From assembly GCF_044704955.1 (NCBI RefSeq), contig NC_091995.1, forward strand, positions 53,010,001-53,074,000: 64,000 nucleotides of DNA, in the 5' to 3' direction. The stretch comes from Pristiophorus japonicus. Its lineage: Eukaryota. Shown here in pieces: positions 1 through 64,000 of the stretch (its first letter is position 1; the number at the start of each line of letters is the position of its first letter). The notes under the pieces are model-generated. The model saw only the letters and a list, made by a program, of their open reading frames with translations. It made no database searches and had not been told where the DNA came from. A program made the translations under genes and the position numbers.

Positions 1-1
1 A

Positions 2-1984
2 AACTTTTCCGGGGCGAAGGTGCGGATCCACTTGGTCCCAGAGGCACGACCCATTCACCACAAGGTGCGAGCAGTACCTCACTTGATGAGGGAGAGAGTG
101 GAAATCGAGCTGGACAGGTTGCAATGCGAGGGCATCATCTCCCCAGTGGAATTCAGCGAGTGGGCCAGCCCGATTGTTCCAGTACTCAAACGTGATGGCA
201 CGGTCAGGATTTGCGGCGATTATAAAGTAACTATTAATCGTTTCTCGCTACAGGTCCAATACCGCTGCCCAAGGCAGACGATCTATTTGCGACACTGGCA
301 GGAGGAAAGACGTTCACCAAGCTCAACCTGACTTCGGCCTACATGACGCAGGAGCTGGAGGAGTTTTTGAAGGGCCTCACCTGCATCAATACGCACAAGG
401 GACTGTTGATCTACAACAGATGCCTGTTTGGAATTCGGTCGGCTGCAGTGATCTTCCAGAGAAACATGGAGAGCCTACTCAAGTCAGTACCACACACGGT
501 GGTTTTTCAGAACGACATATTGTTCACGGGTCGGGACACCATCAAGCACCTACAAAACCTGGAGGAGGTCCTCCAGCGACTGGATCGTGTAGGGCTGCGG
601 CTGAAGAGGTCGAAATGCAGCTTCATGGCAACAGAAGCGGAGTTTTTGGGGAGAAAGATCGCGGCGAATGGCATTCGGCCCACAGACGCCAAGGCAGAGG
701 CTATCAGGAACGCCCCCAGGCCACAGAACGTCACAGAGCTGCGGTCGTTCCTGGGACTCCTCAACTATTTTGGTAACTTCCTACTGGGGTTAAGCACCCT
801 CTTAGAGCCCCTACATGTGTTATTGCGCAAAGGTGAGAACTGGGTATGGGGAAAAAAACAAGTGATTGCTTTTGAGAAAGCCAGAAACATTTTATGCTCC
901 AACAAGCTGCTTGTATCGTACACCCCGTGTAAAAGACTTGTGCTAGCATGTGATGCGTTGTCGTACGGAGTCGGGAGTGTATTCCAAAAAGCTAACGTTG
1001 CGGGGAAGTTGCAACCTGTCGCCTATGCCTCCAGGAGCTTGTCTAAGGCCGAGAGGGCCTACAGCATGATTGAGAAAGTGGCATTAGCGTGTGTGTTCAG
1101 GGTAAAGAAAATGCATCAATACCTGTTTGGCCTCAAATTTGAGCTGGAAACCGATCACAAGCCCCTCATATCCCTGTTTGCTGAAAACAAGGGGATAAAT
1201 ACTAATGCCTCAGCCCGCTTACAAAGGTGGGCACTCGCGCTATCAGCATATAACTATACCATCCACCACAGGCCAGGCACCGAGAACTGTGCGGATGCTC
1301 TCAGCCATCTACCATTGCCCACCACGGGGGTGGAAATGGTGCAGCCTGCAAACTTGTTGATGATGGCGCAGCCCGCAGACTTGTTGATGGTCATGGAAGC
1401 GTTTGATAATGATAAATCACCTGTCATGGCCCGCCAGATTAGGACTTGGACCAGCCAAGATCCTCTGCTGTCCCTAGTAAAAAACTGTGTACTGCATGAT
1501 CAGGTAGAGAGCAGGCGGCAGCAACAAAATGTAAACGATGGTCACGCCACTGTGTCATGGGAAATTGATCTGAATGACCCTGTGTATGTGCTAAACTATG
1601 GACATGGTCCCAAGTGGATCGCTGGCACGGTGATAGCTAAAGAAGGGAACAGGGTGTTTGTAATCAAACTAGACAATGGACAAATTTGCAGAAAGCACCT
1701 GGACCAAACGAGGCTGCGGTTCACAGACCGCCCTGAACAACCCACAGCAGACACCACCTTTTACGAGCCCACAACACACACCCAAAGGATCAACGACACC
1801 ACGCCAGACCAGGAAATCGAACCCATCACGCCCAACAGCCCAGCAAGGCCAGGCTCACCCAGCAGCCCTACAGGGACAACAACACGCCAGCCCAGCGAGG
1901 GCACAGCCCAACACACCAGAACAGACATTTGTACCGAGGCAGTCCACCAGGGCAAGAAAGGCTCCCGACCGCCTCACCTTGTAA
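2..1984 (+). pseudogene. pol: Gypsy pol pseudogene (RT, RNase H, integrase C-terminal remnant)
   Basis: A 1-nt deletion at ~263 splits QY(P)LPKADDLFATLAGGKTFTKL. A 1-nt insertion in the C-run at 1907-1909 shifts the natural end (...PRQSTRARKAPDRLTL*, TAA 1982-1984, just before the PPT) out of frame. RT catalytic positions read Asn (AAC 325-327, KLNL; AAC 511-513, FQND). No HHCC or DDE integrase motifs are present. Confidence 0.93.
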
Positions 1985-2004
1985 ATAGTTTTCACTTTGA
2001 CTTT

Positions 2005-2017
2005 GGGGGAGGAGTGA
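2005..2017 (+). other. Polypurine tract (plus-strand primer) of the Gypsy element
   Basis: GGGGGAGGAGTGA lies 20 nt after the pol stop and immediately before the TG that starts the LTR. Confidence 0.88.
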
Positions 2018-2228
2018 TGTTGTGTATCTGTAAAGCATGTACTCCCATGTTCCACCACCAGGGAGCGCATCCCCTGAAGTCCCAAGGGATCCCAGCATCC
2101 CTTGGGAGCACTGTATATAAGCCGGCCCCTAAGGCCTGTTCCTCACTCTGGAGTGTCTTAATAAAGACTGAGGTCACTGTTACTTTAACCTCCCTGTGTG
2201 CAGTCTCATCTGTGTTAGGAACACAATA
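2018..2228 (+). repeat. 3' LTR (~211 bp)
   Basis: Begins TGTTGTGT and ends ACACAATA (7/8 terminal inverted match). Contains TATATAA (2114-2120) and AATAAA (2160-2165) in the expected order, and follows the PPT. Confidence 0.88.
2114..2165 (+). promoter_or_regulatory. LTR TATA box (2114-2120) and polyadenylation signal (2160-2165)
   Basis: TATATAA followed 40 nt later by AATAAA inside the LTR, the usual U3/R arrangement. Confidence 0.75.
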
Positions 2229-2397
2229 GACCCAATCATGGTGGCCCAGCCCGGCACTCCATCTTGGGTGCTGGGCTGCTGGCCCAGTCTCATGCTGCCC
2301 TGGTGGCCAGTGGCCCTCCACTTTAATGCAAATGATAAAAGTCCTGGCCCCGGAAGATTACCACCCCCAATTGGGGCAAGGACCAATTTCGCCTCCA
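2229..2397 (-). mobile_element. Fragment of a GC-rich non-autonomous (MITE-like) repeat, copy A, interrupted by the Gypsy LTR
   Basis: The reverse complement of 2338-2397 matches 3306-3365 at 50/60 nt without gaps. 2247-2281 also matches 3565-3600 in the same inverted orientation. The fragment abuts the LTR end. Confidence 0.65.
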
Positions 2398-2428
2398 TGA
2401 AGAGAGAAAAATAAAAAGTGAGTCACAA

Positions 2429-2845
2429 GGGGGTTGAAATTGCCCTGTTTTGCAACGGCGGTTAGCACTTCCAGTGGGTGCCACTCGGGCGCAAAACATT
2501 TTCGCCGGGGGCTGCGCTACTGGCTCACGTAAAATTGCGCGGGAGTTAGCGGAGTCACTGCCAAGGTAGTGCCCGAGGCCACCCCTCTACTCGTGCCGCC
2601 CCCTTTCCGCCCCTGGATGGACATTGGCCAGCGTTACGCCAGGCTACAGCAAGCAGAATCAGCGGCAGCCTCACGGGTTGCGAACCAGGCCGACATCTGC
2701 TCGCGGGGCGTGTACACAACTCCCACCTCAGACTGACAGCCTGTGCTGGCTTCAGTGGTACAAAATATCAGGCAGTGTGTGTAACAGGCGGCTGATCAAA
2801 TATCACCCGTTTCAAACTCTCGCTAAAAGTTCTGAATCACCCCCC
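2429..2845. mobile_element. Probable MITE-like non-autonomous repeat (~420 bp)
   Basis: A CpG-rich block that starts GGGGGTTGAAATTGCCC (same terminal type as GGGGGCAAAATTGCCC at 3307) and ends GAATCACCCCCC, a weak inverted terminus. It is flanked by CpG-poor sequence. Confidence 0.4.
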
Positions 2846-2881
2846 AGAGAGTGAGAGTGGAGGGTTGAGTTCTTTACTTAC

Positions 2882-2933
2882 CGGGAGAGACCCAGGAAAA
2901 GCACAGGGATGTGGAGAGAAGGATCAGCAACAT
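2882..2933 (-). CDS. Candidate first coding exon (signal peptide/leader) of a secreted or membrane protein: MLLILLSTSLCFSWVSP + 1 nt, phase-1 donor
   Basis: The - strand reads CCCAGA ATG TTG CTG ATC CTT CTC TCC ACA TCC CTG TGC TTT TCC TGG GTC TCT CCC G|GTAAGT. It has A at -3, an uncharged hydrophobic peptide, a consensus donor (2876-2881) and TATAAA ~72 nt upstream. Downstream exons are not visible in the window. Confidence 0.7.
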
Positions 2934-2979
2934 TCTGGGAATCCACTGCCCCTATTCCAATCGGTGACTGGGAATAAAA

Positions 2980-3224
2980 CTCTCCGAGTGGGACACATCG
3001 GCTGTTTATAGACTGAAAAATACACAACAGGTCTATTGGGGCCCCACTTTACTGTTTATCTTGCACTTTGATCATGTCCTTGATCTGAAAATGCAGAGCC
3101 AGAGGGTGAATGATTGGTTACTCTGGGAACAATCTCCAATGAAAGCACTTGGCAGTCCCCTGTCACCAGTTACCAGGAAGCTCAAACTGAGGCCGGTTGA
3201 GAGTCAGTCTGTGAAACAGAAACT
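2980..3224 (-). promoter_or_regulatory. Candidate Pol II promoter of the leader-exon gene
   Basis: On the - strand: TATAAA 3005-3010, CCAAT 3035-3039, AGATAA 3056-3061, ATCAAAG (TCF/LEF) 3066-3072, AACCAATCA 3111-3119. On the + strand: CAGGAAG (ETS core) 3174-3180 and the ISRE 3211-3224. The inferred TSS is ~2980-2990. Confidence 0.55.
3211..3224. promoter_or_regulatory. Interferon-stimulated response element (ISRE/IRF site)
   Basis: GTGAAACAGAAACT matches the ISRE consensus RNGAAANNGAAACT exactly, about 200 nt upstream of the TATA box. Confidence 0.55.
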
Positions 3225-3305
3225 AAGGTTGAGACTGAACAAGCCTCATACACCAGCTCCAGTGTAAAGGGCAGATATACTGGGATCCTGGGCTGCCCCT
3301 CACAG

Positions 3306-3885
3306 TGGGGGCAAAATTGCCCCGCGCCCCAATTGGGAGTGGTAACCATCTGGGGCCAGGACTTTCTGACCCCGGTGCAGAAGTCCCGCTGAATGTGGCT
3401 TGCCGCCCCTTAACGGAAGCAGAGCGCAATCTTGTGCGGATGCTCCACATGGCGCTGACACGCTTCAGTGTCCCTCTCTTTCGATAAAAGGGGTGGGTCG
3501 CTGCACACTCTGCAAGGCCTCTGACGGCCTCCACTCGGTCATCAGGCCATCGTTGGACCAGACTTGCAGCCCGGCACCCAAAACGGAGTGCCAGGCTGCA
3601 CGAGGGTGACCCAGACCACGCGAGGGCCGCCCTCATAGAGCCAATGCGAGAGTCAGCAATCAAAAAAAGATGGCGGATCGGGCACTGGTGCTCTCCCCTT
3701 TAACAAACTACCGACGAATCTCGCAGTGACATCCGCTCGCGCCAGCCTCGTGGCCCGTGGGGTAATTTCCTCTGATAGGTCGGAGCGGTGTGGGGACGCC
3801 GCAAACGTTGATGATGTCATCACCGATTGCGCACTAGCCATAGCAGCGCCCTCCGGAAACTCCATGCAAAATGTCCCGAGTGGCG
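3306..3885 (+). mobile_element. GC-rich non-autonomous (MITE-like) repeat, copy B, ending at the satellite boundary
   Basis: Starts (T)GGGGGCAAAATTGCCCC. It is homologous to copy A over 3306-3365 and, with gaps, ~3480-3600. It is CpG-rich with internal palindromes, and no matching right terminus is seen before the array. The extent beyond ~3610 is inferred from composition only. Confidence 0.5.
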
Positions 3886-6800
3886 GGAGTGAGGGGAGGG
3901 GTCAAACTAACGGAGTGAGGGGAGGGGTCAAACTAATGGAGTGAGGGTAAGGGTCAAACTAATGGAGTGAGGGAAGCGGTCACACTAACAGTGAGGGGAG
4001 GGGTCAAACTAACGGAGTGATGGGAGGGGTCAAACTAACGGGGAGTGATGGGAGGGGTCAAACTAACCAAGTGAGGGGGGAGGTCAAACTAACTCGGAAT
4101 GAGGGGAGGGGTCAAACTAACGGAGTGATGGGAGGGGTCAAACTAACGGAGTGAGGGTAAGGGTCAAACTAATGGAGTCATGGAAGCGGTCACACTAACA
4201 GTGAGGGGAGGGGTCAAACTAACGGAGTGATGGGAGGGGTCAAACTAATGGGGAGTGATGGGAGGGGTCAAACTAACCAAGTGAGGGGGGAGGTCAAACT
4301 AACGGAATGAGGGGAGGGGTCAAACTAACGGAGTGATGGGAGGGGTCAAACTAACAGGGAGTGATGGGAGGGGTCAAACTAACGGAGTGAGGGAAGGGGT
4401 CAAACTAACGGGGAGTGATGGGAGGGGTCAAACTAACCAAGTGAGGGGAGATGTCAAACTAACGGAGGGAGGAGAGGGGTCAAACTGAAGGAGTGAGGGG
4501 AGGGGTCAAACTAATGGAGTGAGGGGAGGGTTCAAAATAACGGAGTGAGGGCAGCGGTCAAAATAAAGGAGTGAGGGGAGGGGTCAAACTAACGGAGTGA
4601 GGGGAGGGGTCAAAATAATGGAGTGAGGGGAGGGGTCAAACTAACGGAGTGAGGGGAGGGTCAAACTAATGGAGTGAGGGGAGGGGTCAAACTAAAGGAG
4701 TGATGGGAGGGGTCAAACTAACGGGGAGTGATGGGAGGGGTCAAACTAACCAAGTGAGGGGGGAGGTCAAACTAACGGATTGAGGGGAGGGGTCAAACTA
4801 ACGGAGTGATGGGAGGGGTCAAACTAACAGAGTGAGGGTAAGGGTCAAACTAATGGAGTCAGGGAAGCGGTCACACTAACAGTGAGGGGAGGGGTCAAAC
4901 TAACGGAGTGATGGGAGGGGTCAAACTAACAGGGAGTGATGGGAGCGGTCAAACTAACGGAGTGAGGGAAGGGGTCAAACTAACGGGGAGTGATGGGAGG
5001 GGTCAAACTAACCAAGTGAGAGGGGATGTCAAACTAACGGAGGGAGGAGAGGGGTCAAACTAATGGAGTGAGGGGAGGGTTCAAAATAACGGAGTGAGGG
5101 CAGCGGTCAAAATAAAGGAGTGAGGGGAGGGGTCAAACTAACGGAGTGAGGGGAGGGGTCAAAATAATGGAGTGAGGGGAGGTGTCAAACTGAAGGAGTG
5201 AGGGGAGGGGTCAAACTAACGGAGTGAGGTGAGAGGTCAAACTAACGGGGAGTGAGGGGAGGAGACAAACTAACGGAGTGAGGGGAGGGGTCAAACTAAC
5301 GGAGTGAGGGGAAGGGTCAAACTAATGGAGTGAGGGGAGGTGTCAAACTAACGGAGTGAGTGGAGGGGTCAAACTAACAGGGAGCGAGGGGAGGGGTCAA
5401 ACTAACGGAGTGAGAGGAGGGGTCAAACTAACGGAGAGAGGGTAGTGGTCAAACTAATGGAGTGAGGGGAGGGGTCAAACTATTGGAGTGAGGATGGGAG
5501 GGTTCAAACTAACCGAGTGAGGGGAGAGGTCAAACTAACGGAGGGAGGGGGGGGGTCAAACTGAAGGAGTGAGGGGAGGGGTCAAACTAATGGAGTGAGG
5601 GGAGGGGTCAAACTAACGGAGTGAGGGGAGAGGTCAAACTAACGGAGTGAGGGGAGGGGTCAAACTAATGTAGTGAGGGGAAGGGTCAAACTAACGGAGG
5701 GAGTGGAGGGGTCAAACTGAAGGAGTGAGGGGAGGGGTCAAACTAATGGAGTGAGGGGAGGTTTCAAAATAACGGAGTGAGGGCAGCGGTCAAAATAAAG
5801 GAGTGAGGGGAGGGGTCAAACTAACGGAATGAGGGGAGGGGTCAAAATAACGGAGTGAGGGGAGGGGTCAAACTAACTGAGTGAGGGGAGGGTCAAACTA
5901 ATGGAGTGAGGGGAGGGATCAAACTAACGGAGTGAGGGGAGGAATCAAACTAACGGAGTGAGGGGAGAGGTCAAAATAACGGAGTGAGGGGAGGGGTCAA
6001 ACTAACAGAGTGAGGGGAGGGGTCAAACTGAAGGAGTGAGTGGAGGGGTCAAACTAATGGAGTGAGGGGAGGTTTCAAAATAACGGAGTGAGGGCAGCGG
6101 TCAAAATAAAGGAGTGAGAGGAGGGGTCAAACTAACGGAGTGAGGGGAGGAATCAAACTAACGGAGAGAGGGGAGAGGTCAAAATAACGGAGTGAGGGGA
6201 GGTGTCAAACTAACGGAGTGAGGGGAGGGGTCAAACTGAAGGAGTGAGGGGAGGGGTCAAACTAATGGAGTGAGGGGAGGTTTCAAAATAACGGAGTGAG
6301 GGCAGCGGTCAAAATAAAGGAGTGAGGGGAGGGGTCAAACTAACGGAATGAGGGGAGGGGTCAAAATAACGGAGTGAGGGGAGGAATCAAACTAACGGAG
6401 TGAGGGCAGGAGTCAAAATAACGGAGTGAGGGGAGGTGTCAAACTAACGGAGTGAGGGGAGTGGTCAAACTAGCGGAGTGAGGGGAGGGTCAAACTAATG
6501 GAGTGAGGGGAGGGGTCAAAATAACAGAGTGAAAGGAGGGGTCAAACTAACGGAGTGAGGGGAGGGGTCAAACTAACGGGGAGTGAGGGGAGGGGTCAAG
6601 CTAATGGTGTGAGGGGAGGGGTCAAACTAACGGAGTGAGGGGAGGGGTCAAACTAATGGAGTGAGGGAAGGGGTCTAACTAATAGAGCGAGGGGAGGGTT
6701 CAAAATAACGGAGTGAGGGGAGAGGTCAAACTAACGGGGAATGAGGGGAGGAGACAAACTAACGGAGTGAGGGGAGGGGTCAAACTAACGGAGTGAGGGG

Positions 6801-8414
6801 AAGGGTCAAACTAATGGAGTGAGGGGAGGTGTCAAACTAACGGAGTGAGGGGAGGGGTCAAACTAACGGAGTGAGGGGAGGGGTCAAACTAACAGGGAGC
6901 GAGGGGAGGGGTCAAACTAACGGAGTGAGAGGAGGGGTCAAACTAACGGAGTGAGGGTAGGGGTCAAACTAACGGAGTGATGGGAGGAGTCAAACTAACG
7001 GGGAGTGATGGGAGGGGTCAAACTAACGGAGTGAGGGAAGGGGTCAAACTAACGGGGAGTGATGGGAGGGGTCAAACTAACCAAGTGAGGGCGGAGGTCA
7101 AACTAACGGAGGGAGGGGAGCGGTCAAACTGAAGGAGTGAGGGGAGGGGTCAAACTAATGGAGTGAGGGGAGGTTTCAAAATAACGGAGTGAGGGCAGCG
7201 GTCAAAATAAAGGAGTGAGGGGAGGGGTCAAACTAACGGAATGAGGGGAGGGGTCAAAATAACGGAGTGAGGGGAGAGGTCAAACTACTGGAGTGAGGGG
7301 AGGGTCAAACTAATGGAGTGGGGGAGGGATCAAACTAATGGAGTGAGGGGAGGAATCCAACTTGCGGAGTGAGGGGAGAGGTCAAACTAACGGAGTGAAG
7401 GGAGGGGTCAAACGAACGGAGTGAGAGGAAGGGTCAAACTAACGGGGAGTGAGGCAAGGGGTCAATCTAACGGAGTGAGGGAAGAGGTCAAACTAACGGA
7501 GTGAGGGGAGGGGTCAAACTAACGGGGAGTGAGGGGAGGGGTCAAGCTAATGGTGTGATGGGAGGGGTCAAACTAACGGGGAGTGATGGGAGGGGTCAAA
7601 CTAACGGAGTGAGGGAAGGGGTCAAACTAACGGGGAGTGATGGGAGGGGTCAAACTAACCAAGTGAGGGCGGAGGTCAAACTAACGGAGGGAGGGGAGCG
7701 GTCAAACTGAAGGAGTGAGGGGAAGGGTCAAACTAATGAAGTGAGGGGAGGTTTCAAAATAACGGAGTGAGGGCAGCGGTCAAAATAAAGGAGTGAGGGG
7801 AGGGGTCAAACTAACGGAATGAGGGGAGGGGTCAAAATAACGGAGTGAGGGGAGAGGTCAAACTAACGGAGTGAGGGGAGGGTCAAACTAATGGAGTGAG
7901 GGGAGGGATCAAACTAATGGAGTGAGGGGAGGAATCCAACTAGCGGAGTGAGAGGAGAGGTCAAACGAACGGAGTGAGAGGAAGGGTCAAACTAACGGGG
8001 AGTGAGGCGAGGGGTCAATCTAACAGAGTGAGGGGAGAGGTCAAACTAACGGGGAGTGAGGGGAGGGGTCAAACTAACGGAGTGAGGGGAGAGGTCAAAC
8101 TAACGGAGTGAGGGAAGAGGTCAAACTAACGGAGTGAGGGGAGGGGTCAAACTAACAGGGAGTGAGGGGAGGGGTCAAGCTAATGGTGTGATGGGAGGGG
8201 TCAAACTAACGGAGTAGGGGAGGGGTCAAAATAACGGAGTGAGGGGAGGGGTCAAACTAACGGAGTGAGGGGAGAGGTCAAAGTAACGGGGAGTGAGGGG
8301 AGCAGACAAACTAACGGAGTGAAGGAGGGGTCAAACTAACGGAGTGAGGGGAAGGGTCAAACTAATGGAGTGAGGGGAGGTGTCAAACTAACGGAGTGAG
8401 GGGAGAGGTCAAAC

Positions 8415-11400
8415 TAACGGAGTGAGGGGAGGGGTCAAACTAACGGGGAGTGAGGGGAGGTGTCAAGCTAATGGTGTGAGGGGAGGGGTCAAACTAATGG
8501 AGTGAGGGGAGGTTTCAAAATAACGGAGTGAGGGGAGGGGTCAAACTAACGGAGTGAGGGGAGAGGTCAAACTAACGGGGAGTGAGGGGAGGAGACAAAC
8601 TAATGGAGTGAGGGGAGGTGTCAAACTAACGGAGTGAGGGGAGGGGTCAAACTAACGGAGTGAGTGGAGGGGTCAAACTAACAGGGAGCGAGGGGAGGGG
8701 TCAAACTAAAGGAGTGAGAGGAGGGGTCAAACTAACGGAGAGAGGGTAGGGGTCAAACTAATGGAGTGAGGGGAGGGGTCAAACTATTGGAGTGAGGAGA
8801 GGGGTCAAACTAACGGGGAGTGATGGGAGGGGTCAAACTAACCGAGAGAGGGGAGAGGTCAAACTAACGGGGAGTGAGGGGAGGGGTCAAACTAACGGAG
8901 TGAGGGGAGGGGTCAAACTAACGGAGCGAGGGGAGGATTCAAATTTACGTGGAGTGAGGGGAGGGGTCAAACTAACAGTGTGAGGGGAGGGGTCAAACTA
9001 ACGGAGTGAGAGGAGGGTCTCAAACTAACGAAGTGAGAGGAGGGTCTCAAACTAACGGAGTGAGGGGAGGGGTCAAACTAAAGGAGTGAGGGGAGGGATC
9101 AAACTAACAGTGTGAGGGGAGGGATCAAACTAACGGAGTGAGAGGAGGGGTCAAACTAACGGAGTGAGTGGAGGGGTCAAACTAACGGAGTGAGGGGAGG
9201 TGTCAAACTAACGGAGTGAGGGAAGGGGTCAAACTAACGGGGAGTGATGGGAGGGGTCAAACTAACCAAGTGAGGGGGGATGTCGAACTAACGGAGGGAG
9301 GAGAGGGGTCAAACTGAAGGAGTGAGGGGAGGGGTCAAACTAATGGAGTGAGGGGAGGGTTCAAAATAACGGAGTGAGGGCAGCGGTCAAAATAAAGGAG
9401 TGAGGGGAGGGGTCAAACTAACGGAGTGAGGGGAGGGGTCAAAATAATGGAGTGAGGGGAGGGGTCAAACTAACGGAGTGAGGGGAGGGTCAAACTAATG
9501 GAGTGAGGGGAGGGGTCAAACTAACGGAGTGATGGGAGGGGTCAAACTAACGGGGAGTGATGGGAGGGGTCAAACTAACCTCGTGAGGGGGGAGGTCAAA
9601 CTAACGGATTGAGGGGAAGGGTCAAACTAACGGAGTGATGGGAGGGGTCAAACTAACAGAGTGAGGGTAAGGGTCAAACTAATGGAGTCAGGGAAGCGGT
9701 CACACTAACAGTGAGGGGAGGGGTCAAACTAACGGAGTGATGGGAGGGGTCAAACTAACGGGGAGTGATGGGAGGGGTCAAACTAACCAAGTGAGGGGGG
9801 AGGTCAAACTAACGGAATGAGGGGAGGGGTCAAACTAACGGAGTGATGGGAGGGGTCAAACTAACAGGGAGTGATGGGAGAGGTCAAACTAACGGAGTGA
9901 GGGAAGGGGTCAAACTAACGGGGAGTGATGGGAGGGGTCAAACTAACCAAGTGAGGGGGGATGTCAAACTAACGGAGGGAGGAGAGGGGTCAAACTAATG
10001 GAGTGAGGGGAGGGTTCAAAATAACGGAGTGAGGGCAGCGGTCAAAATAAAGGAGTGAGGGGAGGGGTCAAACTAACGGAGTGAGGGGAGGGGTCAAAAT
10101 AATGGAGTGAGGGGAGGTGTCAAACTGAAGGAGTGAGGGGAGGGGTCAAACTAACGGAGTGAGGTGAGAGGTCAAACTAACGGGGAGTGAGGGGAGGAGA
10201 CAAACTAACGGAGTGAGGGGAGGGGTCAAACTAACGGAGTGAGGGGAAGGGTCAAACTAATGGAGTGAGGGGAGGTGTCAAACTAACGGAGTGAGTGGAG
10301 GGGTCAAACTAACAGGGAGCGAGGGGAGGGGTCAAACTAACGGAGTGAGAGGAGGGGTCAAACTAACGGAGAGAGGGTAGTGGTCAAACTAATGGAGTGA
10401 GGGGAGGGGTCAAACTATTGGAGTGAGGATGGGAGGGTTCAAACTAACCGAGTGAGGGGAGAGGTCAAACTAACGGAGGGAGGGGAGGGGTCAAACTGAA
10501 GGAGTGAGGGGAGGGGTCAAACTAATGGAGTGAGGGGAGGGGTCAAACTAACGGAGTGAGGGGAGAGGTCAAACTAACGGAGTGAGGGGAGGGGTCAAAC
10601 TAATGTAGTGAGGGGAAGGGTCAAACTAACGGAGGGAGTGGAGGGGTCAAACTGAAGGAGTGAGGGGAGGGGTCAAACTAATGGAGTGAGGGGAGGTTTC
10701 AAAATAACGGAGTGAGGGCAGCGGTCAAAATAAAGGAGTGAGGGGAGGGGTCAAACTAACGGAATGAGGGGAGGGGTCAAAATAACGGAGTGAGGGGAGG
10801 GGTCAAACTAACTGAGTGAGGGGAGGGTCAAACTAACGGAGTGAGGGGAGGAATCAAACTAACGGAGTGAGGGGAGAGGTCAAAATAACGGAGTGAGGGG
10901 AGGTGTCAAACTAACAGAGTGAGGGGAGGGGTCAAAATAAAGGAGTGAGTGGAGGGGTCAAACTAACGGAGTGAGGGGAGGAATCAAACTAACGGAGAGA
11001 GGGGAGAGGTCAAAATAACGGAGTGAGGGGAGGTGTCAAAATAACGGAGTGAGGGGAGGGGTCAAACTGAAGGAGTGAGGGGAGGGGTCATACTAATGGA
11101 GTGAGGGGAGGTTTCAAAATAACGGAGTGAGGGCAGCGGTCAAAATAAAGGAGTGAGGGGAGGGGTCAAACTAACGGAATGAGGGGAGGGGTCAAACTAA
11201 CGGAGTGAGGGAAGAGGTCAAACTAACGGAGTGAGGGGAGGGGTCAGACTAACGGGGAGTGAGGGGAGGGGTCAAGCTAATGGTGTGATGGGAGGGGTCA
11301 AACTAACGGGGAGTGATGGGAGGGGTCAAACTAACGGAGTGAGGGAAGGGGTCAAACTAACGGGGAGTGATGGGAGGGGTCAAACTAACCAAGTGAGGGC

Positions 11401-14400
11401 GGAGGTCAAACTAACGGAGGGAGGAGAGCGGTCAAACTGAAGGAGTGAGGGGAGGGGTCAAACTAATGGAGTGAGGGGAGGTTTCAAAATAACGGAGTGA
11501 GGGCAGCGGTCAAAATAAAGGAGTGAGGGGAGGGGTCAAACTAACGGAATGAGGGGAGGGGTCAAAATAACGGAGTGAGGGGAGGGGTCAAACTAACGGG
11601 GAGTGAGGGGAGGTGTCAAGCTAATGGTGTGAGGGGAGGGGTCAAACTAATGGAGTGAGGGGAGGTTTCAAAATAACGGAGTGAGGGGAGGGGTCAAACT
11701 AACGGAGTGAGGGGAGAGGTCAAACTAACGGGGAGTGAGGGGAGGAGACAAACTAATGGAGTGAGGGGAGGTGTCAAACTAACGGAGTGAGGGGAGGGGT
11801 CAAACTAACGGAGTGAGTGGAGGGGTCAAACTAACAGGGAGCGAGGGGAGGGGTCAAACTAAAGGAGTGAGAGGAGGGGTCAAACTAACGGAGAGAGGGT
11901 AGGGGTCAAACTAATGGAGTGAGGGGAGGGGTCAAACTATTGGAGTGAGGAGAGGGGTCAAACTAACGGGGAGTGATGGGAGGGGTCAAACTAACCGAGA
12001 GAGGGGAGAGGTCAAACTAACGGGGAGTGAGGGGAGGGGTCAAACTAACGGAGTGAGGGGAGGGGTCAAACTAACGGAGCGAGGGGAGGATTCAAATTTA
12101 CGTGGAGTGAGGGGAGGGGTCAAACTAACAGTGTGAGGGGAGGGGTCAAACTAACGGAGTGAGAGGAGGGTCTCAAACTAACGAAGTGAGAGGAGGGTCT
12201 CAAACTAACGGAGTGAGGGGAGGGGTCAAACTAAAGGAGTGAGGGGAGGGATCAAACTAACAGTGTGAGGGGAGGGATCAAACTAACGGAGTGAGAGGAG
12301 GGGTCAAACTAACGGAGTGAGTGGAGGGGTCAAACTAACGGAGTGAGGGGAGGTGTCAAACTAACGGAGTGAGGGAAGGGGTCAAACTAACGGGGAGTGA
12401 TGGGAGGGGTCAAACTAACCAAGTGAGGGGGGATGTCGAACTAACGGAGGGAGGAGAGGGGTCAAACTGAAGGAGTGAGGGGAGGGGTCAAACTAATGGA
12501 GTGAGGGGAGGGTTCAAAATAACGGAGTGAGGGCAGCGGTCAAAATAAAGGAGTGAGGGGAGGGGTCAAACTAACGGAGTGAGGGGAGGGGTCAAAATAA
12601 TGGAGTGAGGGGAGGGGTCAAACTAACGGAGTGAGGGGAGGGTCAAACTAATGGAGTGAGGGGAGGGGTCAAACTAACGGAGTGATGGGAGGGGTCAAAC
12701 TAACGGGGAGTGATGGGAGGGGTCAAACTAACCTCGTGAGGGGGGAGGTCAAACTAACGGATTGAGGGGAAGGGTCAAACTAACGGAGTGATGGGAGGGG
12801 TCAAACTAACAGAGTGAGGGTAAGGGTCAAACTAATGGAGTCAGGGAAGCGGTCACACTAACAGTGAGGGGAGGGGTCAAACTAACGGAGTGATGGGAGG
12901 GGTCAAACTAACGGGGAGTGATGGGAGGGGTCAAACTAACCAAGTGAGGGGGGAGGTCAAACTAACGGAATGAGGGGAGGGGTCAAACTAACGGAGTGAT
13001 GGGAGGGGTCAAACTAACAGGGAGTGATGGGAGAGGTCAAACTAACGGAGTGAGGGAAGGGGTCAAACTAACGGGGAGTGATGGGAGGGGTCAAACTAAC
13101 CAAGTGAGGGGGGATGTCAAACTAACGGAGGGAGGAGAGGGGTCAAACTAATGGAGTGAGGGGAGGGTTCAAAATAACGGAGTGAGGGCAGCGGTCAAAA
13201 TAAAGGAGTGAGGGGAGGGGTCAAACTAACGGAGTGAGGGGAGGGGTCAAAATAATGGAGTGAGGGGAGGTGTCAAACTGAAGGAGTGAGGGGAGGGGTC
13301 AAACTAACGGAGTGAGGTGAGAGGTCAAACTAACGGGGAGTGAGGGGAGGAGACAAACTAACGGAGTGAGGGGAGGGGTCAAACTAACGGAGTGAGGGGA
13401 AGGGTCAAACTAATGGAGTGAGGGGAGGTGTCAAACTAACGGAGTGAGTGGAGGGGTCAAACTAACAGGGAGCGAGGGGAGGGGTCAAACTAACGGAGTG
13501 AGAGGAGGGGTCAAACTAACGGAGAGAGGGTAGTGGTCAAACTAATGGAGTGAGGGGAGGGGTCAAACTATTGGAGTGAGGATGGGAGGGTTCAAACTAA
13601 CCGAGTGAGGGGAGAGGTCAAACTAACGGAGGGAGGGGAGGGGTCAAACTGAAGGAGTGAGGGGAGGGGTCAAACTAATGGAGTGAGGGGAGGGGTCAAA
13701 CTAACGGAGTGAGGGGAGAGGTCAAACTAACGGAGTGAGGGGAGGGGTCAAACTAATGTAGTGAGGGGAAGGGTCAAACTAACGGAGGGAGTGGAGGGGT
13801 CAAACTGAAGGAGTGAGGGGAGGGGTCAAACTAATGGAGTGAGGGGAGGTTTCAAAATAACGGAGTGAGGGCAGCGGTCAAAATAAAGGAGTGAGGGGAG
13901 GGGTCAAACTAACGGAATGAGGGGAGGGGTCAAAATAACGGAGTGAGGGGAGGGGTCAAACTAACTGAGTGAGGGGAGGGTCAAACTAACGGAGTGAGGG
14001 GAGGAATCAAACTAACGGAGTGAGGGGAGAGGTCAAAATAACGGAGTGAGGGGAGGTGTCAAACTAACAGAGTGAGGGGAGGGGTCAAAATAAAGGAGTG
14101 AGTGGAGGGGTCAAACTAACGGAGTGAGGGGAGGAATCAAACTAACGGAGAGAGGGGAGAGGTCAAAATAACGGAGTGAGGGGAGGTGTCAAAATAACGG
14201 AGTGAGGGGAGGGGTCAAACTGAAGGAGTGAGGGGAGGGGTCATACTAATGGAGTGAGGGGAGGTTTCAAAATAACGGAGTGAGGGCAGCGGTCAAAATA
14301 AAGGAGTGAGGGGAGGGGTCAAACTAACGGAATGAGGGGAGGGGTCAAACTAACGGAGTGAGGGAAGAGGTCAAACTAACGGAGTGAGGGGAGGGGTCAG

Positions 14401-14735
14401 ACTAACGGGGAGTGAGGGGAGGGGTCAAGCTAATGGTGTGATGGGAGGGGTCAAACTAACGGGGAGTGATGGGAGGGGTCAAACTAACGGAGTGAGGGAA
14501 GGGGTCAAACTAACGGGGAGTGATGGGAGGGGTCAAACTAACCAAGTGAGGGCGGAGGTCAAACTAACGGAGGGAGGAGAGCGGTCAAACTGAAGGAGTG
14601 AGGGGAGGGGTCAAACTAATGGAGTGAGGGGAGGTTTCAAAATAACGGAGTGAGGGCAGCGGTCAAAATAAAGGAGTGAGGGGAGGGGTCAAACTAACGG
14701 AATGAGGGGAGGGGTCAAAATAACGGAGTGAGGGG
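8415..14735 (+). repeat. 3153-bp tandem duplication within the array (2 copies)
   Basis: Identical ORFs at 8792/11945 and 11231/14384. Rare variant markers recur at +3153 (TCGTGA 9581/12734; GTGTCAAGC 8460/11613). Boundaries are approximate. Confidence 0.9.
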
Positions 14736-16214
14736 AGAGGTCAAAATAACGGAGTGAGGGGAGAGGTCAAACTAACGGAATGAGGGGAGGGGTCAAAATA
14801 ACGGAGTGAGGGGAGAGGTCAAACTAACGGAGTGAGGGGAGGGTCAAACTAATGGAGTGAGAGGAGGGATCAAACTAATGGAGTGAGGGGAGGAATCCAA
14901 CTAGCGGAGTGAGAGGAGAGGTCAAACTAACGGAGTGAAGGGAGGGGTCAAACGAACGGAGTGAGAGGAAGGGTCAAACTAACGGGGAGTGAGGCGAGGG
15001 GTCAATCTAACGGAGTGAGGGGAGAGGTCAAACTAACGGGGAGTGAGGGGAGGGGTCAAACTAACGGAGTGAGGGGAGAGGTCAAACTAACGGAGTGAGG
15101 GAAGAGGTCAAACTAACAGAGTGAGGGGAGGGGTCAAACTAACAGGGAGTGAGGGGAGGGGTCAAGCTAATGGTGTGATGGGAGGGGTCAAACTAACGGA
15201 GTAGGGGAGGGGTCAAAATGACGGAGTGAGGGGAGGGGTCAAACTAACAGAGTGAGGGGAGAGGTCAAAGTAACGGGGAGTGAGGGGAGCAGACAAACTA
15301 ACGGAGTGAGGGGAGGGGTCAAACTAACGGAGTGAGGGGAAGGGTCAAACTAATGGAGTGAGGGGAGGTGTCAAACTAACGGAGTGAGGGGAGAGGTCAA
15401 ACTAACGGAGTGAGGGGAGGGGTCAAACTAACGGGGAGTGAGGGGAGGTGTCAAGCTAATGGTGTGAGGGTAGTGGTCAAACTAATGGAGTGAGGGGAGG
15501 TTTCAAAATAACAGAGTGAGGGAAGGGGTCAAACTAACGGAGTGAGGGGAGAGGTCAAACTAACGGGGAGTGAGGGGAGGAGACAAACTAATGGAGTGAG
15601 GGGAGGGGTCAAACTAACGGAGTGAGGGGAAGGGTCAACCTAATGGAGTGAGGGGAGGTGTCAAACTAACGGAGTGAGGGGAGGGGTCAAACTAACGGAG
15701 TGAGTGGAGGGGTCAAACTAACAGGGAGCGAGGGGAGGGGTCAAACTAAAGGAGTGAAAGGAGGGGTCAAACTAACGGAGAGAGGGTAGGGGTCAAACTA
15801 ATGGAGTGAGGGGAGGGGTCAAACTATTGGAGTGAGGAGAGGGGTCAAACTAACGGGGATTGAGGGGAGGGGTCAAACTAACGGAGTGAGGGCAGTGGGG
15901 TCAAACTAACGGAGCGAGGGGAGGATTCAAATTTACGTGGAGTGAGGGGAGGGGTCAACTAACAGTGTGAGGGGAGGGGTCAAACTAACGGAGTGAGAGG
16001 AGGGTCTCAAACTAACGAAGTGAGAGAGGGTCTCAAACTAACAGAGTGAGGGGAGGGGTAAAACTAAAGGAGTGAGGGGAGGGATCAAACTAACAGTGTG
16101 AGGGGAGGGATCAAACTAACGGAGTGAGAGGAGGGGTCAAACTAACGGAGTGAGTGGAGGGGTCAAACTAACGGAGTGAGGGGAGGTGTCAAACTAACGG
16201 AGTGAGGGGAGGGT

Positions 16215-19200
16215 TCAAACTAACGGAGTGAGGTGAGGGGTCAAACTAACGGAGTGAGGTGAGGGGTCAAACTAACGGGGAGTGAGGGGAGGGGTCAAGC
16301 TAATGGAGTGAGGGGAGGGGTCAAACTAACGGGGAATGAGGGGAGCGGTCAAACTAACGGAGTGAGGGGAGGTGGTCAAACGAACGGAGTGAGGGGAGGG
16401 TTCAAACTAACGGAGTGAGGTGAGGGGTCAAACTAACGGAGTGAGGTGAGGGGCTCAAACTAACGGAGTGAGGGGAGGGGTTAAAGTCACAGATTGAGGG
16501 GAGGGGTCAAGCTCACGGAGTGAAGGGAGGGGGTCAAACTAACGGAGTGTGGGGAGGGGTCAAACTGATGGGGTGTGAGGGGAGGGGTCAAACTAACGGA
16601 GTGAGGGGAGGGGTCCAACTAACGGGGAGTGAGGGGAGGGGTCAAACTAACGGAGTGAGGGGAGGGGTCCAACTAACGGGGAGTGAGGGGAGGGGTCAAA
16701 CTAACGGAGTGAGGGGAGGGGTCAAACAAACGTAGTGAGGTGAGGGGTCAATCTAACGGGGTGTGAGGGGAGGGGGTCAAACTAATGGAGTGAGGGCAGG
16801 GGCTCAAACTAACGGAGTGAGGGGAGCGGTCAAACTAACGTGGAGTGAGGGGAGGGGTCAATCTAAGGGAGTGAGAGGAGGGGGTCAAACTAACGGAGTG
16901 AGGGGAGGTGGTCAAACGAACGGAGTGAGGGGAGGGTTCAAACTAACGGAGTGAGGTAAGGGGTCAAACTAACGGAGTGAGGTGAGGGGCTCAAACTAAC
17001 GGAGTGAGGGGAGGGGTCAAACTAACGGAGTGAGGGGAGGTGGTCAAACTAACGGCGTGTGGGGAAGGGGTCAAACTAACGGAGTGAGGGGATGGGTCAC
17101 ACTAACGGAGTGAGGGGAGGGGTCACACTAACGGAGTGAGGGGAGGGGTTAAAGTCACAGATTGAGGGGAGGGGTCAAGCTCACGGAGTGAAGGGAGGGG
17201 GTCAAACTAACGGAGTGTGGGGAGGGGTCAAACTGATGGGCTGTGAGGGGAGGGGTCAAACTAACGGAGTGAGGGGAGGGGTCCAACTAACGGAGTGAGG
17301 GGAGGTGTCAAACTAAAGGAGCGAGGGGAGGATTCAAACCTACGTGGAGTGAGGGGAGGGGTCAAACTAACAGCGCGAGGGGAGGGGTCAAACTAACGGA
17401 GTGAGGGGAGGGTTCAAGCTTACGCGGAGTGAGGGGAGGAGTCAAACTAACGGAGTGAGAGGAGGGTCTCAAACTAACGGAGTGAGGGGTGTGTTCAAAC
17501 TAACGGAGTGAGGGGAGAGGCTCAAACTAACGGAGTGAGGGGAGGGGTCAAACTAAAGGAGTGAGGGGAGGGGTCAATCTAAGGGAGTGAGAGGAGGGGG
17601 TCAAACTAACGGAGTGAGGGGAGGGGCTCAAACGAACCGAGTGAGGGGAGAGGTCAAACTAAAGGAGTGAGGGGAGGGATCAAACTAACGGAGTGAGGGG
17701 AGGAGTCAAACTAATAGAGTGAGGGGAGAGGTCAAACTAACGGAGTGAGGGGAGGGGTCACACTCACGGAGTCAGGGGAGGGGTCAAACTAACGGAGTGA
17801 GGGGAGGGTTCAAACAAACGTAGTGAGGTGAGGGGTCAATCTAACGGGGTGTGAGGGGAGGGGGTCAAACTAATGGAGTGAGGGCAGGGGCTCAAACTAA
17901 CGGAGTGAGGGGAGCGGTCAAACTAACGGGGAGTGAGGGGAGGGGTCAATCTAAGGAAGTGAGAGGAGGGGGTCAAACTAACGGAGTGAGGGGAGGTGCT
18001 CAAACTAACCGAGTGAGAGGAGGGGTCAAACTAACAGAGTGAGGGGAGGGGTCAAACTAACATTGTGAGGGGAGGGGTCAAACTAACGAAGTGAGGGGAG
18101 GAGTCACACTAACGGAGTGAGGGGAGGGATCAAACTAACGGAGTGAGAGGAGGGGTCAAACTAACGGAGTGAGTGGAGGTGTCAAACTAACGGAGTGAGG
18201 GGAGGTGTCAAACTAACGGAGTGAGGGGAGGGGTCAAACTAACGGAGTGAGGGGACGGTCAAACTAATGGAGTGAGGGGAAGGGTCAAAATAACGGAGTG
18301 AGGGGAGGGGTCAAAATAACGGAGTGAGGGGAGGGGTCAAACTAACGGAGTGAGGAAGGGGTCAAAGTAACGGAGTGAGGGGAGGGTCAAACTAATGGAG
18401 TGAGGGGAAGAGTCAAAATAACGGAGTGAAGGGAGGGGTCAAGCTAATGGAGTGAGGGGAGTGGTCAAACTAATGGAGTGAGGGGAGGGGTCAAACTAAC
18501 GGAGTGAGGGGAGGGGTCAAACTAATGGAGTGAGGGGAGGATTCAAAATAAAGGAGTGAGGGCAGGGGTCAAACTAACGGAGTGAGAGGAGGGGGTCAAA
18601 GTAACGGGGAGTGAGGGGAAGGGGTCTAACTGAAGGAGTGAGGGGAGGGGTCAAACTAATGGAGTGATGGGAGGGTTCAAACTAACGAAGTGAGGGGATG
18701 GGTCACCCTAACGGAGTGAGGGGAGGGGTTAAAGTCACAGATTGAGGGGAGGGGTCAAGCTCACGGAGTGAACGGAGGGCGTCAAACTAACGGAGTGTGC
18801 GGAAGGGTCAAACTGATGGGGTGTGAGGGGAGGGGTCAAACTAACGGAGTGAGGGGAGGGGTCAAACTAACGGGGAGTGAGGGGAGGGGTCAAACTAACG
18901 GAGTGAGGGGAGGATTCAAACTTACGTGGAGTGAGGGGAGGGGTCAAACTAACGGAGCGAGGGGAGGATTCAAACTTACGTGGAGTGAGGGGAGGGGTCA
19001 AACTAACAGTGTGAGGGGAGGGGTCAAACTAAAGGAGTGAGGGGAGAGGTCAAACTAACAGAATGAGGGGAGGGGTCAAACTAACGGAGTGAGGGGTGGG
19101 TTCAAACAAACGGAGTGAGGTGATGGATCAATCTAACGGGGTGTGAGGGGAGGGGATCAAACTAATGGAGTGAGGGGAGGGGCTCAAACTAACGGAGTGA

Positions 19201-22200
19201 GGGGAGCGGTCAAATTAACGGGGAGTGAGGGGAGGGTTCAATCTAAGGGAGTGAGAGGAGGGGGTCAAACTAACGGAGTGAGGGGAGGGGCTCAAACTAA
19301 CGGAGTGAGGGGAGCGGTCAAACTAACGGGGAGTGAGGGGAGGGGTCAATCTAAGGGAGTGAGAGGAGGGGGTCAAACTAACGGAGTGAGGGGAGGGGTC
19401 AAACTAACGGAGTGAGGGGAGGAGTCAAACTAACAGTGTGAGGGGAGGGGTCAAACTAACGGAGCGAGGGGAGGATTCAAACATACGTGGATTGAGGGGA
19501 GGGGTCAAACTAACGGAGTGAGGGGAGGGTTCAAACTAACATTGTGAGGGGAGGGGTCAAACTAACGGAGCGAGGGGAGTGGTCAAACTAACGGGGAGTG
19601 AGGGGAGGGGTCAAACTAACAGTGTGAGGGGAGGGGTCAAACTAACGGAGTGAGGGGAGCAGTCAAACTAACGGGGAGTGAGGGGAGGGTTCAATCTAAG
19701 GGAGTGAGAGGAGGGGGTCAAACTAACGGAGTGAGGGGAGGGGCTCAAACTAACGGAGTGAGGGGAGCGGTCAAACTAACGGGGAGCGAGGGGAGGGGTC
19801 AATCTAAGGGAGTGAGAGGAGGGGGTCAAACTAACGGAGTGAGGGGAGGGGTCAAACTAACGGAGTGAGGGGAGGGTTCAAACTAACATTGTGAGGGGAG
19901 GGGTCAAACTAACGGAGCGAGGGGAGGATTCAAACTAACGGAGTGAGGTGAGGGGTCAAACTAACGGAGTGAGGTGAGGGGTCAAACTAACGGGGAGTGA
20001 GGGGAGGGCTCAAGCTAATGGAGTGAGGGGAGGGGTCAAACTAACGGGGAATGAGGGGAGCGGTCAAACTAACGGAGTGAGGTGAGGGGTCAAACTAACG
20101 GAGTGAGGTGAGGGGCTCAAACTAACGGAGTGAGGGGAGGGGTTAAAGTCACAGATTGAGGGGAGGGGTCAAGCTCACGGAGTGAAGGGAGGGGGTCAAA
20201 CTAACGGAGTGTGGGGAGGGGTCAAACTGATGGGGTGTGAGGGGAGGGGTCAAACTAACGGAGTGAGGGGAGGGGTCCAACTAACGGGGAGTGAGGGGAG
20301 GGGTCAAACTAACGGAGTGAGGGGAGGGGTCCAACTAACGGGGAGTGAGGGGAGGGGTCAAACTAACGGAGTGAGGGGAGGGGTCAAACAAACGTAGTGA
20401 GGTGAGGGGTCAATCTAACGGGGTGTGAGGGGAGGGGGTCAAACTAATGGAGTGAGGGCAGGGGCTCAAACTAACGGAGTGAGGGGAGCGGTCAAACTAA
20501 CGTGGAGTGAGGGGAGGGGTCAATCTAAGGGAGTGAGAGGAGGGGGTCAAACTAACGGAGTGAGGGGAGGTGGTCAAACGAACGGAGTGAGGGGAGGGTT
20601 CAAACTAACGGAGTGAGGTAAGGGGTCAAACTAACGGAGTGAGGTGAGGGGCTCAAACTAACGGAGTGAGGGGAGGGGTCAAACTAACGGAGTGAGGGGA
20701 GGTGGTCAAACTAACGGCGTGTGGGGAAGGGGTCAAACTAACGGAGTGAGGGGATGGGTCACACTAACGGAGTGAGGGGAGGGGTCACACTAACGGAGTG
20801 AGGGGAGGGGTTAAAGTCACAGATTGAGGGGAGGGGTCAAGCTCACGGAGTGAAGGGAGGGGGTCAAACTAACGGAGTGTGGGGAGGGGTCAAACTGATG
20901 GGCTGTGAGGGGAGGGGTCAAACTAACGGAGTGAGGGGAGGGGTCCAACTAACGGAGTGAGGGGAGGTGTCAAACTAAAGGAGCGAGGGGAGGATTCAAA
21001 CCTACGTGGAGTGAGGGGAGGGGTCAAACTAACAGCGCGAGGGGAGGGGTCAAACTAACGGAGTGAGGGGAGGGTTCAAGCTTACGCGGAGTGAGGGGAG
21101 GAGTCAAACTAACGGAGTGAGAGGAGGGTCTCAAACTAACGGAGTGAGGGGTGTGTTCAAACTAACGGAGTGAGGGGAGAGGCTCAAACTAACGGAGTGA
21201 GGGGAGGGGTCAAACTAAAGGAGTGAGGGGAGGGGTCAATCTAAGGGAGTGAGAGGAGGGGGTCAAACTAACGGAGTGAGGGGAGGGGCTCAAACGAACC
21301 GAGTGAGGGGAGAGGTCAAACTAAAGGAGTGAGGGGAGGGATCAAACTAACGGAGTGAGGGGAGGAGTCAAACTAATAGAGTGAGGGGAGAGGTCAAACT
21401 AACGGAGTGAGGGGAGGGGTCACACTCACGGAGTCAGGGGAGGGGTCAAACTAACGGAGTGAGGGGAGGGTTCAAACAAACGTAGTGAGGTGAGGGGTCA
21501 ATCTAACGGGGTGTGAGGGGAGGGGGTCAAACTAATGGAGTGAGGGCAGGGGCTCAAACTAACGGAGTGAGGGGAGCGGTCAAACTAACGGGGAGTGAGG
21601 GGAGGGGTCAATCTAAGGAAGTGAGAGGAGGGGGTCAAACTAACGGAGTGAGGGGAGGTGCTCAAACTAACCGAGTGAGAGGAGGGGTCAAACTAACAGA
21701 GTGAGGGGAGGGGTCAAACTAACATTGTGAGGGGAGGGGTCAAACTAACGAAGTGAGGGGAGGAGTCACACTAACGGAGTGAGGGGAGGGATCAAACTAA
21801 CGGAGTGAGAGGAGGGGTCAAACTAACGGAGTGAGTGGAGGTGTCAAACTAACGGAGTGAGGGGAGGTGTCAAACTAACGGAGTGAGGGGAGGGGTCAAA
21901 CTAACGGAGTGAGGGGACGGTCAAACTAATGGAGTGAGGGGAAGGGTCAAAATAACGGAGTGAGGGGAGGGGTCAAAATAACGGAGTGAGGGGAGGGGTC
22001 AAACTAACGGAGTGAGGAAGGGGTCAAAGTAACGGAGTGAGGGGAGGGTCAAACTAATGGAGTGAGGGGAAGAGTCAAAATAACGGAGTGAAGGGAGGGG
22101 TCAAGCTAATGGAGTGAGGGGAGTGGTCAAACTAATGGAGTGAGGGGAGGGGTCAAACTAACGGAGTGAGGGGAGGGGTCAAACTAATGGAGTGAGGGGA

Positions 22201-23590
22201 GGATTCAAAATAAAGGAGTGAGGGCAGGGGTCAAACTAACGGAGTGAGAGGAGGGGGTCAAAGTAACGGGGAGTGAGGGGAAGGGGTCTAACTGAAGGAG
22301 TGAGGGGAGGGGTCAAACTAATGGAGTGATGGGAGGGTTCAAACTAACGAAGTGAGGGGATGGGTCACCCTAACGGAGTGAGGGGAGGGGTTAAAGTCAC
22401 AGATTGAGGGGAGGGGTCAAGCTCACGGAGTGAACGGAGGGCGTCAAACTAACGGAGTGTGCGGAAGGGTCAAACTGATGGGGTGTGAGGGGAGGGGTCA
22501 AACTAACGGAGTGAGGGGAGGGGTCAAACTAACGGGGAGTGAGGGGAGGGGTCAAACTAACGGAGTGAGGGGAGGATTCAAACTTACGTGGAGTGAGGGG
22601 AGGGGTCAAACTAACGGAGCGAGGGGAGGATTCAAACTTACGTGGAGTGAGGGGAGGGGTCAAACTAACAGTGTGAGGGGAGGGGTCAAACTAAAGGAGT
22701 GAGGGGAGAGGTCAAACTAACAGAATGAGGGGAGGGGTCAAACTAACGGAGTGAGGGGTGGGTTCAAACAAACGGAGTGAGGTGATGGATCAATCTAACG
22801 GGGTGTGAGGGGAGGGGATCAAACTAATGGAGTGAGGGGAGGGGCTCAAACTAACGGAGTGAGGGGAGCGGTCAAATTAACGGGGAGTGAGGGGAGGGTT
22901 CAATCTAAGGGAGTGAGAGGAGGGGGTCAAACTAACGGAGTGAGGGGAGGGGCTCAAACTAACGGAGTGAGGGGAGCGGTCAAACTAACGGGGAGTGAGG
23001 GGAGGGGTCAATCTAAGGGAGTGAGAGGAGGGGGTCAAACTAACGGAGTGAGGGGAGGGGTCAAACTAACGGAGTGAGGGGAGGAGTCAAACTAACAGTG
23101 TGAGGGGAGGGGTCAAACTAACGGAGCGAGGGGAGGATTCAAACATACGTGGATTGAGGGGAGGGGTCAAACTAACGGAGTGAGGGGAGGGTTCAAACTA
23201 ACATTGTGAGGGGAGGGGTCAAACTAACGGAGCGAGGGGAGTGGTCAAAATAACGGGGAGTGAGGGGAGGGGTCAAACTAACAGTGTGAGGGGAGGGGTC
23301 AAACTAACGGAGTGAGGGGAGCAGTCAAACTAACGGGGAGTGAGGGGAGGGTTCAATCTAAGGGAGTGAGAGGAGGGGGTCAAACTAACGGAGTGAGGGG
23401 AGGGGCTCAAACTAACGGAGTGAGGGGAGCGGTCAAACTAACGGGGAGCGAGGGGAGGGGTCAATCTAAGGGAGTGAGAGGAGGGGGTCAAACTAACGGA
23501 GTGAGGGGAGGGGTCAAACTAACGGAGTGAGGGGAGGGTTCAAACTAACATTGTGAGGGGAGGGGTCAAACTAACGGAGCGAGGGGAGGA
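16215..23590 (+). repeat. ~3.66-3.7-kb tandem duplication within the array (2 copies)
   Basis: Six ORF pairs lie at an exact offset of 3662 (16520/20182, 16763/20425, 17851/21513, 18768/22430, 19143/22805, 19650/23312). Boundaries are approximate. Confidence 0.92.
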
Positions 23591-25180
23591 TTCAAACTTA
23601 CGTGGAGTGAGGGGAGGGGTCAAACTAACAGTGTGAGGGGAGGGGTCAAACTAACGGAGTGAGGGGAGGGGTCAAACTAAAGGAGTGAGGGGAGGGATCA
23701 AACTAACAGAGTGAGGGGAGAGGTCAAACTAACGGAGTGAGGGGAGAGGTCAAACTAACGGAGTGAGGGGTGGGTTCAAACAAACGGAGTGAGGTGATGG
23801 ATCAATCTAACGGGGTGTGAGGGGAGGGGATCAAACTAATGGAGTGAGGGGAGGGGCTCAAACTAACGGAGTGAGGGGAGCGGTCAAATTAACGGGGAGT
23901 GAGGGAGGGGTCAATCTAAGGGAGTGAGAGGAGGGGGTCAAACTAACGGAGTGTGGGGAGGGGCTCAAACTAACGGAGTGAGGGGAGCGGTCAAACTAAT
24001 GGGGAGTGAGGGGAGGGGTCAATCTAAGGGAGTGAGAGGAGGGGGTCAAACTAACGGAGTGAGGGGAGGGGTCAAACTAACGGAGTGAGGGGAGGGTCAA
24101 ACTAACATTGTGAGGAGAGGGGTCAAACTAACGAAGTGAGGGGAGGAGTCACACTAACGGAGTGAGGGGAGGGATCAAACTAACGGAGTGAGGGGAGGGG
24201 TCAAACTAACGGAGTGAGTGGAGGGGTCAAACTAACAGTGTGAGCGGAGGGGTCAAACTAACGGAGTGAGGGGAGCAGTCAAACTAACGGGGAGTGAGGG
24301 GAGGGTTCAATCTAAGGGAGTGAGAGGAGGGGGTCAAACTAACGGAGTGAGGGGAGGGGCTCAAACTAACAGAGTGAGGGGAGCGGTCAAACTAACGGGG
24401 AGCGAGGGGAGGGGTCAATCTAAGGGAGTGAGAGGAGGGGGTCAAACTAACGGAGTGAGGGGAGGGGTCAAACTAACGGAGTGAGGGGAGGGTTCAAACT
24501 AACATTGTGAGGGGAGGGGTCAAACTAACGGAGCGAGGGGAGGATTCAAACTTACGTGGAGTGAGGGGAGGGGTCAAACTAACAGTGTGAGGGGAGGGGT
24601 CAAACTAACGGAGTGAGGGGAGGGGTCAAACTAAAGGAGTGAGGGGAGGGATCAAACTAACAGAGTGAGGGGAGAGGTCAAACTAACGGAGTGAGGGGAG
24701 AGGTCAAACTAACGGAGTGAGGGGTGGGTTCAAACAAACGGAGTGAGGTGATGGATCAATCTAACGGGGTGTGAGGGGAGGGGATCAAACTAATGGAGTG
24801 AGGGGAGGGGCTCAAACTAACGGAGTGAGGGGAGCGGTCAAATTAACGGGGAGTGAGGGAGGGGTCAATCTAAGGGAGTGAGAGGAGGGGGTCAAACTAA
24901 CGGAGTGTGGGGAGGGGCTCAAACTAACGGAGTGAGGGGAGCGGTCAAACTAATGGGGAGTGAGGGGAGGGGTCAATCTAAGGGAGTGAGAGGAGGGGGT
25001 CAAACTAACGGAGTGAGGGCAGGGGTCAAACTAACGGAGTGAGGGGAGGGTCAAACTAACATTGTGAGGAGAGGGGTCAAACTAACGAAGTGAGGGGAGG
25101 AGTCACACTAACGGAGTGAGGGGAGGGATCAAACTAACGGAGTGAGGGGAGGGGTCAAACTAACGGAGTGAGTGGCGGGG
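23270..25180 (+). repeat. 954-bp tandem duplication within the array
   Basis: ORFs 23312/24266 (one amino acid different) with the same order of variant units. Boundaries are approximate. Confidence 0.8.
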
Positions 25181-27839
25181 TCAAACTAACGGAGTGAGGT
25201 GAGAGGTCAAACTAACGGAGTGAGGGTAGGGGTCAAACTAACGGAGTGAGGGGAGCAGTCAAACAAACGGGGTGTGAGGGGAGGGGTCAAACTAACGGAG
25301 TGAGGGGAGGGGTCAAACTAATGGAGTGAGGGGAGGATTCAAAATAACGGAGTGAGGGCAGGGGTCAAACTAACGGAGTGAGAGGAGAGGGTCAAAGTAA
25401 CGGGGAGTGAGGGGAAGGGGTCAAACTGAAGAGTGAGGGGAGGGGTCAAACTAATGGAGTGAGGGGAGGCTTCAAACTAACGGAGTGAGGGGATGGGTCA
25501 CACTAACGGAGTGAGGGGAGGGGTTAAAGTCACAGATTGAGGGGAGGGGTCAAGCTCACGGAGTGAAGGGAGGGGGTCAAACTAACGGAGTGTGGGGAAG
25601 GGTCAAACTGATGGGGTGTGAGGGGAGGGGTCAAACTAACGGAGTGAGGGGAGTGGTCAAACTAACGGGGAGTGAGGGGAGGGGTCAAACTAACGGAGTG
25701 AGGGGACGGATCAAACTAACGGAGCGAGGGGAGGATTCAAACTTACGTGGAGTGAGGGGAGGGGTCAAACTAACAGTGTGAGGGGAGGGGTCAAAGTAAC
25801 GGAGTGAGGGGAGCGGTCAAACTAACGGGGAGTGAGGGGAGGGGTCAATCTAAGGGAGTGAGAGGAGGGTCTCAATCTAACGGAGTGAGGGGAGGGGTCA
25901 AACTAACGGAGTGAGGGGAGGGGCTCAAACTAACGGAGTGAGCGGAGGGGTCAAACTAAAGGAGTGAGGGGAGAGGTCAAACTAACGGAATGAGGGGAGG
26001 GGTCAAACTAACGGAGTGAGGGGAGGTGTCAAACTAACGGAGTGAGGGGAGGAGTCAAACTAATAGAGTGAGGGGAGAGGTCAAACTAATGGAGTGAGGG
26101 GACGGGTCACACTAACGGAGTCAGGGGAGGGGTCAAACTAACGGAGTGAGGGGAGGGGTCAAACTATCGGAGTGAGTGGAGGGGTCAAACTAACGGAGTG
26201 AGGGGAGAGGTCAAACTAACGGAGTGAGGGGAGGGTTCAAACAAACGGACTGAGGTGAGGGGTCAATCTAACGGGGTGTGAGGGGAGGGGCTCAAACTAA
26301 CGGAGTGAGGGGAGAGGTCAAACTAACGGGGAGTGAGGGGAGGGGTCAATCTAAGGGAATGAGAGGAGGGGGTCAAACTAACGGAGTGAGAGGAGGGGCT
26401 CAAACTAACGGAGTGAGGGGAGCGGTCAAACTAACGGGGAGTGAGGGGAGGGGTTAATCTAAGGGAGTGAGAAGAGGGGGTCAAACTAACGGAGTGAGGG
26501 GAGGGGTCAATCTAAGGGAGTGAGAGGAGGGTCTCAAACTAACGGAGTGAGGGGAGGGGTCAAACTAACGGAGTGAGGGGAGGGGCTCAAACTAACGGAG
26601 TGAGCGGAGGGGTCAAACTTAAGGAGTGAGGGGAGGGATCAAACTAACGGAGTGAGGGGAGAGGTCAAACTAACGGAATGAGGGGAGGGGTCAAACTAAC
26701 GGAGTGAGGGGAGGTGTCAAACTAACGGAGTGAGGGGAGGAGTCAAACTAATGGAGTGAGGGGAGGATTCAAAATAACGGAGTGAGGGCAGGGGTCAAAC
26801 TAACGGAGTGAGAGGAGTGGGTCAAAGTAACGGGGAGTGAGGGGAAGGGGTCAAACTGAAGGAGTGAGGGGAGGGGTCAAACTAATGGAGTGAAGGGAGG
26901 GTTCAAACTAACGAAGTGAGGGGATGGGTCACCCTAACGGAGTGAGGGGAGGGGTTAAAGTCACAGATTGAGGGGAGGGGTCAAGCTCACGGAGTGAACG
27001 GAGGGCGTCAAACTAACGGAGTGTGCGGAAGGGTCAAACTGATGGGGTGTGAGGGGAGGGGTCAAACTAACGGAGTGAGGGGAGGGGTCAAACTAACGGG
27101 GAGTGAGGGGAGGGGTCAAACTAACGGAGTGAGGGGAGGGGTCAAACTAACGGAGTGAGGGGAGGATTCAAACTTACGTGGAGTGAGGGGAGGGGTCAAA
27201 CTAACGGAGCGAGGGGAGGATTCAAACTTACGTGGAGTGAGGGGAGGGGTCAAACTAACAGTGTGAGGGGAGGGGTCAAACTAAAGGAGTGAGGGGAGGG
27301 ATCAAACTAACGGAGTGAGGGGAGAGGTCAAACTAAAGGAGTGAGGGGAGGGATCAAACTAACGGAGTGAGGGGAGAGGTCAAACTAACAGAATGAGGGG
27401 AGGGGTCAAACTAACGGAGTGAGGGGTGGGTTCAAACAAACGGAGTGAGGTGATGGATCAATCTAACGGGGTGTGAGGGGAGGGGATCAAACTAATGGAG
27501 TGAGGGGAGGGGCTCAAACTAACGGAGTGAGGGGAGCGGTCAAATTAACGGGGAGTGAGGGGAGGGTTCAATCTAAGGGAGTGAGAGGAGGGGGTCAAAC
27601 TAACGGAGTGAGGGGAGGGGCTCAAACTAACGGAGTGAGGGGAGCGGTCAAACTAACGGGGAGTGAGGGGAGGGGTCAATCTAAGGGAGTGAGAGGAGGG
27701 GGTCAAACTAACGGAGTGAGGGGAGGGGTCAAACTAACGGAGTGAGGGGAGGAGTCAAACTAACATTGTGAGGGGAGGGGTCAAACTAACGGAGCGAGGG
27801 GAGGATTCAAACTTACGTGGATTGAGGGGAGGGGTCAAA

Positions 27840-30800
27840 CTAACAGTGTGAGGGGAGGGGTCAAACTAACGGAGTGAGGGGAGGGGTCAAACTAAAGGAG
27901 TGAGGGGAGGGATCAAACTAACAGAGTGAGGGGAGAGGTCAAACTAACGGAGTGAGGGGAGAGGTCAAACTAACGGAGTGAGGGGTGGGTTCAAACAAAC
28001 GGAGTGAGGTGATGGATCAATCTAACGGGGTGTGAGGGGATGGGTCAAACTAACGGAGTGAGTGGAGGGGTCAAACTAACGGAGTGAGGTGAGAGGTCAA
28101 ACTAACGGAGTGAGGGTAGGGGTCAAACTAACGGAGTGAGGGGAGCAGTCAAACTAACGGGGAGTGAGGGGAGGGGTCAAACTAACGGAGTGAGGGGAGG
28201 GGTCAAACTAATGGAGTGAGGGGAGGATTCAAAATAACGGAGTGAGGGCAGGGGTCAAACTAACGGAGTGAGAGGAGAGGGTCAAAGTAACGGGGAGTGA
28301 GGGCAAGGGGTCAAACTGAAGGAGTGAGGGGAGGGGTCAAACTAATGGAGTGAGGGGAGGGTTCAAACTAACGGAGTGAGGGGATGGGTCACACTAATGG
28401 AGTGAGGGGAGGGGTTAAAGTCACAGATTGAGGGGAGGGGTCAAGCTCACGGAGTGAAGGGAGGGGGTCAAACTAACGGAGTGTGGGGAAGGGTAAAACT
28501 GATGGGGTGTGAGGGGAGGGGTCAAACTAACGGAGTGAGGGGAGTGGTCAAACTAACGGGGAGTGAGGGGAGGGGTCAAACTAACAGTGTGAGGGGAGGG
28601 GTCAAACTAACGGAGTGAGGGGAGCAGTCAAACTAACGGGGAGTGAGGGGAGGGTTCAATCTAAGGGAGTGAGAGGAGGGGGTCAAACTAACGGAGTGAG
28701 GGGAGGGGCTCAAACTAACGGAGTGAGGGGAGCGGTCAAACTAACGGGGAGCGAGGGGAGGGGTCAATCTAAGGGAGTGAGAGGAGGGGGTCAAACTAAC
28801 GGAGTGAGGGGAGGGGTCAAACTAACGGAGTGAGGGGAGGGTTCAAACTAACATTGTGAGGGGAGGGGTCAAACTAACGGAGCGAGGGGAGGATTCAAAC
28901 TTACGTGGAGTGAGGGGAGGGGTCAAACTAACAGTGTGAGGGGAGGGGTCAAACTAACGGAGTGAGGGGAGGGGTCAAACTAAAGGAGTGAGGGGAGGGA
29001 TCAAACTAACAGAGTGAGGGGAGAGGTCAAACTAACGGAGTGAGGGGAGAGGTCAAACTAACGGAGTGAGGGGAGCGGTCAAACTAACGGGGATTGAGGG
29101 GAGGGGTCAAACTAACAGTGTGAGGGGAGGGGTCAAACTAACGGAGTGAGGGGAGGGGTCAAACTAAAGGAGTGAGGGGAGGGATCAAACTAACAGAGTG
29201 AGGGGAGAGGTCAAACTAACGGAGTGAGGGGAGAGGTCAAACTAACGGAGTGAGGGGTGGGTTCAAACAAACGGAGTGAGGTGATGGATCAATCTAACGG
29301 GGTGTGAGGGGATGGGTCAAACTAACGGAGTGAGTGGAGGGGTCAAACTAACGGAGTGAGGTGAGAGGTCAAACTAACGGAGTGAGGGTAGGGGTCAAAC
29401 TAACGGAGTGAGGGGAGCAGTCAAACTAACGGGGAGTGAGGGGAGGGGTCAAACTAACGGAGTGAGGGGAGGGGTCAAACTAATGGAGTGAGGGGAGGAT
29501 TCAAAATAACGGAGTGAGGGCAGGGGTCAAACTAACGGAGTGAGAGGAGAGGGTCAAAGTAACGGGGAGTGAGGGGAAGGGGTCAAACTGAAGGAGTGAG
29601 GGGAGGGGTCAAACTAATGGAGTGAGGGGAGGGTTCAAACTAACGGAGTGAGGGGATGGGTCACACTAATGGAGTGAGGGGAGGGGTTAAAGTCACAGAT
29701 TGAGGGGAGGGGTCAAGCTCACGGAGTGAAGGGAGGGGGTCAAACTAACGGAGTGTGGGGAAGGGTCAAACTGATGGGGTGTGAGGGGAGGGGTCAAACT
29801 AACGGAGTGAGGGGAGTGGTCAAACTAACGGGGAGTGAGGGGAGGGGTCAAACTAACAGTGTGAGGGGAGGGGTCAAACTAACGGAGTGAGGGGAGCAGT
29901 CAAACTAACGGGGAGTGAGGGGAGGGTTCAATCTAAGGGAGTGAGAGGAGGGGGTCAAACTAACGGAGTGAGGGGAGGTGCTCAAACTAACGGAGTGAGG
30001 GGAGCGGTCAAACTAACGGGGAGCGAGGGGAGGGGTCAATCTAAGGGAGTGAGAGGAGGGGGTCAAACTAACGGAGTGAGGGGAGGGGTCAAACTAACGG
30101 AGTGAGGGGAGGGTTCAAACTAACATTGTGAGGGGAGGGGTCAAACTAACGGAGCGAGGGGAGGATTCAAACTTACGTGGAGTGAGGGGAGGGGTCAAAC
30201 TAACAGTGTGAGGGGAGGGGTCAAACTAACGGAGTGAGGGGAGGGGTCAAACTAAAGGAGTGAGGGGAGGGATCAAACTAACAGAGTGAGGGGAGAGGTC
30301 AAACTAACGGAGTGAGGGGAGAGGTCAAACTAACGGAGTGAGGGGTGGGTTCAAACAAACGGAGTGAGGTGATGGATCAATCTAACGGGGTGTGAGGGGA
30401 GGGGATCAAACTAATGGAGTGAGGGGAGGGGCTCAAACTAACGGAGTGAGGGGAGCGGTCAAATTAACGGGGAGTGAGGGAGGGGTCAATCTAAGGGAGT
30501 GAGAGGAGGGGGTCAAACTAACGGAGTGTGGGGAGGGGCTCAAACTAACGGAGTGAGGGGAGCGGTCAAACTAACGGGGAGTGAGGGGAGGGGTCAATCT
30601 AAGGGAGTGAGAGGAGGGGGTCAAACTAACGGAGTGAGGGGAGGGGTCAAACTAACGGAGTGAGGGGAGGGTCAAACTAACATTGTGAGGAGAGGGGTCA
30701 AACTAACGAAGTGAGGGGAGGAGTCACACTAACGGAGTGAGGGGAGGGATCAAACTAACGGAGTGAGGGGAGGGGTCAAACTAACGGAGTGAGTGGAGGG

Positions 30801-33800
30801 GTCAAACTAACGGAGTGAGGTGAGAGGTCAAACTAACGGGGTATGAGGGGAGGGGTCAAACTAACGGAGTGAGGGGAGGGGTCAAACTAATGGAGTGAGG
30901 GGAGGATTCAAAATAACGGAGTGAGGGCAGGGGTCAAACTAACGGAGTGAGAGGAGAGGGTCAAAGTAACGGGGAGTGAGGGGAAGGGGTCAAACTGAAG
31001 GAGTGAGGGGAGGGGTCAAACTAATGGAGTGAGGGGAGGCTTCAAACTAACGGAGTGAGGGGATGGGTCACACTAACGGAGTGAGGGGAGGGGTTAAAGT
31101 CACAGATTGAGGGGAGGGGTCAAGCTCACGGAGTGAAGGGAGGGGGTCAAACTAACGGAGTGTGGGGAAGGGTCAAACTGATGGGGTGTGAGGGGAGGGG
31201 TCAAACTAACGGAGTGAGGGGAGTGGTCAAACTAACGGGGAGTGAGGGGAGGGGTCAAACTAACGGAGTGAGGGGACGGATCAAACTAACGGAGCGAGGG
31301 GAGGATTCAAACTTACGTGGAGTGAGGGGAGGGGTCAAACTAACAGTGTGAGGGGAGGGGTCAAAGTAACGGAGTGAGGGGAGCGATCAAACTAACGGGG
31401 AGTGAGGGGAGGGGTCAATCTAAGGGAGTGAGAGGAGGGTCTCAATCTAACGGAGTGAGGGGAGGGGTCAAACTAACGGAGTGAGGGGAGGGGCTCAAAC
31501 TAACGGAGTGAGCGGAGGGGTCAAACTAAAGGAGTGAGGGGAGAGGTCAAACTAACGGAATGAGGGGAGGGGTCAAACTAACGGAGTGAGGGGAGGTGTC
31601 AAACTAACGGAGTGAGGGGAGGAGTCAAACTAATAGAGTGAGGGGAGAGGTCAAACTAATGGAGTGAGGGGACGGGTCACACTAACGGAGTCAGGGGAGG
31701 GGTCAAACTAACGGAGTGAGGGGAGGGGTCAAACTATCGGAGTGAGTGGAGGGGTCAAACTAACGGAGTGAGGGGAGAGGTCAAACTAACGGAGTGAGGG
31801 GAGGGTTCAAACAAACGGACTGAGGTGATGGATCAATCTAACGGGGTGTGAGGGGAGGGGCTCAAACTAACGGAGTGAGGGGAGAGGTCAAACTAACGGG
31901 GAGTGAGGGGAGGGGTCAAACTAACGGAGTGAGGGTAGGGGTCAAACTAACGGAGTGAGGGGAGCAGTCAAACTAACGGGGAGTGAGGGGAGGGGTCAAA
32001 CTAACGGAGTGAGGGGAGGGGTCAAACTAATGGAGTGAGGGGAGGATTCAAAATAACGGAGTGAGGGCAGGGGTCAAACTAACGGAGTGAGAGGAGAGGG
32101 TCAAAGTAACGGGGAGTGAGGGGAAGGGGTCAAACTGAAGGAGTGAGGGGAGGGGTCAAACTAATGGAGTGAGGGGAGGGTGCAAACTAACGGAGTGAGG
32201 GGATGGGTCACACTAATGGAGTGAGGGGAGGGGTTAAAGTCACAGATTGAGGGGAGGGGTCAAGCTCACGGAGTGAAGGGAGGGGGTCAAACTAACGGAG
32301 TGTGGGGAAGGGTCAAACTGATGGGGTGTGAGGGGAGGGGTCAAACTAACGGAGTGAGGGGAGTGGTCAAACTAACGGGGAGTGAGGGGAGGGGTCAAAC
32401 TAACAGTGTGAGGGGAGGGGTCAAACTAACGGAGTGAGGGGAGCAGTCAAACTAACGGGGAGTGAGGGGAGGGTTCAATCTAAGGGAGTGAGAGGAGGGG
32501 GTCAAACTAACGGAGTGAGGGGAGGGGCTCAAACTAACGGAGTGAGGGGAGCGGTCAAACTAACGGGGAGCGAGGGGAGGGGTCAATCTAAGGGAGTGAG
32601 AGGAGGGGGTCAAACTAACGGAGTGAGGGGAGGGGTCAAACTAACGGAGTGAGGGGAGGGTTCAAACTAACATTGTGAGGGGAGGGGTCAAACTAACGGA
32701 GCGAGGGGAGGATTCAAACTTACGTGGAGTGAGGGGAGGGGTCAAACTAACAGTGTGAGGGGAGGGGTCAAACTAACGGAGTGAGGGGAGGGGTCAAACT
32801 AAAGGAGTGAGGGGAGGGATCAAACTAACAGAGTGAGGGGAGAGGTCAAACTAACGGAGTGAGGGGTGGGTTCAAACAAACGGAGTGAGGTGATGGATCA
32901 ATCTAACGGGGTGTGAGGGGAGGGGATCAAACTAATGGAGTGAGGGGAGGGGCTCAAACTAACGGAGTGAGGGGAGCGGTCAAATTAACGGGGAGTGAGG
33001 GAGCGGTCAATCTAAGGGAGTGAGAGGAGGGGGTCAAACTAACGGAGTGTGGGGAGGGGCTCAAACTAACGGAGTGAGGGGAGCGGTCAAACTAACGGGG
33101 AGTGAGGGGAGGGGTCAATCTAAGGGAGTGAGAGGAGGGGGTCAAACTAACGGAGTGAGGGGAGGGGTCAAACTAACGGAGTGAGGGGAGGGTCAAACTA
33201 ACATTGTGAGGAGAGGGGTCAAACTAACGAAGTGAGGGGAGGAGTCACACTAACGGAGTGAGGGGAGGGATCAAACTAACGGAGTGAGGGGAGGGGTCAA
33301 ACTAACGGAGTGAGTGGAGGGGTCAAACTAACGGAGTGAGGTGAGAGGTCAAACTAACGGGGTATGAGGGGAGGGGTCAAACTAACGGAGTGAGGGGAGG
33401 GGTCAAACTAATGGAGTGAGGGGAGGATTCAAAATAACGGAGTGAGGGCAGGGGTCAAACTAACGGAGTGAGAGGAGAGGGTCAAAGTAACGGGGAGTGA
33501 GGGGAAAGGGTCAAACTGAAGGAGTGAGGGGAGGGGTCAAACTAATGGAGTGAGGGGAGGCTTCAAACTAACGGAGTGAGGGGATGGGTCACACTAACGG
33601 AGTGAGGGGAGGGGTTAAAGTCACAGATTGAGGGGAGGGGTCAAGCTCACGGAGTGAAGGGAGGGGGTCAAACTAACGGAGTGTGGGGAAGGGTCAAACT
33701 GATGGGGTGTGAGGGGAGGGGTCAAACTAACGGAGTGAGGGGAGTGGTCAAACTAACGGGGAGTGAGGGGAGGGGTCAAACTAACGGAGTGAGGGGACGG

Positions 33801-34400
33801 ATCAAACTAACGGAGCGAGGGGAGGATTCAAACTTACGTGGAGTGAGGGGAGGGGTCAAACTAACAGTGTGAGGGGAGGGGTCAAAGTAACGGAGTGAGG
33901 GGAGCGATCAAACTAACGGGGAGTGAGGGGAGGGGTCAATCTAAGGGAGTGAGAGGAGGGTCTCAATCTAACGGAGTGAGGGGAGGGGTCAAACTAACGG
34001 AGTGAGGGGAGGGGCTCAAACTAACGGAGTGAGCGGAGGGGTCAAACTAAAGGAGTGAGGGGAGAGGTCAAACTAACGGAATGAGGGGAGGGGTCAAACT
34101 AACGGAGTGAGGGGAGGTGTCAAACTAACGGAGTGAGGGGAGGAGTCAAACTAATAGAGTGAGGGGAGAGGTCAAACTAATGGAGTGAGGGGACGGGTCA
34201 CACTAACGGAGTCAGGGGAGGTGTCAAACTAACGGAGTGAGGGGAGGGGTCAAACTATCGGAGTGAGTGGAGGGGTCAAACTAACGGAGTGAGGGGAGAG
34301 GTCAAACTAACGGAGTGAGGGGAGGGTTCAAACAAACGGACTGAGGTGAGGGGTCAATCTAACGGGGTGTGAGGGGAGGGGCTCAAACTAACGGAGTGAG
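27840..34400 (+). repeat. Nested 1272-bp and ~2.52-2.55-kb duplications within the array
   Basis: ORF offsets: 28615/29887 = 1272, 29887/32434 = 2547, 31133/33654 = 2521. The last two differ by one 26-bp unit. Confidence 0.78.
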
Positions 34401-37400
34401 GGGAGAGGTCAAACTAACGGGGAGTGAGGGGAGGGGTCAATCTAAGGGAGTGAGAGGAGGGGGTCAAACTAACGGAGTGAGAGGAGGGGCTCAAACTAAC
34501 GGAGTGAGGGGAGCGGTCAAACTAACGGGGAGTGAGGGGAGGGGTTAATCTAAGGGAGTGAGAAGAGGGGGTCAAACTAACGGAGTGAGAGGAGGGGTCA
34601 ATCTAAGGGAGTGAGAGGAGGGTCTCAAACTAACGGAGTGAGGGGAGGGGTCAAACTAACGGAGTGAGGGGAGGGGCTCAAACTAACGGAGTGAGCGGAG
34701 GGGTCAAACTTAAGGAGTGAGGGGAGGGATCAAACTAACGGAGTGAGGGGAGAGGTCAAACTAACGGAATGAGGGGAGGGGTCAAACTAACGGAGTGAGG
34801 GGAGGTGTCAAACTAACGGAGTGAGGGGAGGAGTCAAACTAATAGAGTGAGGGGAGAGGTTAAACTAACGGAGTGAGGGGAGGGTTCAAACAAACGGAGT
34901 GAGGTGAGGGGTCAATCTAACGGGGTGTGAGGGGAGGGGTCAAACTAACGGAGTGAGGGGAGCGGTCAAACTAACGGAGTGAGGGGACGGGTCACACTAA
35001 CGGAGTCAGGGGAGGGGTCAAACTAACGGAGTGAGGGGAGGGGTCAAACTATCGGAGTGAGTGGAAGGGTCAAACTAACGGAGTGAGGGGAGAGGTCAAA
35101 CTAACGGAGTGAGGGGAGGGTTCAAACAAACGGAGTGAGGTGAGGAGTCAATCTAACGGGGTGTGAGGGGAGGGACTCAAACTAACGGAGTGAGGGGAGC
35201 GGTCAAACTAACGGGGAGTGAGGGGAGGGGTCAATCTAAGGGAGTGAGAGGAGGGGGTCAAACTTACGGAGTGAGGGGAGGGGTCAAATTAACGGAGTGA
35301 GGGGAGGGTTCAAATAAACGGAGTGAGGGGAGGGGTTCAAACTAACGGAGTGAGGGGAGCGGCCAAACTAACGGGGAGTGAGGGGAGGGGTCAATCTAAG
35401 GGAGTGAGAGGAGGGGGTCAAACTAACGGAGTGAGGGGAGGGGCTGAAACTAACGGAGTGAGGGGAGCGGTCAAACAAACGGGGAGTGATTGGAGGGGTC
35501 AATCTAAGGGAGTGAGAGGAGGGGGTCAAACTAACGGAGTGAGGGGAGGGGTCAAACTAACGGAGTGAGGTGAGGGATCAAACTAACGGAGTGAGGGGAG
35601 GGGTCAAACTAACAGTGTGAGTGGAGGGGTCAAACTAACGGAGTGAGGTGAGAGGTCAAACTAACGGAGTGAGGGTAGGGGTCAAACTAACGGGGAGTGA
35701 GGGGAGTGGTCAAACTAACGGAGTGAGGGGAGGGTTCAAACTAACAGAGTGAGGTGAGGGGTCAAACTAACGGAGTGAGGTGAGGGGCTCAAACTAACGG
35801 AGTGAGGGGAAAGGGTCAAACTAACGGAGTGAGGGGATGGGTCACACTAACGGAGTGAGGGGAGGGGTTAAAGTCACAGATTGAGGGGAGGGGTCAAGCT
35901 CATGGAGTGAGGGGAGGGGTCAAACTAATGGAGTGAGGGGAGGGGTCAAACTAACGGAGCGAGGGGAGGATTCAAACTTACGTGTAGTGAGGGGAGGGGT
36001 CAAACTAACAGTGTGAGGGGAGGGGTCAAACTAACGGAGTGAGGGGAGCGTTCAAACTTACGTGTAGTGAGGGGAGGAGTCAAACTAACGGAGTGAGAGG
36101 AGGGTCTCAAACGAACGGAGTGAGGGGAGGGGTCAAACTAACGGAGTGAGGGGAGGGGCTCAAACTAATGGAGTGAGGGGAGGAGTCAAACTAACGGAGT
36201 GAGAGGAGGGTCTCAAACTAACGGAGTGAGGGGAGGGGTCAAACTAACGGAGTGAGGGGAGGGGCTCAAACTAACGGAGTGAGGGGAAGAGTCAAAATAA
36301 AGGAGTGAGGGGAGGTGTCAAAGTAACGGAGTGAGGGGAGGGGTCAAACATACAGGGAGCGAGGGGAGAGGTCAAACTAACGGTGTGAGTGGAGGGGTCA
36401 AACTAACGGAGAGAGGGTAGGGGTCAAACTAACGGGGAGTGATGGGAGGAGTCAAACTAACCGAGTGAGGGGAGAGCTCAAACTAACGGAGGGAGGTGAG
36501 GGCTCAAACATACAGGGAGCGAGGGGAGGGTTCAAACTAACGGAGTGAGTGGAGGGGTCAAACTATCAGAGAGTGAGGCTTGGGGCCAAACTAACGGTGT
36601 GAGGGGAGGGGTCAAACTAACGGGGAGTATGGGAGGGATCAAACTAACCGAGTGAGGGGAGAGCTCAAACTAACGGAAGGAGGGGAGGGGTCAAACTGAA
36701 GGAGTGAGGGGAGTGATGGGAGGGGTCAAACTAACGGAGTGAGGGGAAGGATCAAACTAACGGAGTGAGGGGAGGGTTCAAACTAACGGAGTGAGGGGAA
36801 GGTTCAAACTAACGGAGTCAGGGGGGAGGTCAAAGTAACAGAGTGAGGGGAGGGGTCAAACTAACGGAGTGAGGGGGGAGGTCAAACTAACGGAGGGAGG
36901 AGAGGAGTCAAACTGAAGGAGTGAGGGGATGGGTCAAACTAATGGAGTGAGGGGAGGGTTCAAAATAACGGAGTGAGGGCAGAGGTCAAACTAACGGAGT
37001 GAGGGGAGGGTCAAACTAATGGAGTGAGTGGAGGGGTCAAAATAACAGAGTGAGGGGAGGGGTCAAACTAATGGAGTGAGGGGAGGGTTCAAAGTATCGG
37101 AGTGAGGGGAGGGGTCAAACTAATGGAGTGAGGGGAGGGTCAAACTAATGGAGTGAGGGGAGGGGTCAAAATAACGGAGTGAGGGGAGGGGTCAAACTGA
37201 CGGGGAGTGACGGGAGGGGTCAAGCTAATGGAGTGAGGGGAGGGGTCAAACTAACGGAGTGAGGGGAGGGGTCAAACTAACGGGGAGTGAGGGGAGTGGT
37301 CAAACTAACGGAGTGAGGGGAGGTGGTCAAACGAACGGAGTGAGGGGAGGGTTCAAACTAACAGAGTGAGGTGAGGGGTCAAACTAACGGAGTGAGGTGA

Positions 37401-37659
37401 GGGGCTCAAACTAACGGAGTGAAGGGAAGGGGTCAAACTAACGGAGTGAGGGGATGGGTCACACTAACGGAGTGAGGGGTGGGGTTAAAGTCACAGATTG
37501 AGGGGAGGGGTCAAGCTCATGGAGTGAGGGGAGGGGTCAAACTAATGGAGTGAGGGGAGGGGTCAAACTAACGGAGCGAGGGGAGGATTCACACTTACGT
37601 GTAGTGAGGGGAGGGGTCAAACTAACAGTGTGAGGGGAGGGGTCAAACTAACGGAGTGA

Positions 37660-40060
37660 GGGGAGCGTTCAAACTTACGTGGAGTGAGGGGAGGAGTCAA
37701 ACTAACGGAGTGAGAGGAGGGTCTCAAACGAACGGAGTGAGGGGAAGGGTCAAACTAACGGAGTGAGGGGAGGGGCTCAAACTAACGGAGTGAGTGGAGG
37801 GGTCAAACCAACGGAGTGAGGGGAGGGATCAAACTAATGGAGTGAGGGGAGGAGTCAAACTAACGGAGTGAGAGGAGGGTCTCAAACTAACGGAGTGAGG
37901 GGAGAGGTCAAACTAACGGAGTGAGGGGAGGGGCTCAAACTAACGGAGTGAGGGGAAGAGTCAAACTAAAGGAGTGAGGGGAGGGATCAAACTAACGGAG
38001 TGAGGGGAGAGGTCAAACTAACGGAATGAGGGGAGGGGTCAAACTAACGGAATGAGGGGAGGTGTCAAACTAACGGAGTGAGGGGAGGAGTCAAACTAAT
38101 AGAGTGAGGGGAGAGGTCAAACTAACGGAGTGAGGGGAGGGGTCAATCTAACGGGGTGTGAGGGGAGGGGGTCAAACTAATGGAGTGAGGGGAGGGGCTC
38201 AAACTAACGGAGTGAGGGGAGGGGTCAAACTAACGGGGAGTGAGGGGAGGGGTCAATCTAAGGGAGTGAGAGGAGGGGGTCAAACTAACGGAGTAAGGGG
38301 AGGGGCTCAAACTAACGGAGTGAGGGGAGGGGCTCAAACTGACGGAGTGAGGGGAGAGGTCAAACTAACGGGGAGTGAGAGGAGGGGGTCAAACTAACGG
38401 AGTGAGCAGAGGGGCTCAAACTAACGGAGTGAGGGGAGGCGTCAAACTAACGGAGTGTGGGGAGGGGTCAAAATAATGGAGTGAGGGGAGGGGCTCAAAC
38501 TAACGGAGTGAGGGGAGGTGTCAAACTAACGGGGAGTGAGGGGAGGGGTCAAACTAACGGGGAGTGAGGGGAGGGGTCAAACTAACTGGGAGTGAGGGGA
38601 GGGGGTCAAACTAACGGAGTGAGGGGAGGGGCTCAAACGAATGGAGTGAGGGGAGGGGTCAAACTAACGAACTGATGTGAGGGGTCAAACTAACAGGGAA
38701 TGAGGGGAGGGGTCAAACTAAGGGAGTGAGGGGAGGGGGTCAAACTAACGGAGTGAGGGGAGGGGCTCAAAGTAACGGAGTGACGGGAGGGGTCAAACTA
38801 ACGGAGTGAGCGGAGGGGTCAAACTAACGTTGTGAGGGGAGGGGTCAAACTAACAGTGTGAGGGGAGGGATCAAACTAACGGAGTGAGGGGAGCGTTCAA
38901 ACTTACGTGGAGTGAGGGGAGGAGTCAAACTAACGGAGTGAGAGGAGGGTCTCAAACGAACGGAGTGAGGGGAAGGGTCAAACTAACGGAGTGAGGGGAG
39001 GGTCTCAAACTAACGGAGTGAGTGGAGGGGTCAAACCAACGGAGTGAGGGGAGGGATCAAACTAATGGAGTGAGGGGAGGAGTCAAACTAACGGAGTGAG
39101 AGGAGGGTCTCAAACTAACGGAGTGAGGGGAGAGGTCAAACTAACGGAGTGAGGGGAGGGGCTCAAACTAACGGAGTGAGGGGAAGAGTCAAACTAAAGG
39201 AGTGAGGGGAGGGATCAAACTAACGGAGTGAAGGGAGAGGTCAAACTAACGGAATGAGGGGAGAGGTCAAACTAACGGAGTGAGGGGAGGAGTCAAACTA
39301 GTAGAGTGAGGGGAGAGGTCAAACTAACGGAGTGAGGGGAGGGGTCAATCTAACGGGGTGTGAGGGGAGGGGGTCAAACTAATGGATTGAGGGGAGGGGC
39401 TCAAACTAACGGAGTGAGGGGAGGGATCAAACTAACGGGGAGTGAGGGGAGGGGTCAATCTAAGGGAGTGAGAGGAGGGGGTCAAACTAACGGAGTAAGG
39501 GGAGGGGCTCAAACTAACGGAGTGAGGGGAGGGGCTCAAACTAATGGAGTGAGGGGAGAGGTCAAACTAACGGGGAGTGAGAGGAGGGGGTCAAACTAAC
39601 GGAGTGAGCGGAGGGGCTCAAACTAACGGAGTGAGGGGAGGCGTCAAACTAACGGAGTGTGGGGAGGGGTCAAAATAATGGAGTGAGGGGAGGGGCTCAA
39701 ACTAACGGAGTGAGGGGAGGTGTCAAACTAACGGGGAGTGAGGGGAGGGGTCAAACTAACGGGGAGTGAGGGGAGGGGTCAAACTAACTGGGAGTGAGGG
39801 GAGGGGGTCAAACTAACGGAGTGAGGGGAGGGGCTCAAACGAATGGAGTGAGGGGAGGGGTCAAACTAACGAACTGATGTGAGGGGTCAAACTAACAGGG
39901 AATGAGGGGAGGGGTCAAACTAAGGGAGTGAGGGGAGGGGGTCAAACTAACGGAGTGAGGGGAGGGGCTCAAAGTAACGGAGTGACGGGAGGGGTCAAAC
40001 TAACGGAGTGAGCGGAGGGGTCAAACTAACGTTGTGAGGGGAGGGGTCAAACTAACAGGG
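37660..40060 (+). repeat. 1202-bp tandem duplication within the array
   Basis: ORFs 38158/39360. The marker AACGAACTGATGTGA occurs at ~38667 and ~39869. Confidence 0.82.
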
Positions 40061-41349
40061 TAAGGGGAGGGGCTCAAAGTAACGGAGTGACGGGACGGGT
40101 TAAACTAACGGAGTGAGGGAAGGGGTCAAACAAACGTTGTGAGGGGAGGGGCCAAACTAACGGAGTGAGGGGAGGGGCTCAAACTAATGGTGTGAGGGGA
40201 GGGGCTCAAACTAACGGAGTGAGAGGAGGGGTCATACTAACAGGGAATGAGGGGAGGAGTCAAACTAACGAAGTGAGGGGAGGAGTCAAACTAACGGAGT
40301 GAGGGGAGGGGGTCAAATTAACGGAGTGAGGGGAGAGGTCAAACTAACGGAATGAGGGGAGGGGTCAAACTAAAGGAGTGAGGGGAGGTGTCAGACTAAT
40401 GGAGTGAGGGGAGGGGTCAAACTAATGGAGTGAGGGGAGGGGTCAAACTAAGGGAGTGAGGGGAGGGATCAAACTAACGGAGTGAGGGGAGGGGTCAAAC
40501 TAATGGAGTGAGGGGAGGGGTCAAGCTAACGGAGTGAGGGGAGGGGTCAAACTAACGGAGTGAGGGGAGGGGCTCAAACTAACGGAGTGAGGGGAGGGGT
40601 CAAACTAACGGAGTGAGAGGAGGGGGTCAAACTAACGGGGAGTGAGGGGAGCGGTCAAACTAACGGAGTGAGGGGAGGTGGTGAACCGAACGGAGTGAGG
40701 TGAGGGGCTCAAACTAACGGAGTGACGGGAAGGTTCAAACTAACGGAGTCAGGGGGGAGGTCAAAGTAACAGAGTGAGGGGAGGGGTCAAACTGACGGAG
40801 TGAGGGGGGAGGTCAAACTAACGGAGGGAGGAGAGGAGTCAAACTGAAGGAGTGAGGGGAGGGGTCAAACTAATGGAGTGAGGGGAGGGTTCAAAATAAC
40901 GGAGTGAGGGCAGAGGTCAAAATAACGGAGTGAGGGGAGGGTTCAAAGTAACGGAGTGAGGGGAGGTGTCAAACTAACGGAGTGAGGGGAGGTGTCAAAC
41001 TAACGGATTGAGGGGAGGGATCAAACTAACGGAGTGAGGGGAGGGGTCAAACTAAAGGAGTGAGTGTAAGGGTCAAACTAATGGAGTGAGGGAAGCGGTC
41101 AAACTAATGGAGTGAGGGGAGGTGTCAAACTAACGGAGTGAGGGGAGGGATCAAACTAACGGAGTGAGGGGAGGAATCAAACTAATGGAGTGAGGAGGGA
41201 AGTCAACCTAACGGAGTGAGAGGAAGGGTCAAACTAACGGGTAGTGAGGGGAGGGGTCAAACTAACAGAGTGAGGGGAGGGTTCAAACTACCGGGGAGTG
41301 AGGGGAGGGGTCAAACTAACGGAGTGAGGGGAAGGGTTAAACTAATGGA

Positions 41350-44300
41350 GTGAGTGGAGTTGTCAAACTAACGGAGTGAGGGGAGGGGTCAAAGTAACGG
41401 AGTGAGGGGAGGGGTCAAACATACAGGGAGCGAGGGGAGGGGTCAAACTAACGGTGTGAGTGGAGGGGTCAAACTAACGGAGAGAGGGTAGGGGTCAAAC
41501 TAACGGGGAGTGATGGGAGGGGTCAAACTAACCGAGTGAGGGGAGAGCTCAAACTAACGATGGGAGGTGAGGGCTCAAACATACAGGGAGCGAGGGGAGG
41601 GTTCAAACTAACGGAGTGAGTGGAGGGGTCAAACTATCAGAGAGTGAGGCTTGGGGCCAAACTAACGGTGTGAGTGGAGGGGTCAAACTAACAGAGTGAG
41701 GGGAGGGGTCAAACTAACGGGGAGTATGGGAGGGATCAAACTAACCGAGTGAGGGGAGAGCTCAAACTAACGGAAGGAGGGGAGGGGTCAAACTGAAGGA
41801 GTGAGGGGAGTGATGGGAGGGGTCAAACTAACGGAGTGAGGGGAAGGATCAAACTAACGGAGTGAGGGGAAGGTTCGAACTAACGGAGTCAGGGGTGAGG
41901 TCAAAGTAACAGAGTGAGGGGAGGGGTCAAACTAACGGAGTGAGGGGGGAGGTCAAACTAACGGAGGGAGGAGAGGAGTCAAACTGAAGGAGTGAGGGGA
42001 GGGGTCAAACTAATGGAGTGAGGGGAGGGTTCAAAATAACGGAGTGAGGGCAGAGGTCAAAATAACGGAGTGAGGTGAGGTGTCAAACTAACGGAGTGAG
42101 GGGAGGGGTCAAAATAACGGAGTGAGGGGAGTGGTCAAACTAACGGAGTGAGGGGAGGGTCAAACTAATGGAGTGAGTGGAGGGGTCAAAATAACAGAGT
42201 GAGGGGAGGGGTCAAACTAATGGAGTGAAGGGAGGGTTCAAAGTAACGGAGTGAGGGGAGGGGTCAAACTAATGGAGTGAGGGGAGGGTCAAACTAATGG
42301 AGTGAGGGGAGGGTCAAACTAATGGAGTGAGGGGAGGGGTCAAAATAACGGAGTGAGGGGAGGGGTCAAACTAACGGGGAGTGAGGGGAGGGGTCAAGCT
42401 AATGGAGTGAGGGGAGGGGTCAAACTAACGGAGTGAGGGGAGGGGTCAAACTAACGGGGAGTGAGGGGAGTGGTCAAACTAACGGAGTGAGGGGAGGTGG
42501 TCAAACGAACGGAGTGAGGGGAGGGTTCAAACTAACAGAGTGAGGTGAGGGGTCAAACTAACGGAGTGAGGTGAGGGGCTCAAACTAACGGAGTGAGGGG
42601 AAGGGGTCAAACTAACGGAGTGAGGGGATGGGTCACACTAACGGAGTGAGGGGAGGGGTTAAAGTCACAGATTGAGGGGAGGGGTCAAGCTCATGGAGTG
42701 AGGGGAGGGGTCAAACTAATGGAGTGAGGGGAGGGGTCAAACTAACGGAGCGAGGGGAGGATTCAAACTTACGTGTAGTGAGGGGAGGGGTCAAACTAAC
42801 AGTGTGAGGGGAGGGGTCAAACTAACGGAGTGAGGGGAGCGTTCAAACTTACGTGGAGTGAGGGGAGGAGTTAAACTAACGGAGTGAGAGGAGGGTCTCA
42901 AACGAACGGAGTGAGGGGAGGGGTCAAACTAACGGAGTGAGGGGAGGGGCTCAAACTAACGGAGTGAGTGGAGGGGTCAAACCAACGGAGTGAGGGGAGG
43001 GACTCAAACTAATGGAGTGAGGGGAGGAGTCAAACTAACGGAGTGAGGGGAGGGGCTCAAACTAACGGAGTGAGTGGAGGGGTCAAACCAACGGAGTGAG
43101 GGGAGGGACTCAAACTAATGGAGTGAGGGGAGGAGTCAAACTAACGGAGTGAGAGGAGGGTCTCAAACTAACGGAGTGAGGGGAGGGGTCAAACTAACGG
43201 AGTGAGGGGAGGGGCTCAAACTAACGGAGTGAGGGGAAGAGTCAAACTAAAGGAGTGAGGGGAGGTGTCAAACTAACGGAGTGAGGGGAGGGGTCAAAGT
43301 AACGGAGTGAGGGGAGGGGTCAAACATACAGGGAGCGAGGGGAGGGGTCAAACTAACGGTGTGAGTGGAGGGGTCAAACTAACGGAGAGAGGGTAGGGGT
43401 CAAACTAACGGGGAGTGATGGGAGGGGTCAAACTAACCGAGTGAGGGGAGAGTTCAAACTAACGGAGGGAGGTGAGGGCTCAAACATACAGGGAGCGAGG
43501 GGAGGGTTCAAACTAAAGGAGTGAGTGGAGGGGTCAAACTATCAGAGAGTGAGGCTTGGGGCCAAACTAACGGTGTGAGTGGAGGGGTCAAACTAACAGA
43601 GTGAGGGGAGGGGTCAAACTAACGGGGAGTATGGGAGGGATCAAACTAACCGAGTGAGGGGAGAGCTCAAACTAACGGAAGGAGGGGAGGGGTCAAACTG
43701 AAGGAGTGAGGGGAGTGATGGGAGGGGTCAAACTAACGGAGTGAGGGGAAGGATCAAACTAACGGAGTGAGGGGGGAGGTCAAACTAACGGAGGGAGGAG
43801 AGGAGTCAAACTGAAGGAGTGAGGGGAGGGGTCAAACTAATGGAGTGAGGGGAGGGTTCAAAATAACGGAGTCAGGGGTGAGGTCAAAGTAACAGAGTGA
43901 GGGGAGGGGTCAAACTAACGGAGTGAGGGGGGAGGTCAAACTAACGGAGGGAGGAGAGGAGTCAAACTGAAGGAGTGAGGGGAGGGGTCAAACTAATGGA
44001 GTGAGGGGAGGGTTCAAAATAACGGAGTGAGGGCAGAGGTCAAAATAACGGAGTGAGGTGAGGTGTCAAACTAACGGAGTGACGGGAGGGGTCAAAATAA
44101 CGGAGTGAGGGGAGTGGTCAAACTAACGGAGTGAGGGGAGGGTCAAACTAATGGAGTGAGTGGAGGGGTCAAAATAACAGAGTGAGGGGAGGGGTCAAAC
44201 TAATGGAGTGAAGGGAGGGTTCAAAGTAACGGAGTGAGGGGAGGGGTCAAACTAATGGAGTGAGGGGAGGGTCAAACTAATGGAGTGAGGGGAGGGTCAA

Positions 44301-47300
44301 ACTAATGGAGTGAGGGGAGGGGTCAAAATAACGGAGTGAGGGGAGGGGTCAAACTAACGGGGAGTGAGGGGAGGGGTCAAGCTAATGGAGTGAGGGGAGG
44401 GGTCAAACTAACGGAGTGAGGGGAGGGGTCAAACTAACGGGGAGTGAGGGGAGTGGTAATACTAACGGAGTGAGGGGAGGTGGTCAAACGAACGGAGTGA
44501 GGGGAGGGTTCAAACTAACAGAGTGAGGTGAGGGGTCAAACTAACGGAGTGAGATGAGGGGCTCAAACTAACGGAGTGAGGGGAAGGGGTCAAACTAACG
44601 GAGTGAGGGGATGGGTCACACTAACGGAGTGAGGGGAGGGGTTAAAGTCACAGATTGAGGGGAGGGGTCAAGCTCATGGAGTGAGGGGAGGGGTCAAACT
44701 AATGGAGTGAGGGGAGGGGTCAAACTAACGGAGCGAGGGGAGGATTCAAACTTACGTGTAGTGAGGGGAGGGGTCAAACTAACAGTGTGAGGGGAGGGGT
44801 CAAACTAACGGAGTGAGGGGAGCGTTCAAACTTACGTGGAGTGAGGGGAGGAGTTAAACTAACGGAGTGAGAGGAGGGTCTCAAACGAACGGAGTGAGGG
44901 GAGGGGTCAAACTAACGGAGTGAGGGGAGGGGCTCAAACTAACGGAGTGAGTGGAGGGGTCAAACCAACGGAGTGAGAGGAGGGTCTCAAACTAACGGAG
45001 TGAGGGGAGGGGTCAAACTAACGGAGTGAGGGGAGGGGCTCAAACTAACGGAGTGAGGGGAAGAGTCAAACTAAAGGAGTGAGGGGAGGTGTCAAACTAA
45101 CGGAGTGAGGGGAGGGGTCAAAGTAACGGAGTGAGGGGAGGGGTCAAACATACAGGGAGCGAGGGGAGGGGTCAAACTAACGGTGTGAGTGGAGGGGTCA
45201 AACTAACGGAGAGAGGGTAGGGGTCAAACTAACGGGGAGTGATGGGAGGGGTCAAACTAACCGAGTGAGGGGAGAGTTCAAACTAACGGAGGGAGGTGAG
45301 GGCTCAAACATACAGGGAGCGAGGGGAGGGTTCAAACTAAAGGAGTGAGTGGAGGGGTCAAACTATCAGAGAGTGAGGCTTGGGGCCAAACTAACGGTGT
45401 GAGTGGAGGGGTCAAACTAACAGAGTGAGGGGAGGGGTCAAACTAACGGGGAGTATGGGAGGGATCAAACTAACCGAGTGAGGGGAGAGCTCAAACTAAC
45501 GGAAGGAGGGGAGGGGTCAAACTGAAGGAGTGAGGGGAGTGATGGGAGGGGTCAAACTAACGGAGTGAGGGGAAGGATCAAACTAACGGAGTGAGGGGAA
45601 GGTTCGAACTAACGGAGTCAGGGGGGAGGTCAAAGTAACAGAGTGAGGGGACGGGTCAAACTAACGGAGTGAGGGGGGAGGTCAAACTAACGGAGGGAGG
45701 AGAGGAGTCAAACTGAAGGAGTGAGGGGAGGGGTCAAACTAATGGAGTGAGGGGAGGGTTCAAAATAACGGAGTGAGGGCAGAGGTCAAAATAACGGAGT
45801 GAGGTGAGGTGTCAAACTAACGGAGTGAGGGGAGGGGTCAAAATAACGGAGTGAGGGGAGTGGTCAAACTAACGGAGTGAGGGGAGGGTCAAACTAATGG
45901 AGTGAGTGGAGGGGTCAAAATAACAGAGTGAGGGGAGGGGTCAAACTAATGGAGTGAAGGGAGGGTTCAAAGTAACGGAGTGAGGGGATGTGTCAAACTA
46001 ATGGAGTGAGGGGAGGGTCAAACTAATGGAGTGAGGGGAGTGGTCAAAATAACGGAGTGAGGGGAGGGGTCAAACTAACGGGGAGTGAGGGGAGGGGTCA
46101 AGCTAATGGAGTGAGGGGAGGGGTCAAACTAACGGAGTGAGGGGAGGGGTCAAACTAACGGGGAGTGAGGGGAGTGGTCAAACTAACGGAGTGAGGGGAG
46201 GTGGTCAAACGAACGGAGTGAGGGGAGGGTTCAAACTAACAGAGTGAGGTGAGGGGTCAAACTAACGGAGTGAGGTGAGGGGCTCAAACTAACGGAGTGA
46301 GGGGAAGGGGTCAAACTAACGGAGTGAGGGGATGGGTCACACTAACGGAGTGAGGGGAGGGGTTAAAGTCACAGATTGAGGGGAGGGGTCAAGCTCATGG
46401 AGTGAGGGGAGGGGTCAAACTAATGGAGTGAGGGGAGGGGTCAAACTAACGGAGCGAGGGGAGGATTCAAACTTACGTGTAGTGAGGGGAGGGGTCAAAC
46501 TAACAGTGTGAGGGGAGGGGTCAAACTAACGGAGTGAGGGGAGCGTTCAAACTTACGTGGAGTGAGGGGAGGAGTTAAACTAACGGAGTGAGAGGAGGGT
46601 CTCAAACGAACGGAGTGAGGGGAGGGGTCAAACTAACGGAGTGAGGGGAGGGGCTCAAACTAACGGAGTGAGTGGAGGGGTCAAACCAACGGAGTGAGGG
46701 GAGGGACTCAAACTAATGGAGTGAGGGGAGGAGTCAAACTAACGGAGTGAGAGGAGTGTCTCAAACTAACGGAGTGAGGGGAGGGGTCAAACTAACGGAG
46801 TGAGGGGAGGGGCTCAAACTAACGGAGTGAGGGGAAGAGTCAAACTAAAGGAGTGAGGGGAGGTGTCAAACTAACGGAGTGAGGGGAGGGGTCAAAGTAA
46901 CGGAGTGAGGGGAGGGGTCAAACATACAGGGAGCGAGGGGAGGGGTCAAACTAACGGTGTGAGTGGAGGGGTCAAACTAACGGAGAGAGGGTAGGGGTCA
47001 AACTAACGGGGAGTGATGGGAGGGGTCAAACTAACCGAGTGAGGGGAGAGTTCAAACTAACGGAGGGAGGTGAGGGCTCAAACATACAGGGAGCGAGGGG
47101 AGGGTTCAAACTAAAGGAGTGAGTGGAGCGGTCAAACTATCAGAGTGAGGGGAGGGGTCAAACTAACGGGGAGTATGGGAGGGATCAAACTAACCGAGTG
47201 AGGGGAGAGCTCGAACTAACGGAAGGAGGGGAGGAGTCAAACTGAAGGAGTGAGGGGAGTGATGGGAGGGGTCAAACTAACGGAGTGAGGGGAAGGCTCA

Positions 47301-50300
47301 AACTAACGGAGTGAGGGGAGGGTTCAAACTAACGGAGTGAGGGGAAGGATCAAACTAACGGAGTGAGGGGAGGGTTCAAACTAACGGAGGGAGGTGAGGG
47401 CTCAAACATACAGGGAGCGAGGGGAGGGTTCAAACTAATGGAGTGAGTGGAGGGGTCAAACTATCAGAGAGTGAGGCTTGGGGCCAAACTAACGGTGTGA
47501 GTGGAGGGGTCAAACTAACAGAGTGAGGGGAGGGGTCAAACTAACGGGGAGTATGGGAGGGATCAAACTAACCGAGTGAGGGGAGAGCTCAAACTAACGG
47601 AAGGAGGGGAGGGGTCAAACTGAAGGAGTGAGGGGAGTGATGGGAGGGGTCAAACTAACGGAGTGAGGGGAAGGATCAAACTAACGGAGTGAGGGGAAGG
47701 TTCGAACTAACGGAGTCAGGGGGGAGGTCAAAGTAACAGAGTGAGGGGACGGGTCAAACTAACGGAGTGAGGGGGGAGGTCAAACTAACGGAGGGAGGAG
47801 AGGAGTCAAACTGAAGGAGTGAGGGGAGGGGTCAAACTAATGGAGTGAGGGGAGGGTTCAAAATAACGGAGTGAGGGCAGAGGTCAAAATAACGGAGTGA
47901 GGTGAGGTGTCAAACTAACGGAGTGACGGGAGGGGTCAAAATAACGGAGTGAGGGGAGTGGTCAAACTAACGGAGTGAGGGGAGGGTCAAACTAATGGAG
48001 TGAGTGGAGGGGTCAAAATAACAGAGTGAGGGGAGGGGTCAAACTAATGGAGTGAAGGGAGGGTTCAAAGTAACGGAGTGAGGGGAGGGGTCAAACTAAT
48101 GGAGTGAGGGGAGGGTCAAACTAATGGAGTGAGGGGAGGGGTCAAAATAACGGAGTGAGGGGAGGGGTCAAACTAACGGGGAGTGAGGGGAGGGGTCAAG
48201 CTAATGGAGTGAGGGGAGGGGTCAAACTAACGGAGTGAGGGGAGGGGTCAAACTAACGGGGAGTGAGGGGAGTGGTCAAACTAACGGAGTGAGGGGAGGT
48301 GGTCAAACGAACGGAGTGAGGGGAGGGTTCAAACTAACAGAGTGAGGTGAGGGGTCAAACTAACGGAGTGAGGTGAGGGGCTCAAACTAACGGAGTGAGG
48401 GGAAGGGGTCAAACTAACGGAGTGAGGGGATGGGTCACACTAACGGAGTGAGGGGAGGGGTTAAAGTCACAGATTGAGGGGAGGGGTCAAGCTCATGGAG
48501 TGAGGGGAGGGGTCAAACTAATGGAGTGAGGGGAGGGGTCAAACTAACGGAGCGAGGGGAGGATTCAAACTTACGTGTAGTGAGGGGAGGGGTCAAACTA
48601 ACAGTGTGAGGGGAGGGGTCAAACTAACGGAGTGAGGGGAGCGTTCAAACTTACGTGGAGTGAGGGGAGGAGTTAAACTAACGGAGTGAGAGGAGGGTCT
48701 CAAACGAACGGAGTGAGGGGAGGGGTCAAACTAACGGAGTGAGGGGAGGGGCTCAAACTAACGGAGTGAGTGGAGGGGTCAAACCAACGGAGTGAGGGGA
48801 GGGACTCAAACTAATGGAGTGAGGGGAGGAGTCAAACTAACGGAGTGAGAGGAGTGTCTCAAAATAACGGAGTGAGGTGAGGTGTCAAACTAACGGAGTG
48901 ACGGGAGGGGTCAAAATAACGGAGTGAGGGGAGTGGTCAAACTAACGGAGTGAGGGGAGGGTCAAACTAATGGAGTGAGGGGAGGGGTCAAAATAACAGA
49001 GTGAGGGGAGGGGTCAAACTAATGGAGTGAAGGGAGGGTTCAAAGTAACGGAGTGAGGGGAGGGGTCAAACTAATGGAGTGAGGGGAGGGTCAAACTAAT
49101 GGAGTGAGGGGAGGGGTCAAAATAACGGAGTGAGGGGAGGGGTCAAACTAACGGGGAGTGAGGGGAGGGGTCAAGCTAATGGAGTGAGGGGAGGGGTCAA
49201 ACTAACGGAGTGAGGGGAGGGGTCAAACTAACGGGGAGTGAGGGGAGTGGTCAAACTAACGGAGTGAGGGGAGGTGGTCAAACGAACGGAGTGAGGGGAG
49301 GGTTCAAACTAACAGAGTGAGGTGAGGGGTCAAACTAACGGAGTGAGGTGAGGGGCTCAAACTAACGGAGTGAGGGGAAGGGGTCAAACTAACGGAGTGA
49401 GGGGATGGGTCACACTAACGGAGTGAGGGGAGGGGTTAAAGTCACAGATTGAGGGGAGGGGTCAAGCTCATGGAGTGAGGGGAGGGGTCAAACTAATGGA
49501 GTGAGGGGAGGGGTCAAACTAACGGAGCGAGGGGAGGATTCAAACTTACGTGTAGTGAGGGGAGGGGTCAAACTAACAGTGTGAGGGGAGGGGTCAAACT
49601 AACGGAGTGAGGGGAGCGTTCAAACTTACGTGGAGTGAGGGGAGGAGTTAAACTAACGGAGTGAGAGGAGGGTCTCAAACGAACGGAGTGAGGGGAGGGG
49701 TCAAACTAACGGAGTGAGGGGAGGGGCTCAAACTAACGGAGTGAGTGGAGGGGTCAAACCAACGGAGTGAGGGGAGGGACTCAAACTAATGGAGTGAGGG
49801 GAGGAGTCAAACTAACGGAGTGAGAGGAGTGTCTCAAACTAACGGAGTGAGGGGAGGGGTCAAACTAACGGAGTGAGGGGAGGGGCTCAAACTAACGGAG
49901 TGAGGGGAAGAGTCAAACTAAAGGAGTGAGGGGAGGTGTCAAACTAACGGAGTGAGGGGAGGGGTCAAAGTAACGGAGTGAGGGGAGGGGTCAAACATAC
50001 AGGGAGCGAGGGGAGGGGTCAAACTAACGGTGTGAGTGGAGGGGTCAAACTAACGGAGAGAGGGTAGGGGTCATACTAACGGGGAGTGATGGGAGGGGTC
50101 AAACTAACCGAGTGAGGGGAGAGTTCAAACTAACGGAGGGAGGTGAGGGCTCAAACATACAGGGAGCGAGGGGAGGGTTCAAACTAAAGGAGTGAGTGGA
50201 GGGGTCAAACTATCAGAGTGAGGGGAGGGGTCAAACTAACGGGGAGTATGGGAGGGATCAAACTAACCGAGTGAGGGGAGAGCTCAAACTAACGGAAGGA

Positions 50301-53300
50301 GGGGAGGAGTCAAACTGAAGGAGTGAGGGGAGTGATGGGAGGGGTCAAACTAACGGAGTGAGGGGAAGGATCAAACTAACGGAGTGAGGGGAGGGTTCAA
50401 ACTAACGGAGTGAGGGGAAGGATCAAACTAACGGAGTGAGGGGAGGGTTCAAACTAACGGAGTGAGGGGAAGGTTCAAACTAACGGAGTCAGGGGGGAGG
50501 TCAAAGTAACAGAGTGAGGGGAGGGGTCAAACTAACGGAGTGAGGGGGGAGGTCAAACTAACAGAGGGAGGAGAGGAGTCAAACTGAAGGAGTGAGGGGA
50601 GGGGTCAAACTAATGGAGTGAGGGGAGTGGTCAAACTAACGGAGTGAGGGGAGGGTCAAACTGAAGGAGTGAGGGGAGTGATGGGAGGGGTCAAACTAAC
50701 GAAGTGAGGGGAAGGATCAAACTAACGGAGTGAGGGGAGGGGCTCAAACTAACGGAGTGAGGGGAAGAGTCAAACTAAAGGAGTGAGGGGAGGTGTCAAA
50801 CTAACGGAGTGAGGGGAGGGGTCAAAGTAACGGAGTGAGGGGAGGGGTCAAACATACAGGGAGCGAGGGGAGGGGTCAAACTAACGGTGTGAGTGGAGGG
50901 GTCAAACTAACGGAGAGAGGGTAGGGGTCAAACTAACGGGGAGTGATGGGAGGGGTCAAACTAACCGAGTGAGGGGAGAGTTCAAACTAACGGAGGGAGG
51001 TGAGGGCTCAAACATACAGGGAGCGAGGGGAGGGTTCAAACTAAAGGAGTGAGTGGAGGGGTCAAACTATCAGAGAGTGAGGCTTGGGGCCAAACTAACG
51101 GTGTGAGTGGAGGGGTCAAACTAACAGAGTGAGGGGAGGGGTCAAACTAACGGGGAGTATGGGAGGGATCAAACTAACCGAGTGAGGGGAGAGCTCAAAC
51201 TAACGGAAGGAGGGGAGGGGTCAAACTGAAGGAGTGAGGGGAGTGATGGGAGGGGTCAAACTAACGGAGTGAGGGGAAGGATCAAACTAACGGAGTGAGG
51301 GGAAGGTTCGAACTAACGGAGTCAGGGGGGAGGTCAAAGTAACAGAGTGAGGGGACGGGTCAAACTAACGGAGTGAGGGGAGAGGTCAAACTAACGGAGG
51401 GAGGAGAGGAGTCAAACTGAAGGAGTGAGGGGAGGGGTCAAACTAATGGAGTGAGGGGAGGGTTCAAAATAACGGAGTGAGGGCAGAGGTCAAAATAACG
51501 GAGTGAGGTGAGGTGTCAAACTAACGGAGTGAGGGGAGGGGTCAAAATAACGGAGTGAGGGGAGTGGTCAAACTAACGGAGTGAGGGGAGGGTCAAACTA
51601 ATGGAGTGAGTGGAGGGGTCAAAATAACAGAGTGAGGGGAGGGGTCAAACTAATGGAGTGAAGGGAGGGTTCAAAGTAACGGAGTGAGGGGAGGGGTCAA
51701 ACTAATGGAGTGAGGGGAGGGTCAAACTAATGGAGTGAGGGGAGGGGTCAAAATAACGGAGTGAGGGGAGGGGTCAAACTAACGGGGAGTGAGGGGAGGG
51801 GTCAAGCTAATGGAGTGAGGGGAGGGGTCAAACTAACGGAGTGAGGGGAGGGGTCAAACTAACGGGGAGTGAGGGGAGTGGTCAAACTAACGGAGTGAGG
51901 GGAGGTGGTCAAACGAACGGAGTGAGGGGAGGGTTCAAACTAACAGAGTGAGGTGAGGGGTCAAACTAACGGAGTGAGGTGAGGGGCTCAAACTAACGGA
52001 GTGAGGGGAAGGGGTCAAACTGACGGAGTGAGGGGATGGGTCACACTAACGGAGTGAGGGGAGGGGTTAAAGTCACAGATTGAGGGGAGGGGTCAAGCTC
52101 ATGGAGTGAGGGGAGGGGTCAAACTAATGGAGTGAGGGGAGGGGTCAAACTAACGGAGCGAGGGGAGGATTCAAACTTACGTGTAGTGAGGGGTGGGGTC
52201 AAACTAACGGAGTGAGGGGAGCGTTCAAACTTACGTGGAGTGAGGGGAGGAGTTAAACTAACGGAGTGAGAGGAGGGTCTCAAACGAACGGAGTGAGGGG
52301 AGGGGTCAAACTAACGGAGTGAGGGGAGGGGCTCAAACTAACGGAGTGAGTGGAGGGGTCAAACCAACGGAGTGAGGGGAGGGACTCAAACTAATGGAGT
52401 GAGGGGAGGAGTCAAACTAACGGAGTGAGAGGAGTGTCTCAAACTAACGGAGTGAGGGGAGGGGTCAAACGAACGGAGTGAGGGGAGGGGCTCAAACTAA
52501 CGGAGTGAGGGGAAGAGTCAAACTAAAGGAGTGAGGGGAGGTGTCAAACTAACGGAGTGAGGGGAGGGGTCAAAGTAACGGAGTGAGGGGAGGGGTCAAA
52601 CATACAGGGAGCGAGGGGAGGGGTCAAACTAACGGTGTGAGTGGAGGGGTCAAACTAACGGAGAGAGGGTAGGGGTCAAACTAACGGGGAGTGATGGGAG
52701 GGGTCAAACTAACCGAGTGAGGGGAGAGTTCAAACTAACGGAGGGAGGTGAGGGCTCAAACATACAGGGAGCAAGGGGAGGGTTCAAACTAAAGGAGTGA
52801 GTGGAGGGGTCAAACTATCAGAGTGAGGGGAGGGGTCAAACTAACGGGGAGTATGGGAGGGATCAAACTAACCGAGTGAGGGGAGAGCTCAAACTAACGG
52901 AAGGAGGGGAGGAGTCAAACTGAAGGAGTGAGGGGAGTGATGGGAGGGGTCAAACTAACGGAGTGAGGGGAAGGATCAAACTAACGGAGTGAGGGGAGGG
53001 TTCAAACTAACGGAGTGAGGGGAAGGATCAAACTAACGGAGTGAGGGGAGGGTTCAAACTAACGGAGTGAGGGGAAGGTTCAAACTAACGGAGTCAGGGG
53101 GGAGGTCAAAGTAACAGAGTGAGGGGAGGGGTCAAACTAACGGAGTGAGGGGGGAGGTCAAACTAACAGAGGGAGGAGAGGAGTCAAACTGAAGGAGTGA
53201 GGGGAGGGGTCAAACTAATGGAGTGAGGGGAGTGGTCAAACTAACGGAGTGAGGGGAGGGTCAAACTGAAGGAGTGAGGGGAGTGATGGGAGGGGTCAAA

Positions 53301-56200
53301 CTAACGAAGTGAGGGGAAGGATCAAACTAACGGAGTGAGGGGAAGGATCAAACTAACGGAGTGAGGGGAGGGTTCAAACTAACGGAGTGAGGGGAAGGTT
53401 CAAACTAACGGAGTCAGGGGGGAGGTCAAAGTAACAGAGTGAGGGGAGGGGTCAAACTAACGGAGTGAGGGGAGAGCACAAACTAACGGAGGGAGGTGAG
53501 GGCTCAAACATACAGGGAGCGAGGGGAGGGTTCAAACTAACGGAGTGAGTGGAGGGGTCAAACTATCAGAGAGTGAGGCTTGGGGCCAAACTAACGGTGT
53601 GAGTGGAGGGGTCAAACTAACAGAGTGAGGGGAGGGGTCAAACTAACGGGGAGTATGGGAGGGATCAAACTAACCGAGTGAGGGGAGAGCTCAAACTAAC
53701 GGAAGGAGGGGAGGGGTCAAACTGAAGGAGTGAGGGGAGTGATGGGAGGGGTCAAACTAACGGAGTGAGGGGAAGGATCAAACTAACGGAGTGAGGGGAA
53801 GGTTCGAACTAACGGAGTCAGGGGGGAGGTCAAAGTAACAGAGTGAGGGGAGGGGTCAAACTAACGGAGTGAGGGGGGAGGTCAAACTAACGGAGGGAGG
53901 AGAGGAGTCAAACTGAAGGAGTGAGGGGAGGGGTCAAACTAATGGAGTGAGGGGAGGGTTCAAAATAACGGAGTGAGGGCAGAGGTCAAAATAACGGAGT
54001 GAGGTGAGGTGTCAAACTAACGGAGTGAGGGGAGGGGTCAAAATAACGGAGTGAGGGGAGTGGTCAAACTAACGGAGTGAGGGGAGGGTCAAACTAATGG
54101 AGTGAGTGGAGGGGTCAAAATAACAGAGTGAGGGGAGGGGTCAAACTAATGGAGTGAAGGGAGGGTTCAAAGTAACGGAGTGAGGGGAGGGGTCAAACTA
54201 ATGGAGTGAGGGGAGGGTCAAACTAATGGAGTGAGGGGAGGGGTCAAACTAACGGAGTGAGGGGAGGGGTCAAACTAACGGGGAGTGAGGGGAGGGGTCA
54301 AGCTAATGGAGTGAGGGGAGGGGTCAAACTAACGGAGTGAGGGGAGGGGTCAAACTAACGGGGAGTGAGGGGAGTGGTCAAACTAATGGAGTGAGGGGAG
54401 GTGGTCAAACGAACGGAGTGAGGGGATGGGTCACACTAACGGAGTGAGGGGAGGGGTTAAAGTCACAGATTGAGGGGAGGGGTCAAGCTCATGGAGTGAG
54501 GGGAGGGGTCAAACTAATGGAGTGAGGGGAGGGGTCAAACTAACGGAGCGAGGGGAGGATTCAAACTTACGTGTAGTGAGGGGAGGGGTCAAACTAACAG
54601 TGTGAGGGGAGGGGTCAAACTAACGGAGTGAGGGGAGCGTTCAAACTTACGTGGAGTGAGGGGAGGAGTTAAACTAACGGAGTGAGAGGAGGGTCTCAAA
54701 CGAACGGAGTGAGGGGAGGGGTCAAACTAACGGAGTGAGGGGAGGGGCTCAAACTAACGGAGTGAGTGGAGGGGTCAAACCAACGGAGTGAGGGGAGGGA
54801 CTCAAACTAATGGAGTGAGGGGAGGAGTCAAACTAACGGAGTGAGAGGAGGGTCTCAAACTAACGGAGTGAGGGGAGGGGTCAAACTAACGGAGTGAGGG
54901 GAGGGGCTCAAACTAACGGAGTGAGGGGAAGAGTCAAACTAAAGGAGTGAGGGGAGGTGTCAAACTAACGGAGTGAGGGGAGGGGTCAAAGTAACGGAGT
55001 GAGGGGAGGGGTCAAACATACAGGGAGCGAGGGGAGGGGTCAAACTAACGGTGTGAGTGGAGGGGTCAAACTAACGGAGAGAGGGTAGGGGTCAAACTAA
55101 CGGGGAGTGATGGGAGGGGTCAAACTAACCGAGTGAGGGGAGAGCTCAAACTAACGGAGGGAGGTGAGGGCTCAAACATACAGGGAGCGAGGGGAGGGTT
55201 CAAACTAACGGAGTGAGTGGAGGGGTCAAACTAACAGAGTGAGGGGAGGGGTCAAACTAACGGGGAGTATGGGAGGGATCAAACTAACCGAGTGAGGGGA
55301 GAGCTCAAATAACGGAAGGAGGGGAGGGGTCAAACTGAAGGAGTGAGGGGAGTGATGGGAGGGGTCAAACTAACGGAGTGAGGGGAAGGATCAAACTAAC
55401 GGAGTGAGGGGAGGGTTCAAACTGAAGGAGTGAGGGGAAGGATCAAACTAACGGAGTGAGGTGAGGGTTCAAACTAACGGAGTGAGGGGAAGGTTCAAAC
55501 TAACGGAGTCAGGGGGGAGGTTAAAGTAACAGAGTGAGGGGAGGGGTCAAACTAACGGAGTGAGGGGGGAGGTCAAACTAACGGAGGGAGGAGAGGAGTC
55601 AAACTGAAGGAGTGAGGGGAGGGGTCAAACTAATGGAGTGAGGGGAGGGTTCAAAATAACAGAGTGAGGGGAGGGGTCAAACTAATGGAGTGAAGGGAGG
55701 GTTCAAAGTAACGGAGTGAGGGGAGGGGTCAAACTAATGGAGTGAGGGGAGGGGTCAAACTAACAGAGTGAGGTGAGGGGTCAAACTAACGGAGTGAGGT
55801 GAGGGGCTCAAACTAACGGAGTGAGGGGAAGGGGTCAAACTAACGGAGTGAGGGGATGGGTCACACTAACGGAGTGAGGGGAGGGGTTAAAGTCACAGAT
55901 TGAGGGGAGGGGTCAAGCTCATGGAGTGAGGGGAGGGGTCAAACTAATGGAGTGAGGGGAGGGGTCAAACTAACGGAGCGAGGGGAGGATTCAAACTTAC
56001 GTGTAGTGAGGGGAGGGGTCAAACTAACGGAGTGAGAGGAGGGTCTCAAACGAACGGAGTGAGGGGAGGGGTCAAACTAACGGAGTGAGGGGAGGGGCTC
56101 AAACTAACGGAGTGAGTGTAGGGGTCAAACCAACGGAGTGAGGGGAGGGACTCAAACTAATGGAGTGAGGGGAAGAGTCAAACTAAAGGAGTGAGGGGAG
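41350..56200 (+). repeat. Irregular ~2-kb higher-order repeat block (about 7-8 partial or complete copies)
   Basis: An ordered cassette of rare units recurs (AAACATACAGGG, GAGGCTTGGGGCC, GGAGTATGGG, the 35-bp unit, TTAAAGTCACAGATTG, TTACGTGTAG). TTAAAGTCACAG occurs at ~42659, 44642, 46363, 48461, 49436, 52067, 54457 and 55887. Confidence 0.8.
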
Positions 56201-58549
56201 GGTTCAAACTAACGGAGTGAGGGGAGAGGTCAAACTAACGGAATGAGGGGAGGGGTCAAACTAACGGAATGAGGGGAGGTGTCAAACTAATAGAGTGAGG
56301 GGAGAGGTCAAACTAACGGAGTGAGGAGAGGGGTCAATCTAACGGGGTGTGAGGGGAGGGGGTCAAACTAATGGAGTGAGGGGAGGGGCTCAAACTAACG
56401 GAGTGAGGGGAGGGGTCAAACTAACGGGGAGATAGGGGAGGGGTCAATCTAAGGGAGTGAGAGGAGGGGGTCAAACTAACGGAGTGAGGGGGGAGGTCAA
56501 ACTAACGGATGGAGGAGAGGAGTCAAACTGAAGGAGTGAGGGGAGGGGTCAAACTAATGGAGTGAGGGGAGGGTTCAAAATAACGGAGTGAGGGCAGAGG
56601 TCAAAATAACGGAGTGAGGTGAGGTGTCAAACTAACGGAGTGAGGGGAGGGGTCAAAATAACGGAGTGAGGGGAGTGGTCAAACTAACGGAGTGAGGGGA
56701 GGGTCAAACTAATGGAGTGAGTGGAGGGGTCAAAATAACAGAGTGAGGGGAGGGGTCAAACTAATGGAGTGAAGGGAGGGTTCAAAGTAACGGAGTGAGG
56801 GGAGGCGTCAAACTAATGGAGTGAGGGGAGGGTCAAACTAATGGAGTGAGGGGAGGGGTCAAAATAACGGAGTGAGGGGAGGGGTCAAACTAACGGGGAG
56901 TGAGGGGAGGGGTCAAGCTAATGGAGTGAGGGGAGGGGTCAAACTAACGGAGTGAGGGGAGGGGTCAAACTAACGGGGAGTGAGGGAGTGGTCAAACTAA
57001 CGGAGTGAGGGGAGCGTTCAAACTTACGTGGAGTGAGGGGAGGAGTCAAACTAACGGAGTGAGGGGAGGGGTCAAACTAACGGAGTGAGGGGAGGGGCTC
57101 AAACTAACGGAGTGAGTGGAGGGGTCAAACCAACGGAGTGAGGGGAAGAGTCAAACTAAAGGAGTGAGGGGAGGGATCAAACTAACGGAGTGAGGGGAGA
57201 GGTCAAACTAACGGAATGAGGGGAGGGGTCAAACTAACGGAATGAGGGGAGGTGTCAAACTAACGGAGTGAGGGGAGGAGTCAAACTAATAGAGTGAGGG
57301 GAGAGGTCAAACTAACGGAGTGAGGAGAGGGGTCAATCTAACGGGGTGTGAGGGGAGGGGGTCAAACTAATGGAGTGAGGGGAGGGGCTCAAACTAACGG
57401 AGTGAGGGGAGGGGTCAAACTAACGGGGTGTGAGGGGAGGGGTCAATCTAAGGGAGTGAGAGGAGGGGGTCAAACTAACGGAGTGAGGGGAGGGGCTCAA
57501 ACTAACGGAGTGAGGGGAGGGGCTCAAACTAACGGAGTGAGGGGAGAGGTCAAACTAACGGGGAGTGAGAGGAGGGGGTCAAACTAACGGAGTGAGGGGA
57601 GGGGCTCAAACTAACGGAGTGAGGGGAGGGATCAAACTAACGGAGTGAGGGGAGGGGTCAAACTAATGGAGTGAGGGGAGGGGTCAAACTAACGGAGTGA
57701 GGGGAGGGGTCAAACTAACGGAGTGAGGGGAGGTGGTGAACCGAACGGAGTGAGGTGAGTGGCTCAAACTAACGGAGTGAGGGGAGGGCTCAAACTAACG
57801 GAGTGAGGGGAGGGGCTCAAACTAACGGAGTGAGGGGAAGGGGTCAAACTAACGGAGTGAGGGGATGGGTCACACTAACGGAGTGAGGGGAGGGGTCAAA
57901 GTCACAGATTGAGGGGAGGGGTCAAGCTCACGGAGTGAAAGGAGGGGTCAAACTAACGGAGTGTGGGGAGGAGTCAAACTGATGGGGTGTGAGGGGAGTG
58001 GTCAAAGTAACGGAGTGAGGGGAGGGGTCAAACCAACGGGGAGTGAGGGGAGGGGTCAAACTAACGGAGTGAGGGGAGGGGTCAAACTAACGGAGTAAGG
58101 GGAGGATTCAAACTTACGTGGAGTGAGGGGACGGGTCAAACTAACAGTGTGAGGGGAGGGGTCAAACTAACGGAGTGAGGGGAGGGGTCAAAATAACAGA
58201 GTGAGGGGAGGGGTCAAACTAACGGGGAGTGAGGGGAGGGATCAAGCTAACGGAGTGAGAGGAGGGTCTCAAACTAACGGAGTGAGGGGAGGGTTCAAAC
58301 TAACGGAGTGAGGGGAGGGGTCAAACTAACGGAGTGAGGGGAGGGTTCAAAGTAACGGAGTGAGGGGAGGGGTCAAACTAACGGAGTGAGGGGTGGGGTT
58401 AAAGTCACAGATTGAGGGGAGGTGTCAAACTAATGGAGTGAGGGGAGGTGGTCAAACGAACGGAGTGAGGGGAGGGTTCAAACTAACAGAGTGAGGTGAG
58501 GGGTCAAACTAACGGAGTGAGGTGAGGGGCTCAAACTAACGGAGTGAAG

Positions 58550-61500
58550 GGAGGGGTATTCAAACTAACGGAGTGAGGGGAGGGGGTCAAACTAACGGAG
58601 TGAGGGGAAGGGGTCAAACTAACGGAGTGAGGGGATGGGTCACACTAACGGAGTGAGGGGTGGGGTTAAAGTCACAGATTGAGGGGAGGGGTCAAGCTCA
58701 TGGAGTGAGGGGAGGTGTCAAACTAATGGAGTGAGGGGAGGGGTCAAACTAACGGAGCGAGGGGAGGATTCAAACTTACGTGTAGTGAGGGGAGGGGTCA
58801 AACTAACGGAGTGAGGGGAGGAGTCAAACTAACGGAGTGAGAGGAGGGTCTCAAACTAACGGAGTGAAGGGAGGGGTCAAACTAACGGAGTGAGGGGAGG
58901 GGCTCAAACTAAGGGAGTGAGGGGAGGAGTCAAACTAAAGGAGTGAGGGGAGGGATCAAACTAACGGAGTGAGGGGAGAGGTCAAACTAACGGAATGAGG
59001 GGAGGGGTCAAACTAACGGAGTGAGGGGAGGTGTCAAACTAACGGAGTGAGGGGAGGAGTCAAACTAATAGAGTGAGGGGAGAGGTCAAACTAACGGGGA
59101 GTTAGGGGAGGGGCTCAATCTAACGGAGTGAGAGGAGGGGGTCAAACTAACGGAGTGAGGGGAGGCGTCAAGCTAACGGAGTGAGGGGAGGAGTCAAACT
59201 AACGAAGTGAGGGGAGGAGTCAAACTAACGGAGTGAGGGGAGGGGGTCAAATTAACGGAGGGAGGGGAGAGGTCAAACTAACGGAATGAGGGGAGAGGTC
59301 AAACTAAAGGAGTGAGGGGAGGGGTCAGACTAATGGAGTGAGGGGAGGGGTCAAACTAATGGAGTGAGGGGAGGGGTCAAACTAAGGGAGTGAGGGGAGG
59401 GATCAAACTAACGGAGTGAGGGGAGGGGTCAAACTAATGGAGTGAGGGGAGGGTTCAAACTAACGGAGTGAGGGGAGGGGTCAAACTAACGGAGTGAGGG
59501 GAGGGGCTCAAACTAACGGAGTGAGGGGAGAGGTCAAACTAACGGGGAGTGAGGGGAGGGGTCAAACTAACGGGGAGTGAGGGGAGGGGTCAAACTAACT
59601 GGGAGTGAGGGGAGGGGGTCAAACTAACGGACTGAGGGGAGTGGCTCAAACTAATGGAGTGAGGGAAAGGTCAAACTAACGAACTGATGTGAGGGGTCAA
59701 ACTAACAGGGAATGAGGGGAGGGGTCAAACTAAGGGAGTGAGGGGAGGGGGTCAAACTAACGGAGTGAGGGGAGGGGCTCAAAGTAACGGAGTGACGGGA
59801 GGGGTCAAACTAACGGAGTGAGCGGAGGGGTCAAACTAACGTTGTGAGGGGAGGGGTCAAACTAACAGGGTAAGGGGAGGGGCTCAAAGTAACGGAGTGA
59901 CGGGACGGGTTAAACTAACGGAGTGAGGGGAGGGGTCAAACAAACATTGTGAGGGGAGGGGTCAAACTAACAGAGTGAGGGGAGGGGCTCAAACTAATGG
60001 AGTGAGGGGAGGGGCTCAAACTAACGGAGTGAGAGGAGGGGTCATACTAACAGGGAGTGAGGGGAGGAGTCAAACTAACGAAGTGAGGGGAGGAGTCAAA
60101 CTAACGGAGTGAGGGGAGGGGGTCAAATTAACGGAGTGAGGGGAGAGGTCAAACTAACGGAATGAGGGGAGGGGTCAAACTAAAGGAGTGAGGGGAGGGG
60201 TCAGACTAATGGAGTGAGGGGAGGGGTCAAACTAATGGAGTGAGGGGAGGGGTATTCAAACTAACGGAGTGAGGGGAGGGGGTCAAACTAACGGAGTGAG
60301 GGGAAGGGGTCAAACTAACGGAGTGAGGGGATGGGTCACACTAACGGAGTGAGGGGTGGGGTTAAAGTCACAGATTGAGGGGAGGGGTCAAGCTCATGGA
60401 GTGAGGGGAGGTGTCAAACTAATGGAGTGAGGGGAGGGGTCAAACTAACGGAGCGAGGGGAGGATTCAAACTTACGTGTAGTGAGGGGAGGGGTCAAACT
60501 AACGGAGTGAGGGGAGGAGTCAAACTAACGGAGTGAGAGGAGGGTCTCAAACTAACGGAGTGAAGGGAGGGGTCAAACTAACGGAGTGAGGGGAGGGGCT
60601 CAAACTAACGGAGTGAGGGGAGGAGTCAAACTAAAGGAGTGAGGGGAGGGATCAAACTAACGGAGTGAGGGGAGAGGTCAAACTAACGGAATGAGGGGAG
60701 GGGTCAAACTAACGGAGTGAGGGGAGGTGTCAAACTAACGGAGTGAGGGGAGGAGTCAAACTAATAGAGTGAGGGGAGAGGTCAAACTAACGGGGAGTTA
60801 GGGGAGGGGCTCAATCTAACGGAGTGAGAGGAGGGGGTCAAACTAACGGAGTGAGGGGAGGCGTCAAACTAACGGAGTGAGGGGAGGAGTCAAAATAACG
60901 AAGTGAGGGGAGGAGTCAAACTAACGGAGTGAGGGGAGGGGGTCAAATTAACGGAGTGAGGGGAGAGGTCAAACTAACGGAATGAGGGGAGAGGTCAAAC
61001 TAAAGGAGTGAGGGGAGGGGTCAGACTAATGGAGTGAGGGGAGGGGTCAAACTAATGGAATGAGGGGAGGGGTCAAACTAAGGGAGTGAGGTGAGGGATC
61101 AAACTAACGGAGTGAGGGGAGGGGTCAAACTAATGGAGTGAGGGGAGGGTTCAAACTAACGGAGTGAGGGGAGGGGTCAAACTAACAGAGTGAGGGGAGG
61201 GGCTCAAACTAACGGAGTGAGGGGAGAGGTCAAACTAACGGGGAGTGAGAGGAGGGGGTCAAACTAACGGAGTGAGCAGAGGGGCTCAAACTAACGGAGT
61301 GAGGGGAGGCGTCAAACTAACGGAGTGTGGGGAGGGGTCAAAATAATGGAGTGAGGGGAGGGGCTCAAAATAACGGAGTGAGGGGAGGTGTCAAACTAAC
61401 GGGGAGTGAGGGGAGGGGTCAACCTAACGGGGAGTGAGGGGAGGGGTCAAACTAACTGGGAGTGAGGGGAGGGGGTCAAACTAACGGACTGAGGGGAGTG

Positions 61501-62100
61501 GCTCAAACTAATGGAGTGAGGGGAGGGGTCAAACTAACGAACTGATGTGAGGGGTCAAACTAAATGGGAATGAGGGGAGGGGTCAAACTAAGGGAGTGAG
61601 GGGAGGGGGTCAAACTAACGGAGTGAGGGGAGGGGCTCAAAGTAACGGAGTGACGGGAGGGGTCAAACTAACGGAGTGAGCGGAGGGGTCAAACTAACGT
61701 TGTGAGGGGAGGGGTCAAACTAACAGGGTAAGGGGAGGGGCTCAAAGTAACGGAGTGACGGGACGGGTTAAACTAACGGAGTGAGGGGAGGGGTCAAACA
61801 AACATTGTGAGGGGAGGGGTCAAACTAACAGAGTGAGGGGAGGGGCTCAAACTAATGGAGTGAGGGGAGGGGCTCAAACTAACGGAGTGAGAGGAGGGGT
61901 CATACTAACAGGGAGTGAGGGGAGGAGTCAAACTAACGAAGTGAGGGGAGGAGTCAAACTAACGGAGTGAGGGGAGGGGGTCAAATTAACGGAGTGAGGG
62001 GAGAGGTCAAACTAACGGAATGAGGGGAGGGGTCAAACTAAAGGAGTGAGGGGAGGGGTCAGACTAATGGAGTGAGGGGAGGGGTCAAACTAATGGAGTG
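58550..62100 (+). repeat. ~1.7-1.9-kb tandem duplication within the array
   Basis: The rare GGGGTATTCAAAC unit occurs at ~58553 and ~60249 (offset 1696), with a third copy at ~63300. The downstream variant order is repeated with indels. Confidence 0.75.
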
Positions 62101-64000
62101 AGGGGAGGGGTCAAACTAAGGGAGTGAGGGGAGGGATCAAACTAACGGAGTGAGGGGAGGGGTCAAACTAATGGAGTGAGGGGAGGGGTCAAACTAACGG
62201 AGTGAGGGGAGGGGTCAAACTAACGGAGTGAGGGGAGGGGCTCAAACTAACGGAGTGAGGGGAGGGGTCAAACTAACGGAGTGAGAGGAGGGGGTCAAAC
62301 TAACGTGGAGTGAGGGGAGCGGTCAAACAAACGGAGTGAGGGTAGGTGGTGAACCGAACGGAGTGAGGTGAGGGGCTCAAACTAACGGAGTGAGGGTAGG
62401 GCTCAAACTAACGGAGTGAGGGGAGGGGCTCAAACTAACGGAGTGAGGGGAAGGGGTCAAACTAACGGAGTGAGGGGATGGGTCACACTAACGGAGTGAG
62501 GGGAGGGGTCAAAGTCACAGATTGAGGGGCGGGGTCAAGCTCACGGAGTGAAAGGAGGGGGTCAAACTAACGGAGTGTGGGGAGGGGTCAAACTGATGGG
62601 GTGTGAGGGGAGTGGTCAAAGTAACGGAGTGAGGGGAGGGGTCAAACCAACGGGGAGTGAGGGGAGGGGACAAACTAACGGAGTGAGGGGAGGGGTCAAA
62701 CTAACGGAGCGAGGGGAGGATTCAAACTTACGTGGAGTGAGGGGAGGGGTCAAACTAACAGTGTGAGGGGAGGGGTCAAACTAACGGAGTGAGGGGAGGG
62801 GTCAAAATAACGGAGTGAGGGGAGGGGTCAAACTAACGGGGAGTGAGGGGAGGGATCAAGCTAACGGAGTGAGAGGAGGGTCTCAAACTAACGGAGTGAG
62901 GGGAGGGGTCAAACTAACGGAGTGAGGGGAGGGGTCAAACTAACGGAGTGAGGGGAGGGTTCAAAGTAACGGAGTGAGGGGAGGGGTCAAACTAACGGAG
63001 TGAGGGGAGGGTCAAACTAATGGAGTGAGGGGAGGGGTCAAAATAACGGAGTGAGGGGAGGGGTCAAACTAACGGGGAGTGAGGGGAGGGGTCAAGCTAA
63101 TGGAGTGAGGGGCGGGGTCAAACTAACGGAGTGAGGGGAGGGGTCAAACTAACAGGGAGTGAGGGGAGTGGTCAAACTAACGGAGTGAGGGGAGGTGGTC
63201 AAACGAACGGAGTGAGGGGAGGGTTCAAACTAACAGAGTGAGGTGAGGGGTCAAACTAACGGAGTGAGGTGAGGGGCTCAAACTAACGGAGTGAAGGGAG
63301 GGGTATTCAAACTAACGGAGTGAGGGGAGGGGGTCAAACTAACGGAGTGAGGGGAAGGGGTCAAACTAACGGAGTGAGGGGATGGGTCACACTAACGGAG
63401 TGAGGTGTGGGGTTAAAGTCACAGATTGAGGGGAGGGGTCAAGCTCATGGAGTGAGGGGAGGTGTCACACTAATGGAGTGAGGGGAGGGGTCAAACTAAC
63501 GGAGCGAGGGGAGGATTCAAACTTACGTGTAGTGAGGGGAGGGGTCAAACTAACGGAGTGAGGGGAGGAGTCAAACTAACGGAGTGAGAGGAGGGTCTCA
63601 AACTAACGGAGTGAAGGGAGGGGTCAAACTAACGGAGTGAGGGGAGGGGCTCAAACTAACGGAGTGAGGGGAGGAGTCAAACTAAAGGAGTGAGGGGAGG
63701 GATCAAACTAACGGAGTGAGGGGAGAGGTCAAACTAACAGAATGAGGGGAGGGGTCAAACTAACGGAGTGAGCGGAGGGGCTCAAACTAACGGAGTGAGG
63801 GGAGGCGTCAAACTAACGGAGTGTGGGGAGGGGTCAAAATAATGGAGTGAGGGGAGGGGCTCAAACTAACGGAGTGAGGGGAGGTGTCAAACTAACGGGG
63901 AGTGAGGGGAGGGGTCAAACTAACGGGGAGTGAGGGGAGGGGTCAAACTAACTGGGAGTGAGGGGAGGGGGTCAAACTAACGGAGTGAGGGGAGGGGCTC

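What the first reader, a model, noticed from the sequence alone, without database searches (positions are those of the whole stretch)
2876..3010. Hidden signal-peptide first exon on the minus strand, missed by the ORF track
Seen: five independent signals line up in the only non-repeat island of the window. These are TATAAA (3005-3010), an ATG-free 5'UTR of ~50 nt, an ATG with A at -3 (2933), 17 uncharged mostly hydrophobic codons (MLLILLSTSLCFSWVSP), and G|GTAAGT after 52 nt. Established: a stand-alone ~50-nt leader exon closed by a phase-1 intron is typical of MHC class I/II, beta-2-microglobulin, antigen-receptor V segments and many IgSF genes, though not exclusive to them. Inference: a host gene starts here and runs leftwards out of the window, so 1-2875 is intron 1. 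The family cannot be named from this exon alone.
Basis: partly seen in the sequence, partly recalled or inferred. Interest (0 to 1): 0.8.

Follow-up and report, generated by a model that had tools for sequence, protein, structure and literature searches.

The report
Shark MHC-type promoter and leader exon
A short signal-peptide exon sits just downstream of a promoter built like those of antigen-presenting (MHC class I) genes, so it is very probably the start of such a gene, though the rest of the gene lies outside the stretch I could read.

Summary
On the minus strand there are TATAAA (3010-3005), an ATG with A at -3 (2933), 17 uncharged codons (MLLILLSTSLCFSWVSP) and G|GTAAGT after 52 nt.

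The new point is upstream on the same strand: a perfect ISRE, then S-, X1-, X2- and Y-like boxes, then CCAAT. The S-to-X2 and X2-to-Y distances (33 and 25 nt) equal those of the mouse H2-K module, rebuilt from primers printed in PMC4374748. This is the MHC class I/beta-2-microglobulin promoter layout, so the exon is almost surely not chance.

Not shown:
- Transcription or splicing: no sequencing run was listed.
- An exon 2: none was recognised in the 2.9 kb downstream, which is largely an antisense gypsy-like pol remnant.
- Whether the gene is intact.

Two diverged inverted repeat copies flank the island, and a 26-bp satellite of at least 60 kb starts 950 bp upstream of the ATG. A relic or transposon-carried 5' end therefore stays open.

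Scan notes, which I did not check, call the genome Japanese sawshark. They report the same promoter type elsewhere on this piece, so the scan has found this kind before on other DNA.

Verdict: new member of a known kind, of modest interest.

The parts
3213..3224 (-). ISRE, AGTTTCTGTTTC, a perfect match to AGTTTCNNTTTC
   Evidence: It is the only match in the window. Alone it is not beyond chance: 0.82 are expected per shuffled window, and 59 of 100 shuffles hold at least one. Its weight comes from its place, 26 nt upstream of the S core on the same strand.
3193..3206 (-). S-box-like stretch with core AACC at 3198-3195
   Evidence: The core lies 33 nt upstream of TGAC, as in mouse H2-K. The extent of the box is my estimate.
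3169..3177 (-). X1-like box CCTGGTAAC (RFX-type)
   Evidence: The X1 consensus CCTRGYAAC that I used is recalled. H2-E has CTAGCAAC in the same register.
3161..3165 (-). X2-like box TGACA (CRE half-site with one departure from TGACG)
   Evidence: It starts 12 nt after the start of X1 and 25 nt before ATTGG, as TGAC does in H2-K.
3136..3140 (-). Y box, ATTGG (inverted CCAAT, NF-Y type)
3113..3117 (-). CCAAT box downstream of the SXY module
   Evidence: The element order EnhA-ISRE-SXY-CAAT-TATA comes from passages of PMC4753418.
3005..3010 (-). TATAAA, 77 nt upstream of the ATG
2934..2980 (-). Predicted 5' UTR of about 45 nt, free of ATG; initiator-like TTATTCC at 2977
   Evidence: The start site is inferred from the TATA box and is not observed.
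2882..2933 (-). Coding part of exon 1: MLLILLSTSLCFSWVSP plus the first base of codon 18
   Evidence: mean Kyte-Doolittle 1.68; best 11-residue stretch 2.41
2876..2881 (-). Splice donor GTAAGT, phase 1
1..2229 (+). Context: degenerate Ty3/gypsy-like pol remnant, antisense to the exon, inside the putative intron 1
   Evidence: RVT_1 E=1.2e-11, RT_RNaseH E=4.5e-29, RT_RNaseH_2 E=1.1e-23. No integrase family was reported.
2247..2397 (+). Context: copy A of an unclassified interspersed repeat, in the putative intron
   Evidence: inverted matches to 3598-3531 at 75% and to 3365-3306 at 83%
3306..3598 (-). Context: copy B of the same repeat, inverted, ending about 80 nt upstream of the ISRE
3886..64000 (.). 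Context: 26-bp satellite array, G-rich on the + strand, running to the end of the window
   Evidence: TRF was run on 1-12000 and 52000-64000 only. The part between is judged from the constant GC skew.

Best explanation
This is the 5' end of an MHC-family gene, most likely of class I type, read on the minus strand.

An interferon-response element (ISRE) and an S-X1-X2-Y enhanceosome module lie 291 to 203 nt upstream of the ATG. In mammals that module is the landing site of RFX, CREB/ATF and NF-Y and, through them, of NLRC5 or CIITA. Downstream follow a CCAAT box and a TATAAA box.

Transcription would start near 2975-2980. The first exon would carry about 45 nt of leader RNA and 52 nt coding for a 17-residue signal-peptide core. 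It would be spliced at G|GTAAGT in phase 1 to an exon 2 (an alpha-1 or Ig-type domain) that lies left of the window.

Shown: the motifs, their order, their spacing, the open frame and the donor. Inferred: factor binding, the start site, splicing, the existence of exon 2, and that the gene works.
For: - Exon signals are all present at the stated places. A leader-like pattern is expected only 0.011 times per 3,885 bp over both strands, and 0 simulated hits in 20,000 sequences had a TATAAA upstream.
- On the same strand the order is ISRE 3224, S core 3198, X1 3177, X2 3165, Y 3140, CCAAT 3117, TATAAA 3010, ATG 2933.
- That order is the one described for mammalian class I promoters. EnhA/ISRE plus the SXY module lie in the proximal 200 bases (passages of PMC3987962). 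Enhancer A, ISRE, S-X-Y, CAAT and TATA lie within 235 bp of the start codon (passages of PMC4753418).
- Spacing matches mouse H2-K: AACC to TGAC is 33 nt and TGAC to ATTGG is 25 nt in both. The H2-K module was rebuilt from the primers in sections 22-23 of PMC4374748. That paper states that SXY spacing is tightly constrained and critical for NLRC5 binding (passages).
- The composite pattern AACC-N17-CCTRGYAAC-N3-TGAC-N21-ATTGG occurs once in the window, and in 0 of 100 shuffles even with 2 mismatches allowed.
- Anchored on the Y box, 40 of 91 positions agree with H2-K, clustered in S, X and Y. Against the class II H2-E module the figures are 22 of 88 anchored on Y and 31 of 88 anchored on X1.
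- The island is strongly CpG-depleted (o/e 0.08-0.28 in the four 200-nt windows starting at 2900-3200), while the flanks further out score 0.63-1.09. This fits old resident DNA with younger insertions on both sides.
- Scan notes, unchecked: the same piece carries class I and B2M-type promoters 3.6 and 1.9 Mb away, and a class I gene whose leader and alpha-1 exons span 34 kb.
Against: - There is no transcript or splice evidence. The look-up of sequencing runs listed 0 runs, so no reads could be laid.
- No exon 2 was seen. On the minus strand from 2881 to 1 there are 21 open stretches of at least 45 aa. The 10 I scanned, nine of them the nearest to the donor plus 1499-1257, hit no MHC, Ig or other credible Pfam family.
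- Overall similarity to H2-K is not above chance. It is 35 of 72 at the expected register, while an unrelated place reaches 36, and 105 of 2,000 simulated sequences reach 36. The case therefore rests on motif cores and spacing, which I picked after seeing the sequence.
- No NF-kB/enhancer A site (GGGRNNYYCC) lies anywhere in 3900-2850.
- The module sits about 60-90 nt further from the ATG than the 200-235 nt quoted for mammals.
- The ISRE-to-S distance is 8 nt longer than in H2-K.
- X2 is TGACA, not TGACG.
- The signal peptide has no basic residue and ends in Pro. Its cleavage site cannot be judged without exon 2, and no SignalP-type tool was on hand.
- A satellite of at least 60 kb starts 950 bp upstream of the ATG and a retroelement remnant lies 650 bp downstream of the donor. 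This is a setting where gene relics are common.
Confidence: 0.55

Rival explanations
1. Relic or displaced 5' end. The promoter and leader exon truly derive from an MHC-type gene, but no gene body follows. Either the gene was broken by the retroelement and satellite expansions, or the 900-bp island was copied here as cargo between the two inverted repeat copies, in the manner of a Pack-MITE.
For: - Inverted copies of one repeat bracket the island with their matching ends outward: 2247-2313 with 3598-3531 (75%) and 2338-2397 with 3365-3306 (83%).
- No exon 2 was found in 2.9 kb.
- The satellite and the retroelement lie close by.
- Scan notes, unchecked, report exon-less solitary SXY modules and MHC gene fragments inside transposons elsewhere in this genome.
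Against: - The exon frame, the donor, the TATA box and the ISRE are all intact.
- The repeat copies are diverged from each other, differ by an indel of about 140 nt, and show no clear terminal repeats or target-site duplication at 2247/3598 on reading.
- The copies are CpG-rich while the island is CpG-poor. This suggests different ages, that is, two separate later insertions.
- Long first introns are reported for a class I gene on this piece (scan note, unchecked).
Confidence: 0.3
2. It is the start of a secreted or membrane protein gene outside the MHC family, such as another IgSF gene, and the SXY-like motifs are a partial coincidence or a borrowed enhancer.
For: - The leader exon itself names no family.
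- Overall similarity of the promoter to H2-K is at chance level.
- There is no enhancer A.
- The module lies further from the ATG than in mammals.
Against: Four boxes stand in the right order and strand with both spacings equal to H2-K, plus an ISRE and a CCAAT box. In mouse, a genome-wide scan with the spaced consensus found only 15 matches, 11 of them near start sites of NLRC5 targets (passage of PMC4374748).
Confidence: 0.08
3. It is the leader exon (L-part 1) of an immunoglobulin or T-cell-receptor V segment.
For: The exon has the right length (52 nt), a phase-1 donor and a hydrophobic leader.
Against: - No V-type or any other Pfam domain was found in the open stretches tested between the donor and 1764. 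V leader introns are typically one to a few hundred nt (recalled).
- The only octamer, ATGCAAAT, lies at 2326-2333 on the + strand, downstream of the exon inside a repeat copy.
- The promoter is of SXY type.
Confidence: 0.02
4. It is pure chance: unrelated short motifs happen to line up.
For: - All motif choices were made after seeing the sequence.
- The ISRE alone is expected 0.82 times per shuffled window.
- Whole-module identity to H2-K is at chance level.
Against: - The joint occurrence is far below chance. The leader-like exon is expected 0.011 times per 3.9 kb, and no simulated hit in 20,000 sequences had a TATA box.
- The composite SXY pattern occurred in 0 of 100 shuffles.
- All elements lie on one strand, in the functional order, within 350 nt.
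Confidence: 0.03

Closest known systems
Mammalian MHC class I proximal promoter (ISRE plus SXY module, NLRC5 enhanceosome), e.g. mouse H2-K
   Same: The order ISRE, S, X1, X2, Y, CCAAT, TATA is the same and on one strand. The S-core-to-X2 (33 nt) and X2-to-Y (25 nt) distances equal those of H2-K. A short leader exon with a phase-1 donor follows.
   Different: There is no enhancer A/NF-kB site. The ISRE-to-S distance is 8 nt longer. The module lies 203-291 nt from the ATG rather than within about 200-235. X2 is TGACA. Overall sequence identity is at chance level. Binding of RFX, NF-Y or NLRC5 is untested.
MHC class II / invariant chain / W-category SXY promoters (CIITA enhanceosome), e.g. mouse H2-Eb
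   Same: There is an S-X-Y module. The X1 box CCTGGTAAC resembles the class II-type X1 (CTAGCAAC in H2-E) more than it resembles the H2-K X1. The leader exon has a phase-1 donor.
   Different: The S region does not match H2-E: only 22 of 88 positions agree when anchored on Y and 31 of 88 when anchored on X1. An ISRE directly upstream is a class I/B2M trait (passages).
Beta-2-microglobulin gene 5' end
   Same: It has an ISRE plus SXY promoter, being an NLRC5 target (PMC4374748 passages), and a leader exon closed in phase 1 (recalled).
   Different: Scan notes place a probable B2M promoter 1.93 Mb away on this piece (unchecked), so this would have to be a second copy. Nothing in the exon speaks for or against it.
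Other SXY promoters noted by this scan in the same genome (s1-879240, s1-879241)
   Same: They have the same motif set and, per those notes, the same H2-K spacing. They lie on the same piece.
   Different: Those notes describe doubled modules and exon-less solitary modules. Here a single module is coupled to a leader exon. I could not see their sequences.

Membership tests
MHC class I-type promoter (ISRE + SXY) | ISRE consensus directly upstream of the SXY module, on the same strand | tested here: met
   AGTTTCTGTTTC lies at 3224-3213, 26 nt before the S core.
MHC class I-type promoter (ISRE + SXY) | S, X1, X2 and Y boxes in order with constrained spacing | tested here: met
   AACC to TGAC is 33 nt and TGAC to ATTGG is 25 nt, identical to mouse H2-K rebuilt from published primers. 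The composite pattern occurred in 0 of 100 shuffles. The motif cores were chosen after seeing the sequence.
MHC class I-type promoter (ISRE + SXY) | Enhancer A (NF-kB sites) upstream of the ISRE | tested here: not met
   No GGGRNNYYCC on either strand of 3900-2850. A repeat copy ends about 80 nt upstream of the ISRE. This feature is not universal among class I genes (HLA-G passage).
MHC class I-type promoter (ISRE + SXY) | CCAAT and TATA boxes between the module and the start codon | tested here: met
   CCAAT at 3117 and TATAAA at 3010; element order.
MHC class I-type promoter (ISRE + SXY) | Occupancy by RFX/CREB/NF-Y and transactivation by NLRC5 or CIITA; interferon inducibility | not testable with these tools
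   This needs ChIP or reporter assays.
Leader (signal-peptide) first exon of MHC/IgSF genes | ATG, hydrophobic core, and exon closed by a phase-1 donor | tested here: met
Leader (signal-peptide) first exon of MHC/IgSF genes | A downstream exon 2 with a phase-1 acceptor that encodes an MHC or Ig-type domain | tested here: inconclusive
   None was found in 10 of the 21 open minus-strand stretches downstream within the window.
Leader (signal-peptide) first exon of MHC/IgSF genes | Transcripts that start here and are spliced at the donor | not testable with these tools
   The look-up of sequencing runs listed 0 runs.
Ig/TCR V segment | A short leader intron followed by a V exon; octamer/TATA promoter | tested here: not met
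   No V-set or other family in the stretches tested down to 1764. The octamer lies only at 2326-2333 (+), downstream of the exon.

The most novel reading that the evidence does not exclude
The exon opens a still undescribed shark gene lineage under classic MHC-type (ISRE + SXY) control, whose promoter works within 1 kb of a satellite of at least 60 kb. That would be either a new class I-like lineage or a non-MHC secreted protein recruited to the NLRC5/CIITA regulon. It would also show that the single-nucleotide S-X-Y register was fixed before sharks and mammals split.
Probability: 0.1. Interest if true: 0.6.

Novelty: new member of a known kind. Interest (0 to 1): 0.3.

Why it matters
If the gene is real, it adds one more MHC-type gene start to the shark MHC-linked chromosome. 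It also gives a clean example of the mammalian S-X-Y spacing kept in a cartilaginous fish.

In my search for SXY, shark and NLRC5, 7 papers held all three terms. Judged from titles and abstract starts only, none is about shark promoters. The regulatory conservation itself therefore seems little documented in the papers I could search. Subscription journals and supplements were not covered.

For annotation, it shows that promoter grammar can rescue short leader exons that ORF-based tracks miss.

If it is a relic, it illustrates how MHC promoter modules are scattered by repeats in this genome.

Tried and rejected

**Left flank.** I tried look-up of encoding contigs with the pol ORF to reach DNA left of the window.

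**Protein searches.** The open frame around the leader is only 26 codons from stop to stop (my reading). The length rules of the search for homologous proteins, the search of protein representatives and the protein-atlas search therefore exclude it, and I did not spend those searches. Whether a public gene model starts with this leader is unknown.

**Scan notes by sequence** gave nothing.

**RNA genes.** Rfam at E up to 1 gave only a sub-threshold miRNA-like match in repeat copy A. ARAGORN found no tRNA in 1-4200. The flanking repeat is thus not shown to be a tRNA-derived SINE, and I could not classify it.

**Whole-module similarity to mouse H2-K or H2-E** is at chance level, so I rejected it as evidence. 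Only the motif cores and their spacing are used.

**Enhancer A** was searched for and not found.

**V-segment reading** was rejected.

**Alignment of the two repeat regions.** My first MAFFT alignment was confusing because the repeat holds palindromes. The blastn self-comparison replaced it.

**Organism.** The name (Japanese sawshark) comes from scan notes only. I did not verify it.

**Recall.** The X1 consensus, the usual length of V leader introns and the B2M exon structure are recalled, not taken from a call.

**Supplements of papers** were not opened. The S figures and tables of PMC4374748 (logos, spacing histograms) may bear on the exact box limits.

Full report
**What is there**

Read on the minus strand, the window shows the following:
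- TATAAA at 3010-3005.
- An ATG at 2933 in the context CCCAGAATGT, so A is at -3.
- A 52-nt open stretch coding for MLLILLSTSLCFSWVSP plus one base.
- The donor CCG|GTAAGT, with the intron starting at 2881, which is phase 1.

Without splicing, the frame stops two codons later. No ATG lies in 2980-2934. One lies at 2998, upstream of the start site expected from the TATA box. An initiator-like TTATTCC is at 2977. The peptide has no charged residue. Its mean Kyte-Doolittle value is 1.68, and its best 11-residue stretch (LLILLSTSLCF) scores 2.41.

**Chance**

I ran 20,000 order-1 Markov simulations of the 3,885-bp non-satellite part. The pattern was an ATG, at least 13 uncharged codons that are at least half hydrophobic, and a phase-1 GTRAGT donor.
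- It is expected 0.011 times per sequence over both strands, or 0.0036 times with GTAAGT.
- None of the simulated hits had a TATAAA 30-130 nt upstream.
- The real sequence has one hit, this one.

The criteria are post hoc. In a genome of several gigabases such exon-like patterns will arise by chance somewhere, so the exon signals alone do not settle the matter.

**The promoter**

Upstream on the same strand lie these elements:
- A perfect ISRE, AGTTTCTGTTTC, at 3224-3213.
- An S-like stretch with core AACC at 3198.
- An X1-like CCTGGTAAC at 3177.
- TGACA at 3165.
- ATTGG at 3140.
- CCAAT at 3117.

Passages of two papers give the layout of mammalian class I promoters. One describes Enhancer A plus ISRE and the SXY module in the proximal 200 bases (PMC3987962). 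The other lists Enhancer A, ISRE, S-X-Y, CAAT and TATA within 235 bp of the start codon (PMC4753418). Passages of PMC4374748 say that S and Y lie at tightly constrained distances from X in NLRC5 targets. They add that spacing is critical for NLRC5 binding and that the S box confers NLRC5 specificity.

That paper prints the primers used to build the mouse H2-K and H2-Eb SXY regions (sections 22 and 23). I rebuilt both modules in a script and compared registers.

| Distance | Window | Mouse H2-K |
|---|---|---|
| AACC to TGAC | 33 nt | 33 nt |
| TGAC to ATTGG | 25 nt | 25 nt |
| ISRE to AACC | 26 nt | 18 nt |

Anchored on the Y box, 40 of 91 positions agree with H2-K, clustered in S, X and Y. 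Against H2-E, 22 of 88 positions agree when anchored on Y and 31 of 88 when anchored on X1. The composite pattern AACC-N17-CCTRGYAAC-N3-TGAC-N21-ATTGG matches once in the window. It matches in 0 of 100 shuffles, even with two mismatches allowed.

**Results that weaken the promoter reading**
- The ISRE alone is expected 0.82 times per shuffled window, and 59 of 100 shuffles hold at least one. The satellite's skewed composition inflates this figure.
- Whole-module ungapped identity to H2-K is at chance level. It is 35 of 72 at the expected register, while an unrelated place in the window reaches 36, and 105 of 2,000 simulated sequences reach 36. For the full 91 nt the score is 40 at the register and 42 elsewhere, and 237 of 2,000 simulations reach 42.
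- There is no NF-kB site.
- The module lies 203-291 nt from the ATG, further than in mammals.
- X2 departs from TGACG by one base.
- The cores and spacings were chosen after I had seen the sequence.

Even so, four boxes plus an ISRE and a CCAAT box stand on one strand in the functional order. Two spacings are exact, and a TATA box and a leader exon follow. I take that as far beyond coincidence.

**Surroundings**
- The + strand of 1-2229 codes a degenerate Ty3/gypsy-like pol (RVT_1, RT_RNaseH and RT_RNaseH_2; no integrase family was reported). It is antisense to the exon and starts 650 bp downstream of the donor.
- From 3886 to the window's end runs a 26-bp satellite. It shows 84-85% matches in TRF on 1-12000 and 52000-64000, and constant GC skew in between.
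- The island is bracketed by two diverged, inverted copies of an unclassified repeat: 2247-2313 with 3598-3531 at 75%, and 2338-2397 with 3365-3306 at 83%. No Rfam family or tRNA explains this repeat.
- CpG observed/expected is 0.08-0.28 in the four 200-nt windows starting at 2900-3200, and 0.63-1.09 in the flanks further out. This fits an old resident promoter with younger insertions beside it.

**Search for exon 2**

On the minus strand from 2881 to 1 there are 21 open stretches of at least 45 residues. I scanned 10 of them against Pfam: nine were the nearest to the donor, and the tenth was 1499-1257. The scan found no MHC, Ig or other credible family. The only hit was a sub-threshold MASE8 match at E=0.033. 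The other 11 lie inside the retroelement and were not scanned.

The only octamer in the window is at 2326-2333 on the + strand, downstream of the exon in repeat copy A. A V-segment leader is therefore unlikely. If the gene continues, it leaves the window.

**What could not be done**
- No sequencing run was listed for 2400-3860, so no reads were laid.
- The leader frame is too short for the protein search tools.
- Transcription, splicing, exon 2 and gene integrity are therefore untested.

**Context from the scan's own notes (AI notes, unchecked by me)**

The notes call the genome Japanese sawshark. On the same piece they report:
- A class I promoter with H2-K spacing 3.6 Mb beyond the window.
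- A probable B2M promoter 1.93 Mb beyond.
- A nonclassical class I gene 12.7 Mb before, whose promoter, leader and alpha-1 exons span 34 kb.
- Exon-less solitary SXY modules.

On other pieces they report MHC fragments inside transposons. These notes make both readings plausible: a real gene with a long first intron, and an orphan module.

**Verdict**

The best reading is the promoter and leader exon of an MHC-family gene, most likely of class I type because of the ISRE and the H2-K-like S register. I give it 0.55 as a working gene start. The rivals:
- A relic or transposon-carried 5' end of such a gene: 0.3.
- Another secreted or IgSF gene: 0.08.
- Pure chance: 0.03.
- A V segment: 0.02.

It is a new member of a known kind. 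The scan has already met this promoter type elsewhere in this genome. Interest is modest.

Noticed in passing
window 3886-64000: A satellite of 26-bp units (consensus GGAGTGAGGGGAGGGGTCAAACTAAC) fills at least 60 kb and runs off the window. Copies match at 84-85%. GC skew is about +0.6 and AT skew about +0.4 on the + strand. It starts 950 bp upstream of the candidate ATG.
   Followed up: partly
window 1-2229 (+): A degenerate Ty3/gypsy-like pol remnant: the RT and RNase H domains hit Pfam, no integrase family is reported, and there is a 27-bp tandem duplication at 1336-1389. It is antisense to the candidate gene.
   Followed up: partly
window 2247-2397 and 3306-3598: Two diverged inverted copies (75-83%) of an unclassified repeat rich in short palindromes (e.g. 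CCCCAATTGGGG) bracket the promoter-exon island. Copy B has about 140 nt that copy A lacks. No target-site duplication was evident on reading.
   Followed up: partly
window 2933-2941 (-): A GAS-like palindrome, TTCCCAGAA, ends at the A of the start codon. It may be coincidence.
   Followed up: no
window 2326-2333 (+): A perfect octamer, ATGCAAAT (0.08 expected per shuffled window), lies inside repeat copy A, in the putative intron. It is not placed as a V promoter element.
   Followed up: no
window 2900-3399: CpG observed/expected falls to 0.08-0.28 across the promoter and exon, while the repeats further out on both sides score 0.63-1.09. The island looks much older, or longer methylated, than its neighbours.
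   Followed up: no
window 2998-2924 (-): An upstream ATG at 2998 opens a 24-codon frame that overlaps the main ATG out of frame. It would matter only if transcription started upstream of the TATA-predicted site, for example from the GATAAA at 3060.
   Followed up: no
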